Below, in pieces: positions 1 through 64,000 of a DNA stretch of 64,000 nt (position 1 is its first letter; each line of letters begins with the position of its first letter). This DNA is from Pseudomonadota bacterium (lineage in GTDB: Bacteria > Myxococcota > JACRCW01 > JAFGSX01). The notes beneath the pieces were generated by a model. The model was given only the letters and a program-made list of their open reading frames with translations. It searched no databases and was not told where the DNA came from. The DNA lies in the NCBI GenBank assembly GCA_043821645.1, contig JBDRCO010000043.1:1-64000 (forward strand), given 5' to 3'. Made by a program: the position numbers and the translations under genes.

Positions 1-1
1 T

Positions 2-103
2 ACCGCGGCGTACTTCATGGCCGAGCACAGCGGGTTCCAGGGCAGCCCAGTGGAGTTCTGGCTGTGCGCCGAGGCGCAGGTCGATCAGCAGCTGCGCGTC
101 TGA
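2..103 (+). CDS. 3' end of a DUF2934-like small protein (partial, starts before the window)
   Basis: Frame 2 reads TAAYFMAEHSGFQGSPVEFWLCAEAQVDQQLRV*, matching the AY-x-AE-xxGF...WL-x-AE pattern of DUF2934. Stop is TGA at 101-103. Confidence 0.65.
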   Translation, partial: TAAYFMAEHSGFQGSPVEFWLCAEAQVDQQLRV

Positions 104-347
104 GCTGCGACCGCGATCATCGCGGACCTCACCGACGACAATCGGGGAATAACACCGCGCCCTCGCGCGTCGATAGCACGCGAGAGACCGGTCGGATCCT
201 GGGCGCAGGTAGGCCTGGCCAAGACCTGCCTGGCTCCGCTATCCTCCGCTCCGCCGAGGCATGCTGGCGTCGGCGCCTTCTGTCATGACGGGGTCGCCGC
301 CGAGGCTGCCAGGACAGCCCAGCCAGCACCGCACAGCGAGGAGGTCC

Positions 348-1697
348 ATGGTGAAGCTGACGGTGTGCGCGGGGGACATGCGGCGATGGCCGCGCAGGCC
401 CCTGCTGATCGCGGGACTCCTGGTCTGCGCTCCGGCGCTGGCGCTCGAGCGACCGGTCATCGACATCGAGGGCGCGCACTTCAGGCCCTTCCCCGTCGCC
501 ATCCCGGACTTCAAGGCCAAGGGCAGCGAGGGCAAGGACCTGACCCAGGGCGTGGCCCAGGTGGTCCGCGATGACCTGGCCCTGTCGGGGCTGTTCCAGG
601 TGCTCGACCCGCGCTCCTTCATTGCCTCTCCCGAGCGAGAGGGCATCACCCAGGGAACCATCGCCTTCCCGGCCTGGCTCAACGTCGGTGCCGACGGTCT
701 GGTCAAGGCCCAGATCGCTCTCGACGACGACAAGCTGGCGGTGGAGCTGCACGTCTTCGACGTGGTGCGCGGCCGCGAGACCTTCAAGGAGACCTTCTCC
801 GAGCGCGACATTCAGCCCCGGCGCATGGCCCACCGGCTTGCCGACGCCCTGATCCGCCACTACACCGGAGAGAAGGGCGTGTTCCAGTCGCGCCTCGTCT
901 ACGTGCAACGCCGCGGCCAGGGCAAGGACATCTGCGTCATGGACGTCGACGGCTACAACGCCGATTGCGTGGTGAAGAACGGGGTCCTCAACCTGCTGCC
1001 GGCCTGGGCTGGCGGAGGCTCGCTGCTGTTCACCAGCTATCTCGGGGGCAGCACCGACCTGTACCGCATCGACCTCGGCCCCGGCACCATCGCGCCCCTG
1101 TCCAAGCGGCCGGGCCTCAATACCGGCGCGGCCCTGTCCCCGAACGGCAAGACCCTGGCGCTCACCCTGAGCCAGGACGGCAACTCCGAGATCTACCTGC
1201 TCGATCGCGAGGGTCAGAACCCGCGTCGGCTGACCTATGACACCTTCGCCATCGACAGCTCGCCGTCGTGGTCCCCCGACGGCAGCCAGCTGGCCTTCGT
1301 GTCTGACCGCGCCGGCTCGCCCCAGATCTACCTGATGAAGGCGGATGGCAGCGAGGTGCGACGCCTGACCTTCCAGGGCAACTACAACCAGACTCCGGAC
1401 TGGTCGCCGCGGGGCGACCGCATCGCCTTCACGGCCCGCGACGAGCGCAACGTCTTCGACGTCTTCACCATCGAGCTGGCCTCCGGCCGCATCACGCGCA
1501 TCACCCAGGACCAGGGCAACAACGAGGAGCCCACCTGGGCACCCAATGGCCGCCTGATGGCCTTCGTGTCCGACCGCGGTGGGCAGAAGGCCATCTACGT
1601 GAGCGACCCCGAGGGGCGCAACCAGCGTCGCGTGTCCCGCGGCAAGGCCCCCTGCTACACCCCGAGCTGGTCGCCACTTCTTCCAGAACTCAAGTAA
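348..1697 (+). CDS. tolB: Tol-Pal system beta-propeller protein TolB
   Basis: Signal peptide, TolB N-domain (IAIPDF...DDLALSGLF, AHRLADALI...TGEKGVF) and PD40 repeats (PSWSPDG, PDWSPRG, PTWAPNG, AFVSDR). ATG 348 follows a GAGGAGG RBS. Confidence 0.92.
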   Translation: MVKLTVCAGDMRRWPRRPLLIAGLLVCAPALALERPVIDIEGAHFRPFPVAIPDFKAKGSEGKDLTQGVAQVVRDDLALSGLFQVLDPRSFIASPEREGITQGTIAFPAWLNVGADGLVKAQIALDDDKLAVELHVFDVVRGRETFKETFSERDIQPRRMAHRLADALIRHYTGEKGVFQSRLVYVQRRGQGKDICVMDVDGYNADCVVKNGVLNLLPAWAGGGSLLFTSYLGGSTDLYRIDLGPGTIAPLSKRPGLNTGAALSPNGKTLALTLSQDGNSEIYLLDREGQNPRRLTYDTFAIDSSPSWSPDGSQLAFVSDRAGSPQIYLMKADGSEVRRLTFQGNYNQTPDWSPRGDRIAFTARDERNVFDVFTIELASGRITRITQDQGNNEEPTWAPNGRLMAFVSDRGGQKAIYVSDPEGRNQRRVSRGKAPCYTPSWSPLLPELK

Positions 1698-1949
1698 GAC
1701 CTGGCACCTGAGCGCCCTGCCTGCCCCCCGAGGACGGTGCACGGCGGCCCAGTCGAGCGCCCCACCCCATGCCTGTAGATGGGCCATTCCAAGAAGAAAA
1801 GCTGGTCATTTTTTTGCGTCGCCCTGGCAAGGCCCCTATCATCACCAGGTGATCTGCTGCGACATATGAGCCGAAGGAGTCGAGCGGATCTGTTAGGGTT
1901 AATTGAGGTATAAAATTATGCTAAATTATACTAAAATGAGACTACAATC

Positions 1950-1978
1950 TTGACGGAAAGAAATGAGACGTCTACGAT
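1950..1978 (+). promoter_or_regulatory. Sigma70-type promoter for the HTH-pilMNOPQ operon
   Basis: TTGACG (1950-1955), 17-bp spacer, TACGAT (1973-1978), preceded by an AT-rich tract in a GC-rich background. Confidence 0.75.
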
Positions 1979-2042
1979 GTGAAGCATCTCGTGAATCACG
2001 TTTTCACCTCTCGCACGAGGCGTGCATCGAAGGACTGGATCC

Positions 2043-2273
2043 ATGAAACGGCTGCGAAATCAGGTCAAGAGATTGCGTGAGGACAGGCTGATGAGCAAGG
2101 CCGAACTCGCGCGCAAGGCCGGCTTGAGCGCCCTCACCATTGACCGCGTCGAGTCTGGCATGAGCTGTCGCATGGACACCAAGCGCAAGATCATCCTGGC
2201 CCTCGGCATGAAGCTCGAGGAAAAGGACAAGGTGTTCATTCGCAAGGACGACGAGGAGGACGTGCAGGCTTAG
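2043..2273 (+). CDS. Small XRE-family helix-turn-helix regulator upstream of pilM
   Basis: 76 aa. VKRLREDRLMSKAELARKAGLSALTIDRVESG is an XRE HTH. This gene type precedes pilM in many deltaproteobacteria. Confidence 0.85.
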   Translation: MKRLRNQVKRLREDRLMSKAELARKAGLSALTIDRVESGMSCRMDTKRKIILALGMKLEEKDKVFIRKDDEEDVQA

Positions 2274-2303
2274 CGCGAGGCGCTTTCCGGCGCGAGGACC
2301 ACC

Positions 2304-3374
2304 ATGGCAAAGAGCAAGCTTTCCGTCGGCCTCGATATTGGCACCAGCTCCGTGAAGCTGTGCCAGCTCAAGGAGACCAAGGGGAAATACTCCCTGATCT
2401 CCTTCGGCATGATCGCCCTGCCCCCCGAGGCCATCGTCGACGGCGCCCTGATGAACTCGACGGCAATCGTCGACGCCATCCAGGAGCTGTTCGAGTCCCA
2501 GGGCGTCAAGAACAAAGAGGTGTCGCTGTCCATCAGCGGCCACTCGGTGATTCTCAAGAAGATCCCGCTGCCGGTGATGACCCCCGAGGAGCTCGAGGAG
2601 AGCATCCAGTGGGAAGCCGAGCAGTACATCCCCTTTGACATCAACGACGTGCACATCGACGTGCACATCCTCAACCCCCACACCGAGCAGGGGCAGATGG
2701 ATGTGCTGCTGGTCGCAGCCAAGAAGGACATGATCAACGACTACGTGTCGGTGGTGTCCGAGGCCGGCCTCGAGCCCGTGGTCATGGATGTGGACGCCCT
2801 GGCGGCCCAGAACCAGTTCGAGATGAACTACGACCTGCCGGTGGGCGAGACGGTGTGCCTGATCGACATCGGTGCCGCGGTCATCAACATCAACGTCATC
2901 AGCGACCGCGTCTCGGCCTTCACCCGCGACATCGCCATGGGTGGCAACCAGTTCACCGAGGAGATCCAGAAGCAGCTCAACGTCAGCTACGACGAGGCCG
3001 AGGAGCTGAAGATCGGTGGCCGCGACGCGGACGACGCCGACTCGGTGGTGCCCCAGGAAGTCGACCGCATCATCCAGGAAGTGTCGGAGACCCTGGCCAA
3101 CGAGGTGCAACGGTCCCTGGACTTCTACGCCGCCACCAGCGCCGATGCGCAGATCACGCGCATCTACCTGTCCGGTGGCGTGGCCAAGGTACAGACCGTG
3201 TCGCGCACCATCGAGGCCCGCACCGGTGTTCCGGTCGAGGTCATCGATCCCTTCCGTGCCGTGGACATCACAGGACGTGGGCTGAACCAGGACTTCCTGC
3301 GCACGGTGGGACCAGCAGCCGCGGTGGCGGTGGGGCTGGCTCTGCGAGGCGCTGGGGACAACATTCGCGGGTGA
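2304..3374 (+). CDS. pilM: Type IV pilus assembly protein PilM
   Basis: Actin-like motifs VGLDIGTSSVK, EAEQYIPF, IDIGA, GGNQFTEEI, RSLDFY, LSGG and AVGLALRG. Confidence 0.97.
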   Translation: MAKSKLSVGLDIGTSSVKLCQLKETKGKYSLISFGMIALPPEAIVDGALMNSTAIVDAIQELFESQGVKNKEVSLSISGHSVILKKIPLPVMTPEELEESIQWEAEQYIPFDINDVHIDVHILNPHTEQGQMDVLLVAAKKDMINDYVSVVSEAGLEPVVMDVDALAAQNQFEMNYDLPVGETVCLIDIGAAVININVISDRVSAFTRDIAMGGNQFTEEIQKQLNVSYDEAEELKIGGRDADDADSVVPQEVDRIIQEVSETLANEVQRSLDFYAATSADAQITRIYLSGGVAKVQTVSRTIEARTGVPVEVIDPFRAVDITGRGLNQDFLRTVGPAAAVAVGLALRGAGDNIRG

Positions 3375-3405
3375 CCGCGAGAGTGGGCTGTCAGAGAGGT
3401 CGAAC

Positions 3406-3954
3406 ATGATTCGCATCAACCTGCTCCCGGTCAAAGAACGCATCCGCGTCAGCGCCGGCATCCGGCAGCTGTGGATGATGAGCGCGGTGGTCATCCTCTT
3501 CCTCGCCGTCATGGTGGGTTACAACGTCAAGATCAGTCGCGACAACGACAAGCTGCGCGAGGAGATCTCGCGCGTCGAGGCCGAGATCAAGCGCCTCGAG
3601 GATCTGATCGGTGAGGTCAACCAGCTGGAGGCGGACCGCAACCGCCTGCTCAAGCAGCTCGAGATCATTCGCAACCTCGAACGCGGCAAGACCGGACCGG
3701 TGCGCATGATGGACTCGCTGGCCTCGCTGATCCCCAAGCGCGTGTGGGTCACCAACATGGCCGAGTCCGGGGGCAACCTGACGCTGCAGGGTTTTGGCAT
3801 CGAGAACTCGGACATCTCGGACTTCATGAACGCGCTGGAAAAGGACCCGATGTTCAGCAACATCCAGCTCAAGTTCACGGCGAAGACAGCCAATGCCGAG
3901 TTTGGACAGTCCGTGTTCAACTTCGCGCTGAGCCTGGGCGTCAAGTACAACTGA
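3406..3954 (+). CDS. pilN: Type IV pilus assembly protein PilN
   Basis: N-terminal IRINLLP motif, one TM segment, coiled coil; follows pilM. Confidence 0.95.
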   Translation: MIRINLLPVKERIRVSAGIRQLWMMSAVVILFLAVMVGYNVKISRDNDKLREEISRVEAEIKRLEDLIGEVNQLEADRNRLLKQLEIIRNLERGKTGPVRMMDSLASLIPKRVWVTNMAESGGNLTLQGFGIENSDISDFMNALEKDPMFSNIQLKFTAKTANAEFGQSVFNFALSLGVKYN

Positions 3955-3979
3955 GGTCCTCGCACCTCGGAGATGGGCC

Positions 3980-4555
3980 ATGGATCAGTTCTTCGATACC
4001 TTCACCAAGATCTCGATCGAGAAGAAGATCGGTATCTTGATCGGCATGCTCCTCGTGGTCCTGGGCGGCGACTACTTCCTGGTGATGTCGACCCAGTTCG
4101 AGGAGCAGGCATCCCTGACTGCGAAGAACGAGGAACTGCAGGTGCAGCTGCTCGACAAGCAGCAGAAGGCCAAGGACCTGACAGGGTTCAAGCGCGAGGT
4201 CGAGCGGCTGCGGCAGCGTCTGCGCGAGGCCGAGGAGCAGCTGCCCAAGAAGAGCGAGATCCCCAAGCTGCTCAAGGACATCAACTACGAGGGGCAGCAG
4301 TCGGGCCTGACCATCTCGCGCTTCGAGCTGCAGGGCGAGCAGCAGCAGGGTGCCTTTGCCGCGGTGCCCGTGCGCATGGTGGTCGAGGGGAATTACCACG
4401 AGATCGCGGTGTTCCTGGACCGCATCGCCAAGCTCCCTCGTATCGTCAACGTGACCAATATCGTGCTCGGGGGCGCAGGCGAGCAGAACAAGAAGATCGT
4501 GTTGCAGGGTTCCTACACGGCGACGACATACCGTTTCCTGGAACAAGGTAAGTAA
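3980..4555 (+). CDS. pilO: Type IV pilus assembly protein PilO
   Basis: TM plus coiled coil, QLPKKSEIPKLL and GNYHEIAVFLDRIAKLPRIVNV motifs, C-terminal ATTYRF. Confidence 0.95.
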   Translation: MDQFFDTFTKISIEKKIGILIGMLLVVLGGDYFLVMSTQFEEQASLTAKNEELQVQLLDKQQKAKDLTGFKREVERLRQRLREAEEQLPKKSEIPKLLKDINYEGQQSGLTISRFELQGEQQQGAFAAVPVRMVVEGNYHEIAVFLDRIAKLPRIVNVTNIVLGGAGEQNKKIVLQGSYTATTYRFLEQGK

Positions 4556-4579
4556 GTTCGGTTGACGGGAGCAGGTACC

Positions 4580-5146
4580 ATGCACGAGCACGCTCGAACA
4601 CATCGAACCCCCACTCTCCACGTGCGAACCGTCTCCGCACTGGCCTTGCTGAGCCTGCCGCTCGCGCTCGTGCAAGCCTGCGGCGATGACGAGATGGATG
4701 ACTCGGCACCCGTGGCAGAGCTCAAGGTCGCGACGCAGTCTGAATCGGCGGTCACCCCCGAGAACGCAAAGGAAGACGAGAGCCTGGTGTACACCTACAA
4801 CGCCGTGGGCAAGCGCGACCCCTTTCGCACCTACTTTTCCGAGATCGAGCGCGAAGATGCGGTGAGCAGAAAGCTGACCGAGCTGCAGCAGTACGACCTG
4901 GACCAGTTGCGGCTGGTGGCCGTCATCGTCGGCACCGCGACCCCCAAGGCCATGGTCGAGGATCCGACGGGCAAGGGACATGTGGTCAAGACCGGTACCC
5001 TGGTCGGCAAGCACTGGGGACAGGTCAAGCACATTCGCCGCGGCGAGATCATCATCCAGGAGGAGTTCCGCGACTTCACGGGGCGCCGGGTCACGCACCT
5101 GGTGCCCATGAAGTTGCCCGAGGAAGAGAAGGTCAAGCTCGAATGA
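4580..5146 (+). CDS. pilP: Type IV pilus lipoprotein PilP
   Basis: Lipobox (LVQAC), YNAVGKRDPF, LQQYDLDQLRLVAVI, AMVEDPTGKG. Start is uncertain (4562 TTG or 4580 ATG). Confidence 0.93.
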   Translation: MHEHARTHRTPTLHVRTVSALALLSLPLALVQACGDDEMDDSAPVAELKVATQSESAVTPENAKEDESLVYTYNAVGKRDPFRTYFSEIEREDAVSRKLTELQQYDLDQLRLVAVIVGTATPKAMVEDPTGKGHVVKTGTLVGKHWGQVKHIRRGEIIIQEEFRDFTGRRVTHLVPMKLPEEEKVKLE

Positions 5147-5207
5147 AAGTTACGGCAGTGCGCGGGCCAAGAACTGCTGATGTGACGTGCGCTGAGGAGA
5201 CGAGCCG

Positions 5208-7781
5208 ATGAAGCCGAAATCGAGTACATGGAGCGCTATCGTCGTCGGGGCCGCGGTGCTGAGCACAGGCGCGCTTCGAGCGGAGCAGGCCGCGAACCGG
5301 GTGACCGGGGTGCAGCTGCAGCCTGCGGGTGAGGCCACCCGGGTGCTGATCGCCACCGAGGCCGCACCGCGCTACACGGTGTTCAAGCTCAGCGCACCCC
5401 TGCGGGTCGTCATCGACGTGCAGGGAGGTGACGTGGCGGCGCTTGGCAGCCCCCTTGCGGGACAGGGCCTGGTGCAGGGGGTGGCGGCCACCCAGTTCGA
5501 CGACGCGAGCGGCAAGATCGGTCGCCTGGTCGTCACGCTGCGGGACGGAGCGCGCTACGACGTCGTGGCCGAGGGCCAGACGCTGGTGCTCACGGCCACT
5601 CCGGAACAATCCGGGCGTCAAGCTGCAGCCACCGAGCCGCCCGCTGCGTCCCGTGGCCAGACCCCGGAGCAGACTGCCGCCGTCGAGGCCCAGGTGCCCG
5701 AGCTGGAGCCCGCGAGCCCGCCCGCCCGGCGCCTGCTCGCCATCGAGGCGCGCCCGAGCAACCACGCCACCCTGCTGACCCTGCGCACCGACGGCGAGCC
5801 ACTGCGCTACGAGGTCAAGGAGATCGACAACCCCCCGCGCCTGGTGGTGGACCTGTACGATGTCTCGACCCGCCTCAAAAAGTCCGTGGCGATCCAGGAT
5901 GCGAACCTGCAGCGCGCTCGCGTGGGCTGGCACCAGGGGAAGACCCGGGTGGTCATCGATACGGTGCGCGGTGTGCCCATCTACGACGTGGCCGTGGCTG
6001 CTGATGGCCTGACCCTGGCCATCACCGACCGCTTCCCCGAGCGCGCGGCGACCAATGTGGCGCCCCAGACCGCGACCGTGAAAGACGTCCAGGTCAGCCA
6101 GATGGGCGACTTCTGGCGCATCAAGATGACCCTCGACGGTGATTTCGAGGAACGCCTGGCCAGCGACGCTCCACGCATGAAGATCGTCGAGCTCAAGGCT
6201 CGCCTGCCCGAGACACTCCGCCGCACGCTGGATGCCAGCGCCCAGAATGGCCCGGTGCAGCGCGTGTCCACCTTCACCGACCCCGATGACCCGTCCATGG
6301 TGCGACTGGCTGCAGACCTGCGCGGTGAGGTCGAGCACAAGCTGTGGCACCAGGACAACGCGCTGTTCTGGGACTTCCGCCTGACGGCCAACAGCGGCAA
6401 GGATCCGGTCGCCACCACGGCGGCAGGCCACAGCACGCAGCTCCAGGGCGCCAGCCAGGCCGTGGCGCCCGCAGCCCGGCGCTACAGCGGCAAGCGCATC
6501 ACCCTCGACGTCAAGGAGGCGGACATCCTCAACGTGCTTCGTCTCATCGCGGACGTGTCCAAGCTCAACATCATCGCCGCCGACACGGTGACCGGCAAGG
6601 TCACCATCAAGCTGCGCAACGTGCCCTGGGATCAGGCTCTGGATGTGATCCTCAAGAGCAAGGGCCTGGGCATGGAGCGCCGCGGTGGCATCATCCGCGT
6701 CGCACCGCAGACCGAACTTCAGGCCGAGCGCGAGATGAAGGCCAAGCAGCGCGAGCTCGACCAGAAGAGCATCCCGACCACGGTCAAGCTGCTGGTGGTG
6801 AACTATGCCAACGCGGCCGAGATGCTGCCCCAGGTGCAGAAGATCCTGTCCATCCGCGGCACCGCCACGGTCGACGCGCGCACCAACGTCATCATTGTCG
6901 AGGACATCAAGGAGAACCTGGTGCAGGCCGAGCGGCTGGTGCGGACGCTGGACACCCAGACCCCGCAGGTCCTGATCGAGGCGCGCATCGTCGAGGCCTC
7001 GACCTCCTTCGTGCGCAACCTCGGTATCCAGTGGGGTGGTGGGCTCAACTTCTCCCAGGCCAACGGCAACCCCACGGGCCTGGTCTTCCCATACAACTTT
7101 GGCATGGTCGGCGCCGCCGACTCGGCCCAGTCAGGAACCCTTCAGGGCGGAGTGTTCAAGCCCAGCAACTTCGCGGTCAACTACCCGGTCGCGGCCGAGG
7201 GTGAGGGCTCGGCCATGGGCATGAGCTTCGGCAGCATTGGCGATGCCGGCACCCTGAACCTGCGCCTGACCGCAGCCGAGAGCGAAGGCCAGGCCAAGGT
7301 GGTGTCTGCCCCCAAGGTGGTCACCATCGACAACAAGACCGCCAAGATCTCCCAGGGCGTGGACATCCCGGTGGCCACCATCAGTGCGGCCGGTACCCAG
7401 ACCCAGCTCATCACCGCGGCCCTGGAGCTCGAGGTCACGCCACACGTGACCACCGATGGCAGCGTGCTGCTCAAGATCCACGTCTCCAACAACGTGCCCA
7501 ACTTCGAGCGCACCGTGCTCGGTGTGCCCGCCATCGAGAAGAAGGAAGCGGACACCGAGGTGCTGCTCTACGACGGTGACACCTCCGTCATCGGCGGCAT
7601 CTACACCCGCCGTACCAACGAGAGCCATCGGTACACGCCCTTCATTGGCAAGATCCCCTTGCTCGGCTGGCTGTTCCAGAGCAGCTTCAAGGAGGACGAG
7701 CGCAAGGAACTCCTGGCCTTCATCACGCCGCGCATCGTCAATCGCAAGAAGGCGCTGGTGAACGTGCAGGACAATCCGTGA
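5208..7781 (+). CDS. pilQ: Type IV pilus secretin PilQ
   Basis: Signal peptide, AMIN domains (PLRVVIDV, PPRLVVDL), N0 (YSGKRITLD, NVPWDQALD), secretin core (QVLIEARIVEA, LEVTPHVT, KIPLLGWLF, FITPRIV). Confidence 0.97.
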   Translation: MKPKSSTWSAIVVGAAVLSTGALRAEQAANRVTGVQLQPAGEATRVLIATEAAPRYTVFKLSAPLRVVIDVQGGDVAALGSPLAGQGLVQGVAATQFDDASGKIGRLVVTLRDGARYDVVAEGQTLVLTATPEQSGRQAAATEPPAASRGQTPEQTAAVEAQVPELEPASPPARRLLAIEARPSNHATLLTLRTDGEPLRYEVKEIDNPPRLVVDLYDVSTRLKKSVAIQDANLQRARVGWHQGKTRVVIDTVRGVPIYDVAVAADGLTLAITDRFPERAATNVAPQTATVKDVQVSQMGDFWRIKMTLDGDFEERLASDAPRMKIVELKARLPETLRRTLDASAQNGPVQRVSTFTDPDDPSMVRLAADLRGEVEHKLWHQDNALFWDFRLTANSGKDPVATTAAGHSTQLQGASQAVAPAARRYSGKRITLDVKEADILNVLRLIADVSKLNIIAADTVTGKVTIKLRNVPWDQALDVILKSKGLGMERRGGIIRVAPQTELQAEREMKAKQRELDQKSIPTTVKLLVVNYANAAEMLPQVQKILSIRGTATVDARTNVIIVEDIKENLVQAERLVRTLDTQTPQVLIEARIVEASTSFVRNLGIQWGGGLNFSQANGNPTGLVFPYNFGMVGAADSAQSGTLQGGVFKPSNFAVNYPVAAEGEGSAMGMSFGSIGDAGTLNLRLTAAESEGQAKVVSAPKVVTIDNKTAKISQGVDIPVATISAAGTQTQLITAALELEVTPHVTTDGSVLLKIHVSNNVPNFERTVLGVPAIEKKEADTEVLLYDGDTSVIGGIYTRRTNESHRYTPFIGKIPLLGWLFQSSFKEDERKELLAFITPRIVNRKKALVNVQDNP

Positions 7782-7819
7782 TGCGAGTCTGGTCCACGAG
7801 ACCGGAGGAGGACGCTGCG

Positions 7820-8587
7820 ATGAGAATCTCCATGATTGCCACCACTCCCCTGCTCACCCTGGCTCTCCTGCTGGGTGGGTGTGCTGGCTCGGACAGCCTG
7901 CTGCTCGCCGTGGCCAACGTTGTCAACGAGGGAGAAGCTGCGGCGGCCGGTAGCACGGTCACGTGCACGGTCAACGAGGCGCTCCTGCTTCCCCAGGGGC
8001 TGCTCGACATCGAGGCCACCATCGAGGACACGACCCCGACCTACAGCGGGCAGAACTACATCGCGGACCTGCTGGTCAACTGGGGGGCCGAGGCCAACGG
8101 GAGGAAGACCACCGAGACCGAAAGCTTCAGCAACTACGGAAGCGTCTCCACCACCGACCTCATCGTCGAGGAAGTGGAGGTGGGCTACGACTTCTCCTAT
8201 GCGCCGATGGAGCCACCCACGGCCACCTCCGTGATCCCTCAGCGTGTGGCGCTGCCGGTCTTTGCCTGGCTGGGAGAACAGCAGGCGAAGGGTTTGGTGC
8301 GCTTCGAGATGGTGTCTCGCGCCGTCGCCAGCGCCATCGAGCAGGACACTGCAGACCCCACCTTCGGCGAGCTGCTCACGGCACCCAACCTCTACCCGAT
8401 GGCCGTGCGCTTTCGGCTGAGGGCGCGCACCGAGGCTGGGTATCGCGTCGAGACCGATGACTTCAGCTACCCCATCCTGCTGTGCAAGAATTGCTCGGTC
8501 AAACTGCCCCCCACGCACCCCAAGCCTGCCTGCGCCCAGGTCCAGCCCTGCTATCCCGAGTGGCAGAACCAGTTCCAGTGCCTCTAG
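7820..8587 (+). CDS. Uncharacterised lipoprotein downstream of pilQ
   Basis: GGAGGAGG upstream of ATG 7820, lipobox LLGGC, Cys-rich C-terminus (YPILLCKNC...C...C...C). Confidence 0.75.
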   Translation: MRISMIATTPLLTLALLLGGCAGSDSLLLAVANVVNEGEAAAAGSTVTCTVNEALLLPQGLLDIEATIEDTTPTYSGQNYIADLLVNWGAEANGRKTTETESFSNYGSVSTTDLIVEEVEVGYDFSYAPMEPPTATSVIPQRVALPVFAWLGEQQAKGLVRFEMVSRAVASAIEQDTADPTFGELLTAPNLYPMAVRFRLRARTEAGYRVETDDFSYPILLCKNCSVKLPPTHPKPACAQVQPCYPEWQNQFQCL

Positions 8588-8710
8588 GAGCCTGACCCCG
8601 CCAGGACCTTGACTTCCCACGGCCAGCCCGCTTTGCTTGCCTGCCACAGACCGGCTGCTCGTGACGAGCCATCGGTCCCTGAAGGTCGACGGCACCGGAG
8701 GTGAGCGAGG

Positions 8711-9079
8711 ATGTCATTTGGTGAGCACCTCCAGCGCGTGGTACGCGAGGCTCGGGGCTGCGTCAACTGCACGCTCATGGCCTTTGACGGCATCACAGTG
8801 GAGACGGCCCTGGGTGCGGTGGACGCCGGGCCAGCGCTGGTCAGCGACGCACATATCGAGTACTCGAACCTCATCACACAGATGCGGAATGCGGCCAGCG
8901 GACTGGATGCCGGAGCCTTGAGGGAAGTGTGCATCCGCAATGACAGTCTGGTGACGGTGCTGCGTCCGCTCAACGACGAGTACCTGATCGCCGCCTCCTT
9001 CGTGGCCGGCGGCCTGGTTGGCAAGGGGCGCTACCTGATGCGGGTGATCTCACCACGGCTGCTGGACGAGCTACAGTAA
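8711..9079 (+). CDS. mglC: Roadblock/LC7 protein MglC (MglB paralog, polarity module)
   Basis: 122 aa with MSFxxHL start, F25-D26-G-I28 motif, EYxNLxTQxRNAA and GKGRYxxRVxxP. Same pilQ-lipoprotein-mglC-efp-accBC order as Myxococcus xanthus. Confidence 0.88.
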   Translation: MSFGEHLQRVVREARGCVNCTLMAFDGITVETALGAVDAGPALVSDAHIEYSNLITQMRNAASGLDAGALREVCIRNDSLVTVLRPLNDEYLIAASFVAGGLVGKGRYLMRVISPRLLDELQ

Positions 9080-9223
9080 CAGCGATCCCCGAACGCGAGG
9101 TGCCGCCCCTCGGACCACCCCGAACCGCGCCCTCGAGACCAGCGGCGGCGGGACCCAGGCGGCAGAACAAGGACCTGGCCAGTGTTCCCCCGGCCCCTGA
9201 CGGCCCGGGAGCGAGGTGACTTC

Positions 9224-9793
9224 ATGCTGACGACTTCGGACTTTCGCAAGGGCCTCAAGATCGAGATCGACAATGCTCCCTACGTCATCGTCGACTTCCA
9301 GCACGTCAAGCCCGGTAAGGGCTCGGCCTTCGTTCGCACCAAGCTGCGCAACTTGATCACGGGCCTGGTCATCGATCCGACCTTCCGCTCCGGCGACAAG
9401 CTCAAGAAGCCGGATCTGGTCGAGAACACCATGCAGTATCTGTACGCCGACGGCGACAGCTACCACTTCATGGACACCCGAAGCTACGAGCAGGTCGAGA
9501 TCACCAAGGAAAACCTGGGCGAGGCCGCGGACTATCTGACCGAGAACCTCGAGGTCAGCGTGCTTCTGTTCAATGGCCGACCTCTGGGCGTGGACCTTCC
9601 CAACTTCGTCGAGCTCAAGATCACGAGCTGCGATCCCGGGATCAAGGGCGACACGGTCAGCGGCGCCACCAAGCCAGCGACCGTGCTCACCGGCGCCAGC
9701 TTCAACGTCCCGCTGTTCATCAACGAGGGGGACGTCATCCGGGTCGACACCCGCTCCCACAGCTACGTCGAGCGCGTCGCCACCGGCGGCTGA
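9224..9793 (+). CDS. efp: Elongation factor P
   Basis: QHVKPGKGSAFVRTKL, MQYLY, PGIKGDT, VPLFINEGD. Confidence 0.97.
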   Translation: MLTTSDFRKGLKIEIDNAPYVIVDFQHVKPGKGSAFVRTKLRNLITGLVIDPTFRSGDKLKKPDLVENTMQYLYADGDSYHFMDTRSYEQVEITKENLGEAADYLTENLEVSVLLFNGRPLGVDLPNFVELKITSCDPGIKGDTVSGATKPATVLTGASFNVPLFINEGDVIRVDTRSHSYVERVATGG

Positions 9794-9811
9794 GCGCGAG
9801 CGAGGTACGCC

Positions 9812-10276
9812 ATGGACGTGAAGCTGGTCAAGGCTTTGCTGAGGATGTTCGAGGCGTCGTCCATCCACGAACTCGAGGTCCAGAGCGGTGACGACAAGGT
9901 GCGCCTGGTGCGGTCCGGAGCCAGCCAGGCGCCGGCTGCCTTCGCGCCACCGCCGTCCCTGCCGGTCCAGGCCGTCCCCCTTGCAGCACCCGAGCCTGTG
10001 AGCCCAGGCGGAAACGGCCACCGGCCGGAGCCCGAGGGGCAAATGGTCAAGGCGCCCATGGTCGGAACCTTCTACCGCGCACCGTCGCCTGCCGCGCCGC
10101 CCTTTGTCGATCTCGGCACGCTGGTGCAGCAGGGTCAGGTCGTGTGCATCATCGAAGCCATGAAGATGATGAACGAGATCGAGGCAGACTGCTCGGGACG
10201 GGTTGCCGAGGTCTACGTCGAGAACGGCCAGCCCGTCGAGTACGACCACCCGCTGTTCCGCATCGCGCCCGCATGA
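9812..10276 (+). CDS. accB: Acetyl-CoA carboxylase biotin carboxyl carrier protein
   Basis: [21 protein letters not shown] biotinylation motif, Pro/Ala linker. Confidence 0.96.
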
Positions 10277-11670
10277 GTGCGCGTGTGCCGGGGTCCCGCA
10301 TCGTGCGCCCCTTCGAGAAGATCCTGGTCGCCAACCGAGGCGAGATCGCCCTGCGCATCATTCGTGCTGCGCAGGAGCTGGGTATCCCCACGGTGGCCGT
10401 GCACAGCACAGCTGATGCCGACAGCCTCCACGTGCGTTTCGCCGACGAGGCCATCTGCATCGGCCCGCCACCAGCGCGGGACAGCTACCTCAATATCCCG
10501 GCCATCATGAGCGCGGCCGAGATCACGGGCGCCGACGCCATTCACCCAGGCTACGGTTTCCTCGCCGAGAGTGCGCAGTTCGCAGGGGTGTGCGAGACCT
10601 GCGGCATCGAGTTCATCGGCCCCTCGGCAGCCAGCATTCACCTTCTTGGCAACAAGATCGAGGCGCGTCGCGCGGCCCAGACCGCGGGGCTGCCCTTGCT
10701 CCCGGGAAGTGACGGCGTGATCACGGACGCCACGCATGCGGCGCAACTGGTCCGGGAGATCGGCCTTCCGGTGATCCTCAAGGCGGCAGCCGGTGGCGGC
10801 GGCCGCGGCATGAAGGTCATCCGCGACGTCGAGAACCTGGAACAGGCCTTCGAGTCGGCCTCGTCCGAGGCCAAGGCGGCCTTCGGCGATGGCTCCATGT
10901 TCCTCGAGCGCTACGTCGAGCAACCGCGCCACGTCGAGATCCAGATCGCGGCAGATGCCCATGGCCACATCGTGCACCTGGGCGAGCGCGAGTGCTCGGT
11001 GCAACGCCGGCACCAGAAGCTCATCGAGGAGTCGCCCTCCCCTGCCGTCGACGCGGCCCTGCGCGCGCGCATGGGCAGCGACGCAGTGCAGCTCCTCAAG
11101 AGTGTGGGGTATCGCAACCTGGGAACCGTGGAGATGCTGCTCGACGAGCAGGGGCGCTACTACTTCATGGAGGTCAACACCCGCATCCAGGTCGAGCACC
11201 CGGTCACCGAGCAGGTCACGGGTATCGATCTCGCCCAGCTCCAGATCCGCATCGCGGCCGGTGAGCGTCTGCCCTTCACCCAGGACAAGATCGTCCTGCG
11301 CGGCCACGCCATCGAGTGCCGGGTGACCGCCGAGGACCCCAACAACTTCGCGCCATCGCCTGGCACCATCACGGCCTACAACAAACCTGGCGGCCTCGGC
11401 GTGCGCGTGGACGACGCGGTGTGCGACGGCAGCAAGGTGCTGCCCACCTATGACTCGATGATCGCCAAGCTGATCGTGTGGGCCGACAGCCGCGACCAGG
11501 CCATCGCACGCATGCGGCGAGCCTTGAGCGAGTACATCATCGAGGGTGTTCGGACGAGCATCCCCTTTCACCTGCGGGCGCTGAACTCCCCGCTGTTTCA
11601 GAGCGGACGCTACGACACCACCTTCGTGCAGAAGCTGCGCGAGAGTGAAGCCCTGCCACCCGCGGCCTGA
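10273..11670 (+). CDS. accC: Biotin carboxylase
   Basis: [66 protein letters not shown] overlap with accB. Confidence 0.97.
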
Positions 11671-11734
11671 TCGAGCGTCGGCGAGGCGACGAAACAAATC
11701 TCCTGCCTGGTATCGCAGCCCGAGGGGACCCGAG

Positions 11735-14065
11735 ATGAGCGAACACGAGTCCGTCGAAAGGGCCACGGGCACAGCGGCACCGCACGGTGCTCATGCGCTC
11801 GATCTGGATCTGTTCCTGATCAGTTTCGCGATCCTCTTTCTCGAGCTGGCCTGCATCCGCTGGTTCGGCTCGACCGTCATCTTCTTGACGTACTTCACGA
11901 ACATCGTCCTGCTGGCCTGCTTCCTCGGCATGAGCGTCGGCAGCATGCTGGCAAACCGGCCTGGCAACCTGGCCAGCAGCGTGCTGCCTCTGTGCGCCGT
12001 GGGAGTCGCTGCTGCGTGGAACATCGCCTGGCTCTACCAGTCGGAGCTCGGCCTGGTCATCGATGTCGGCCGTCAAAGCGCACCCGAACTCATCTACTTC
12101 GGCGCCGAGTACAGGACCGCAGATCCGACGGCCTTCATCGTCCCCATCGAGCTGGTGGCCGGTCTTTTCTTCGTGCTCATCTCCCTGATGTTCGTCGGCC
12201 TCGGCCAGGTGCTCGGCCGCGCCTTCGCTGCGAGCCCGGATCGCGTTCGCGGTTACCTCGCCAACGTCTTGGGCTCAATTGCCGGAATCGTCGCCTTCGG
12301 CGCACTGTCTTACCTCGAGACCTCGCCGCTGATCTGGTTTGCCGTGGCGCTCGCACTGATCCTGCGCTTCGTCCCTCGGCTCAACTGGCTTCAGCTCGGT
12401 GCCCAGATGGCCACCCTGATCGTCGTCGCCATGACCGCCTACGGCGCTGACGAGCCAGGAGATCTGACCTGGTCGCCCTACTACAAGATCCTCCACAATC
12501 GCGAAGCACGCGTCATCGTCGCCAACAACATCGGGCATCAGGAGATGAAGGCTTTGCCTCGAGAAGGCGAGCTCTACCTCCTGCCTCACATGCTGCTGCA
12601 TGATTCCGTCACCGAGCCCAGCTCGACCCCCGATGCGAGCGGAACCACCGGCCACGCTGCCGCGCCGGCACCGGTGTTCGAGGACGTGCTGGTCATCGGG
12701 GCGGGCTCCGGCAACGACGTAACCGCTGCCTTGCTGGCAGGTGCCCGCCACGTGGACGCCGTCGAGATCGATCCTGCCATCTATCGCATCGGCAGGGATC
12801 ATCACCCCAACCGCCCCTACTTGGATCCGCGTGTCGAGGTCCATCTCGACGACGGCCGGGGCTTCCTGCGGCGCACCGACCGTCAGTATGACCTGGTGGT
12901 CTACGCCTTGGTGGATTCCCTTGTGCTGCACTCGGCGTACTCGAGCCTCCGGCTCGAGAGCTTTCTCTTCACCGAGGAGGCGTTTCGCGACATCGCCCGG
13001 CACCTGAAGCCGGGTGGCCTGTTCGCCATGTACAACTACTATCGGCAGGGCTGGGTCGTCGGCCGCCTGGTCGAGCTCGCGCGCCGGAGCTTTGGCAGCG
13101 AACCCCTCGTCCTGTCGCTGCCCCCTTTGGACAAGATCGCGCCCGAGGATTCCCAGGCCGGGCACTACACGGTCGTCCTCGCCGGACGTCCCCCGGTCGC
13201 GGGCCAGCCAGCGGCCCTGGACAGCATCCGCGCGCAATTCGCGCATTCCGGCAGCTACTGGCTGAGCGCGGTGCCTGCCATCAACATCGCCCACAATAGC
13301 TTTGGTGCCGTGGCCCCCTCCCCGCTCGAACTCGCCGAGCTCCGCAACGTGCCCTGGATGCAGCTTCGGCCCACCGCCGTCGAGACCGCGGGAAGCGGAC
13401 GCCTTCCCGACGACAACTGGCCTTTCTTGTACCTGCGACGCGCCAGCATTCCAGCGCACAACGTCCACGGCATGCTCATCATCGCCGCGCTCTCGCTCTT
13501 GATGCTGCTGGTTGCGACCCGGGGTCAGCAGCGCAGACTGAGCGGTCGCATGTTCTTTCTGGGGGCCGGCTTCATGCTGCTCGAGACGAAGGGTGTGGTT
13601 CACATGGCCCTGCTCTTCGGCTCAACGTGGATGGTGAACTCGGTGGTGTTCTTGACCATCTTGCTCTTCATTGCGCTTGCCAATCTGTTTGTTCTGCGCT
13701 TCACGCCGCGGCGGCTCTGGCCTGCCTACGTGCTCGTCGTGGCAAGCCTGGCGCTCAACATGGTGATCCCCATGGCGAGCTTTCTCAGCCTGGACGAACC
13801 CTACCGGACCTCGCTGTCCTGCCTGGTCGTCTTTGCGCCGGTGTTCTTTGCCGGTGTGATTTTCGCCACCGCGTTTCGCGATAGCGCACAGCCAGACCTC
13901 GACTATGGTTCCAACGTCGCTGGAGTCATTCTTGGCGGACTTGCCGAGTACTTTTCGCTGGTGGTGGGATTCAACGGGCTCATCGCCATAGCGCTGGGCT
14001 TCTACCTGCTATCGTGGGTGCTCCGGCCCGGGTGGATTGGTGCGTTGCGCAACCGCGTCGTGTGA
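11735..14065 (+). CDS. Multi-TM membrane protein with a central spermidine-synthase-like SAM-binding domain
   Basis: N- and C-terminal TM bundles flank VLVIGAGSGNDV, DAVEIDP, DDGRGFL, YDLVVYALVDS, HLKPGG and DDNWPFLY. Confidence 0.8.
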   Translation: MSEHESVERATGTAAPHGAHALDLDLFLISFAILFLELACIRWFGSTVIFLTYFTNIVLLACFLGMSVGSMLANRPGNLASSVLPLCAVGVAAAWNIAWLYQSELGLVIDVGRQSAPELIYFGAEYRTADPTAFIVPIELVAGLFFVLISLMFVGLGQVLGRAFAASPDRVRGYLANVLGSIAGIVAFGALSYLETSPLIWFAVALALILRFVPRLNWLQLGAQMATLIVVAMTAYGADEPGDLTWSPYYKILHNREARVIVANNIGHQEMKALPREGELYLLPHMLLHDSVTEPSSTPDASGTTGHAAAPAPVFEDVLVIGAGSGNDVTAALLAGARHVDAVEIDPAIYRIGRDHHPNRPYLDPRVEVHLDDGRGFLRRTDRQYDLVVYALVDSLVLHSAYSSLRLESFLFTEEAFRDIARHLKPGGLFAMYNYYRQGWVVGRLVELARRSFGSEPLVLSLPPLDKIAPEDSQAGHYTVVLAGRPPVAGQPAALDSIRAQFAHSGSYWLSAVPAINIAHNSFGAVAPSPLELAELRNVPWMQLRPTAVETAGSGRLPDDNWPFLYLRRASIPAHNVHGMLIIAALSLLMLLVATRGQQRRLSGRMFFLGAGFMLLETKGVVHMALLFGSTWMVNSVVFLTILLFIALANLFVLRFTPRRLWPAYVLVVASLALNMVIPMASFLSLDEPYRTSLSCLVVFAPVFFAGVIFATAFRDSAQPDLDYGSNVAGVILGGLAEYFSLVVGFNGLIAIALGFYLLSWVLRPGWIGALRNRVV

Positions 14066-14328
14066 GCCAGGCAGGTCGAGCGGCCGCCTGTCTCCTCGCC
14101 TTTGGCCCCCATCGCACAGCCCCTGAGCGTGCCCGACCACGAGAAGGTGTCGTGCCCTGGACGCGTCCCGGTATACGATGCGAGCGAGGGGTGCCTTCCT
14201 GGGTTGTCTCCCTGTGCCCACAGGCCCGGGACCGCCCTGTCCATTCACCTGCTGGCGTCGTCCTGGCGTGCTCTCGGAGGGTGGCATCATGACGACATGC
14301 GCTCGCAGTTCGAGAAGGGAGTGTCGCC

Positions 14329-15423
14329 GTGCGCGTGCCTGAATCCCTGGTTCCGCTGGTCGAACAGGGGGTCATCGAGGAGGTCCTGCGGCCGCTGATG
14401 AGTGGCAAGGAAGCGCAGGTCTACCTCGTCATGGCGCACGGTCAGCAGTGCGTCGCCAAGGTTTACAAGCAGGCCAACGACCGGACCTTCAAGCATCGTT
14501 CGGAGTACATCGAGGGCCGGCAGGTTCGAAACACCCGCGACCAGCGCGCCATGACCAAGGGCAGCACCTACGGGCGGGCGAAACAGGAGGCGGGCTGGAG
14601 TGACGTCGAGGCAGATGTCATCTTCCGCCTCAGGGACGCGGGCGTACGCGTACCCGAGCCCATGGCGTACGTCGACAATGTGCTGGTGATGGAGCTGGTC
14701 ATCGACCGCAAAGGCGACCCCGCACTGCGCCTGGCAGATCTGACCTTGCAGCAGAAGCAGGCAGAGGAGGTCTTCGACGGACTGATCCAGGAGGTCAGGA
14801 GGATGCTGTGCGCCGGACTGGTGCACGGAGATCTGTCCGAGTTCAACATCCTGGCCGGACGCAAGGGCGCCGTGATCATCGACTTCCCGCAGGCCGTCGA
14901 GGCCTCGACCAACCGCAACGCCCGCAAGCTCTTGATCCGGGACACCGGCAACCTGACCCGCTTCTTCGGGCGCTTCAGTGGCCGCCTGCGTTCGCTGCGC
15001 TACGGTGAGGAGATGTGGGATCTCTACGAACGTGGCGAGTTGACACCCGACACCCTTCTCACCGGGCGCTACAAGTCCACCAAGGGTAAAGTCGAGGTGT
15101 CGTCGATGCTGGCGGAGATACAGGAAGCAGAGCGCGAGAATCGCGATCGTCGCGTGGCTCTGGGCTTGCCTCCGGCACGCCCGGCCCGGCAGCCGCACCG
15201 CCCGCCCGAGAACAGGCCCGCGGTCGCGGCCAAGCCCGAGCTCAGGACAGAACGAAAGCCCGATCGTGCGCGCCATCGGCCCAGCTCCAACCCCAGAGCC
15301 AAGCCCAAGCCCGAACAGCGCGCCGATGCCCAGCGAATGGCCGCCCCGGCGCCGCCCGCCAAGCCACAGCGCCGGCGCTGGAGGCGACGAAAGACCCCAG
15401 GAGGCGGAGCGCCAGGTGTCTAG
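14329..15423 (+). CDS. RIO1-family (PA4780-like) protein kinase
   Basis: LMSGKEAQVY, AKVYK, LVHGDLSEFNIL, IIDFPQAV, plus a Pro/Arg-rich low-complexity tail. GTG start after AAGGGAG. Confidence 0.88.
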   Translation: MRVPESLVPLVEQGVIEEVLRPLMSGKEAQVYLVMAHGQQCVAKVYKQANDRTFKHRSEYIEGRQVRNTRDQRAMTKGSTYGRAKQEAGWSDVEADVIFRLRDAGVRVPEPMAYVDNVLVMELVIDRKGDPALRLADLTLQQKQAEEVFDGLIQEVRRMLCAGLVHGDLSEFNILAGRKGAVIIDFPQAVEASTNRNARKLLIRDTGNLTRFFGRFSGRLRSLRYGEEMWDLYERGELTPDTLLTGRYKSTKGKVEVSSMLAEIQEAERENRDRRVALGLPPARPARQPHRPPENRPAVAAKPELRTERKPDRARHRPSSNPRAKPKPEQRADAQRMAAPAPPAKPQRRRWRRRKTPGGGAPGV

Positions 15424-15506
15424 GGCTCGAAAATGTGGATTCCGGGCGCTACGATGTAGCGCGTGTTGTCTCAGATCCATCACTCCGCCACCCCCGGGAG
15501 GGCACC

Positions 15507-15773
15507 ATGGCCATAGGCTGGGCTCGCGACGGAGCCGTTCAGGAACAGATCGACGCCAGCGTCGAGGACGCGGTCGCCCGCGCCAGGAGCCGACTGCCCC
15601 GGGGCGAGAGTCTCAGGTACTGCGCGGATTGCGACGAGGAGATCCCCGAGGCGCGACGTCAGGCAGTGCCAGGTGTGCGCCTGTGCATCACCTGCCAGGC
15701 AACGCTCGATGCGCAGCACAGCGCTCACAGCCTGTACAACAGGCGCGGCAGCAAGGACAGCCAGCTCAAGTAA
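15507..15773 (+). CDS. ybiI: DksA/TraR-family C4 zinc-finger protein (YbiI-like)
   Basis: 88 aa: GWARDGAVQEQID...GESLRYCADCDEEIPEARRQAVPGVRLCITCQ...YNRRGSKDSQLK. Confidence 0.88.
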   Translation: MAIGWARDGAVQEQIDASVEDAVARARSRLPRGESLRYCADCDEEIPEARRQAVPGVRLCITCQATLDAQHSAHSLYNRRGSKDSQLK

Positions 15774-15956
15774 GGGTCGCGGCGACGGCGCGAGACCTCC
15801 ACAGGGATCCCGTGTTGCTGCGCACAGCGTTGGCGCTTGGTATGTAGCCCGAGGCTGCAAGGTTCGCCTGCCTCCGCCCGGTGACGCGGTCGAGGTCGCC
15901 ATGGCCTTTGTCCTGTTTCCCTGCCCGGAGTTCTGGAGATGGCGATCGGAGTTCGC

Positions 15957-16937
15957 ATGAGCGGCTCGATGATCGAGGTTCGCGCGCTGGCCCGCCGCTT
16001 CGGGAAACTCGAGGCGGTCAGGGGTGTGTCCTTCGACGTGGCCGAGGGCGAGATCTTCGGCTTCCTCGGGCCCAACGGGGCCGGCAAGACGACCACGATC
16101 AACATGCTGTGCACGCTGCTCAGGCCCCTGAGCGGAACGGCGAGAGTCCACGGCTTCGATGTCGCGAGCCAGCGCAGCGAAGTGCGCCGCTCCATCGGAC
16201 TGGTGTTCCAGCAACCCACACTCGACGAGTACCTGTCGGCCGAGCAGAACCTGCGCTTTCACGCCTACGCCTACAATGTCCCGCGCGAGGTCCGCGAGAG
16301 CCGCATCCACGACCTGCTGACCATGGTCGAGCTGTGGGATCGCCGCGCGACCAGCGTGCGCACCTTCTCGGGTGGCATGAAGCGCCGGCTCGAGATCGCC
16401 CGTGGCCTGCTGCACCACCCGCGCGTGCTGTTCCTCGACGAGCCCACCCTGGGGCTCGATCCCCAGACCCGGCGTCACATCTGGGACTACCTCAACGAGC
16501 TGCGGGCACGCGAGGAGCTGACGATCTTCTTGACCACGCACTACATGGACGAGGCCGAGCACGCGAGCCGCATCGCGGTCATCGACCACGGTGAGATCGT
16601 CGCCCTGGACACGCCCGATGCGTTGAAGACCGCCGTCGGCGGGGACACCCTCACGCTGACGACGGACGACGTGGCGGCGGCCGAGCTCGAGTTGCGCCAG
16701 AAGTACCAGGTCGAACCCACGCACCGGGGCGGCCAGCTCTCGTTCCAGGTCCCCCACGGCGAGACCTTCTTGCCCGAGTTCGTGCGCAGCTTCAGCCGGC
16801 CGCTGCAATCGATAGGCCTGCGCCGACCCACCCTGGACGATGTGTTCCTCAACCTGACCGGCCGCGAGATCCGGGACGGGGAGCTCAGCGAGCGCGAGCT
16901 GCTCAGCCACCACGGTCCGCGGCGAGGGCACCACTGA
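15957..16937 (+). CDS. ABC-2 (DrrA-like) exporter ATP-binding protein
   Basis: GPNGAGKTT, FSGGMKRRLEIARG, LFLDEPT, TTHYMDEAE, C-terminal PTLDDVFL. Confidence 0.92.
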   Translation: MSGSMIEVRALARRFGKLEAVRGVSFDVAEGEIFGFLGPNGAGKTTTINMLCTLLRPLSGTARVHGFDVASQRSEVRRSIGLVFQQPTLDEYLSAEQNLRFHAYAYNVPREVRESRIHDLLTMVELWDRRATSVRTFSGGMKRRLEIARGLLHHPRVLFLDEPTLGLDPQTRRHIWDYLNELRAREELTIFLTTHYMDEAEHASRIAVIDHGEIVALDTPDALKTAVGGDTLTLTTDDVAAAELELRQKYQVEPTHRGGQLSFQVPHGETFLPEFVRSFSRPLQSIGLRRPTLDDVFLNLTGREIRDGELSERELLSHHGPRRGHH

Positions 16938-17734
16938 TGCTGGCCGAGACCTGGCGCGGAACCTGGGTGGTGGCCTATCGCGAGATCCTGCGCTTTGTCG
17001 CGGAGCGCTCGCGCTTGGTTTCTTCGATCCTGTTCCCGCTGCTGTTCCTGGTCATCTTCGGAGCCGGCTTCTCCAACGTCATCGGCAACCTGGCGCCCGG
17101 GGTGGACTTCGTGAAGTTCATGTACCCCGGCATCCTCGCGATGACGGTGCTGACCACCTCGCTGTTCGCGGGTGTGTCCGTGGTCTGGGATCGCGAGTAC
17201 GGCTTTCTCAAGGAGATCCTGGTTGCGCCCATAGGACGCGTGGGGATCGTCCTGGGCAAGGCGATAGGCGCCATGGTGCAGGCCCTGATCCAGGTGGCGA
17301 TCATGCTGCTGCTGGCACCCTTCGTGGGCGTCTCCCTTGGCCCAGTGGTCGTCCTGAAGATGATCCCGCTGGCCGCGCTGCTGTCGCTCTCCCTGTCGTC
17401 GCTGGGCATCTTGCTGGCGTCGTTCATGCGATCGCAGCAAGGCTTCCAGCTCATCATGCAGATCCTGATCTTCCCGATGATCTTCCTGGCTGGCGTGTTC
17501 TTTCCGGTCAACCGGGTTCCGACCTGGGTCGCGGTCATCTCCAAGCTCAACCCCCTGACCTACGGCGTGGACGCCATCCGCCAGCTCCTCCTTGGGCCGA
17601 GCCCGTCTGGTTCGGCAATCGGTGTGACGGTGCTCGCCCATACCATGACCCTCGCCGAGGACGTCGCGGTCATGGGCCTGCTGGCAGCGGTGCTGCTCGC
17701 CGTCGCCACCTGGGCTTTCAGCCGTCAGGAGTAG
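16937..17734 (+). CDS. ABC-2 (DrrB-like) exporter permease
   Basis: About 6 TMs, DREYGFLKEILVAP, NPLTYGVDAIR. TGATG overlap with the ATPase gene. Confidence 0.9.
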   Translation: MLAETWRGTWVVAYREILRFVAERSRLVSSILFPLLFLVIFGAGFSNVIGNLAPGVDFVKFMYPGILAMTVLTTSLFAGVSVVWDREYGFLKEILVAPIGRVGIVLGKAIGAMVQALIQVAIMLLLAPFVGVSLGPVVVLKMIPLAALLSLSLSSLGILLASFMRSQQGFQLIMQILIFPMIFLAGVFFPVNRVPTWVAVISKLNPLTYGVDAIRQLLLGPSPSGSAIGVTVLAHTMTLAEDVAVMGLLAAVLLAVATWAFSRQE

Positions 17735-17967
17735 CCAGGCCAGGCGCACCCATCTGTCTCGGGGCATGCCCAGCGAGGCCCCGGTCGCAACGGAGCTCGG
17801 CGGTGACGCAGTCACAGGCCTGGTCTTCTCCACCCCCGGGTTCTGATGGCAGCTGGAGCTTCGAGTACAGACTCAAGAGCAATGGCTCGGTGTTCGACTC
17901 GGGCTCGGGAATGTCGCACCACGCGAACTGAGCGCACACCGCCCACCATCGAACGGCTCGAGGCCGA

Positions 17968-20900
17968 TCAGAAGCCGACGCTCACACATCCCTCGGCCGC
18001 GACCTTGCCGCTGACCCCGCCCTTGATGTCGGAAAAGCCGATCGACTTGGTCATCGACTCCCGCACCTGGTCGAAGAAGGCCTCGGGATCGTAGTCGAGA
18101 AGGTCGGAGGAGAGCCCTGGACCATCGTGGTCCCAGCCCTCCTGACCATCCCAGGTCGCCTTGTCGCCGAGTGGACCTATGCCTCCTCCAGCCTCGAAGG
18201 ACAGTTTGCCGCAGTCGGTGAGCCTGCCCTTGGCGCCGATCGAGAGCGGCCCCACATCCAGGCCGACCTCGGCCTTGACCGAGGTGCCGTCCTCGGCCAG
18301 GTCGCCGGCTAGGTCGAGCGAGACATCTTCGCCGTAGCCGAGTCCGATCTCGGCGCAGGCGGAGATGCCGTCGGTGGTGGCGCAGAGCTGACCGCCGCCG
18401 CCGAACAGCTTGTACAGGGAACCGCCCACGCAGATCAGCCCGGTGGGATCGCGATGCCCCACCGGGTCGTTGTGGACGTAGGCGTAGAGGTTGGTCTGCT
18501 TGCCGGCGAAGAAGGCCGGATCGCGCGCCAGCCAGCGGCCCAGCTCGGGGTCGTAGTCGCGCCAGCCAAAGCGCAGCAGCCCCGTGCGTGGGTCGTAGAG
18601 CCCGCCGGCGAAGCCGACACTGTCGGGCAGCTCGGGCCGCGTGTCGGTGAGCACCGTGCGTCGTCCGAAGGCGTCGTAGTCGATCTCGCGCACGACGGCA
18701 CCATCGGCCGCGACGAGCAGGCGCGGTGAACCCAGGTGATCGGTGGCCACGTAGATGCGGCTGCCGTCACGGTCGAAGGCCAGCAGGGCGCCGCGCTCGT
18801 CGTGGTAGTAAAACGCCAGCAGGCCGTCGGGTCCGCGCTCGGCCAGCAGGCGGCTGCGCCGCCCCGGATAGCCGTAGTGGTAGGTGGTGACGCTCACGCC
18901 GTCGTCACGCGCGACACGTCGGCCCAGGGCGTCGTACATGTAGTCGACGGTGGTGTTGCCGTCGTCCGCACTCAGCAGCTCCCCGCGGGTGGCGTAACCG
19001 AGGTTCCAGCCGGCGCGCTGGGTGGTGAATCCATCGATGTCGACGGTGACCGGGGAGCCATTGCTGACGATGATGCGGTCCTGCAGGTCAAAGACCGCGT
19101 CCTCGACGCTACCGCCCCCCAGGCTGCGGCCCAGGCGATTGCCGCGGTCGTCGTAGCTGTAGGCCTCGACCGAGCTGCTGTTCTCGCTGACGTCGAGCAG
19201 CTGGCCGACGTCATCGTAGCTGTAGTCCAGGCTGCGCTGCCAGGCGCCCATGGTCTCGGTCTTCTGGGCGACGCGGCTCAGCCCCTCGTAGACCAGCACC
19301 AGGTCGTAGACCACGGCAGCGTTGACGGTCAGGGTCTTCTGCACCAGCCGGCCGTGTTCGTCGTGGGCCAGGTCCGGGGTGGCGACGCCGTCGCTGTACT
19401 GGTTGGCCAGGCCCGCAGGGCCGTTGCGCTCGACGGTGAAGTCTCCGTAGCCCACCAGGCGCTGCGAGGCATCGCTGACCAGCGGCAGGTCGATGTGATC
19501 GGCACCGCTGTCAAAGACCAGGCGCGAGAAGTTGAGCGCGTTGCTGTACGCATACTGGACCTGGGCCTCGGCCACGCCCTCGCTGACGATCTGGGAAAGC
19601 ACGCCGCTGCTGTACAGGTGGCGGGTGGTCTGCGAGGCGCCATCTGCTTTGCGAACATAACTACTGCGCCATTCGGCGCTGGCGCCAACGGTGTAGGCCT
19701 GGTCGATGACAGCCTCGGCGTAGTCGGTCCGGGCGATCCGCCCCTGCGGATCGTACAGCTGCATCAAGCTGCGGCCGCCGGGAAGCGTGCTGCCGATCAG
19801 CAGGCCCTCGTCGTCGTAGCTGCGCTGGTAACCCGGGTTGAGCCCCGGCGGCTGGTATTCGACCAGCTTGCCGTTGGCGTCGTGGCTGAGGCTGTGGGCC
19901 GCCGGGCCGGGCAGGGTGAGCTGCGCCAGCTGGCCAGCGGCGTTGTGGTCAAAGCCGATCACGCGGCCATCGGGCAGGGTCCTGCTCGCGAGCTGACCCG
20001 CGGCGTCGTAGCTGAAGTCGTATACACCGCCGAGTTCGTTGGCTGCGCTGCTCAGCCGACCGCTGGCGGGGTCGTAGCTGTTGGTCCACTCCAGGGTGCC
20101 CCGGGTGTAGCTCTCGAGCTGACCGTAGCTGTTGTAGAACACCGCCAGCTCGGCGCTGCTGCCGCGCTGACGGGTGATCACCCGGCCCTGGGCATCAAGA
20201 CCCAGCACCTCGACCGAGCCGGTGGGATCGGTGGTGGTGAGGGTGCCCGCAGCGACGTTGTAGTTCAGCGTGTAGGCATCGCCGTTGAGGGTGTTGGTCT
20301 CGGTGTAGCGGGTCATGCTGAGCTTGTCGACGGGGTCGCTGAGTTCGACACTGGCGCTCGACAGCAGAGTGGCGGTCAGCCCGGCGCCGTTCATGATCGT
20401 GCGGGTTACCCGCGCTGCGACCATGCCCCAGCGCGGATCCGGGCCGTACGCACTGTCGATGCTGGCACCGTTGTCGTAGCGCAGCTGCACCTGGCCGCCG
20501 ACCATCTCCAGGCGCGTGGTGCTGGTGCCGCTGGGGGAGAGGCGACGGCGGAACACGTCGCCGTTGCCGCGGTAGCCGATCTCGTAGCGCACCACCCGGC
20601 CGTTGGCGTCGGTGCGCGTGGCCACCGCACCGTCGACCTCCGCGCCGGTGTCGGGGTCAATCACCTGGGCGTCATCGCGAGAAAAGGTCGTGACCCCGGT
20701 GTCCGGGCCGATCTCCTCGATCAACCTGTCGTCCACGTCGTAGCTGAAGTGGTGCAGGCCCCCCTTCGCATCGGTGGCGCTGGTCAGCAGACCGCGATCG
20801 TCACAGGCAAAGGTGCGCAGACCCCGGGCGCTGTCGACGGCGTCGAGGTAGCCATTGCTGTCGACGCTGAGCTGGGTCTGCTCGCCATTGGGGGCGATGA

Positions 20901-23900
20901 TCTGGGCCGGGGTGCCGCTGGCATCGTGGACGATCTGGGTGAAATTGCCTTCGGCGTCGGTGATCCCCAACAGGCGGCCCTGGTCGTCCAGGTCAAAGCT
21001 ATACACCGTCGACAGGTTGTAGGCGTTGAGGGTGCGAACGTGGCGGTGGTTGACGTCAAAAACAAACAGCCGGCGTCCATCCTGCGAGGGCACGAAGAAC
21101 TCATCGCTCTGCAAGTCGATCCACGGTGTCGAGCCCAACAGCGCCGGCAACTTGAAGCCGATGAGTCGGTACTTCGCCGGCATCAGCACAAAACCGTCCT
21201 CGTTGAAGACAAAGCTTCGCGCGGTGAGGTCGGTCAGGCGCACTGGGGTATCCGCCAAAGTCGGCGTACCCTGAAATTCGGTCCAAGAACCCGCCACCGT
21301 GAACAAGCGGCCATCTTTGTCGATGCCTCGGATCGCGACGTATCTCGGGTTGGTGGAGCCGCGGTTGTGCAAGAAGTAGGGGCGGCCTCCTGGACCTATC
21401 TGGATCTGGTCGATGTATTTGAGGTCGGCCTCCCTCGCCAGGACACCGTCCTCTGCCAGGCTCGCGCCGCGGCCAGCGATCAGACGTGCATTGCCATCCA
21501 GACCCAGTTCATACAGGCCACCAGCGCTGGTCGTGAAGTAGAGCGTGCCATCCGGCGCCACCGCGCAGTGATTTGGCATCGTCTCAGGCATGGCCCGCTG
21601 GGCAGGCACAACCGGGTTGCTTGGCCCGAGCACCGTCAATCCCGGTGTGGTGCTGTTGCCTCCCAGCACCGTCTCGATCATGCCGTCGGCGTCCACCCTG
21701 CGGATGCGTGCTCTGGACACGCCGATGGTCAGGCTGTCGGACACGAGGTAGACTTCCTGGTTTGGCCCCACACAGAGATCCTTGGCTGCCATGTTGGCCT
21801 CCAACGCCGGTCCTCCGTCGCCAAGGTCATCGGGGTAGGGCCACACCACAGAGGGAAAACCCGCGTGACGATGCAGCACGCCATCCGCGCTGATCATCCA
21901 GGTCTTGTTGACATTCAACAGGTAAATGTTGCCGTTGCGGTCGACCGCCAGGTGCTCGACCGTCGGAATGGTATGACCAAGCGCTGGCTCGCCCTCGACG
22001 GGTTGGGTGGTGCATGGGCGGTCCTCGCTCAGGCAGCCGGCGACCCGGTACATGCGCTGCTGGTTGTCGATGCGCACGATGATGTTGCCGAAGCCGATGT
22101 AGATCTGGCCGCTGGCGTCGATGGCCATCGGGTTCAAACTGGTCGCTGAGGTCTGCAAGGCCAATTTGAGCGTGGTGGCCAGGGCGCCTTCGGTAAAAGC
22201 CAAGGCTGCAGTCTGTGCGGCGCCCGTACCGGCGAAGTATTGGATCGCTCCCTGGCCGTTGGGCTGCGCGCTGTAGCTGTCCCCGCTGCCGAGCCAGACC
22301 GTGCTGGTTGCGTTGTCGTAGCGGTGATGGACATCGAGCCGCCAGCCCCCCAGGCCGAGCGCGCGTGGCTCGTCGGTGCGCGGGTTGGGAATCCGGACCC
22401 ACTCTTCTCGAACCCGGGCCACCAGACCGTTGCTGCTGCGTCCCCAGCGTTCACTGAAGCCAGGTTGGGTGGCGTCGGCGACGCTGGCGAAGCTGGCGTT
22501 GAAGCGTTGCATCGTGGGCGCGTAGACCGGCTCGTAGTAATAGGAAATATTTGCCTTGGCCAATGCCGTGCCCGCCACAGGACGGCCGAACGGATCGTTG
22601 CCATCCCAGACATAGCGCTGGCGAAGACCGGGGGTGGCGACCAGGTATCGGCCGCTGTCGCCGGAGATCGCGGCCCCGGTGAGGTAGTAGTAGGTCTTCT
22701 TGAGAGCCGGAGAGATCGTCTCGTCGTCGTCAAAGATCTGAAAGCTGACCTCGGGACGCATGTCGTTGATGTACTGGCTGCTGTAGTTCAACGAAAACGG
22801 CGTACCCGGTATGGCCACGCGCTCGCTCAGGTTGCCCGAGACCTCGTCGATGACGCAGCCACCGCGGTCGCAGCGGTCCTCACGGCGCTTCTGCTCGCGG
22901 TCACGTTGATTGCGGCGCCGGGGACGATTGGCCTCTGGTGGCGGCACGTAGGGCCAGTTGTGGTCCCAGGGCGTGAAGTGGGGGATCTCGACCCGCCACA
23001 GGGTGTCGCCGGGCTGGTACAGAACCGCGAGTTGCTGCAGCTCCTCGGTCGTCACACCCAGCGCGGCCAGCGCCGTGGCGTCCGCGGCCAGACCGCTGCC
23101 GTCGACATCCAGCTCGACGCTGCCGGCCGCCTCGCTGAGGATCTCGATCACCCGACCGTCGGGTGATGGCACCCACACCGCGCGCTGGCGATCGTAGTAG
23201 CCGGTCGGCACCTCGGTGCCGGTGTCAAAGCCGATGAAGTTCTCGTTGTAGTGAATCAGGGGCTGGTCGAAGTCGACCCGACTGGCACCGACCGCCAGGG
23301 CCTCATCTGCGCTGTACTCGACGCAGTAGGTGTAGCCGCTGGTCGGCGGCAGGGTGGCTGGCATGGCCTGCTCTCCGTCCGCGCCGACGCTGTATTCGGT
23401 GACGCGCACGGTCAGGTGGGTCAGGGTCTGGGTGCTGCCGTCAGCCAGGGTCATGGTGGCGGTGGTGCCTGGCGGTACCAGGGCCTGCGCGGTGCGGCTG
23501 CCGTCGTCATCGACCACGGTCGAGCCGCGGATCGTCTGCCACTGGACCGCGCCGGTGTCGACTGCCGTCGCGATCGTGTCGACAGGAACCAGGATCTGAT
23601 CGGGGACCGCGACGCTGTCCTGCCAGCCGACTCGCACATGCTGCTGGGCACTCAGCACGCCGCTGGCCTCGAACGCGAGCACCACGCGGTCGCCGCCGTT
23701 GACCACCAGGTCGTAGCGGCCGTCGTCGCGGCTGAAGGTGTAGCCCAGCTCGGGCGCGCCGTGCACGGACACACGGGCTCCCATCAATGGCGATGCCGGC
23801 TGTGCCGCGTCGGTGGCACGCAGTAGCACGCGCCCGCTGAGCAACGCCACCCGCCGGTGCTCGATGACGCCGGAGGCGACACCAAACTGAATCGGGTTCG

Positions 23901-24618
23901 GGCCGTCATACAAAAAAGCGGTGTCGCGCAGGGGATCGTGGGGCTTGAAGGGATCCAGAGGCGGCGCGATGTCGGCCGGGTTGGGCAGGCTGAGCTGGTT
24001 GCAGCTGCCGCCGTTGCAGTAGTCAGGACTGACGCAGTCGACAGGGTCGCTCCACACCAAGCAACCGCCCTGATCCTCGCAGGTGACCACGGCGTTGCCC
24101 TGGCACTGGGTGGTGCCGAGGCTGGCGCAGGCGCGAGGGGAGCAGGCAGTGGCGTCGACTGCGACCCCGGTGTCGGCGAGTGCTGCATCCGACGAGCCCA
24201 CATCGGCCGTGCCAGCATCCACGCGCGTCGCGGCATCCACCGTCATTGCCGCATCCGCACTCGCGTCGGGCAGTACCTGTATCGCGTCCACCAGCGCCGC
24301 ATCTGCGCTGCCCGAATCGATCCCGCTGGCATCCACAGTCAGCATAGCGTCGGTTCCGCTGGCATCCACACCCGTCGCCGCATCACCACCCGCATCCGGA
24401 GTCGTGACATCGAGGCCACTCACGTCGTCGACGGTGGCGTCCCTGGTCTGAAACCTGTCGGTGCCACCGACGTCCTGCGCAGCGCGGTCCGATGAACCGG
24501 TGTCCCGCGCCGTAGCATCGGTCGACGATCCGGCGTCTGGATCGTCAGGCCCGCCACACTGGCACGCGGGACCGAGAAGCAGGGCAGCAGCAAAGGTGGC
24601 CACGAGATACTTGGTCAC
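17968..24618 (-). CDS. Bacterial teneurin-like protein (lipoprotein signal, TTR/FN-plug-like region, NHL propeller, YD/RHS shell, RHS core, 155-aa C-terminal tail)
   Basis: [51 protein letters not shown] repeats (GDGGPA), many YD repeats, [52 protein letters not shown]. Confidence 0.88.
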   Translation of the reverse strand: [2216 protein letters not shown]

Positions 24619-24879
24619 GAGACAGCTCCATCACTTGTCGTGTTCGATCAGGTCAGGGGATCACCCAGCGGTCTGTTGAGGCATGCGCCAACTGCCAAGC
24701 CCGGTCTGGCTTCGCGCAGGCAGAGGATGCCCTGGTCTCGTCGTTGTAGGGCACGCCGGGTGGTTCAACAACTGTTTGCTGCTGCGCGCCGTTCGAGTCG
24801 TCGGGTTCGTTGAAGTGAGAGTGTGCTCGGGGGGTACAACCGGTGTTGCCTCCCCTTTCTTTGTCCCACGACCAACGCG

Positions 24880-25449
24880 CTAGGGCTTCGGGACGGCCTC
24901 GCGCAACGCGTCACCCTCTGGCTTGTCGAGGAAGCGGAGCAAGAACCCGTCGACCACGCGGGCCTGGTTCTCGTAGTAGTTGACGAACACGATCGCGTCG
25001 GCGCCGTGCTGGGCGGCCTGCTCCTTGAGCCGCTCGGTGACCTGGGCGCGCAGCGCTTCGTTCGTCGTCGGATTGGAGGGAAGCACCATCATTGAGACGG
25101 CGTAGTACATGAAATATGGGCCGCCCACGCAGGGACAGAGGAACATCACCAGCGGTACCCAGATCTGCGGGATGAACTCTCCTGTCACCGCGGCCCGGCC
25201 CACCAGCGCGATCCTGTCGCGGTGGCTCTCGGCGATGGTGACGACGTCGTTGTTCAGCTCCACACCCTGCGGTGCATTTCCCACCCACACCTCGATGTCG
25301 GCGGCGGAGCGAAAGGACGCCACGGGTTCGGAGGTCGCGCGCAGAGGACCTGTCAGGTCTGTCTTGCCGGTGAGCTCGACGTGAACGCAGGCACTCGCGA
25401 GCACGGGCAGCAGCAGCGCCAGGCAGATCGATTCCGGGGGCCTGTTCAT
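24880..25449 (-). CDS. Hypothetical lipoprotein with a C-terminal LKEQAAxxGADAIV motif (YbjQ/heavy-metal-binding-like fold possible)
   Basis: GGAGGA RBS, lipobox LASAC, internal hydrophobic segment. Confidence 0.6.
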   Translation of the reverse strand: MNRPPESICLALLLPVLASACVHVELTGKTDLTGPLRATSEPVASFRSAADIEVWVGNAPQGVELNNDVVTIAESHRDRIALVGRAAVTGEFIPQIWVPLVMFLCPCVGGPYFMYYAVSMMVLPSNPTTNEALRAQVTERLKEQAAQHGADAIVFVNYYENQARVVDGFLLRFLDKPEGDALREAVPKP

Positions 25450-25887
25450 GGCGGTCCTCCAGGGTGCTGCCCAACCATCGGATCCCGGGGCAGGGTTTGT
25501 CGAGAATTGTGCATCACCGGTGACCGGCACATCGCTCCACCTCGCAGCGATCGTCATGCATCCGCAGCCAGTTCCAGGGGATGCCGACCTGCAGCGAGGA
25601 CCCGTGACAGGGAGGATGTTCGCGATGGCTGTCGCACCTCGCCACCTTATTCCTCGGTGAGGCGTGACAACCACGTGGGTCCACAGCTAGCCACCGGAGT
25701 GCTTTGACTCTCCAGGGAGTCCGTGCGCGAATCCACTCGTCTCCGTTTCTGGGCATGGAGCATCCGCGGGCTCTTTGCCTGCCCTGGTTTTTTTTCAGCG
25801 CCTCTTGTGTGGAATTTTTGGTTCATGTGGGCGATACACGACGAGATCTCGCCCCTGTCGTCGGGATCAGGAGCAGGGAATGCTCAG

Positions 25888-27276
25888 ATGAGCCGAGAAG
25901 CGCAAAGGTCGATCTCGCGCCCGCCTGTGATGGCACTCCTGGTCGCGATCCTTTTGGTCGGCATCTACAACGCCAACCCCAGCTACTTGCAGGGCAACGA
26001 CGGTCGCGGGTCCATCCTGGGCGCGGTCAGCCTGGCCATGCGCGGGGACGTGGAGCTGCACGAGTTCGAAGCGCTCTACAGCTATGCCAGGGGCGATCTG
26101 GCCTACTATGTGCTCGCCACGGAACGAGGGGAACACATCCCTCGATTCAACTTCGGTGTGCCGCTGGTGAGCGCGCCGTTCTTCTGGCTGGCGCTGCGGC
26201 TGCAGGGCGGGAGCATCTCGGAGATCTCTGCCAACTTCCTGGGCAAATGGATCAGTTCACTTGCCGTGGCGCTCGCGGCCGTGTTGGTGCTCCTGACAGC
26301 CCTCCGCCTGGGCGCGGCCAGGTGGCAGGCGCTCGCCGCGGCCCTGCTCTACGGGCTGGGGACCTGCGCGTTCAGCACCGTCTCGCAGATGCTCTGGCAA
26401 CACGGACCAGCCGAGTTCTTCTGCATGCTCGGGATCTACCTGCTGCTGAGAGACGGCAAGCTGGCTACTCCCCTGAGCGGCGCTGCGTTCGCGATGATGG
26501 TGGTCTGCCGGCCCGTCCTGGTGATGTTTGCGATCGCGGCGCTGATCCACGTTGCGCGGCAGCAGCGGTGCCACCTTCCAGGATTCGTCCTCTCGGCGCT
26601 CCCACTGGCCGTTCTGCAGGCCGGCTACAACTGGTACTACCTCGGCGCGCCTTGGATCTTCAGCCAGTCTCTCACCATCCCGGGTGCCGACAGTCTGCAG
26701 CGGGACTACTGGGACACCCCCCCGTGGCAAGGGTTCCTGGGCTTGCTCGTGAGTCCCTCGCGGGGACTGTTCATCTACTCTCCCTTCTTCCTCTTCCTCT
26801 TCTGGCGACCAGTTCAGAACTGGCGCGAAACTCCCACGATCGTGAGAGCGATGCTCCTCGCCTCTGTGCTGCTCGTCCTGCTGCACTCCAGCTACTACGG
26901 CTGGTATGGCGGCTGGACCTTCGGCTACCGGATGGTCGTGGATGCCACCCCCATCCTGTGCCTGGCACTGTTGCCTGTTCTGGCCCGGCTCCGCCATTCT
27001 GGAACAGCCGCGCTGACGTTTGTGATCACCGGTGCACTGGCCTTGATGATCCACACCGTGGGCGCTTACTGCTACAACGTCGTCGACTGGGACGGCAGGC
27101 CGGACATCGACTTCCACCTGCAGCGACTGTGGTCTGTGCAGGATAGTCAGCTGGTTTACTGGTTTCAGCATCTCGAGCTCCGCCAGGTCGTGCTGCACCC
27201 CGAGCAGCCGGCCGGGGCACCACAGACCCTGAGTGGTCTTTTCAACGAGAGGGCCGAACTGCCAAGCGGCCTTTGA
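25888..27276 (+). CDS. Polytopic membrane protein, probable GT-C fold (ArnT/PMT-like) glycosyltransferase
   Basis: About 10 TMs with SQMLWQH, GLLVSPSRGLFIYSP and GGWTFGYR motifs typical of uncharacterised GT-C-like proteins. Start is uncertain. Confidence 0.6.
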   Translation: MSREAQRSISRPPVMALLVAILLVGIYNANPSYLQGNDGRGSILGAVSLAMRGDVELHEFEALYSYARGDLAYYVLATERGEHIPRFNFGVPLVSAPFFWLALRLQGGSISEISANFLGKWISSLAVALAAVLVLLTALRLGAARWQALAAALLYGLGTCAFSTVSQMLWQHGPAEFFCMLGIYLLLRDGKLATPLSGAAFAMMVVCRPVLVMFAIAALIHVARQQRCHLPGFVLSALPLAVLQAGYNWYYLGAPWIFSQSLTIPGADSLQRDYWDTPPWQGFLGLLVSPSRGLFIYSPFFLFLFWRPVQNWRETPTIVRAMLLASVLLVLLHSSYYGWYGGWTFGYRMVVDATPILCLALLPVLARLRHSGTAALTFVITGALALMIHTVGAYCYNVVDWDGRPDIDFHLQRLWSVQDSQLVYWFQHLELRQVVLHPEQPAGAPQTLSGLFNERAELPSGL

Positions 27277-27287
27277 GAGAGCGGGTC

Positions 27288-27908
27288 ATGGAGAAGAATC
27301 GACGTCGCGCGCTACGCGCCACCAAGCGCCTCAAGATTGAGTACGGCGTCGACGCGCTGGACAAGAAAAGCGTGTCCTACGATATCTCGGTCGGTGGCCT
27401 GTTCCTGGTCGCGCCTCGGCTTCTCGCCGTGAACACCCGGATTCACCTGCACATCTTCGCCCAGGAGGGGGATTTCTACGCCGAGGGGATCGTGGTCCGC
27501 CTCAAGCATGTGACGCCTGGATTGCAGCAGGTCGAGCCCCAGGGCATGGGGATCCGCTTCCTCTCGCCGGCCGAGGTCATCTCGGCAAACATCCCTCGCG
27601 CGCAGCGGCGGGTGGAAACCCAGGGCGTGCAGTGCGCCACGGTGCAGGAACTCCAGGCTCTGCTCCGGGACCAGCTCGGCAAGGGCATCCTCCTCGTCCC
27701 GGTCACCAGCCCGACACCCGAGCCCAACTCCGTCATCGAGTTCGACATCCTGCTTGGCTTCGTCCCGGACAGCGAGCCCGTCACGGGCCAGGGGCGGGTG
27801 GTGCAGCTCCTGGAGACGGTGCAGCAGGGCGCGCCCCTCATCCAGGCGGTGCTCGAGGTCCTGGACGTGCACACGCTGTGCGCCACGCTCGAGAAGGCGA
27901 TCGCCTGA
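27288..27908 (+). CDS. PilZ-domain protein with a second degenerate PilZ-like half
   Basis: RxxxR (RRALR), DISVGGLFL and GMGIRF. The second half has QLGKGILLVP...GRVV. Confidence 0.8.
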   Translation: MEKNRRRALRATKRLKIEYGVDALDKKSVSYDISVGGLFLVAPRLLAVNTRIHLHIFAQEGDFYAEGIVVRLKHVTPGLQQVEPQGMGIRFLSPAEVISANIPRAQRRVETQGVQCATVQELQALLRDQLGKGILLVPVTSPTPEPNSVIEFDILLGFVPDSEPVTGQGRVVQLLETVQQGAPLIQAVLEVLDVHTLCATLEKAIA

Positions 27909-27920
27909 GCGCTGGCTCGT

Positions 27921-30320
27921 TCAGCAACGCGCTCGGCGCCGCCGCAGACAAAGCAGGAAGACCAGGGCGATCCCACCGCCTGCCGGCGTTCCCGACGCGC
28001 CGCGACAGCCGCACCCCGCGGGCTCGCAGGCGCCCACCGGCTCCAGGATCTGCACCAGGTCGATCCCGGCCTCGACCACGTCGTCGTCACCATCGTCGAA
28101 CTGGGTGATCCGCACCCGCAGCTGCTTGGGCAGCGGGTCGAACTCGTCGCGGATCCGGACCAGGCCCGCGCGCCACTCGGCCGCACTCTCCACGGCGCGC
28201 CGCACCTCCTTGAATTTTCCGTCGTCCCCGGCCAGCTCGACCAGCAACCTGTTGTCGTCGGACTCTGCCGGACTGCCGTCCGGGCGTACGGCCACGTGCC
28301 AGTAGCGGTACGCCAGGTGGGGATCGCGCAGGCCTTCGAGGTCGATCGTGGGGGAGCGCAGCGAGGTGAAGCCTCCGTCGACGTCATGGCTGGCGGGATC
28401 GCCCTCGCTCGAGGGGTCGGTGAACAGCGCACTGGCGCCCGACGCCTGTCCCGCCGGAGTCACGCGCACGCCGCCGACCTTGCGCGGCCGGCTGCTGCCG
28501 CGGGCAAAGGCTCCAGCCGTGGCATCATCCTCGTCGCCCGGATTGATGCGCCAGCCCTCGTCGTCATCCTCGAAGTCAAAGGTCTTCTTGGGCTGCAGAC
28601 CGACGTACACGAAACCCAGCAGGTCCTCGGGACCGGTATCGGTCCCGGCAACGCGAAGCTGGTAGCGCAGGGGCGCCGCGCACGGGGCTTTCTTGTCGAC
28701 GTACAGCAGCAGTGACTCGGTAGTCTCCCGCGCCTCGCCAGGCTCCAGGTCGCCCAGCGCGGCCTCGGCCCGGTCCACAGTCAGAAACTCCTCGTCGAGA
28801 GATCGCAGGGTGGCATGCAGTCCGTGCGCAGCGGCATCGCCCTCGTTGCGAGCTGCCACGAACAGATCCACGGACTCGTCTGCATCCGCCGCACCGTTGC
28901 CATTGGACTGGCCGTCGTCGGGTGGACGGCCGCGGAGCACCAGCTCGGGTTCGGGGCAGTCGCCGCTGAGCAGTGTACACAGCCGCGCGCGGCCGCCGGT
29001 GCGTTCCACAAACCAGCGCTCGAACACCTGCCGCACCTGTTCCAGCTCTGCGACGGCGCTGCCGACCCCGGTGAGGGTCTCGCCGGGCGCGGTGAGCAGT
29101 ACGAACACCTGGCGGAAGCGATCGGGTGCGGCACCGGCCGCCGGTACACGCGGCCCCTCGGCGGCCAGCACGTCGTCCATGCCGAGATCCAGGCGGCTGC
29201 CGGTGGCGGTGATGTGCGCACCCATGGAGCTGTAGTACATGCGCAGCAACTCGTCGATGTAGGGCACCGGCGGCAGCGGGATGTACAGGCCTGGCCCCGA
29301 CAGGTTGCCATTGAAGTTGTAGCCCATGTCGGCAAACAACCTGCGCAGCTCGTCGCTGCGGGCGCCCTCGATGAGGAACCAGGGCTGCACCTCGTTCGCG
29401 GGCAGCACCCCCATGGCATACAGATCGACGTCCCAGTAGCCCGTGCTCTCGGCCAGCAGATCGAAGCTGCCGTCGCCGTTGTCTTGCCACTGGTAGCCGT
29501 AATGCATCGAGCCCTTGGCGTTGAGCGAGGGGTTCCAGTGGGCCAGGCTCTCGCCCAGCATGGCCTTGGACACCGCGCCATCCCGGGGGTGCACGAAGCG
29601 CAGCGCCGACCCCCAGCGATGCAGCGACTCGTGGCCCAGGCCGCCGTAAACCCAGTGCTCGGGGCTGCTCACCGGCGACACGCGACCGTAGAAATCACGC
29701 TCCTGGTCGGCCCAGGAACGAACCGAGCTCATGTACATGAGCCCTTGCACATGCAGCCCGTAGGTCGAGTCGAACACGCAGCCGTGGGTCTCGCCCTCGC
29801 GCTCGTTGCAGTCGCCCAGGCCCTGGATGTCATTCTGGATGGGCAGGTAGTAGGCCGCGTAGCCTGCGCCGGTCTGGGCAAAGGTGGTGAAGATGACGAT
29901 CATGTCGTGCACATCGTTCGACGAGGGAAGCACCTCGTTGGCCACGTCGAAGATGGCGTTGTCGTTGAAGTAGGTGCAGGTCTGGCTCTGGTTGGGGGAG
30001 GGACAGGCATCGTTGTAGGCATAGCCGCCTCCACCCTCGACCACGACGATGTTGCCGTTGACGCCGGCGCGCCACAGCGGATCGTGTGGATGCGGGCGGG
30101 CGATGGGCACCTGGCGAGCCCGCGCGAGCCGCTCGGCGCTGGGTGGGTTGCTTGCATAGCGCTGCACATAGTCCGCGGCACCGTCGAGCTCGAACACCTT
30201 CACCCTGTCCAGGGCCAGGGGATCGTTCCTGGGGCCCGTCGTCGAGCTCGCGGGAGGACGCGCGTGGGCCTGGCCCAGGTGGAGGGCCAGACTCAGCAGG
30301 ATCAGGGGCCAGTGACGCAT
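27921..30320 (-). CDS. Secreted putative zinc metallopeptidase with MYXO-CTERM sorting signal
   Basis: GAGGAG RBS, signal peptide MRHWPLILLSLALHLGQAHA, HESLH (HExxH), C-terminal GCGC + TM + RRRR. TACAAT -10 element at 30364-30369 (minus strand). Confidence 0.8.
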   Translation of the reverse strand: MRHWPLILLSLALHLGQAHARPPASSTTGPRNDPLALDRVKVFELDGAADYVQRYASNPPSAERLARARQVPIARPHPHDPLWRAGVNGNIVVVEGGGGYAYNDACPSPNQSQTCTYFNDNAIFDVANEVLPSSNDVHDMIVIFTTFAQTGAGYAAYYLPIQNDIQGLGDCNEREGETHGCVFDSTYGLHVQGLMYMSSVRSWADQERDFYGRVSPVSSPEHWVYGGLGHESLHRWGSALRFVHPRDGAVSKAMLGESLAHWNPSLNAKGSMHYGYQWQDNGDGSFDLLAESTGYWDVDLYAMGVLPANEVQPWFLIEGARSDELRRLFADMGYNFNGNLSGPGLYIPLPPVPYIDELLRMYYSSMGAHITATGSRLDLGMDDVLAAEGPRVPAAGAAPDRFRQVFVLLTAPGETLTGVGSAVAELEQVRQVFERWFVERTGGRARLCTLLSGDCPEPELVLRGRPPDDGQSNGNGAADADESVDLFVAARNEGDAAAHGLHATLRSLDEEFLTVDRAEAALGDLEPGEARETTESLLLYVDKKAPCAAPLRYQLRVAGTDTGPEDLLGFVYVGLQPKKTFDFEDDDEGWRINPGDEDDATAGAFARGSSRPRKVGGVRVTPAGQASGASALFTDPSSEGDPASHDVDGGFTSLRSPTIDLEGLRDPHLAYRYWHVAVRPDGSPAESDDNRLLVELAGDDGKFKEVRRAVESAAEWRAGLVRIRDEFDPLPKQLRVRITQFDDGDDDVVEAGIDLVQILEPVGACEPAGCGCRGASGTPAGGGIALVFLLCLRRRRARC

Positions 30321-30458
30321 GCGCGAGACTCCTCGTTCCCCCGGGGGATCCGTGCGCGCGAGGATTGTAGCGAGCCGGCAGGGCCCGCACCAGCAGCTGG
30401 CCATGCCGATTGCCGCTGTGCGCCACATCATGCTATGGCCCGGGCCTTCGAGGTCATC

Positions 30459-30749
30459 ATGGCAGTGTCGAGGGACGAGATCGTGCACGTGGCCAGCCTG
30501 GCGCGGCTGAGCCTGACCGCGGCCGAGGCCGAAGCCCTGGGGCGGGACCTGAATCAGATCCTGGAGTATGTGCGCCAGCTCGAGGCTGTCGACGTCGACG
30601 GTGTGCTGCCCCTGACCCACGCCCAGGCACAGCCGATGACCCTGCGCGAGGATCTCGCACGCCCCTCCCCGGGCCAGGCCGCCCTCGCCAACGCCCCGGC
30701 CGTCGACGACGGCCTGGTGGCGGTGCCTCGCATCCTGGAGTCCACATGA
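30459..30749 (+). CDS. gatC: Asp/Glu-tRNA amidotransferase subunit C
   Basis: VHVASLARL, ILEYVRQL, LRED, NAP, VPRI. Confidence 0.95.
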   Translation: MAVSRDEIVHVASLARLSLTAAEAEALGRDLNQILEYVRQLEAVDVDGVLPLTHAQAQPMTLREDLARPSPGQAALANAPAVDDGLVAVPRILEST

Positions 30750-32221
30750 GCGGGCTCGCCGGACTCTCCCTGCACCAGGCCAGCGAAGGCCTGGCCAGCG
30801 GCGAGGTGACCAGCCTCGAGCTCACCGCGGCCTGCCTGCGGGCAGCCGAGGAGCACGCCGCTCTCAACGTGGTGCTGCAGTCCCTGGCCGAGTCCGCGCG
30901 CCGCGATGCTGCCGCCTCCGACGCCCGCCGCGCCCGGGGGGAGGGCCTGGGCCCCCTCGACGGCGTGCCCATCGGTCTCAAGGATAACCTGTGCACTGCC
31001 GGCGTGCGCACCACTTGCGGCTCGCGCATGCTCGAAAACCACGTCCCGGTGTACGACGCCACCGTGGTGCAGCGCCTGCGCGAGGCCGGCGCCGTGTTCG
31101 TGGGCAAGCTCAACCAGGACGAGTTTGCCTTTGGCTCGTCGTGCGAGAACAGCGCCTTTGGCCCCTGCCACAACCCCTGGGACCCGGCGCGGGTGCCGGG
31201 TGGATCGTCGGGTGGCTCCGCCGCTGCAGTGGCCGCGGGCCTGTGTCCGGGGAGCCTGGGCAGCGACACCGGCGGCTCCATTCGCCAGCCTGCCGCCCTG
31301 TGCGGCGTCACCGGGCTCAAACCCAGCTACGGCCGGGTGTCGCGCCTGGGCCTGGTGGCCTACGCCTCGTCGCTGGATCAGATCGGGCCCCTGGGGCACG
31401 GCGCCCTCGACGTGGCCATGCTGCTGCAGGCCATCGCGGGTCACGACCCGGGCGACGCGACCAGCCTCGACGAGGCGCTGCCAGACTACTCCGCCGCCGC
31501 GCGCGAGGACTGCCGTGGGTTGCGACTGGGCGTGGTGCGCTCGACCCTGGACAGCGCCGGTGTGGACCCTGCGGTGGCCCACGCGACCCGCGAGGCCATC
31601 GAGGTCTGGCGCGGCCTGGGCTGCCACATCGTCGACGTCGAGCTGCAGCATCTGCAGCATGCCATCGCCTGCTACTACCTGGTGGCCACGGCCGAGGCCT
31701 CGAGCAACCTGGCGCGCTTCGACGGCGTGCGCTACGGCCTGCGCGTGGATCCCGGCCGCGGCCTCAACGCGCTGTACACCGAGACCCGCAGCCAGGGCTT
31801 CGGCGCCGAGGCCAAGCGACGCATCCTCCTGGGCACCTACGCCCTGAGTGCGGGCTACTACGACGCCTACTACCTGCGCGCGCAGAAGGTGCGCAGCCTC
31901 ATCGCCCGGGACCACGCCGCCGCTTTTTCCCGGGTCGACGCCATCGTCACGCCCACCACACCCACGCCGGCCTTCGCCCTGGGGGAGAAGATCGCGGACC
32001 CGCTGACCATGTACCTGTGCGATGTGTACACGGTGCCTGCCAACCTGGCGGGACTGCCGGCCTTGAGCCTGCCCAGCGGCTTTTGCGAACACCCGCGACC
32101 GCTTCCCCTGGGCGTGCAGCTGGTGGGTCGCCACCTCGACGAGGCGACGCTGCTGCGGCTGGCCGGCGCGTACCAGCGCGTCACCGACTTTCACGCCCGT
32201 CGCCCGCAGGGGGGCGCATGA
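30746..32221 (+). CDS. gatA: Asp/Glu-tRNA amidotransferase subunit A
   Basis: Amidase signature GGSSGGSAAAVA, GSDTGGSIRQPA, SSNLARFDG, RRILLGTYALSAGYYDAYY. Confidence 0.97.
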   Translation: MSGLAGLSLHQASEGLASGEVTSLELTAACLRAAEEHAALNVVLQSLAESARRDAAASDARRARGEGLGPLDGVPIGLKDNLCTAGVRTTCGSRMLENHVPVYDATVVQRLREAGAVFVGKLNQDEFAFGSSCENSAFGPCHNPWDPARVPGGSSGGSAAAVAAGLCPGSLGSDTGGSIRQPAALCGVTGLKPSYGRVSRLGLVAYASSLDQIGPLGHGALDVAMLLQAIAGHDPGDATSLDEALPDYSAAAREDCRGLRLGVVRSTLDSAGVDPAVAHATREAIEVWRGLGCHIVDVELQHLQHAIACYYLVATAEASSNLARFDGVRYGLRVDPGRGLNALYTETRSQGFGAEAKRRILLGTYALSAGYYDAYYLRAQKVRSLIARDHAAAFSRVDAIVTPTTPTPAFALGEKIADPLTMYLCDVYTVPANLAGLPALSLPSGFCEHPRPLPLGVQLVGRHLDEATLLRLAGAYQRVTDFHARRPQGGA

Positions 32222-33678
32222 GTGACGGCAGCGACAGGGGCTACGAGGCCGTGATCGGACTCGAGGTGCACGCCCAGCTCCTCACGCAGACCAAGATCTT
32301 CTGCGGCTGCGCCAACCACTTTGGCGACCCGCCCAATCACAACGTGTGCCCGGTCTGCCTCGGACACCCCGGCGCCCTGCCCGTGCTCAACCGTCGTGCG
32401 GTCGAGCTGGCCATTCGCTTCGGTCTGGCCGTGGGCGCGCAGGTGGCACCGCGCAGCGTGTTCGCGCGCAAGAACTACTTTTACCCCGACCTGCCCAAGG
32501 GCTATCAGATCAGCCAGTTCGACCTGCCCATCTGCGTGGGGGGTGCTCTCGACGTCGAGGTCGACGGAGCGATCCGGCACATCGGGCTGGTGCGCGCGCA
32601 CCTCGAGGAAGACGCCGGCAAGAACCTGCACGATCACGGCACCGCGGCACGCAGCCACGTCGATTTCAACCGGGCGGGTACGCCACTGCTCGAGATCGTG
32701 AGCGCGCCGGATCTGCGCAGCAGCGCCGAGGCCGTGGCGTACCTCAAGGCGCTGCACGGCCTGGTGGTGCAGCTCGATCTGTGCGACGGCAACATGCAGG
32801 AGGGCTCGTTTCGCTGCGACGCCAACGTGTCGGTGCGGCCGCGCGGTCAGCACACCCTGGGGACCCGCACCGAGCTGAAGAACCTGAACAGCTTTCGCTT
32901 CATTGGCCTCGCCCTGGAGCACGAGATCGCACGCCAGATCGACCTCGTGACCGCCGGCGGCGAGGTCCGGCTGGAGACCCGTCTGTACGACGAGGCCACG
33001 CGCAGCACGCGACCCATGCGCAGCAAAGAGGAGTCGCACGACTACCGCTATTTTCCCGACCCGGACCTGTTGCCCCTGGACCTCGCCGAGGACTGGATCG
33101 ACGCCCTGCGTGCCAGCCAGCCCGAGCTGCCCGCGGCTCGGCGGGCACGCTACCTGGGCCTGGGTGTGGCGGAACAGGATGCCACCCAGCTCGCCGAGGA
33201 CAGGTCGGCAGCGCGTTACTTCGACGCGGTGATCGCCCTGCGTCCTTTGGACTCGCGCGGCGCGGCCAACTGGGTGCTCAACGAGGTGCTGCGGGCGAGC
33301 AAGCAGGCTGGTGTCGATGCCGAGGCCTGCCCTGTGCCACCCGCGGCCGTCGCGGGGATCCTGGACATGCTGCAGCAGCGTCGCATCTCCAGCACCGTGG
33401 CGAGGGACGTCTTCGCCCGGATCGAGGCAGGCCACGGTACAGATCCCACCCGCATCGTCGAACAGCAGGGTTGGGGGCTGGTGCAGGACAGCAAGGCCCT
33501 GGCTCAGGCGGTACAGCGCGTCCTCGACCAGCATCCGTCCCAGGTCGCGAGCTATCGCGCAGGCAAGACGCAGGTCCTGGGTTTCCTGATGGGCCAGGTG
33601 ATGCGGAGCATGCAGGGCAAGGCCGACGCCCGCGCGGTCAACGCCCTGCTGCGCGACTTGCTCGACCAACAGCCGTGA
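32218..33678 (+). CDS. gatB: Asp/Glu-tRNA amidotransferase subunit B
   Basis: VIGLEVHAQL, RKNYFYPDLPKGYQISQ, HLEEDAGK, RCDANVSVR, DYRYFPDPDL. ATGA overlap with gatA. Confidence 0.97.
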   Translation: MSDGSDRGYEAVIGLEVHAQLLTQTKIFCGCANHFGDPPNHNVCPVCLGHPGALPVLNRRAVELAIRFGLAVGAQVAPRSVFARKNYFYPDLPKGYQISQFDLPICVGGALDVEVDGAIRHIGLVRAHLEEDAGKNLHDHGTAARSHVDFNRAGTPLLEIVSAPDLRSSAEAVAYLKALHGLVVQLDLCDGNMQEGSFRCDANVSVRPRGQHTLGTRTELKNLNSFRFIGLALEHEIARQIDLVTAGGEVRLETRLYDEATRSTRPMRSKEESHDYRYFPDPDLLPLDLAEDWIDALRASQPELPAARRARYLGLGVAEQDATQLAEDRSAARYFDAVIALRPLDSRGAANWVLNEVLRASKQAGVDAEACPVPPAAVAGILDMLQQRRISSTVARDVFARIEAGHGTDPTRIVEQQGWGLVQDSKALAQAVQRVLDQHPSQVASYRAGKTQVLGFLMGQVMRSMQGKADARAVNALLRDLLDQQP

Positions 33679-33708
33679 GGGGACGCAGGGGCAGGAAACC
33701 GCGGCTCG

Positions 33709-34863
33709 TCAGCGCCGGCGCGAACGCCGTGGGGATCGTCCCTTTTGCTCCTGCGCCGCGCGGTTGTCCTTGAGCACCCGGCAACCCTCGGCATTCCCCA
33801 TCTCGCAGGCGCGGCGCGCGTCCTCGAGGGCGGTGGTGAAGTCCCCGCTCTTGACGGCGATCGCAGCCCGCAGCTGATAGGCGCGGCCCTTCTGGTAGCC
33901 AGGTTCCAGCGCGATGAGCCGGGTGAGGGTGGTCGAGGCCTCGTCGCTGCGACCGAGTTCCAGCGCGGTGGTCGCGACCAGCATGAGGGCCTCTGGATTC
34001 TTGTCGTCCAGCTTTGACCAGCGCACGAAATCGGCCAGGGCCTTGTTGCCATCCCCGAGCGCCAGCCGGGCCAGAGCACGGCCTCGATATCCCTCGGCCA
34101 GGTCGGGATCCGTGCCCAGGGCGCGCTCGAACTCCGCCAGGGCTTGAGCGTACTGCTTGGCCTCGAGCGCCCTGGTGCCGGCGGCGATGGCCAGCGGCGC
34201 GGCCTGCATCTGCTGGGCCTCGGCGAGGGCCGCGACCAGCTCCGCTGCCGTGCGCAGGCGCACACGCCCCTCGACCTCGATCTCGACGGGGACCTCGCGC
34301 CTGGCGTCGCCCGCGACCACGAACAGCGCCGGGAACACGGTGACCTGGTAGCGCACGGACAGCGGGACCTCGGCCGAATCGGGCTGGACCCGGACGTGAA
34401 CCTTGAGCGCGCTCTCGATGGCTTTGAGCGCCTGGGCGTCACCGAGCACGCTCGCGGCAAATTCCCGGCAGCGCACGCAGCCCGGCTGGTCAAAGTACAC
34501 CACCATGATCTGGGGCGACGTGGACTGCAGGGTGTGCGCGAGCTCGTGGCCAGCGGCCCCCTGCAGCCAGGAGCCAAGAAAGCGCGGATCCCTGTCCAGG
34601 ATGACACGGGTCACCAGGATGCCAGTCAAGATCAGCGCCACGGCTGCGACGCCGATCAGGGCCAGCAACAAGGGCCGTCGGTTGGAGGTCTTCTCGATGC
34701 TGGCAGCGTGGCGAGCGCTCAGCTCCGAGCGCTGGTTGGGGGTGAGGAACTTGGCGAGCACCAGACCGCAGCGCGGACACTCGGCTCCGGTCACCTGGGT
34801 GAAGCCGCAGCTGGGACAGGTCTCGTAGGTCCCTCGCACTCGCTTGTCACGGACGGGGCCCAT
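33709..34863 (-). CDS. Zinc-ribbon / TM / thioredoxin-like (CxxC) / TPR protein
   Basis: CPSC...CPRC at the N-terminus, a TM segment, YFDQPGCVRC and YQVTVFPALFV (Trx fold), then TPRs ending ACEMGNAEGC. Confidence 0.75.
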   Translation of the reverse strand: MGPVRDKRVRGTYETCPSCGFTQVTGAECPRCGLVLAKFLTPNQRSELSARHAASIEKTSNRRPLLLALIGVAAVALILTGILVTRVILDRDPRFLGSWLQGAAGHELAHTLQSTSPQIMVVYFDQPGCVRCREFAASVLGDAQALKAIESALKVHVRVQPDSAEVPLSVRYQVTVFPALFVVAGDARREVPVEIEVEGRVRLRTAAELVAALAEAQQMQAAPLAIAAGTRALEAKQYAQALAEFERALGTDPDLAEGYRGRALARLALGDGNKALADFVRWSKLDDKNPEALMLVATTALELGRSDEASTTLTRLIALEPGYQKGRAYQLRAAIAVKSGDFTTALEDARRACEMGNAEGCRVLKDNRAAQEQKGRSPRRSRRR

Positions 34864-35085
34864 GGCGCCATTGTAGGTGCGGGGCGCACGTCGACACAAG
34901 TTTGTGTTCGCACCGAGCCTCGAGGCAGCAGCGAGTGCGCCGTGCACACCCCGTCCAGGACCGATTGTGGCTTGAGCCCAGTCGTCCCGCATGCTCCTGT
35001 TGGGCCCAGCGCCGCCTACCCTGGTGCCAACCGCCAGGGGTTCTGGAGGGGCTGGGCGCTGGACACCACTGCGAGAGGTTTGCCG

Positions 35086-36144
35086 ATGTACATCGAAAGC
35101 ACCATCCAGGCCGTCGGCTACGACGCGGCCACGGGCACCCTGCTGCTGCTCGACCAGACGCGCATCCCGGCCGAGGAGCGGACGCTGCGCCTCGAGGACG
35201 TGGACGCCATCTGCGAGGCCATCTACATGCTGCGGGTGCGCGGCGCGCCGGCCATAGGCGTGGCCGCGGCCTACGGCATCTGCGCTGTGGCGCGCCACAG
35301 CGAGGCACACAGCGTCGAGGATCTGCGTGCGGACGTCGAGAGCAAGGCCGCGCAGATCGAAGCCACACGCCCCACCGCGATCAACCTGCGCGCCGCGGTG
35401 CAGCGCCTGCGGCCCCTGTGGCAGCGCGGCGTGACCGGCCGCGAGCAGTTGCTGCAGGCCCTGGAGGCCGAGGCCCGGGCCCTGGATCGCTACGAGATCG
35501 AGGCCAGCCAGGCCATGGGCCAGCATGCCTTCGAGATCTTCGGCGACGGCGACGGCGTGATCACGCACTGCAACACCGGCGCCCTCGCTGCGCCAGGCAT
35601 CGGCACGGCCCTGGGAACGGTGCTGTGGGCCCTGCGCCACGGCAAGCGGCTGCGCGTGTTCGCCGACGAGACGCGCCCCCTGTTGCAGGGCGGCCGGCTC
35701 ACGACCTGGGAGTGCCTCAAGAACGACATCCCCTGCACCCTCATCACCGACAACATGGCGGCGGTGGTGCTGCGCGATCGCAAGGTGCAGCTCGCCATCG
35801 TCGGCTCGGACCGCATCGCGGCCAACGGCGACGCCGCCAACAAGATCGGCACCTATGGCCTGGCCGTGCTGTGCAAGCACCACGGAGTGCCGTTCTACAT
35901 CGCAGCCCCCATGACCACGGTGGACTTCGAGTGCCCCACCGGCGCCGAGATCCCCATCGAGCAGCGCAGGCCCGAGGAGGTGCGCGGCGCCTTCGGCACC
36001 ACCTGGGCACCCGAGGCTGTCGACGTGTTCAATCCGGCCTTCGACGTCACCCCGGGCGAGCTCATCGCCGGCATCGTCACCGACCGCGGACTCGCGCGAC
36101 CGCCCTACACGGCGAGCCTGGCGGCCATGCGGTCAGACGGATAG
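35086..36144 (+). CDS. mtnA: S-methyl-5-thioribose-1-phosphate isomerase
   Basis: LLDQTRIP, VRGAPAIG, TRPTAINL, THCNTGALA, DETRPLLQG, ANKIGTY, NPAFDVTP. Confidence 0.96.
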   Translation: MYIESTIQAVGYDAATGTLLLLDQTRIPAEERTLRLEDVDAICEAIYMLRVRGAPAIGVAAAYGICAVARHSEAHSVEDLRADVESKAAQIEATRPTAINLRAAVQRLRPLWQRGVTGREQLLQALEAEARALDRYEIEASQAMGQHAFEIFGDGDGVITHCNTGALAAPGIGTALGTVLWALRHGKRLRVFADETRPLLQGGRLTTWECLKNDIPCTLITDNMAAVVLRDRKVQLAIVGSDRIAANGDAANKIGTYGLAVLCKHHGVPFYIAAPMTTVDFECPTGAEIPIEQRRPEEVRGAFGTTWAPEAVDVFNPAFDVTPGELIAGIVTDRGLARPPYTASLAAMRSDG

Positions 36145-36163
36145 GTGCTGGCGCGACGCGCGC

Positions 36164-36805
36164 CTACTCGAGGGTGATGACCACGGTGCCCTTGTCGGAA
36201 TTGAGCAGCGTGTAGATCAGCACGCCCGCTCCCACACCGCCGCCGACCAGCAATGCGGCACCGCCGGCCACGCCGCCCCAGAACCAGGGGCTCTCGAACA
36301 CCGAGCTGTCCTCGTCGACCTGCCCGACGCGGCCACCCTCGCCACCGACCTGGACCTCGTGCACGTCATCATCCACCGGTCGGCGCCCGGAACCCTGCTC
36401 GGCCTGCAGGTCCTCGTCGATCCAGGGCTTGTCGGGGTCCGTTGCCGCAGCACCGTCGGGCTCGATGACGGGCGTGTGCGCCGAACCTGCGTCGCCACGG
36501 TCGTCGGGCGGAGGCGTCAGATCTTCGTCGGGTCCGGGCGGCGTCACCGGTGTGCGATCTGGCTTGGGCTCCGGCTTCGGCTCCGGCTTGGGCTTGGGCT
36601 CCGGCTTGGGCTCCGGCTTCGGCTTCGGCTTGGGATCCGGCGTGACCGCGGGATCGTCCTCGTCGCCATCGGGCAGGTCGAGCTCACCATCGGGCAACTC
36701 GTCCTGCACCGCCACTGCGGGTAGCCTGTCCCACTGTGCTCTGGCTGCAGGCGCCAGGACCAAGGCCAGACCCACCAGCCACGTCGTCATGCTTCGCGGG
36801 CTCAC
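36164..36805 (-). CDS. Secreted/membrane-anchored low-complexity protein (PKPE repeats, C-terminal WFWGG TM)
   Basis: Signal peptide, acidic Pro-rich body, PWFWGGVAGG TM. GTGA overlap with the upstream kelch gene. Confidence 0.7.
   Translation of the reverse strand: MSPRSMTTWLVGLALVLAPAARAQWDRLPAVAVQDELPDGELDLPDGDEDDPAVTPDPKPKPKPEPKPEPKPKPEPKPEPKPDRTPVTPPGPDEDLTPPPDDRGDAGSAHTPVIEPDGAAATDPDKPWIDEDLQAEQGSGRRPVDDDVHEVQVGGEGGRVGQVDEDSSVFESPWFWGGVAGGAALLVGGGVGAGVLIYTLLNSDKGTVVITLE
36560..36635. repeat. Short tandem repeat encoding PKPKPKPEPKPEPKPKPEPKPEPKP
   Basis: Mixed GGCTTG/GGCTCC/GGCTTC hexamer array. Confidence 0.85.
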
Positions 36806-38508
36806 AGCTGCGGCTCCAGTTTGTCAGTGTAGATCTCGGCGGTATCCACCACCATGTGATTGCCGTTGCCGTCCTTGTCTTCACCACCGATGGCGACCAC
36901 CGCGCCACCACCGACGTGCACCAGGGACAGACCGCCCCGCGCCTGGCGCAGCAGCACGGACTCCTCGGCCACGGTGATGTCGGGCATGAAGCCACCCTGC
37001 TGCCCGCTGTCACCCGCCGCGTCGAAGATATCGAAGCGGTTGGAGGGTGTCAGACCAAGGTCGCGATACCCTCCGGCGAAGAACCCTCGCCCGTCGACAC
37101 CCAGGGGCACGGCCTCGTGCAGCAGGCGCGGGCCACCCATGCGAAAGGGCGGGCCCCCCACCGAATTTCCGATGGTCTCGATGTAGTTGGCGTACAGGAA
37201 GGCGCTGTCGGTCGGCGGCAGGAACTGCAATGGCAGGGTGCTGCCATCGCGCAGGAGGCCGCCGGCAATGACCACACCGTAGGATCCAATACGCGTCGCC
37301 GCGGCAAAGAACAGGTTGCTGGCCGGACCCGCACCGCCGACCGGGTTGCCGACGTCGACCGCCACAAAAGCGGGTTCTCCACGCGCATCGAGGTCAGGAC
37401 GCCACCACTCCGGGCACTGGGTCACGCCCGCCGAATCGCAGCTGGTGCCACTGGCCCCGGCGTCGGTGACGCCGCCCCACACGAACACGCGCCCGTCGTC
37501 GAGCAGGGTCGCGGTGTGGCCGATGCGGGGGTAGCGCATGGGCGAGCTCGAGGTGCAGACCACCTGCCCACCCGCGACCTGGCACAGCGCGGTCTTCTTG
37601 CTCGCGTCCGCGGCCGAGACCTGGGCGCCACCGCCGGCGATGAGCAGGCGGCCGTCGTCGAGGCGGGTGACGGTGTGAAACACGCGAGGCACGAAGTCCG
37701 GATCGTCGGGCCCGGCGCTGAAGCTGCTGGTGACCGGATCGAAGATCTCCATCGCCACCCGGTGCAGCGAGGGCACCAGGGGGAAGGACTGCGCCGGGTC
37801 GTAGCGCAGCTCGCCGGCGCCACCCACCAGCAGCACGCGCCCGTCGGACAGCAGGGCGGCCTTGTGCAGACCGCGCGCCTCGATCAGATCCCCCACCGAG
37901 CTGAAGGTGCCCTTGAAGGGATCGTAGATCTCGGCGGTGGGCGTGGCCGTGTACTTGCGGCAATTCGGGCTGGTATCGGGACAGTTGACGTTGGCGATCT
38001 CGAAGAAGCCGCCCGCGAGCAGCACGCGCCCGTCCGCAAGGGGAGTGGCGCTGGCGAAAACGCGGCCGCTGGTCATGGGCGAGCGCGAGCAGGTCATGGC
38101 CGCCAGACGCGTGATCAGCACCCCGACCTCGGTCTGCTGACCCGCCTCGATGTTGACGCCGAGGTGCACGCCGCGCCACAGCCCGACCTTGCCGAGCAGC
38201 CCGTTGACCTGGATGTTGCGGCCCGTGCCCGCCTGCACGCCATCGAGCTGCAGGCGCGCCTTGTCCGCCAGATCGACGGTGGGGAAGTCCTTGCGCAGGG
38301 CCGCCTGGCCGGGTGCGGTCACCTGCACCCGGAAGGTATCGATCTCGGCGGTGTAGTTGGGCTTGGCCACCGGCTGCGACGGGCACGGCCCCTCGATGCT
38401 GCGCGGCAGGTAGCCAAAGCGTGCACGGAAGCTCAACCCATCGTCGGGGGTACAGCCCCACAGGCTGAGCGCGAGCAGTGTGGTCCCCACCCTGGTGACA
38501 ACATGCAT
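36802..38508 (-). CDS. Kelch-repeat beta-propeller lipoprotein
   Basis: Lipobox LWGC. Repeats of HxATxLxDGRVLxxGG...AEIYDP (DGRVLLAGG, DGRVLLVGG, DGRLLIAGG, DGRVFVWGG). Confidence 0.85.
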   Translation of the reverse strand: MHVVTRVGTTLLALSLWGCTPDDGLSFRARFGYLPRSIEGPCPSQPVAKPNYTAEIDTFRVQVTAPGQAALRKDFPTVDLADKARLQLDGVQAGTGRNIQVNGLLGKVGLWRGVHLGVNIEAGQQTEVGVLITRLAAMTCSRSPMTSGRVFASATPLADGRVLLAGGFFEIANVNCPDTSPNCRKYTATPTAEIYDPFKGTFSSVGDLIEARGLHKAALLSDGRVLLVGGAGELRYDPAQSFPLVPSLHRVAMEIFDPVTSSFSAGPDDPDFVPRVFHTVTRLDDGRLLIAGGGAQVSAADASKKTALCQVAGGQVVCTSSSPMRYPRIGHTATLLDDGRVFVWGGVTDAGASGTSCDSAGVTQCPEWWRPDLDARGEPAFVAVDVGNPVGGAGPASNLFFAAATRIGSYGVVIAGGLLRDGSTLPLQFLPPTDSAFLYANYIETIGNSVGGPPFRMGGPRLLHEAVPLGVDGRGFFAGGYRDLGLTPSNRFDIFDAAGDSGQQGGFMPDITVAEESVLLRQARGGLSLVHVGGGAVVAIGGEDKDGNGNHMVVDTAEIYTDKLEPQL

Positions 38509-38650
38509 GAGCCTGCCTCGTCGCGTTGCGGCCAGGCGATCGTGCCCGGTCCACGCGTCCATTCTCGACGCCAGCGCCACGCCCTGGCCTGCCGCTTCCA
38601 TACCACGCTGGCCGGGCCGTCGCCACAACCTGCGGACGCGCCGCCTGGCA

Positions 38651-40009
38651 TCAGCGGGCGGTGCCGAAGATGTCGACCCGCTTGAACTGCCCGCCCCGGA
38701 CGCGCAGGTAAAATCCCAGCGCGATCAAGGCGTAGCACAGCGAGGCCGCCGCCCACAGCTCGACCACCTGGCCATGCCCCAGGGCGTTCATGGCCGTCAC
38801 CAGCGGCACGGCCACCAGCCACACCACGCCCATGGAATAGATCATGGGGAAGCGGGTGTCGCCGCCGCCGGTCATCACGCCATTACCAACGATCTGCAGG
38901 CCGTCAAAGATCTGAAATACCGCTGCGGCCGTCGCCAGGCCGCCCGCCAGCGCCAGCACCTCGGGGTCGACGCTGAACAGGCGGAACAGGTACGAGCCAA
39001 AACCCAGCAGCAGCAGCGCACAGGGCGCCAGGTAGGCCAGGGCCACCAGGTAGGTCTCGCGGGCATAGCGGCCTGCCTTGTCCGGATTTTTTTCACCCAG
39101 GGCATTGCCCACCAGCACGCTCACCGCCTGGCTCAGCCCGTACAGCGGCATGAAGGAAAAACTCAGAAGCTGCACCACGATCTGACTCGCGGCCAGGGAC
39201 GCCACGCCGGCGCGGCCGACGATGGAGGTGAACACCGCGAAGAAGACCATGTCCAGAAAGCCCTGCACGCTGGCGGGCATGCCGACCCGCAACAGGTCGC
39301 GGAGCTGCCCGGCGTGTGGTGGGCGCGGGACATGGATGAGGTAGCGCGCGCGGTGAGCGGCGGGGAGCAGGGTTGCTGCCAGCAGGAACAGCGCCTGCAC
39401 CCAGGTGGCGACGCTGGTGGCGATGGCCGCGCCGTCGAGGCCGGAGGCCGCGATGCCCAGCGACGACACGCCGAAGATCAGCATGACATCGAGCACCACG
39501 TTGACCACGTTGGCCACGATGCCAGCCCACATCGGTGTGGTCACATCCTTGCGGCCCTGGAAGAAGCCCGCGAGACAGAAGGCCAGCTGGTTGCCCACGG
39601 CACTCAGACCGCGCAGCTTGAGGTAGCGGTGCGTGGCGTCCTCGACCGCGGGGCCATTGCCTGTCCACCACAGGAACAGGTCGCTGTGCCAGCACACGAG
39701 GGTGAGCAGCAGTCCCGCGGCCAGCGCCAGGTAGGTGCTCTGCCAGGTGTAGTCGCCGATCGCGCGGTCGTCACCGCGGCCGTTGGCCTGAGAGACAAAG
39801 GTGGCGTTGATGCGCGAGAGGTTGTTGAACAGCGAGTACAGGGTCCAGCCGATGATGCCGCCCAGCCCGGCGGCGCCCTGGGCCAGGCTCGACACGCGGC
39901 CGAGCAGGGCCGTGTCCACGGTCCACATCAGGGTCATGGACAGCATGGTCACCACCGTCGGGGTGGCCAAGCGAAAGATCTCGGAGCCGTGTTGAAGCTT
40001 GAAGCGCAT
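38651..40009 (-). CDS. MATE-family efflux transporter
   Basis: 12-TM pattern, VDTALLGR, NVVLDVMLIFG, GAAIATS, FDGLQIV, GGGDTRFP. Confidence 0.92.
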   Translation of the reverse strand: MRFKLQHGSEIFRLATPTVVTMLSMTLMWTVDTALLGRVSSLAQGAAGLGGIIGWTLYSLFNNLSRINATFVSQANGRGDDRAIGDYTWQSTYLALAAGLLLTLVCWHSDLFLWWTGNGPAVEDATHRYLKLRGLSAVGNQLAFCLAGFFQGRKDVTTPMWAGIVANVVNVVLDVMLIFGVSSLGIAASGLDGAAIATSVATWVQALFLLAATLLPAAHRARYLIHVPRPPHAGQLRDLLRVGMPASVQGFLDMVFFAVFTSIVGRAGVASLAASQIVVQLLSFSFMPLYGLSQAVSVLVGNALGEKNPDKAGRYARETYLVALAYLAPCALLLLGFGSYLFRLFSVDPEVLALAGGLATAAAVFQIFDGLQIVGNGVMTGGGDTRFPMIYSMGVVWLVAVPLVTAMNALGHGQVVELWAAASLCYALIALGFYLRVRGGQFKRVDIFGTAR

Positions 40010-40062
40010 GGGCCTCTGCGGGGTGCGGACGCTCGGATCGCGAGCAGCATGGTCGGTTCGGA

Positions 40063-40512
40063 TCAGGAATCCTCGACCCCCGCGTCGCTGTGAATGCAGC
40101 GCTGCTCACCGTCGCAGCGCAGACCTGGCTGGCACGGCCACTGCGCGCAGCTCGCGCCCGCAGCCCCGAGGCACCAGGATCCGTCGTCGAGCTCGGGCTG
40201 CGCGCCACAGCTCCGTTGCCCGGCTGCGCAGTCGACGCGCACGGGTTCACCGTCGTCACACCAGCGCAGCACCGCCCCGTCCTCGCAGCGCCCCAGCACG
40301 CCGAGGCCGTCGCAGCCAGACGCCGCATCCGGCGGGGACCAGGGCAGGTCGGGCTGCGGACTCACGTCGAAGGGCACGCTGTGATCCCGGCCTCGCGCGT
40401 CGGCGTTCGAGCCTCCACCGTCGGTGGTCTCGCCGTCCGGGCAGGCGGCGGCGGCGAGCACCAGCAGACCCGCCACCCCGATATGCCAGCAGGGCCTGTG
40501 CCTGAACGCCAT
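40063..40512 (-). CDS. Small Cys-rich lipoprotein
   Basis: Lipobox LAAAAC, GCDGLGVLGRCEDG...WC...DC motif typical of myxobacterial disulfide domains. Confidence 0.65.
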   Translation of the reverse strand: MAFRHRPCWHIGVAGLLVLAAAACPDGETTDGGGSNADARGRDHSVPFDVSPQPDLPWSPPDAASGCDGLGVLGRCEDGAVLRWCDDGEPVRVDCAAGQRSCGAQPELDDGSWCLGAAGASCAQWPCQPGLRCDGEQRCIHSDAGVEDS

Positions 40513-40656
40513 GTCCGCGCTCTCCCTCGCTCGCGACGCTGCTCGCGCGTGGCCCGTCCGATGGCCGTGCTGTGCTATACCTGAGCCAGGCGCCCAGATC
40601 CCGCACAAACCGAAGCGCGGCGACGGAGACGGCGGGCGCTGGGCCTGGGGAGCGCG

Positions 40657-41262
40657 ATGCCACCATTGTTCCCGCCTGACGTCCGGCGCTGGCCAGCGCA
40701 CCCTCTCGCCGCGCCAGAGCACCCCGTACCGCTCAAAGAACTTCCTGCGGTGACGCTGCGACCGCTGCAGGACAGCGACTACCCCGTGCTCGAGGACTGG
40801 GTGCAGATCCCCGACGTGTGCCAGCAACTCGAGTACGAGGCGCCACCCAACAGACACGAGCTCAAGGTCGCCGTGCTGGGGCGGCAGTTCGAACTCCTGA
40901 TGATACAGGGCGACGCGCAGCCGGTAGGTTTCTTCCTGGTCTACTTTCGCGGCCTGGTGGCCCACCGCAGCCGCGAGTTCGACATCGCCGTGCCGGCGAA
41001 GGTGCAGCGCCAGCAGGGCCTGGCCCAGGCCGCCATCCGCGCCCTCGAGCACTGGGCTTTCGACGAGCAAGGGCTGGTCGGCGTGTGGGCCAAGATCTTC
41101 GCCGACAACCACCCCTGCCTGGAGCTGGTGCGCGCCTGCGGCTGGCCCCGCTCGGCGACCGTGGAGCGGGCCTACCCCGTGGGCGACGCGCTGCGCGACG
41201 TGGTCTTCACCTGGATGACGCCGGAGATCCGCGCGACCTTGAAACAGCGTCGGGGGTTCTAG
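40657..41262 (+). CDS. GNAT-family (RimJ/RimL-like) acetyltransferase
   Basis: VTLRPL, QRQQGLAQAAI (motif A), IFADNHPCLELVRACGW. Confidence 0.8.
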   Translation: MPPLFPPDVRRWPAHPLAAPEHPVPLKELPAVTLRPLQDSDYPVLEDWVQIPDVCQQLEYEAPPNRHELKVAVLGRQFELLMIQGDAQPVGFFLVYFRGLVAHRSREFDIAVPAKVQRQQGLAQAAIRALEHWAFDEQGLVGVWAKIFADNHPCLELVRACGWPRSATVERAYPVGDALRDVVFTWMTPEIRATLKQRRGF

Positions 41263-41296
41263 CGACTGGCGCAACGGTGCGTGCAGGTCCCGCGGT

Positions 41297-42196
41297 TCAT
41301 GGGAGACACAGGTTGGGGGTGGTGCCGGTGTCGCAGGTCCGGTCCGAGGGGCAGCCGCCGTTCTGGAGACAGGGCAGACGGCAGCTGGTGGTTCCCTCAG
41401 CGCAGATCAGGGGCACCAGGCAGCCAGTATCCACTTGGCAGCTTTCGCCCTCGGCCGAGGGACAGCCGTCGGCGTCGCACCTCACGCAGTCCACGCAGCT
41501 CGTCTCGGTCTCGTCGGTGTCACAGTTGCCGTCAAAATTACAGGCGCAGTCCCACGGGCAGCTGAACGCGCTCTCGCCGGTGTCGCAGATGCCATCGTCG
41601 TCGCAGGAGCAGTCGTGTGGGCAGGTGTAGGCGTTCTCCTTGAAGGGATCGCAGATGTCGTCCTCGAGACATTCACATTCGCTGCAGGCGCCCGTCCGGT
41701 AGGCCGTGCAGTGTGCGTCGGTGGCGCCGGAGCACACCTCGGGACAATCGCGGCCGCAGTTGTCCGGGTCCTCGAGGCTGTCGGGCTGACAGAGCAGATC
41801 GCCGCACTTGGGTTCACCGTCCTGCAGACAGCTGCCGAGGTCACGATCGGCCTGGTCGAGGTTGTCGCCGCCGATGCAGCCCATGTAGCTGTCGTAGTCC
41901 GCCGCGCAGGGAAGCCTGGCTCCCACATCCGAGCAGCTCGGCTCGCTATCGCGCAGGCAGCGGACCCATGTATCCCAGCGCTCGCGGCACTCAGACCCCT
42001 CGGGGCGCATGCAATCGACCACGTCGAGGCAGATATCCGTTTCCCTGATGCTGTTGCAGCCGCTCCAGATCCGCTTCACCTCGTCACAGATCTCGTCGTC
42101 GGTGAAGAGCGCGGGCCCGAGCAGCCCCTCGACCAGGGCACAGCCTGCCAGCGCGATCAGGATGAGGGCGATGGCGACCTGGATGCGGCGTCGCAT
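41297..42196 (-). CDS. Cys-rich repeat lipoprotein
   Basis: Lipobox LAGC, repeated C-x-x-D-G-x-C-D-x-x-E-xxxx-C-x-x-D-C units. TGATG overlap with the upstream gene. Confidence 0.75.
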   Translation of the reverse strand: MRRRIQVAIALILIALAGCALVEGLLGPALFTDDEICDEVKRIWSGCNSIRETDICLDVVDCMRPEGSECRERWDTWVRCLRDSEPSCSDVGARLPCAADYDSYMGCIGGDNLDQADRDLGSCLQDGEPKCGDLLCQPDSLEDPDNCGRDCPEVCSGATDAHCTAYRTGACSECECLEDDICDPFKENAYTCPHDCSCDDDGICDTGESAFSCPWDCACNFDGNCDTDETETSCVDCVRCDADGCPSAEGESCQVDTGCLVPLICAEGTTSCRLPCLQNGGCPSDRTCDTGTTPNLCLP

Positions 42197-43395
42197 CACT
42201 CGCTCTCCTCGAAGGGGTTGAGAAGCAATCCAGCCCCGACGCAGAGCGCGGCGCCTCCGTACATGACCAGGGGGATACCATCGAACAGATCGACCTGGTG
42301 GTCGCGGCTGGTGTCCGGGAAGTAGTCCAGGGCGAGGCCACCTGCCGCCAGGCCGCCGCCCAGCGCCAGCAGGCCCCATTGCCACAGATGGCCGGCCAAG
42401 GGCAGCCCGTTGCCATCGAGGGCAGTGCCCAGGGCGAAAACCCCGAGCCCGGCCGCCGAGCCCACGGCCAGCAAAGCCTCGGCTCCACCGATGCCGTAGG
42501 AGAGAGGGACAGCCCAGGCCTGGTCGCTCGACCCTCCCGACGGATCCTTGTTGATCTCATCCTGCAACATGCTCGCGGACTGCACGGGCCCGACCACGGG
42601 AATGGCCATGAGCTGCAAAAACTCGCCCGGAGCGCCACTCTGCAGGGCGATGAACAACCCGCTGAAGTAGGTCGCAGCCAGCGCCACGGCGCTGACGCTG
42701 CCGACGATCGCACCTGTCCACAGCATCCAGCCCAGGTCGTTGTCATTGGCCTTGCCCGCGGCCGACGCTGGCGCGGTCGTCGTCGTCGCAACAGGCAACT
42801 GGTTCGCGGGCAGCAAGCCGCGCAGCAGATCGGCCATGGCGGGCTCCACCTCCACTGCCAGCGCCTCGTGACTGGTCACCTTGATGCTGCGGCGGGCCAC
42901 GGCCTGCGCCCTGTCGGCGTCGAACAGGCTGAGCTGCACCACGGTGGTCGTGCCGAGCATGCCCACGTTGCCGAAGATCACGTACTCGGCGCCCATGGCG
43001 CCGGCCACCTCGGCGAGACAGGAATTGCTGTCACAGCCCACCTGTTGCTTGCCGCTCTCGAGTTCCACCAGGTTGCGGATATCGGTGGTGGAGATGGTCT
43101 GCAGGCTGGGGTAGCGCGCCACCGCGTCGGTGATGAGCCCCCCCAGTACCGTGACCATGGACTTGTCCACACCCACGGGAGTCAGGTCCATGATCAGGAT
43201 GCGCCGGCGACGGGGGGGCGGATCCACCGCGGGCTCGGTGCTGGCGGAACCCACGGCCTGTCCCGAGACCCCGTCCGCCCTGCCATGGTGGGTGGTGGCG
43301 CTGGCCGAACCCTGTGCCCGGAGCTGGGGACACAGCAGCATCCCGGCAAGGGCAAGCACAGCGCAAGAGGGCGCGACGGCGGGATGACGACTCAT
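42196..43395 (-). CDS. Hypothetical exported protein with a CsgG/TolB-N-like alpha/beta domain and C-terminal hydrophobic helices
   Basis: Signal peptide, GCDSNSCLAEVAGAMGAEYVIFGNVG motif, Gly-rich TM segments. Confidence 0.65.
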   Translation of the reverse strand: MSRHPAVAPSCAVLALAGMLLCPQLRAQGSASATTHHGRADGVSGQAVGSASTEPAVDPPPRRRRILIMDLTPVGVDKSMVTVLGGLITDAVARYPSLQTISTTDIRNLVELESGKQQVGCDSNSCLAEVAGAMGAEYVIFGNVGMLGTTTVVQLSLFDADRAQAVARRSIKVTSHEALAVEVEPAMADLLRGLLPANQLPVATTTTAPASAAGKANDNDLGWMLWTGAIVGSVSAVALAATYFSGLFIALQSGAPGEFLQLMAIPVVGPVQSASMLQDEINKDPSGGSSDQAWAVPLSYGIGGAEALLAVGSAAGLGVFALGTALDGNGLPLAGHLWQWGLLALGGGLAAGGLALDYFPDTSRDHQVDLFDGIPLVMYGGAALCVGAGLLLNPFEESE

Positions 43396-43500
43396 GGCAG
43401 CGCAGTATGCATGGCCTCGTCGGAGCTGTCGATCCTGGAGGCTGCGCCGGGTGGCAGCAGCCGGATCCCAGGATGCTGTTCGAAGCCCGAGGTGGCGACG

Positions 43501-43529
43501 TTGACAGCCCCCCCCAGCACCCATAAATT
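43501..43529 (+). promoter_or_regulatory. Sigma70-type promoter for the TPAT/acyl-CoA ligase operon
   Basis: TTGACA (43501-43506), 17-bp spacer, TAAATT (43524-43529), about 80 bp before tatT. Confidence 0.7.
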
Positions 43530-43609
43530 GCCGGCCAGCTCGTCCTCTGGGTGGGGGACCTGAGCCCACAATCGATCTGACGCAGTGCGCATCACGCAAG
43601 GAGGCAGCG

Positions 43610-44509
43610 GTGCGGATACACAATGCTCTGACAATCTCGATGGGATTTGTTCTCGCTGCGCAGCTGGGCTGCGGCGCCTCGCGCCAGACCGCCTACCTGC
43701 AGGACAGCGCCGACGCCAAGACCCCCGAGGGCGCCTCGGATGAGACGGCACTGCAGAGCCTGCACGACCAGGCGGAGGCTGCCTGGCAAGCGCGCGAGGA
43801 CACCGCCAAGCTGCGCGAGGCCATTGCCCTGTACGAGCAGGTCCTGACCAAGAAGTCCGACGATCGCGAGCTGCTGACCCGACTGGCGCGCGCCTATTAC
43901 TTCTTGGGCAATGGCCACCTGACCGAGAAGGACGAGGTGCTGGCCGCCTTTGACAGGGGCGCGCGCTACGGCGAGCAGGCCATGGCGCTCAACACGGAGT
44001 TCAAGAAAGCCGTGGCTGGCGGCGCAGATGACGACGAGGCTCTCAAGCACCTGACCAAGGACGACGTGGGCGGTCTGTACTGGGCGTACAGCAACCTCGG
44101 CAAGTGGTCGGTGCTCATGGGTTTCACCACCGTGCTCAAGTACAAGAACAAGCTCAAGCGCTTCATCGACCGCGTGACCGAGCTCGATCCCAGCTTCTTT
44201 TACGGTGCGGCCGATCGTGGCCAGGGTGCGTTCTACGCCAAGGCGCCGGATTTTGCCGGTGGCGACCTCGACAAGGCCAAGACCCACTTCACGCGCTCGC
44301 TCAACATCGCGCCCGACTACCTCGGCACCAAGGTGCTCATCGCCGAGTACTGGGCCACCAAGAAGCAGGACAAGGACATGTACCAGAAGCTGCTCAAGGA
44401 GGTGCTGGAGGCGGACCCGGCCAGCCTTCCGGACATCGTGCCCGAGCAGAAGGCCGAGCAGAAGAATGCTCAGAAGCTGCTCGACGAGATGGACGACCGC
44501 TTCGAGTAG
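43610..44509 (+). CDS. tatT: TRAP transporter TatT component (TPR-like lipoprotein)
   Basis: Lipobox QLGC, LYW...GKW, LDPSFFYGA, YAKAPDFAGGDLDKAKTHF, D...Y..LL.EVL.AD, Q..AQKLL. Directly upstream of dctP. Confidence 0.82.
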   Translation: MRIHNALTISMGFVLAAQLGCGASRQTAYLQDSADAKTPEGASDETALQSLHDQAEAAWQAREDTAKLREAIALYEQVLTKKSDDRELLTRLARAYYFLGNGHLTEKDEVLAAFDRGARYGEQAMALNTEFKKAVAGGADDDEALKHLTKDDVGGLYWAYSNLGKWSVLMGFTTVLKYKNKLKRFIDRVTELDPSFFYGAADRGQGAFYAKAPDFAGGDLDKAKTHFTRSLNIAPDYLGTKVLIAEYWATKKQDKDMYQKLLKEVLEADPASLPDIVPEQKAEQKNAQKLLDEMDDRFE

Positions 44510-44585
44510 TGTCTGACGGCGAGCGCCCTTCTCCTTTCGCGCTCACGACCTGCGCAGCCCGCGCGCTGCGTACCCGGAGGCTCTG

Positions 44586-45605
44586 ATGAGACATCTCGCG
44601 ATCGTGGCGACGCTGTGTGCTGCTGTCTTCGCCCTGCTGGTCCTGCCCTCGACCATCCGCGCCGACAAGGCCGAGTTCGTGATCAAGTTCGGCACCGTGG
44701 CCCCCGACGGCACGCCCTGGGCGGACCAGCTCCGCTCCATCAAGAAGCGCGTCGAGAGCGAGAGCAAGGGCCGCATCAAGATGAAGCTGTTTTTGGGCGG
44801 TACCCTGGGCGGCGAGGTCGAGATGGTGCGCGCCCTGCGGCGCGGCCGCATCCAGGGCTGGGGCGGCTCCACCGCGGCCCTCGCCGAAGGCGCGAGCCTG
44901 GATCCGCTGCTGGTGTTCGAGCTGCCCTTCTTCTTCCGCAGCTTCGAGGAGGCGGACTACATCGCCGACAAGGTGGTCAAGGACGACTTCGTCACGCTGC
45001 TCAACAAGAACGGCTTCGTGTTCGGCCACTGGAACGAGAACGGCTGGCGCAACTTCGGTACCACCAAGCCCGCGCACACGCTCGCGGACCTGCGCACCAT
45101 GAAGATGCGCTCGCAGGAGGCCCCCACCCACCTGGCCATGTACCAGGCCCTGGGCGTGCAGGCCGAGAGCATCCCGGTGCCCGAGGTCCTGGGTGCCCTG
45201 AAGACCAGCATGGTCGATGGCTTCGACAACACCCCGCTGTTCTCGTCGGCCACCGGCTGGTACGAGGGCATCAAGCACTACACCATCTCGCGCCACATCT
45301 ACCAGCCAGCCATCATCGTCTACTCCAAGAAGTTCGTCGACGAGCTGCCGCCCGACCTGCAGAAGATCCTCATCGGCGACCCCGACAAGGAGAGTGTCGA
45401 GGCGCGCAAGAACGTGCGCGCCATGGCGACCCCGCTGATGCAGAACTTCAAGGAGGCGGGCATCACCGTCTACGAGCTGACGCCGGCAGAGCGCAAGCCC
45501 TTCGAGGATGCCTGCGCCAAGGTGCCGGACCAGTTCGAGAAGAAGATTGGCAAGAAGCTCCTGGACAAGGTCAAGGCCGCGCTGGCCGAGATACGAAAGA
45601 AGTAG
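44586..45605 (+). CDS. dctP: TRAP substrate-binding protein DctP (TatP type)
   Basis: IKFGTVAPDGTPW, GGTLGGEVEMV, ELPFFF, ENGWRNF, EVLGALKTSMVDGFDNTP. Confidence 0.92.
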   Translation: MRHLAIVATLCAAVFALLVLPSTIRADKAEFVIKFGTVAPDGTPWADQLRSIKKRVESESKGRIKMKLFLGGTLGGEVEMVRALRRGRIQGWGGSTAALAEGASLDPLLVFELPFFFRSFEEADYIADKVVKDDFVTLLNKNGFVFGHWNENGWRNFGTTKPAHTLADLRTMKMRSQEAPTHLAMYQALGVQAESIPVPEVLGALKTSMVDGFDNTPLFSSATGWYEGIKHYTISRHIYQPAIIVYSKKFVDELPPDLQKILIGDPDKESVEARKNVRAMATPLMQNFKEAGITVYELTPAERKPFEDACAKVPDQFEKKIGKKLLDKVKAALAEIRKK

Positions 45606-45611
45606 GCGTCC

Positions 45612-47534
45612 ATGGTCAGCCTGACCCTCAAGCACCTGGTGCAGACCGATCCCGAAGGCGTCGCCCTGAAACCCGAGAACGTGCTCGCCGTGGGTGGCTA
45701 TCGCAGCGTCGGCGAGATGTTCGAGGCCGCCATCGAGCGTTTTAACGATCGCGTGGCCATGCGCCACCGCGACCGCACCGCCCAGCAATGGCTCGACCTG
45801 AGCTGGCTCGACCTGCGCAAGGCCGTGCACGAGGTGGCTGCGGGGCTCATCGACGTCGGCGTGCAGCACGGCGATCGCGTGGCCATCCTGTCGGCCAGCC
45901 GCCTCGAGTGGGCGCTGACCGACCTGGCTTGCCTGGTCAGCGGTGCAGTGACCGTCCCCATCTACCCCAGCAACCTGTCGCACGAGGTCCACTACGTGCT
46001 CGAGCACAGCGGCGCGCGGGTGGTGGTGTGCGAGGACCGCGAGCAGCTGGGCAAGGTGCTCGAGGTGTGGGACCGCCTGCCCGAGCTCGAGCTGGCGGTG
46101 CTCCTCGACGGCAAGGTCAAGGCCGACGACGAGCGCCTGTGCACCTTTGTCCGCCTGCGCGAGCGCGGTCGGGCCCGGCTCGCCGAGCATCCCGCGTGCG
46201 TGGCCGGGCGCCGCGACCAGGTGCGGCCCCCCGACGCCGCCACCATCGTGTACACCTCGGGCACCACGGGCCCACCCAAGGGCGCCCTGCTCACCCACAC
46301 CAACGTGCTGTTCGAGCTGCACGCCATGCGCGGCGTGCTCGAGGTCGACACCAGCGACGAGACCCTGCTGTTCTTGCCCCTGGCCCACATCTTTGGCCGC
46401 GTGGGCTTTCTGGCCATGCTGCAGTTCGGCTACATCGTCAGCTTCGCCGAGAGCATCGACCGCGCCATCGACAACATGCAGGAGGTGCGCCCCACCTTCG
46501 TGTTCAGCGTGCCGCGCATCTACGAGAAGGTGTACGAGAAGGTCATGGCCGGGGTGCGCGGGGGCGGCCGCATAAAGCGCCAGCTCTTCGCCTTCTCCAT
46601 GGCCGTGGGCCGCGCCGTGAGCCAGCGCCGGCAGGCGCAGAAGGGCATCCCGCCCCACCTGTACTTCAGCTTTCAGGCCGCCAAGCTGCTGGTGTTCAAC
46701 ACCCTCAAGAACACCTTCGGTGGCGAGCTGCGCTTCTTCATCTCCGGCGGTGCGCCCCTGGCGCGCGAGATCGCCGAGTTCCTGCACGCTGCCGACATTT
46801 TGGTGCTCGAGGGCTACGGCCTGACCGAGGACGTCGCCGCGGCCAACGTCAATCGCCTGGGCAGCTTCGCCTTCGGCACCGTGGGGCCGCCCCTGGACGG
46901 CGTCGAGCAGAAGATCGCCACCGACGGTGAGATCCTGATTCGCGGCCACAACGTGTTCAAGGAGTACTACAAGAATCCCGAGGCCACTGCCGAGGCCATA
47001 GACCCCGAGGGTTGGTTCCACACCGGCGACATTGGCGAGTTCGACGCCGCGGGCCGCCTGCGCATCACTGACCGCAAGAAGGATCTCATCGTCACCGCGG
47101 GCGGCAAGAACGTGGCGCCCCAGAACCTCGAGAACCTGCTCAAGACCCAGGCCATCGTCAGCCAGGCCATGATCGTCGGCGACAAGCGCAAGTACCTGGT
47201 GGCCATCCTGACCCTCAATCCCGACGAACTTTTGCGCATCGCCGAGCGGCACGCGATCGCCTTCGATGACCTGGGAGACCTGGTCGAGCACCCCGAGGTT
47301 CAGCGCCAGGTCGACAAGGCCGTGGCCCGGGTCAACCGCGACCTGGCCTCGTACGAGACCATCAAGCGCTTTGCCTGCGTGTGGCCAGATTTCGAGGTGG
47401 GCGAGGAGCTCACTCCCTCGCTCAAGATCAAGCGCAAGGTCACCGGTCAGAAGTACCGAGACAAGATCGAGGCGCTGTACGCCGACGCCGGCGCGACCGG
47501 AGGCGACATCAGATCGGAGGCGGCACCTTCATGA
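45612..47534 (+). CDS. Long-chain fatty-acid--CoA ligase (AMP-binding, FadD/ACSL-like)
   Basis: YTSGTTGPPKG, FLPLAHIF, SVPRIYEK, EGYGLTE, GWFHTGDIG, ITDRKKDLIVTAGGKNVAP, ELTPSLKIKR. Confidence 0.92.
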   Translation: MVSLTLKHLVQTDPEGVALKPENVLAVGGYRSVGEMFEAAIERFNDRVAMRHRDRTAQQWLDLSWLDLRKAVHEVAAGLIDVGVQHGDRVAILSASRLEWALTDLACLVSGAVTVPIYPSNLSHEVHYVLEHSGARVVVCEDREQLGKVLEVWDRLPELELAVLLDGKVKADDERLCTFVRLRERGRARLAEHPACVAGRRDQVRPPDAATIVYTSGTTGPPKGALLTHTNVLFELHAMRGVLEVDTSDETLLFLPLAHIFGRVGFLAMLQFGYIVSFAESIDRAIDNMQEVRPTFVFSVPRIYEKVYEKVMAGVRGGGRIKRQLFAFSMAVGRAVSQRRQAQKGIPPHLYFSFQAAKLLVFNTLKNTFGGELRFFISGGAPLAREIAEFLHAADILVLEGYGLTEDVAAANVNRLGSFAFGTVGPPLDGVEQKIATDGEILIRGHNVFKEYYKNPEATAEAIDPEGWFHTGDIGEFDAAGRLRITDRKKDLIVTAGGKNVAPQNLENLLKTQAIVSQAMIVGDKRKYLVAILTLNPDELLRIAERHAIAFDDLGDLVEHPEVQRQVDKAVARVNRDLASYETIKRFACVWPDFEVGEELTPSLKIKRKVTGQKYRDKIEALYADAGATGGDIRSEAAPS

Positions 47535-50065
47535 GCCAGGCCCTCCTGTTCATCCGCAACAACATGTACCTGCCCGTCGAGCGCGGCTGGGTGGGCTTGT
47601 GGTCGCTCATCGGCTGGCTCATCCAGCAGCTGGTGTTCGCCATCATCGTCGTCGTGGCCCACGCCCTGGTGGCGATCCGCGATGTGTACCGGGTGGTCGA
47701 CCGGGTGATCCTGTTCGTCGAGAAGACCATCCTGGTCGTCGGACTGTGGGTGATGTCCCTGGCCGTGTTCGTGGTGGCGGTAGACCGCTGGCTCGACGTC
47801 ATCAACCTCGGCTGGTTCTGGGCCACCAAGCTGGCCCTGTTCCTGATGATCTGGGTCGGTTTCATCGGCGCCAGCGTGGCGGTCAAGGAGCGCAAGCACC
47901 TGACCATCGACGTGGCCAGCCGCGCCCTCGGCCCCCGGGGCGGACGCATGGCCGCATTCTTTGCCAACATCGCCTCGGCAGCGTTCTGCCTTGTGCTGCT
48001 CAAGCCCTCGATCGCCTACGTGCAGGAAGCCTTCAAGTTCGGCGACGTCGAGGGCGTGTTCCCGGTGCCGCTGTGGATCGTCGAGCTGGTCATCCCCTTC
48101 AGCTTGCTGGTCATGGCCGCCCGCTTTGTCGAGAACATCTTTCGCGAACCCGTGGACGTCGAGCTCCTGCGCGCCGAAGGCAAGCGCCCCGGTCCGCGCG
48201 CCAGCATGGGTTTGGCCCGCGACCCCATGGCCGCCAAGGACGTGATCATCGCGGGGCTTCTGCCCGGCTTTTTGCTCGGCGCGGTCGCGGTCTTTTACTT
48301 CAACGCCAGCCCGGGCTGGCTCACCCTGGTGGCCTGCATCCTGCTGCTGGTCATCGGTGCGCCGCTGTTCGTGCTCATCGGCGTCGCCACCCTGCTGGCG
48401 GTGGGCGTCATGGGCAACGGCGAGCTGGTCAGCGTCACCGAGGACATGTTCGGCGCGGTCAAGAAGGAGGTGCTGCTGGCCATCCCCTTCTTCATCCTGT
48501 CCGGCGCCATCATGACCGCGGGCAGCATCGCCACCCGCCTCATCGGCTTCGCACGCTCCCTGGTGGCGGGAATTCCGGGCGGCATGCTGGCAGCGACGGT
48601 GGTGGCCTGCGTGCTGTTCGGGGCGATCTCGGGCTCGGCGCCCGTCACGGTCATCGCCATCGGCGGCATCATGCTGCCGGCCCTGGTCAAGGAGCGCTAC
48701 AGCGAGGACCTGTCCATCGGCCTGGTGACGACGGCAGGCGCCATCGGCATCCTTATCCCGCCCAGCATTCCGCTCATCATCTACGCCATCATGGCGCCGG
48801 TCGAGGGCCACGCCCTGTCCATCCGCGACCTGTTCATCGCCGGCGTCCTGCCAGGCCTGCTGGTGGCCGTGGTGCTGGCCACCTACGCCATCTTCAAGCT
48901 GCCCGACGAGCGCTTTCGCAACCACGAGCACTTCTCGCTGAGCGGCATCGGTCGCGCCTTCAAGGACGGCGTGTTCTCGGTGCTGCTGATCCTGCTCATC
49001 TTCGTCGGTATCTACTTTGGCTTCTTCACCGTGGTCGAGGCCGCCGCGGTGTCTGTGATCTACGCCGTGCTGGTCGAGCTGGTGCTGCAGCCCACGCTCA
49101 ACCTGCTGAGCGCGCCCGCGGGCGAGCGCAAGCGCTTTGGCGACTACATCGAGTTCAAGCCCAGGGACATGCCGCGCACCTTCATCGACTCCAGCGTGAT
49201 GATGGGCTCCATCTTCCTGATCCTGGTGCTGGCCATGGCCCTGAACCGCTTCCTCACCGAGGAGCAGATCCCCGACGCTGCCACCGCCTGGATCTCGGGT
49301 TTCATCTCCAGCAAGCTCAGCTTCCTCATCATCATGAACCTGTTCTTGCTGGTGCTCGGCTGCCTCATGGACATCATGTCCGCGATCATGATCGTGGCGC
49401 CCCTGCTGGCTCCCATTGCGATTCACTACGGCATCGACCCCATCCACTTCGGCATCATCTTCGTCGTCAACTTGAGCATCGGCTACATCACGCCGCCCAT
49501 CGGCCTGAGCCTGTTCGTGGCGTCGAGCGTGTTCAACAAGCCGCTCACCCAGGTCATCCGCGCCTCCTTCCCCTACACCGTGATCATGCTGGTGGCCCTG
49601 GTCGGGGTCACCTACGTGCCGGCTTTCAGCCTGTTTTTGCTCGGTGACGCCTCGGCACCCCAAAGCGAGGCCTGCCAGCAGTACGTGGCCTGCCAGAAGG
49701 CGGTTGACCAGAAGCGCGGCAGCGCCACCCCGGATCTCGATGCGCGCTTCGGGCCCGAAGCAGAGTGCTGGGAGCGGCCCTTCTTCACGTCCAAGGCCAC
49801 CGCGGCTTGCACCGAGGCCCTCGAGGAGCTGCGCGACGACGACGAGTTGCATCCCCTGCCGGCGGTCTGTGGGGGGGATGGGGACGAGGATGAAGCGGGC
49901 GACGACTCCGAGGATGCCGTGGACGCTGCGCCTGCCACCGATGACGTGCAGCCCGCCCCGGGCGTGCCGGCACCCGACAAAGGTGCACATGCGGACGCCT
50001 CGGCACCCCCGGAACCGATCGATGACAGCGAGACCGCCGGCGAGGCGGCCGCAGACACACCCTGA
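47531..50065 (+). CDS. Fused TRAP small/large permease DctQM with a C-terminal Cys-rich/acidic extension
   Basis: DctQ (WVGFIGASVAVKERKHLTID) fused to DctM (LLAIPFFILSG, FGAISGSAP, GILIPPSIPLIIY, IDPIHFGI, GYITPPIGLSLFV). ATGA overlap with the ligase. Confidence 0.9.
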   Translation: MSQALLFIRNNMYLPVERGWVGLWSLIGWLIQQLVFAIIVVVAHALVAIRDVYRVVDRVILFVEKTILVVGLWVMSLAVFVVAVDRWLDVINLGWFWATKLALFLMIWVGFIGASVAVKERKHLTIDVASRALGPRGGRMAAFFANIASAAFCLVLLKPSIAYVQEAFKFGDVEGVFPVPLWIVELVIPFSLLVMAARFVENIFREPVDVELLRAEGKRPGPRASMGLARDPMAAKDVIIAGLLPGFLLGAVAVFYFNASPGWLTLVACILLLVIGAPLFVLIGVATLLAVGVMGNGELVSVTEDMFGAVKKEVLLAIPFFILSGAIMTAGSIATRLIGFARSLVAGIPGGMLAATVVACVLFGAISGSAPVTVIAIGGIMLPALVKERYSEDLSIGLVTTAGAIGILIPPSIPLIIYAIMAPVEGHALSIRDLFIAGVLPGLLVAVVLATYAIFKLPDERFRNHEHFSLSGIGRAFKDGVFSVLLILLIFVGIYFGFFTVVEAAAVSVIYAVLVELVLQPTLNLLSAPAGERKRFGDYIEFKPRDMPRTFIDSSVMMGSIFLILVLAMALNRFLTEEQIPDAATAWISGFISSKLSFLIIMNLFLLVLGCLMDIMSAIMIVAPLLAPIAIHYGIDPIHFGIIFVVNLSIGYITPPIGLSLFVASSVFNKPLTQVIRASFPYTVIMLVALVGVTYVPAFSLFLLGDASAPQSEACQQYVACQKAVDQKRGSATPDLDARFGPEAECWERPFFTSKATAACTEALEELRDDDELHPLPAVCGGDGDEDEAGDDSEDAVDAAPATDDVQPAPGVPAPDKGAHADASAPPEPIDDSETAGEAAADTP

Positions 50066-50215
50066 GGTCCTCCCCCGGGACCTCGCGCCCCTTCTCTCGT
50101 GACCCCCGTCCTTTCCGGTGCCCATCTCGACAGCCCTTGCGACCCTGCGAGGCCCGTGGAAGCATGCGCGCCGTGTGATCACCGACGTCAATCGGGGGAC
50201 CAAGGAGCGTCACGC

Positions 50216-53212
50216 ATGGCCAAGGTCGACGTTCTCGAAGCCAAAATCCACGCCATAGGCGCCGAGCTGTTCGCGGCCACCAAGGGCACCCAGCCCTCGA
50301 TCTTCGACAAGGGTTTCTGGAACGGGAAGATCATCGACTACTGCATGGCCCACGAGGCCTTCAAGGTCGAGATGTTCCGCTTCGTCGACGTCATGCCCAT
50401 GCTACGCGACGCCGACAACCTGGCCCGCCACGTCAAGGAGTACTTCACCCGCCAGGGGCTGGAGCTTCCGGCGCCGGTCAAGACCGCCGTGCTCGGCGCC
50501 ACCGCCTTCGGCGGGCTGGGCGCGCGCATGGCCGCGGGCACCATCGAGAAAAACGTGCTCGACATGGCCCGACGCTTCGTCGTCGGTTCGTCGCCGACCG
50601 AGGCCCTGCCGGCGCTGAAGAAGCTGCGCGACGACAACATCACCTTCACCGTGGATCTGCTGGGCGAGGCCACGGTGAGCGAGGAGGAGAGCGAGGCCTA
50701 CCAGAAGCGCTACCTCGAGGTCATCGACGTGCTCACGGCCGAGAAGGACCGCTGGCGCGACAACGACATCCTCGACCGCGGCCCCGACGGCCCGCTGCCC
50801 AAGGTCAACGTGTCCATCAAGGTCAGCGCCCTGTACTCGCAGATGGACTCCCTGGCTCACGACGCCAGCCTCGCCGCCCTCAAGCAGCGGCTGCGCCCCA
50901 TCCTGCTGCGGGCGCGAGAGACCGGCGCCTTCGTCAACCTCGACCTCGAGCAGTACGCCCTCAAGGACCTGACCTTCGACCTGTTCATGCAGCTCGTCGA
51001 CGAGCCCGCCTTTGCCGATTACCCGCACTGGGGCGTGGTCATCCAGGCCTACCTTGTGGATTCCTTTGCCGACGCCGAGCGCCTGATCAAGTGGGCCAAG
51101 AAGCGCAAGGTCCCGACCACGGTGCGCCTGGTCAAGGGCGCCTACTGGGAGTCCGAGACCATCTGGGCCCGGCAGCGCGGCCACGCGGCCCCGGTGTTCA
51201 CCCGCAAGCAGGACACCGACGCCAACTACGAGCGGGTGACCCGCTTGCTGCTGGACGCCTACCCGACCATCCGCCTGGCCGTGGCCAGCCACAACATTCG
51301 CTCCATCGCCCACGCCATCGCCTACACCCGCGAGCGGGGCCTTCCCGACAGCGCTCTCGAGCTGCAATCGCTCATTGGCATGGCCGAGCCCATCCGTGCC
51401 GGCACGGTGAAGATGGGCCTGCGACAGCGCGTGTACGCGCCCGTGGGCGAGCTGCTGCCCGGCATGGCCTACTTCGTGCGCCGCCTGCTCGAGAACACCT
51501 CGAACGAGGGTTTCATGCGGCAGAGCTTCGTCGAGGGTGCCTCGATGGACGAACTGCTGCGAGCGCCCCAGGCGAGCGCGCCCGTCGTCGAGGGCACGAA
51601 CAAGAAGGCCGCCTCCGAGATCCCGCCCTTTCGCAACGAGACGCCCACGGGCTGGGCCAGCGCCGACAACCGCCAGCGCATGCTCAAGGCCCTTGAGAAG
51701 GCACAGAAGAACCTGGGCCGCGAGCTGCCCGTGGTCGTCGACGGCAAGGAGATCCGCACCGGCCAGCTGCACGACAGCCACAATCCCTCGCGCAGCGAGC
51801 AGGTGGTGGCCAGACAGCACCTGGCCCGCGGCGACGAGGCCGAGGCCGCGGTGAAGGCCGCGCGGGCCGGTTTTGCCGCCTGGCGCGATACCCCGGCCAC
51901 CGAGCGCGCCCAGGTGCTGCTGCGCGCGGCCCAGCTGATGCGCGAGCGACGCTTCGACCTCGACGCCCTGGTCGTGCTCGAAGCCGGCAAGACCTGGCGC
52001 GAGGCCGATGCCGACGTGGCCGAGGCCATCGACTACCTCGAGTACTACGCCCGCGAGGTGATCCGCCTGGGCACCGCGCGGCGCATGCAGCCCTACATGC
52101 CCGGCGAGGACAACCTGTACCTGTACGAGGCCCGGGGCGTGGCGGTGGTGCTCGGGCCCTTCAACTTCCCCCTGGCCCTGCTGTGCAACATGACCGCCGC
52201 CGCCCTGGGCGCGGGCAACACCGTCGTCATGAAGCCCTCGCGCGCCACACCGGCGGTGGGGTACGAGCTGTTCCGCATCCTGCGAGAAGCCAAGGCTCCC
52301 GCTGGCGCGCTTCACCACGTGCCCGGTACCGGCGCCGAGATCGGCCGCTTGCTGGTCGAGCATCGCGACGTGGATCTCATCGCCTTCACCGGTTCCACCG
52401 AGGCCGGGGTAGACATCCTGCAGCGCGCCGCCGTTCTGCAGCCCGGCCAGCAGCACATCAAGAGCGTGATCTGCGAGATGAGCGCCAAGAATGCGATCAT
52501 CGTCGACGACGACGCGGACCTCGACGAGGCCGTGCGCGCGGTGCTGGCCGCGGCCTTTGGCTACGCCGGCCAGAAGTGCTCGGCCTGCTCCCGTGCCGTG
52601 GTCCTGGACAAGGTGTACGAGGCCTTCGCCGGCCGCCTGATCGAGGCCACGCGCTCCTTGCAGGTGGGCGAGGCCACGGATCCCGCCACCATCATCCCCC
52701 CCGTCATCGACGCCGACGCCCGGCAGCGCGTGCTGGACCTTGTGCGCGTCGGACGCGACGAGGCCACGGTGTTGCTCGAGGTCGAGCCCCCGCCGGGAGG
52801 CTGCTTCGTGGGACCCGTGATCTTCGGTGAGGTGCCCAGGCAGGCGCGCATCGCCCAGGAGGAGATCTTTGGCCCCGTGCTCTGCATGCAGCGCGCCCGC
52901 GACTTCGACGAGGCCCTGGCCATCGCCATGGACAGCCGCTACGCACTGACCGGCGGACTGTTCTCGCGCAGCCCGGCGCACATCGAGCAGGCCAGGCGCG
53001 AGTTTCGCGTCGGCAACCTGTACATCAACCGCAGCATCACCGGCAGCACCGTCGAGCGGCACCCCTATGGTGGCCTGCGCCTGTCTGGCATGGGCAGCAA
53101 GTCTGGCGGTCCGGACTACCTCAGGCAGTTCATGCACGCGCGTTCGATCGCCGAGAACTCCATGCGCCGAGGCTTCGCACCGGAAGCGGAGGCCGAGGCC
53201 GGCGACAGCTGA
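50216..53212 (+). CDS. putA: Bifunctional proline dehydrogenase / glutamate-semialdehyde (P5C) dehydrogenase
   Basis: FRFVDV, DLLGE, RLVKGAYWE, ASHN, AYFVRRLLENTSNEGF, FTGS, AGQKCSACSR, EEIFGPV, GNLYINR. No RHH DNA-binding domain. Confidence 0.95.
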   Translation: MAKVDVLEAKIHAIGAELFAATKGTQPSIFDKGFWNGKIIDYCMAHEAFKVEMFRFVDVMPMLRDADNLARHVKEYFTRQGLELPAPVKTAVLGATAFGGLGARMAAGTIEKNVLDMARRFVVGSSPTEALPALKKLRDDNITFTVDLLGEATVSEEESEAYQKRYLEVIDVLTAEKDRWRDNDILDRGPDGPLPKVNVSIKVSALYSQMDSLAHDASLAALKQRLRPILLRARETGAFVNLDLEQYALKDLTFDLFMQLVDEPAFADYPHWGVVIQAYLVDSFADAERLIKWAKKRKVPTTVRLVKGAYWESETIWARQRGHAAPVFTRKQDTDANYERVTRLLLDAYPTIRLAVASHNIRSIAHAIAYTRERGLPDSALELQSLIGMAEPIRAGTVKMGLRQRVYAPVGELLPGMAYFVRRLLENTSNEGFMRQSFVEGASMDELLRAPQASAPVVEGTNKKAASEIPPFRNETPTGWASADNRQRMLKALEKAQKNLGRELPVVVDGKEIRTGQLHDSHNPSRSEQVVARQHLARGDEAEAAVKAARAGFAAWRDTPATERAQVLLRAAQLMRERRFDLDALVVLEAGKTWREADADVAEAIDYLEYYAREVIRLGTARRMQPYMPGEDNLYLYEARGVAVVLGPFNFPLALLCNMTAAALGAGNTVVMKPSRATPAVGYELFRILREAKAPAGALHHVPGTGAEIGRLLVEHRDVDLIAFTGSTEAGVDILQRAAVLQPGQQHIKSVICEMSAKNAIIVDDDADLDEAVRAVLAAAFGYAGQKCSACSRAVVLDKVYEAFAGRLIEATRSLQVGEATDPATIIPPVIDADARQRVLDLVRVGRDEATVLLEVEPPPGGCFVGPVIFGEVPRQARIAQEEIFGPVLCMQRARDFDEALAIAMDSRYALTGGLFSRSPAHIEQARREFRVGNLYINRSITGSTVERHPYGGLRLSGMGSKSGGPDYLRQFMHARSIAENSMRRGFAPEAEAEAGDS

Positions 53213-53253
53213 ACGCAGCCGGGCGTCAGGTCACGACGCGCGGCCCCACGCCT

Positions 53254-54402
53254 TCACCACACCACACTACCTCGAAGCCACACCAGGTGCAGGTCGGTGT
53301 CGTACCAGGCGCTGTTGGACCACTGCCGCGTGTAGGCATATTCCACCCGGCCATCCAGCGCCGGGATCCACGGGCTGGCCTCGTCGTCGGGAGCCCAGCC
53401 CAGGCCCAGACTCGCGCGCGGGGTGAGTCTCAGGTCGTGGCGGTCCTGGCCCGTGCTGGCCCCGGCGGCATCGAGGGCCACCCAGCCATCGTAGGCACGC
53501 TCCTCGACGTCGACGGCGAGCTCGAGGACCCCGTCGAGGGGCAGCAGCAGCTTGAACACGGCGCCGCCGCGGTGACCAGAGTAAAAGAACTCGTCCCCGA
53601 GGAAGGAGAACTGCGACTCGCTCAGCTTGCGTGTGAGCAGACCACTGGGGCCAATGGCCCAGCGATAGCTGTAGTCGAGCTGCAGGCCCGCGCTGTCCCA
53701 CAGGCCCTGCCCCAGGTGAACACCGGCCTCCAGCTGCTGATCCAGGGGATCCCTGGCCGCCGCCGGACGCGGGTACCAGCGCAAGCCGTAGCGCAGGCGC
53801 GGAGACAGGGTGCTGCGCGTGGGCAAGGTCCAGGCCAGTCCCGTGCCGAGCCAGGTATCCACCGAATCCGAGGGGGTGTCGTCATAGAACCAGCGGTAGG
53901 CAGCCTCGACGCTGCCGTGCACCCGGAGTCCCAACAGCGGTTCGATCGCGAGCCGCGCCCTGGCAGCCGGGCGAACGACATTGAGCACGGCGAAGCTGTC
54001 GTCGTTGCGCAGGGTGTCGACGGTGGCCTCGAGCACCAGCTCGTTTTCACCGTCGTCGCCCCAGGCCGGGTTGGCGAAGAGGTAGAGCTGGTGCTGGTGC
54101 GACAGCAGCTCGGGATGCAACATGTACGCGTGCAGGTCCCCGGCATAACCCGCGGACCAGATGTCCGCGAAGTCCATCCCCAGGTCGACGCTCGGCCATA
54201 GCAGCAGGTCGCCTTCCCGGGATCCGTCCTGGTACACATTGCTGGTGTAGACACTTCCCAGGGCCAGCTCTGCGCGAGGCCCCTCGGCGCGGAGCCCGGG
54301 GCCAAGCCAGAGCAGCGCGAGGGCAAGGACAGGCCCAGGGCGCAGCGTGCGTTCAGTTCGAACCTTTGCCCTGCGAATCGTTCTTGCCCTTGTCGCCGCC
54401 AC
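53254..54402 (-). CDS. Outer-membrane beta-barrel protein (DUF560/BBP2-like, uncertain)
   Basis: Signal-like VLALALLWLGPGLRA, YTSN start motif, amphipathic Tyr/Trp-rich strands, C-terminal YTRQWSN...Y...W. Start is uncertain (GTG 54402 or CTG 54345). Confidence 0.7.
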   Translation of the reverse strand: MAATRARTIRRAKVRTERTLRPGPVLALALLWLGPGLRAEGPRAELALGSVYTSNVYQDGSREGDLLLWPSVDLGMDFADIWSAGYAGDLHAYMLHPELLSHQHQLYLFANPAWGDDGENELVLEATVDTLRNDDSFAVLNVVRPAARARLAIEPLLGLRVHGSVEAAYRWFYDDTPSDSVDTWLGTGLAWTLPTRSTLSPRLRYGLRWYPRPAAARDPLDQQLEAGVHLGQGLWDSAGLQLDYSYRWAIGPSGLLTRKLSESQFSFLGDEFFYSGHRGGAVFKLLLPLDGVLELAVDVEERAYDGWVALDAAGASTGQDRHDLRLTPRASLGLGWAPDDEASPWIPALDGRVEYAYTRQWSNSAWYDTDLHLVWLRGSVVW

Positions 54403-54667
54403 CCGGACCCTCGTGCTTGCGGATGCGCCGTTGATCGTCGCCGCGCTTGCGGTCCCGGTGACGTCGCCGGAAGCGATGTTCCTTGCCGTCCTGGATGCCA
54501 TCGCCATCGCGATCGACGAAGGGTTCTTTTTTGTCCGCATCGCCGTCCTGGTCCTTGCGCTGCTGGGGAGGGGCGGGCTGGCTGCTCGGTGGCGAGGGCT
54601 CGGCGCGCAGGGGGCCGGTCTCGATCAGGAGTCCCACACCGATCACGAGGAGCAGCTTGCGCAGCAC
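54353..54667 (-). CDS. Small secreted protein with FVDRDGDGIQD loop and basic tail
   Basis: GAGGAG RBS before GTG 54667, signal peptide, DxDxDG motif. Confidence 0.72.
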   Translation of the reverse strand: MLRKLLLVIGVGLLIETGPLRAEPSPPSSQPAPPQQRKDQDGDADKKEPFVDRDGDGIQDGKEHRFRRRHRDRKRGDDQRRIRKHEGPGGGDKGKNDSQGKGSN

Positions 54668-54707
54668 GACATCTCCTCATCAGCCCAGGCCACAGGGGTG
54701 CCGCCGG

Positions 54708-55424
54708 CTAGCGACCGCGACCGCGGGTCGAACCCGGGCTGGTGGTTCCCTGGTAATTATCGCACACGCCATCGCCATCGCCATCGACGAAGCCCAGGCC
54801 GTGTCCTGCCCCGCCGCCAGGGCCGCGGGATGTTCCCTGCATCCTGCCCGCACGCAATGCCTGGCGATGCTGGCCGCGCTTCATGGCGCCGTTTCGCTCG
54901 CCCTTGCCGCCCTGTGACTCCAGCGTGCCTCGCGCGTGGTCGTTGACACCATCCTCGTTGCGATCGCTGTAGGCCTTGCTGCGACCCTGCGCCTGCGAGC
55001 CCTTGCCGTTGTGCGAACCGTCGCGGAGCTGGGTTTGCGTCCGGGTCTGAGTACGCTGTTGCACCTGGGCACCCTGCGCGGTCTGCTCGCCGTCGCGAAG
55101 CTGGCTGCGGGTCTGGGTCTGGGTGCGGGTCTGGGTCTGGGTGCGGGTCTGGGTCTGGGTGCGCTGTTGCACCTGGGCACCCTGCGCGGTGTGCTCGCCG
55201 TCGCGAAGCTGGCTGCGGGTCTGGGTCTGGCTGCGCTGTTGCACCTGTGTCCCCTGAGGCTCCTGGTTCTGCGCCTGGCTCTCGTCCTGAGCCTGCTCAC
55301 TGCTCGTGGCCGACGCCTGCTGCTCGTGCCCCGCGGGTGCCGAGCTGGGCTCACTTGCGGCGCGCAGGGCGGGAGCCAGGGCCAGTGCTGCACAGGATGT
55401 CCAGATCATGAGTTGCGACGACAT
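54708..55424 (-). CDS. Secreted Q/T/R-rich repeat protein with C-terminal FVDGDGDGVCDN motif
   Basis: AAGGAGA RBS before ATG 55424, signal peptide (PALRA), three GxQVQQRxQT...QLRDG repeats, DRNEDG and DGDGDG loops. Confidence 0.78.
   Translation of the reverse strand: MSSQLMIWTSCAALALAPALRAASEPSSAPAGHEQQASATSSEQAQDESQAQNQEPQGTQVQQRSQTQTRSQLRDGEHTAQGAQVQQRTQTQTRTQTQTRTQTQTRSQLRDGEQTAQGAQVQQRTQTRTQTQLRDGSHNGKGSQAQGRSKAYSDRNEDGVNDHARGTLESQGGKGERNGAMKRGQHRQALRAGRMQGTSRGPGGGAGHGLGFVDGDGDGVCDNYQGTTSPGSTRGRGR
55054..55230. repeat. 69-bp direct repeat x2 (1 mismatch, offset 108 bp) with a nested 18-bp tandem unit (GTGCGGGTCTGGGTCTGG, about 3 copies)
   Basis: Copies at 55054-55122 and 55162-55230, with partial further copies on both sides. 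Encodes the QVQQR/TQTQTR/QLRDG repeats. Confidence 0.9.
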
Positions 55425-55484
55425 GGTCTCTCCTTCTGTCGCGGGTCTTGTTTCCCGCTTCCCCCGTGGTCTGGGCACTGAGAG

Positions 55485-55500
55485 AGCACGAATCAGGCCA
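55485..55500 (-). promoter_or_regulatory. Sigma54 (-24/-12) promoter for the secreted-protein/barrel operon
   Basis: Minus strand TGGCCTGATTCGTGCT (GG-N10-GC), with an AT-rich tract at 55508-55546 just upstream. Confidence 0.65.
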
Positions 55501-55572
55501 TGCGGAGAAAACATGCAAAATACCGTAATTATTAATGTTATTAATACTCGCCGACACGCCGGGGTGGCCATC

Positions 55573-55611
55573 TCGACGTCTTGGTCGAACCATCCTCGAC
55601 CTGAGCGTCGA
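55573..55611. promoter_or_regulatory. Paired palindromic enhancer-like sites TCGAC-N6-GTCGA
   Basis: TCGACGTCTTGGTCGA (55573-55588) and TCGACCTGAGCGTCGA (55596-55611), about 75-110 bp upstream of the -24 element. Confidence 0.6.
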
Positions 55612-55619
55612 CGACACAC

Positions 55620-56995
<1,376 letters not shown>

Positions 56996-56999
<4 letters not shown>

Positions 57000-58621
57000 G
57001 GCAACCTCGTTGTGGCTGGAATTCGCACCTCGACCGTGGTGCCATCCCCCGCGCTGGATCGGAGCTGGAGGTCCCCTCCGTGGGCCTCGACCAGACGGCG
57101 CACGATGGGCAGGCCCAGCCCCGTGCCCCTGGCCTTGGTGGTCACGAAGGGCTGCTGCACCCGGGCCAGAGTCTCGCCGTCCATGCCGGGACCATTGTCC
57201 TCGATGTGCAGGCTCAGCGTACCGTCGGCGAGGACCGCGCGCAGCTTCACTTCACCGTGCGCGGGTACCGCGTCGAGAGCGTTGCCCACCAGGTTGGTCA
57301 GGATCTGGCCCAGGCGCTGGGTGTCAAGCACGACGCTGCCATCCGCTCCAAGGTCGACGGCCAGGCGCTTGTCCTCGACCTGGGCGCGCAATAGCAGCGG
57401 AGCCAGCACCTCGTCGAGCAGGGCCCGCAGGGGCACCTGTCGGCGCTCCAGTGTCAGCGGCTTGCCCAGCTCCAGGAACTCGCTCACCACCCTGTTGACG
57501 CGCTCGGACTCTCCCTGCAGCACGCCGAGCAGCTGCTCGAACTCGGCGCGCTCGGCCGCCGGTACCTCGAACTCCCGGCGCAGGCGCTGCCCGACCATGC
57601 CCAGAGTGTTGAGGGGATTGCGCAGCTCGTGGGCCACCGTCGCCGCCATCTCCCCGAGAACCTGCCAGTGCCGGGCCTGGTCCTCCCGCGCCTGCAGGGC
57701 GAGCTCCTGTCGTCGACGAGCCCGTTCGCGGCGCTCGAGCAGCGCCGTCACCCCCAGGGCGAGAAATACCAGCCCAACCAGCACCGCAAGCAAGACCCTT
57801 TGCTGCCGCGCCAGGTGCGCCCGCGCCTGCACCAGGGGTGTGGCGTCGATGCCGATGCGCAGCAGTGCCCGACTGTCGTCGGGGAGTGTGAAGGGCATCA
57901 GCCCCTCGAGGACCGGGGACTCGCCGGGTTGATGGCGAAGCTGTAGTTGCCTGCCGTGCAGCGCTGCGTCGAGCGCCGCGTCCTCGCTCCAACCCAACAG
58001 TGCGGGTGGCTGCCGCGATGAAGCCAGGATGCCCTCCTGGTCCTGCAGCACGACGTAGCGCACGCCGTCGCCTACCACGCTGTTGAGCAGCCTCGCCATC
58101 CCCGTTTCGCGGCGCAGGTCCTGCAGCTCCTGCAAGCTGCGGCACCCCAGGACCCTGCGATCGTCGTCCAGGGCGCGGGAGCAATACAGACTCGCAGCCG
58201 CCACCGCGCCGTCGTCGACCAGGACGCCCGGCGGTGCCTTCAGTACCTGTGCGCGCACGGCGGCAAAGCGAACGGCGTCGAGCACACCAGGATCCCCCCC
58301 GGCGTCGGCGGCGGACCACCACGCCACCAGGTCTTCTTCCTTTGCAACCGTGGCGCGCGTCGCGTGGTCACTGGCTCCCGCCAGGCGCCCGACCGCGTGC
58401 ACCAGCTGCTGCTCGCCCAGGTCCATCACCAGGTCCAAAGCCGTGGTGGCCTGGCGCGTTCCCTCAACCACCAGCCTCGCCACCGAGTTCGCGTGCTGGG
58501 CAAAGCCCAGCTCGAGCTGGTCCAGGCTGCGATCCATCTGGCGCAGCGCCACTCCACCCGCCACCGCGGCCACGGATACCGCGAGCAGGGGGAGCAGCCA
58601 GGCATACCGCGAGCTGGACAT
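56996..58621 (-). CDS. Membrane sensor histidine kinase (ZraS/AtoS-like)
   Basis: Two TMs flanking a large periplasmic domain, AHELRNPL, NLVGNALDA, DNGPG, FVTTK, GTGLGL. GTGA overlap with the regulator. Confidence 0.93.
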
Positions 58622-58700
58622 GTCAGCGCCTCACAACGAACCAGATGGCGATCACCGGAAAGGAGCGATGACCAGGCGTGGTTCGCGCTTGCTGTAACAA

Positions 58701-58717
58701 AAGCAGGGACAGTGCCA
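58701..58717 (-). promoter_or_regulatory. Sigma54 (-24/-12) promoter for the kinase-regulator operon
   Basis: Minus strand TGGCACTGTCCCTGCTT, a near-consensus TGGCAC-N5-(T/C)TGC. Confidence 0.75.
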
Positions 58718-58811
58718 GCTTCGCAAGCTGCCCTGCGCGGTCCGTCGACGAGCCGGAGCCCCGCTCGACAGCGTGTCTGCGAGCCCTGGAGTCGATACCT
58801 GTTTTGGTCCT

Positions 58812-58847
58812 TCGACGGTGTCGTCGCGCCTTCGACGTTTTTGTCGG
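58812..58847. promoter_or_regulatory. Paired palindromic enhancer-like sites CGAC-N6-GTCG
   Basis: TCGACGGTGTCGTCGC (58812-58827) and TCGACGTTTTTGTCGG (58832-58847), about 95-130 bp upstream of the -24 element. Same core as 55573-55611. Confidence 0.6.
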
Positions 58848-59009
58848 GTCGCGTCCACGCCATGGTGAGCTACCTCACGGCGCGCCCCAACTGTCATGGC
58901 CGCGGACGCCGTGAGGACCCGCGCCGGAGCTGGCCCGCCCTATGCTTCAGAGCGGCCGCAGCTCTGCGCGGTCACAGTCAGCGCAGTCGCCATGATGAAG
59001 GAGGTGTTC

Positions 59010-59885
59010 ATGCGGACATCGTCGGGAATTTTTTTGTCTCGGGCCGCCTGGCTGTGCACCACCGCGGTGCTCCTGGCGCCTCTCGCTGCGCGGGGCGAAG
59101 AGACGGACGCGCCGCTGCAGCTCGACGCCACAGCCGTCGATGCACCGGTCACCGCGAACAGTTCCGGGACGGTTGCCACGCCCCTTACCGCCGAGACCGA
59201 GGCCACTGTCAACCCGCGCTGGCATCAAGATCTTGGCATCGATCTGGCCTTGCGTCTGGACGCCTTCGTGACCCAGGGACAAACCTTCGCGGTGGACCTG
59301 GCCGACGGACACAGCGAGGGCTGGCACGGCGTCAATGGCGCCCTGGATATCGAGCTGGCCTACGCGCCTCCCCTGCCCTCTCCCTGGCGCATTGTTTCCG
59401 TCGCCCTGGGCGTGGGGTACACGCCCTTCATCGGCACCGGCCTGGCCTCGTGGCGCGCCTACACCCCCACCGGCGAGGGTGTGAGTCACCTCACCACGAC
59501 CTACCGCTACGACTGGGCCGTGCACCTGATCCCCATCTCCTTCGGGCTCCGCGTACAGCTCCCCCTCGAGACCTTCACGGGGCCGCTGCCGGTTCGCGTC
59601 GACACCGAAGCGGGCTTTGCCGGCGGCCTGGCCTTTGCCTCGTCGAGCCTGACCGTGGATGGCGCCGACGTCCCCTTTGCCCGCGATGTGGGGAGTTCGG
59701 ATTTCGGACTGGGCTACTACCTGGGCGCCGGCATCAGCGTTCCCGTACCACCCGCCCTGGGCAGCGTGGTCGTGAGCTACCGCTACAGCGCCGTGCGCCT
59801 GGACTTTCACCGCCCCGACTTCAACGCCACCTGGGGCGATCTCGGTGGCCACCACGGGATGGTGGGCTACCGGCTGGAGCTGTGA
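59010..59885 (+). CDS. Small outer-membrane beta-barrel protein (OmpA/OmpW-like)
   Basis: AAGGAGG RBS, signal peptide, about 8 amphipathic strands, C-terminal GYRLEL. Confidence 0.72.
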   Translation: MRTSSGIFLSRAAWLCTTAVLLAPLAARGEETDAPLQLDATAVDAPVTANSSGTVATPLTAETEATVNPRWHQDLGIDLALRLDAFVTQGQTFAVDLADGHSEGWHGVNGALDIELAYAPPLPSPWRIVSVALGVGYTPFIGTGLASWRAYTPTGEGVSHLTTTYRYDWAVHLIPISFGLRVQLPLETFTGPLPVRVDTEAGFAGGLAFASSSLTVDGADVPFARDVGSSDFGLGYYLGAGISVPVPPALGSVVVSYRYSAVRLDFHRPDFNATWGDLGGHHGMVGYRLEL

Positions 59886-59928
59886 CCGTGCACAGGCAAC
59901 TCGAGCAGTTCACGAGGAGGATTGCAGC

Positions 59929-64000: not shown

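What the first reader, a model, noticed from the sequence alone, without database searches (positions are those of the whole stretch)
43501..50065. TPAT TRAP transporter with an acyl-CoA ligase built into the operon: candidate fatty-acid uptake by vectorial acylation
Seen: one promoter (TTGACA-17-TAAATT) precedes tatT, dctP, a long-chain acyl-CoA ligase and fused dctQM. The ligase starts 6 bp after the dctP stop and its stop overlaps the dctQM start (ATGA), so it splits the transporter genes and is translationally coupled to the permease. Known: TatT/TatP (TPAT) systems, described from Treponema pallidum, have hydrophobic tunnels and, to my knowledge, no proven substrate; FadD-type ligases trap imported fatty acids as CoA thioesters. 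Inference: this could be a TRAP-based importer of long-chain fatty acids or lipids (for example prey-derived lipids in a predator) coupled to CoA activation, which would assign a substrate class to TPATs.
Basis: partly seen in the sequence, partly recalled or inferred. Interest (0 to 1): 0.78.

Follow-up and report, generated by a model that had tools for sequence, protein, structure and literature searches.

The report
Fatty-acid TRAP importer with built-in ligase
A four-gene cassette joins a lipid-type TRAP uptake system to its own acyl-CoA ligase, a conserved arrangement that probably imports fatty acids and traps them as CoA esters, although the fatty-acid link of this transporter type was already published in 2023.

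Summary
tatT (43610-44509), dctP (44586-45605), an ACSL-type acyl-CoA ligase (45612-47534) and fused dctQM (47531-50065) follow one promoter-like site. The 6-nt gap and the ATGA overlap are as described.

The ligase is conserved. It sits directly before dctQM in 12 of 22 judgeable TatT loci from public genomes and in 1 metagenome contig. In a TatT tree these loci form one group (support 92). The ligase stop overlaps or abuts the dctQM start in 11 of 11 readable junctions. Only these four genes are shared between the loci.

The premise "no proven substrate" is outdated. A 2024 review reports that E. salina TatT (PDB 8G52, palmitate-bound; E 1e-42 to this TatT) and Tp0956 bind long-chain fatty acids.

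I did not find the following described in the papers I could search:
- the embedded ligase;
- a DctP that keeps the carboxylate-binding arginine;
- extra conserved DctQM elements;
- ligase variants with a predicted two-helix membrane anchor.

A ligase-DctQM complex prediction gave only weak support (0.55; controls 0.00).

Verdict: a new variant of a known kind. Fatty-acid import plus CoA trapping is likely (about 0.6). Physical coupling is open.

The parts
43501..43529 (+). sigma-70-like promoter, TTGACA-17-TAAATT
   Evidence: 10 of 12 matches, the only + strand site in 43000-53600. Sequence read. Function not shown.
43610..44509 (+). tatT: TPR-like T component, probable lipoprotein (Cys21)
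   Evidence: Pfam PF16811 at 114.4 bits. Best PDB match is 8G52, E 1.1e-42. Cys21 is invariant in the 14-sequence alignment A2. AAGGAGG precedes the GTG start.
44586..45605 (+). dctP: TRAP periplasmic solute-binding protein that keeps the carboxylate-binding Arg (R175, codon 45108-45110)
   Evidence: PF03480 at 203 bits; NCBIfam TRAP_S1 at 243.6 bits. The KMRSQE motif is conserved in the ligase clade and absent from the own-genome paralogues. The match to SiaP Arg147 is inferred from the offset.
45612..47534 (+). ACSL-type (AMP-forming) acyl-CoA ligase, 640 aa
   Evidence: PF00501 at 237.5 bits plus PF23562. Best NCBIfam match is FadD11-like at 367.7 bits, below its 950 cut-off. Sources name its homologues 'long-chain acyl-CoA synthetase'.
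47531..47534 (+). ATGA: ligase stop overlapping the dctQM start (translational coupling)
   Evidence: An overlap or a gap of at most 1 nt is conserved in 11 of 11 readable junctions.
47531..50065 (+). dctQM: fused TRAP membrane subunits, 844 aa
   Evidence: PF04290 (residues 79-205) and PF06808 (residues 266-699). TIGR00786 at 361 bits.
47531..47764 (+). clade-specific N-terminal extension of DctQM (residues 1-78) with an extra hydrophobic helix and a basic loop
   Evidence: Alignment: conserved in 9 ligase-linked DctQM proteins and missing from the own-genome canonical DctQM (L003).
48122..48238 (+). conserved charged Q-M linker (residues 198-236; RF.EN.FR...E.L..EG.RP.P)
   Evidence: R198, E211, L213, G217, R219, P220 and P222 are invariant in 9 orthologues. 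The stretch is a gap in the canonical paralogue L003.
49643..50062 (+). C-terminal tail of about 140 aa (6 Cys, then an acidic low-complexity stretch), unique to this copy
   Evidence: the 8 orthologues end at 678-709 aa. No Pfam match in this region.

Best explanation
This is a self-contained four-gene cassette for high-affinity uptake of long-chain fatty acids, or closely similar hydrophobic monocarboxylates.

Proposed steps (all inferred; none shown for this locus):
1. The lipoprotein TatT shields the acyl chain in the periplasm and hands it to DctP.
2. DctP holds the carboxylate on its conserved arginine.
3. The fused DctQM permease, driven by an ion gradient, moves the substrate across the inner membrane.
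4. The ACSL-type ligase, translated in step with DctQM, converts it to an acyl-CoA at the inner face of the membrane. This traps the substrate and feeds it to beta-oxidation or lipid synthesis.

What is shown here: the gene identities, the conserved gene order, the coupled junctions and the kinship to a palmitate-binding TatT.
For: Kinship to a fatty-acid binder:
- TatT matches PF16811. Its best solved relative is palmitate-bound E. salina TatT, 8G52 (E 1.1e-42).
- Long-chain fatty-acid binding by TatTs is reported in PMC11713862.

Conservation of the ligase:
- It is present in-cassette in 12 of 22 judgeable loci of the 27 found with TatT. It is also present in L119, and next to dctP in the cut contig L061, among 80 metagenome ligase loci.
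- In a TatT tree the 14 ligase-bearing rows lie on one side of a branch (SH-like support 92).
- The ligase always directly precedes dctQM, even where dctP has moved (L014, L019) or is only a fragment (L017).
- 11 of 11 readable junctions overlap by 4 or 8 nt or leave a gap of 0-1 nt.
- Only the four genes are conserved across 13 loci.

Reciprocal tests:
- 0 of 29 stand-alone ligase loci at 41-47% identity have TRAP genes within 1.5 kb.
- 77 of 80 metagenome relatives have none.

Supporting features:
- DctP keeps Arg175 (KMRSQE). This genome's canonical TPAT DctP has Trp there.
- A ligase subclade carries an insertion bounded by two hydrophobic segments, a predicted membrane anchor.
- The genome encodes acyl-CoA dehydrogenases, FadB-like proteins and a FadL-like protein.
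- The next ligase paralogue in the genome is only 33% identical.
Against: - No binding, transport or enzyme data exist for this locus.
- The chain-length preference of the ligase is not established. The best NCBIfam match (FadD11-like, 367.7 bits) is far below its cut-off of 950, and there is no close solved structure.
- Es_TatT scores higher against a ligase-less locus (L018, 206.7 bits) than against this TatT (149.7) or L009 (122.7). The characterised protein therefore probably belongs to the ligase-less sister group.
- The review states that the published work shows TatT binding and only implies transport.
- Monophyly of the embedded ligases has only 40% support in the quick ligase tree.
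- Several loci are near-copies (L014, L019, L017), so the counts overstate independent cases.
- The start codons at the junctions are inferred.
Confidence: 0.6

Rival explanations
1. The architecture and logic are the same, but the substrate is a different hydrophobic carboxylate. Candidates are medium-chain, branched or hydroxy fatty acids, alkyl-aromatic acids, or steroid or bile acids. The ligase would then be specific for that compound.
For: - The TatT family includes the sterol binder BstC. This TatT gives a weak BstC match (26.2 bits), and L018 hits BstC structure 7T1S.
- The review notes that TatT homologues of about 25-35% similarity differ in substrate.
- Ligase specificity is unassigned.
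- This TatT is only about 45% identical to Es_TatT (my estimate from the alignment; the tool gave no figure).
Against: - The nearest characterised TatT binds palmitate.
- The ligase belongs to the family of about 600 residues that sources name long-chain acyl-CoA synthetase, found in 359 of 401 sampled genomes of the phylum.
- The retained DctP arginine requires a carboxylate, which argues against sterols.
Confidence: 0.2
2. The ligase is a general housekeeping acyl-CoA synthetase that is merely co-transcribed with the transporter. It activates fatty acids from any source, for example the cell's own lipid turnover, and has no special functional or physical tie to DctQM.
For: - It is this genome's only close member of a near-ubiquitous ligase family. 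There is 1 match at E<=1e-120, and the next paralogue is 33% identical.
- No ligase-DctQM fusion protein was found (weak evidence).
- From recall, no call: operons that join a TRAP transporter with the first pathway enzyme are known, such as the fcb 4-chlorobenzoate operon.
Against: - The ligase keeps its place directly before dctQM through rearrangements of dctP.
- The junctions are coupled in 11 of 11 cases.
- The four genes travel as a unit with variable flanks.
- Embedded ligases are 51-62% identical to one another, against 38-49% for stand-alone ones.
- Membrane-anchored ligase variants occur within the clade.
Confidence: 0.12
3. The adenylating enzyme does not make a CoA thioester. It loads the imported acid onto a carrier protein or a lipid acceptor, in the manner of Aas or FAAL enzymes, for envelope or secondary-metabolite assembly.
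For: - The AMP-binding superfamily includes such enzymes, and the NCBIfam list includes carboxylic acid reductase adenylation domains (192 bits).
- The PDB hits include carboxylic acid reductases (CARs).
Against: - No carrier-protein or acyltransferase gene is conserved next to the cassette.
- The domain layout is AMP-binding plus AMP-binding_C_3 only.
- Sources name its homologues acyl-CoA synthetases.
Confidence: 0.05

Closest known systems
TPAT (TPR-protein-associated TRAP transporter): T. pallidum TatT/TatP(T)/TatQM, and the E. salina TatT system (PDB 8G52)
   Same: The TatT (PF16811), DctP-type binding protein and fused DctQM lie in one operon. TatT is homologous to the palmitate-bound Es_TatT (E 1.1e-42) and more distantly to Tp0956 (E 2.2e-6).
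   Different: - An acyl-CoA ligase lies between dctP and dctQM.
- DctP keeps the arginine that TatP(T) homologues mostly lack, according to the review PMC5812351.
- DctQM has an extra N-terminal helix and a conserved charged linker.
- The review of the published systems contains no occurrence of ligase, synthetase, FadD or CoA.
FadL/FadD vectorial acylation in E. coli (recalled knowledge)
   Same: Fatty-acid entry is followed by trapping as an acyl-CoA by a membrane-associated AMP-forming ligase.
   Different: In E. coli the inner-membrane step has no dedicated permease, and fadL and fadD are unlinked. Here a binding-protein-dependent secondary transporter and the ligase are encoded as one translationally coupled unit.
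Mycobacterial mce1 operon with fadD5 (recalled knowledge; a FadD5 structure, 8R2Q, appears among the ligase's PDB hits)
   Same: A lipid or fatty-acid importer operon carries its own acyl-CoA synthetase gene.
   Different: Mce1 is an ABC-type MCE transporter. Its ligase is the first gene of the operon, not wedged between transporter subunits.
TRAP transporters in catabolic operons with a CoA ligase, e.g. fcb 4-chlorobenzoate TRAP genes (recalled knowledge, no call)
   Same: TRAP genes and a substrate-CoA ligase are co-transcribed.
   Different: Those are classical three-component TRAPs for small aromatic acids. They lack TatT and sit among further pathway genes. Here only the four genes are conserved.
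Eukaryotic FATP/SLC27 (only the abstract of bioRxiv 10.64898/2026.07.06.736331 was seen, in the listings)
   Same: Fatty-acid uptake is coupled to CoA activation at a membrane. Some ligases of this clade are themselves predicted to be membrane-anchored.
   Different: FATP is a single membrane-bound enzyme without a separate permease or binding proteins. No homology beyond the AMP-binding fold was tested.

Membership tests
TPAT-type TRAP transporter | A TatT (T-component, PF16811) protein is encoded with the TRAP genes | tested here: met
   114.4 bits against a cut-off of 26.5. PDB 8G52 E 1.1e-42; Tp0956 E 2.2e-6.
TPAT-type TRAP transporter | DctP-family binding protein and DctQ plus DctM membrane parts in the same operon | tested here: met
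   PF03480 at 203 bits; PF04290 at 81 bits; PF06808 at 326 bits. One promoter-like site and no terminator-like site within the cassette.
TPAT-type TRAP transporter | TatT is a lipoprotein | tested here: inconclusive
   Cys21 follows a hydrophobic N-terminus. It is invariant in alignment A2 and at least 90% conserved in A1. The residues before it (Q-L-G) are not a textbook lipobox. No lipoprotein predictor was available.
TPAT-type TRAP transporter | TatP(T)-type binding protein lacks the conserved carboxylate-binding Arg (Ala in most homologues, per review PMC5812351) | tested here: not met
   R175 is present in the KMRSQE motif. Its position matches SiaP Arg147 by the offset (inferred). The review describes this as a tendency, not a strict definition.
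TPAT-type TRAP transporter | TatT binds TatP physically | not tested
Long-chain fatty-acid-binding TatT (Es_TatT / Tp0956 type) | Binds C16-type fatty acids in the central hydrophobic pocket | not testable with these tools
   Only homology is available. The pocket residues are given in a paper that is not held.
ACSL-type (AMP-forming) long-chain acyl-CoA synthetase | AMP-binding N-domain plus C-domain with the adenylation core motifs | tested here: met
   PF00501 covers residues 37-453 (the full profile) and PF23562 covers 491-625. YTSGTTG.PKG, EGYGLTE, TGDIG..D..G.L.I.DRKKD and the C-terminal K605/R608/K609 are invariant in 9 orthologues. The motif names are recalled.
ACSL-type (AMP-forming) long-chain acyl-CoA synthetase | Activity on C12-C20 fatty acids with CoA as acceptor | not testable with these tools
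   No NCBIfam equivalog cut-off is reached (best 367.7 against 950).

The most novel reading that the evidence does not exclude
The ligase is a fifth, cytoplasmic subunit of the transporter. It docks on the clade-specific cytoplasmic elements of DctQM (the loop after the extra N-terminal helix and the conserved acidic Q-M linker) and takes the fatty acid directly from the permease. Transport and thioesterification would then be one concerted step, making this a TRAP system that works like a group translocator. The membrane-anchored ligase variants would be a second evolutionary route to the same proximity.
Probability: 0.3. Interest if true: 0.8.

Novelty: new variant of a known kind. Interest (0 to 1): 0.55.

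Why it matters
According to the review I read, the published work shows that TatT proteins bind long-chain fatty acids and only implies that the TRAP system transports them. A conserved cassette that couples the permease gene translationally to an acyl-CoA ligase is independent genomic evidence. It suggests that this TPAT branch really imports a carboxylic acid destined for CoA activation.

The cassette is also compact: four genes that can be moved into a fadL/fadD mutant to test TRAP-mediated fatty-acid uptake directly.

If the ligase docks on DctQM, this would be the first TRAP transporter with an enzyme subunit. It would be a bacterial counterpart of FATP-style uptake coupled to activation.

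Tried and rejected
Papers not held:
- Zhai et al. 2023 ChemBioChem, Brautigam 2012 and Deka 2012. Whether they mention a neighbouring ligase is unknown, and so is anything in their supplements.

Literature searches that found no description of a ligase inside a TPAT operon. One search call failed on syntax.

Searches with little or no yield:
- The first, 35-sequence TatT alignment was too diverse for the locus scan. A 14-sequence alignment was used instead.
- The search for ligase-DctQM fusion proteins among longer proteins gave 2 hits, neither with a DctM domain. The tool itself calls a blank weak evidence.

Complex prediction (ligase plus DctQM residues 1-300):
- Verdict: weak support. Scores were 0.55, 0.56 and 0.55; the best of 3 controls was 0.00.
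- The mark was reached by 116 of 157 solved complexes and 2 of 215 mismatched pairs. At 0.60 or under it was reached by only 18 of those 157 solved complexes and by both mismatches that passed.
- Partner pLDDT was 72, and the runs agree in at least 95% of contacts.

Expression:
- No RNA holder was listed.
- One metatranscriptome library (X9) holds two 151-nt contigs identical to parts of tatT and dctQM. DNA carry-over cannot be excluded. X10 holds none.

Trees:
- The careful ligase tree did not finish in 288 s, so only the quick tree is reported.

Ideas considered and dropped:
- PutA as part of the cassette: it is not conserved in the other loci.
- The C-terminal tail of DctQM as a ligase dock: it is unique to this copy.
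Full report
**Observation.** The region holds four + strand genes.
- tatT (43610-44509): 299 aa, GTG start behind AAGGAGG.
- dctP (44586-45605): 339 aa.
- An AMP-binding ligase (45612-47534): 640 aa.
- Fused dctQM (47531-50065): 844 aa.

Pfam confirms each gene: TAtT PF16811 at 114.4 bits (cut-off 26.5), DctP at 203 bits, AMP-binding at 237.5 bits plus AMP-binding_C_3, and DctQ at 81 bits plus DctM at 326 bits. The dctP stop and the ligase ATG are 6 nt apart. The ligase TGA overlaps the dctQM ATG as ATGA, with GGAGG upstream. TTGACA-17-TAAATT at 43501-43529 is the only + strand promoter-like site in 10.6 kb. No terminator-like site lies in or just after the cassette.

**What is already known.**
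- A 2024 review (PMC11713862; passages and section 6 read) reports work by Zhai et al. 2023. The TatT of Enhygromyxa salina pulled down long-chain fatty acids and was crystallised with palmitate (8G52). Tp0956 also prefers long-chain fatty acids. [quoted passage not shown]
- The premise 'no proven substrate' is therefore outdated.
- The same review contains no occurrence of ligase, synthetase, FadD, FadL or CoA.
- Seven full-text searches found no paper describing a ligase within a TPAT operon.
- The primary papers (Zhai 2023, Deka 2012, Brautigam 2012) are not held, so I cannot exclude that one of them mentions it.
- This TatT's best solved relative is 8G52 (E 1.1e-42, 149.7 bits). Tp0956 is distant (E 2.2e-6).

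**Is the ligase conserved?** A scan of one genome per species with a 14-sequence TatT alignment returned 27 loci with up to 10 kb of flank. I searched them by tblastn with the window's four proteins.
- 5 loci end too soon after tatT to judge: L005, L013, L015, L016, L020.
- 12 carry the ligase in the cassette, at 51-59% identity and 440-703 bits (L011 is cut).
- 10 do not: L018, L021-L028, and the marginal L030.

Gene order in the 12 carriers:
- tatT-dctP-ligase-dctQM in nine (L011 ends inside the ligase, before dctQM).
- tatT-ligase-dctQM-dctP in L014 and L019.
- tatT-(dctP fragment)-ligase-dctQM in L017.

In every one of these loci that reaches dctQM, the ligase sits directly upstream of it.

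In a FastTree of 29 TatT sequences, the 14 ligase-bearing rows (including the window and L119) lie on one side of a branch with SH-like support 92. The 10 ligase-less rows lie outside. Four of the five truncated loci fall inside the ligase group. L014, L019 and L017 are near-copies, so the number of independent lineages is nearer eight.

**Reciprocal tests.**
- The ligase belongs to a near-ubiquitous family. 359 of 401 sampled genomes of the window's phylum have a match at E<=1e-120, but none of the listed non-self matches exceeds 48% identity. That tally includes one genome flagged unpublished, G195.
- None of the 29 best stand-alone loci has a TatT, DctP or DctQM hit within 1.5 kb.
- A metagenome scan with an alignment of embedded ligases kept 80 loci. 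Three carry TRAP genes:
  - L119 (62%): a full tatT-dctP-ligase-dctQM cassette.
  - L061 (57%): dctP-ligase, cut at the contig end.
  - L066 (49%): the end of a dctQM followed by a ligase.
- The other 77 (38-49% identity) have none in the sequence held.
- In the 5.8-billion-protein search, about 57 clusters are at least 51% identical to the ligase, followed by a large family at or below 50% (my count from the listing). 14 of the top 27 share their longest-contig length with TatT hits. This suggests, but does not prove, that they lie on the same contigs.
- In the quick ligase tree the 11 embedded ligases need only one change of label, but that branch has only 40% support.

**Coupling and autonomy.**
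- In the window and ten loci, the ligase stop and the first in-frame dctQM start either overlap or nearly touch:
  - 4-nt overlap: window, L008, L010.
  - 8-nt overlap: L006, L007, L009, L012.
  - 0-nt gap: L029.
  - 1-nt gap: L014, L017, L019.
- L004 is unreadable because of a stop inside the match, and L011 is cut.
- All-against-all clustering of ORFs from 13 ligase-bearing loci found only the four genes shared. All other clusters are alternative frames of those genes.
- The downstream putA is not part of the unit.

**Features that set this clade apart.**
1. *DctP keeps the arginine.* The motif is KMRSQE with R175. By the alignment offset to SiaP and by its position in the mature protein, it corresponds to Arg147. 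The 2018 review PMC5812351 describes Arg147 as forming the salt bridge to the substrate carboxylate, and says TatP(T) homologues mostly replace it by alanine. The genome's own canonical TPAT (contig C2: tatT-dctP-dctQM, no ligase) has Trp there, as does a third DctP. Several ligase-less sister loci also keep the Arg. The arginine therefore marks the wider Es_TatT-like group, not the ligase clade alone.
2. *DctQM has extra conserved parts.* The ligase clade has a conserved extra N-terminal hydrophobic helix followed by a basic loop, and a conserved charged Q-M linker. Both are absent from the canonical paralogue.
3. *Some ligases are predicted to be membrane-anchored.* Four ligase clusters of 923-1007 aa (P0144, which matches L119's ligase in contig length and insertion; P0146; P0150; P0152) carry a 285-365-residue insertion after the position of window residue 342. 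The insertion is bounded by two strongly hydrophobic 19-residue segments (hydropathy 2.5-2.9), a predicted two-helix anchor. This places the enzyme at the membrane in part of the clade.
4. *Complex prediction gave only weak support.* For the ligase with DctQM residues 1-300, scores were 0.55, 0.56 and 0.55; the best of 3 controls was 0.00; partner pLDDT was 72. The mark was reached by 116 of 157 solved complexes and 2 of 215 mismatched pairs. At 0.60 or under it was reached by only 18 of those 157 solved complexes and by both mismatches that passed. I treat this as a small upward nudge only.
5. *No fusion protein was found.* No fused ligase-DctQM protein turned up (weak evidence).

**Genome context.**
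- The genome (7.07 Mb, 94.7% complete) has two TatT genes, three DctP and two DctQM. Its next ligase paralogue is only 33% identical.
- It encodes a FadL-like protein (63.5 bits), at least seven acyl-CoA dehydrogenase matches and FadB-like proteins. An acyl-CoA product would therefore have a catabolic route.
- TatT is common in the phylum sample (218 of 401 genomes). The ligase-linked form was not found in the 400 other genomes sampled.
- Es_TatT scores higher against the ligase-less L018 (206.7 bits) than against this TatT (149.7) or L009 (122.7). The characterised system therefore probably belongs to the ligase-less sister group.

**Mechanism.**
- Best reading (about 0.6): high-affinity import of long-chain fatty acids through TatT, then DctP, then DctQM, followed by CoA thioesterification by the co-translated ligase at the inner face of the membrane.
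- Shown here: the gene identities, the conserved order, the coupled junctions, the kinship to a palmitate binder and the retained carboxylate arginine.
- Inferred: the substrate, the direction of hand-over and CoA as the acceptor.
- Rivals: another hydrophobic carboxylate (0.2); a co-transcribed housekeeping ligase with no special tie to the permease (0.12); a non-CoA acceptor (0.05).
- Boldest reading not excluded (0.3): the ligase is a docked fifth subunit, so that transport and activation form one step.

**Novelty and limits.**
- This is a new variant of a known kind. The transporter type and its fatty-acid link are published. I did not find the embedded, translationally coupled ligase or its accompanying features described in the papers I could search.
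- Limits:
  - No experiment exists for this locus.
  - Taxon labels of several MAG records look unreliable, so I draw no conclusion on host range.
  - Start codons are inferred.
  - Both trees are quick methods.
  - The only expression data are two short contigs in one RNA library, which may be DNA carry-over.

Noticed in passing
L003 6696-10519 (G000 contig C2, minus strand): The same genome holds a second, canonical TPAT (tatT 276.7 bits, dctP, fused dctQM of 625 aa) without a ligase. Its DctP has Trp where the cassette's DctP has Arg175.
   Followed up: partly
L119 5001-7847; proteins P0144, P0146, P0150, P0152: Ligases of this clade carry a 285-365-residue insertion after the position of window residue 342. 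The insertion is bounded by two strongly hydrophobic segments and contains a Lys/Glu/Asp-rich repetitive stretch. It is predicted to be a two-helix membrane anchor with an outside loop.
   Followed up: partly
window 49643-50062: DctQM ends in a tail of about 140 residues (six cysteines, then an acidic low-complexity stretch). The eight orthologues lack it, and it matches no Pfam family.
   Followed up: partly
window 50099-53212: A putA gene (PutA_N, Pro_dh, Aldedh) starts 33 nt after the dctQM stop with no terminator-like site between. It may be co-transcribed here but is not conserved next to the other cassettes.
   Followed up: partly
L066 4-2010: A metagenome contig shows the end of a dctQM (44% identity) followed 60 nt later by a ligase 49% identical to the window's. 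The gene order is reversed and the ligase lies outside the main clade. This may be a second, independent pairing.
   Followed up: no
L014, L019 (dctP after dctQM); L017 2035-2301: dctP has moved downstream of dctQM in two near-identical loci. In L017 only a C-terminal dctP fragment lies between tatT and the ligase.
   Followed up: no
window 55620-58621 (minus strand): A sigma-54-dependent response regulator and a histidine kinase lie 5.5 kb downstream. No link to the cassette was seen.
   Followed up: no
window 30991-33678 and 17968-24618: The GatB domains begin only at residue 421 of an 895-aa ORF, so the start may be over-called or the protein may have an N-terminal extension. A 2216-aa ORF on the minus strand was not examined.
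   Followed up: no
window 43913-44063 and 49463-49607: One metatranscriptome library (X9) holds two 151-nt contigs identical to parts of tatT and dctQM. DNA carry-over cannot be excluded.
   Followed up: partly
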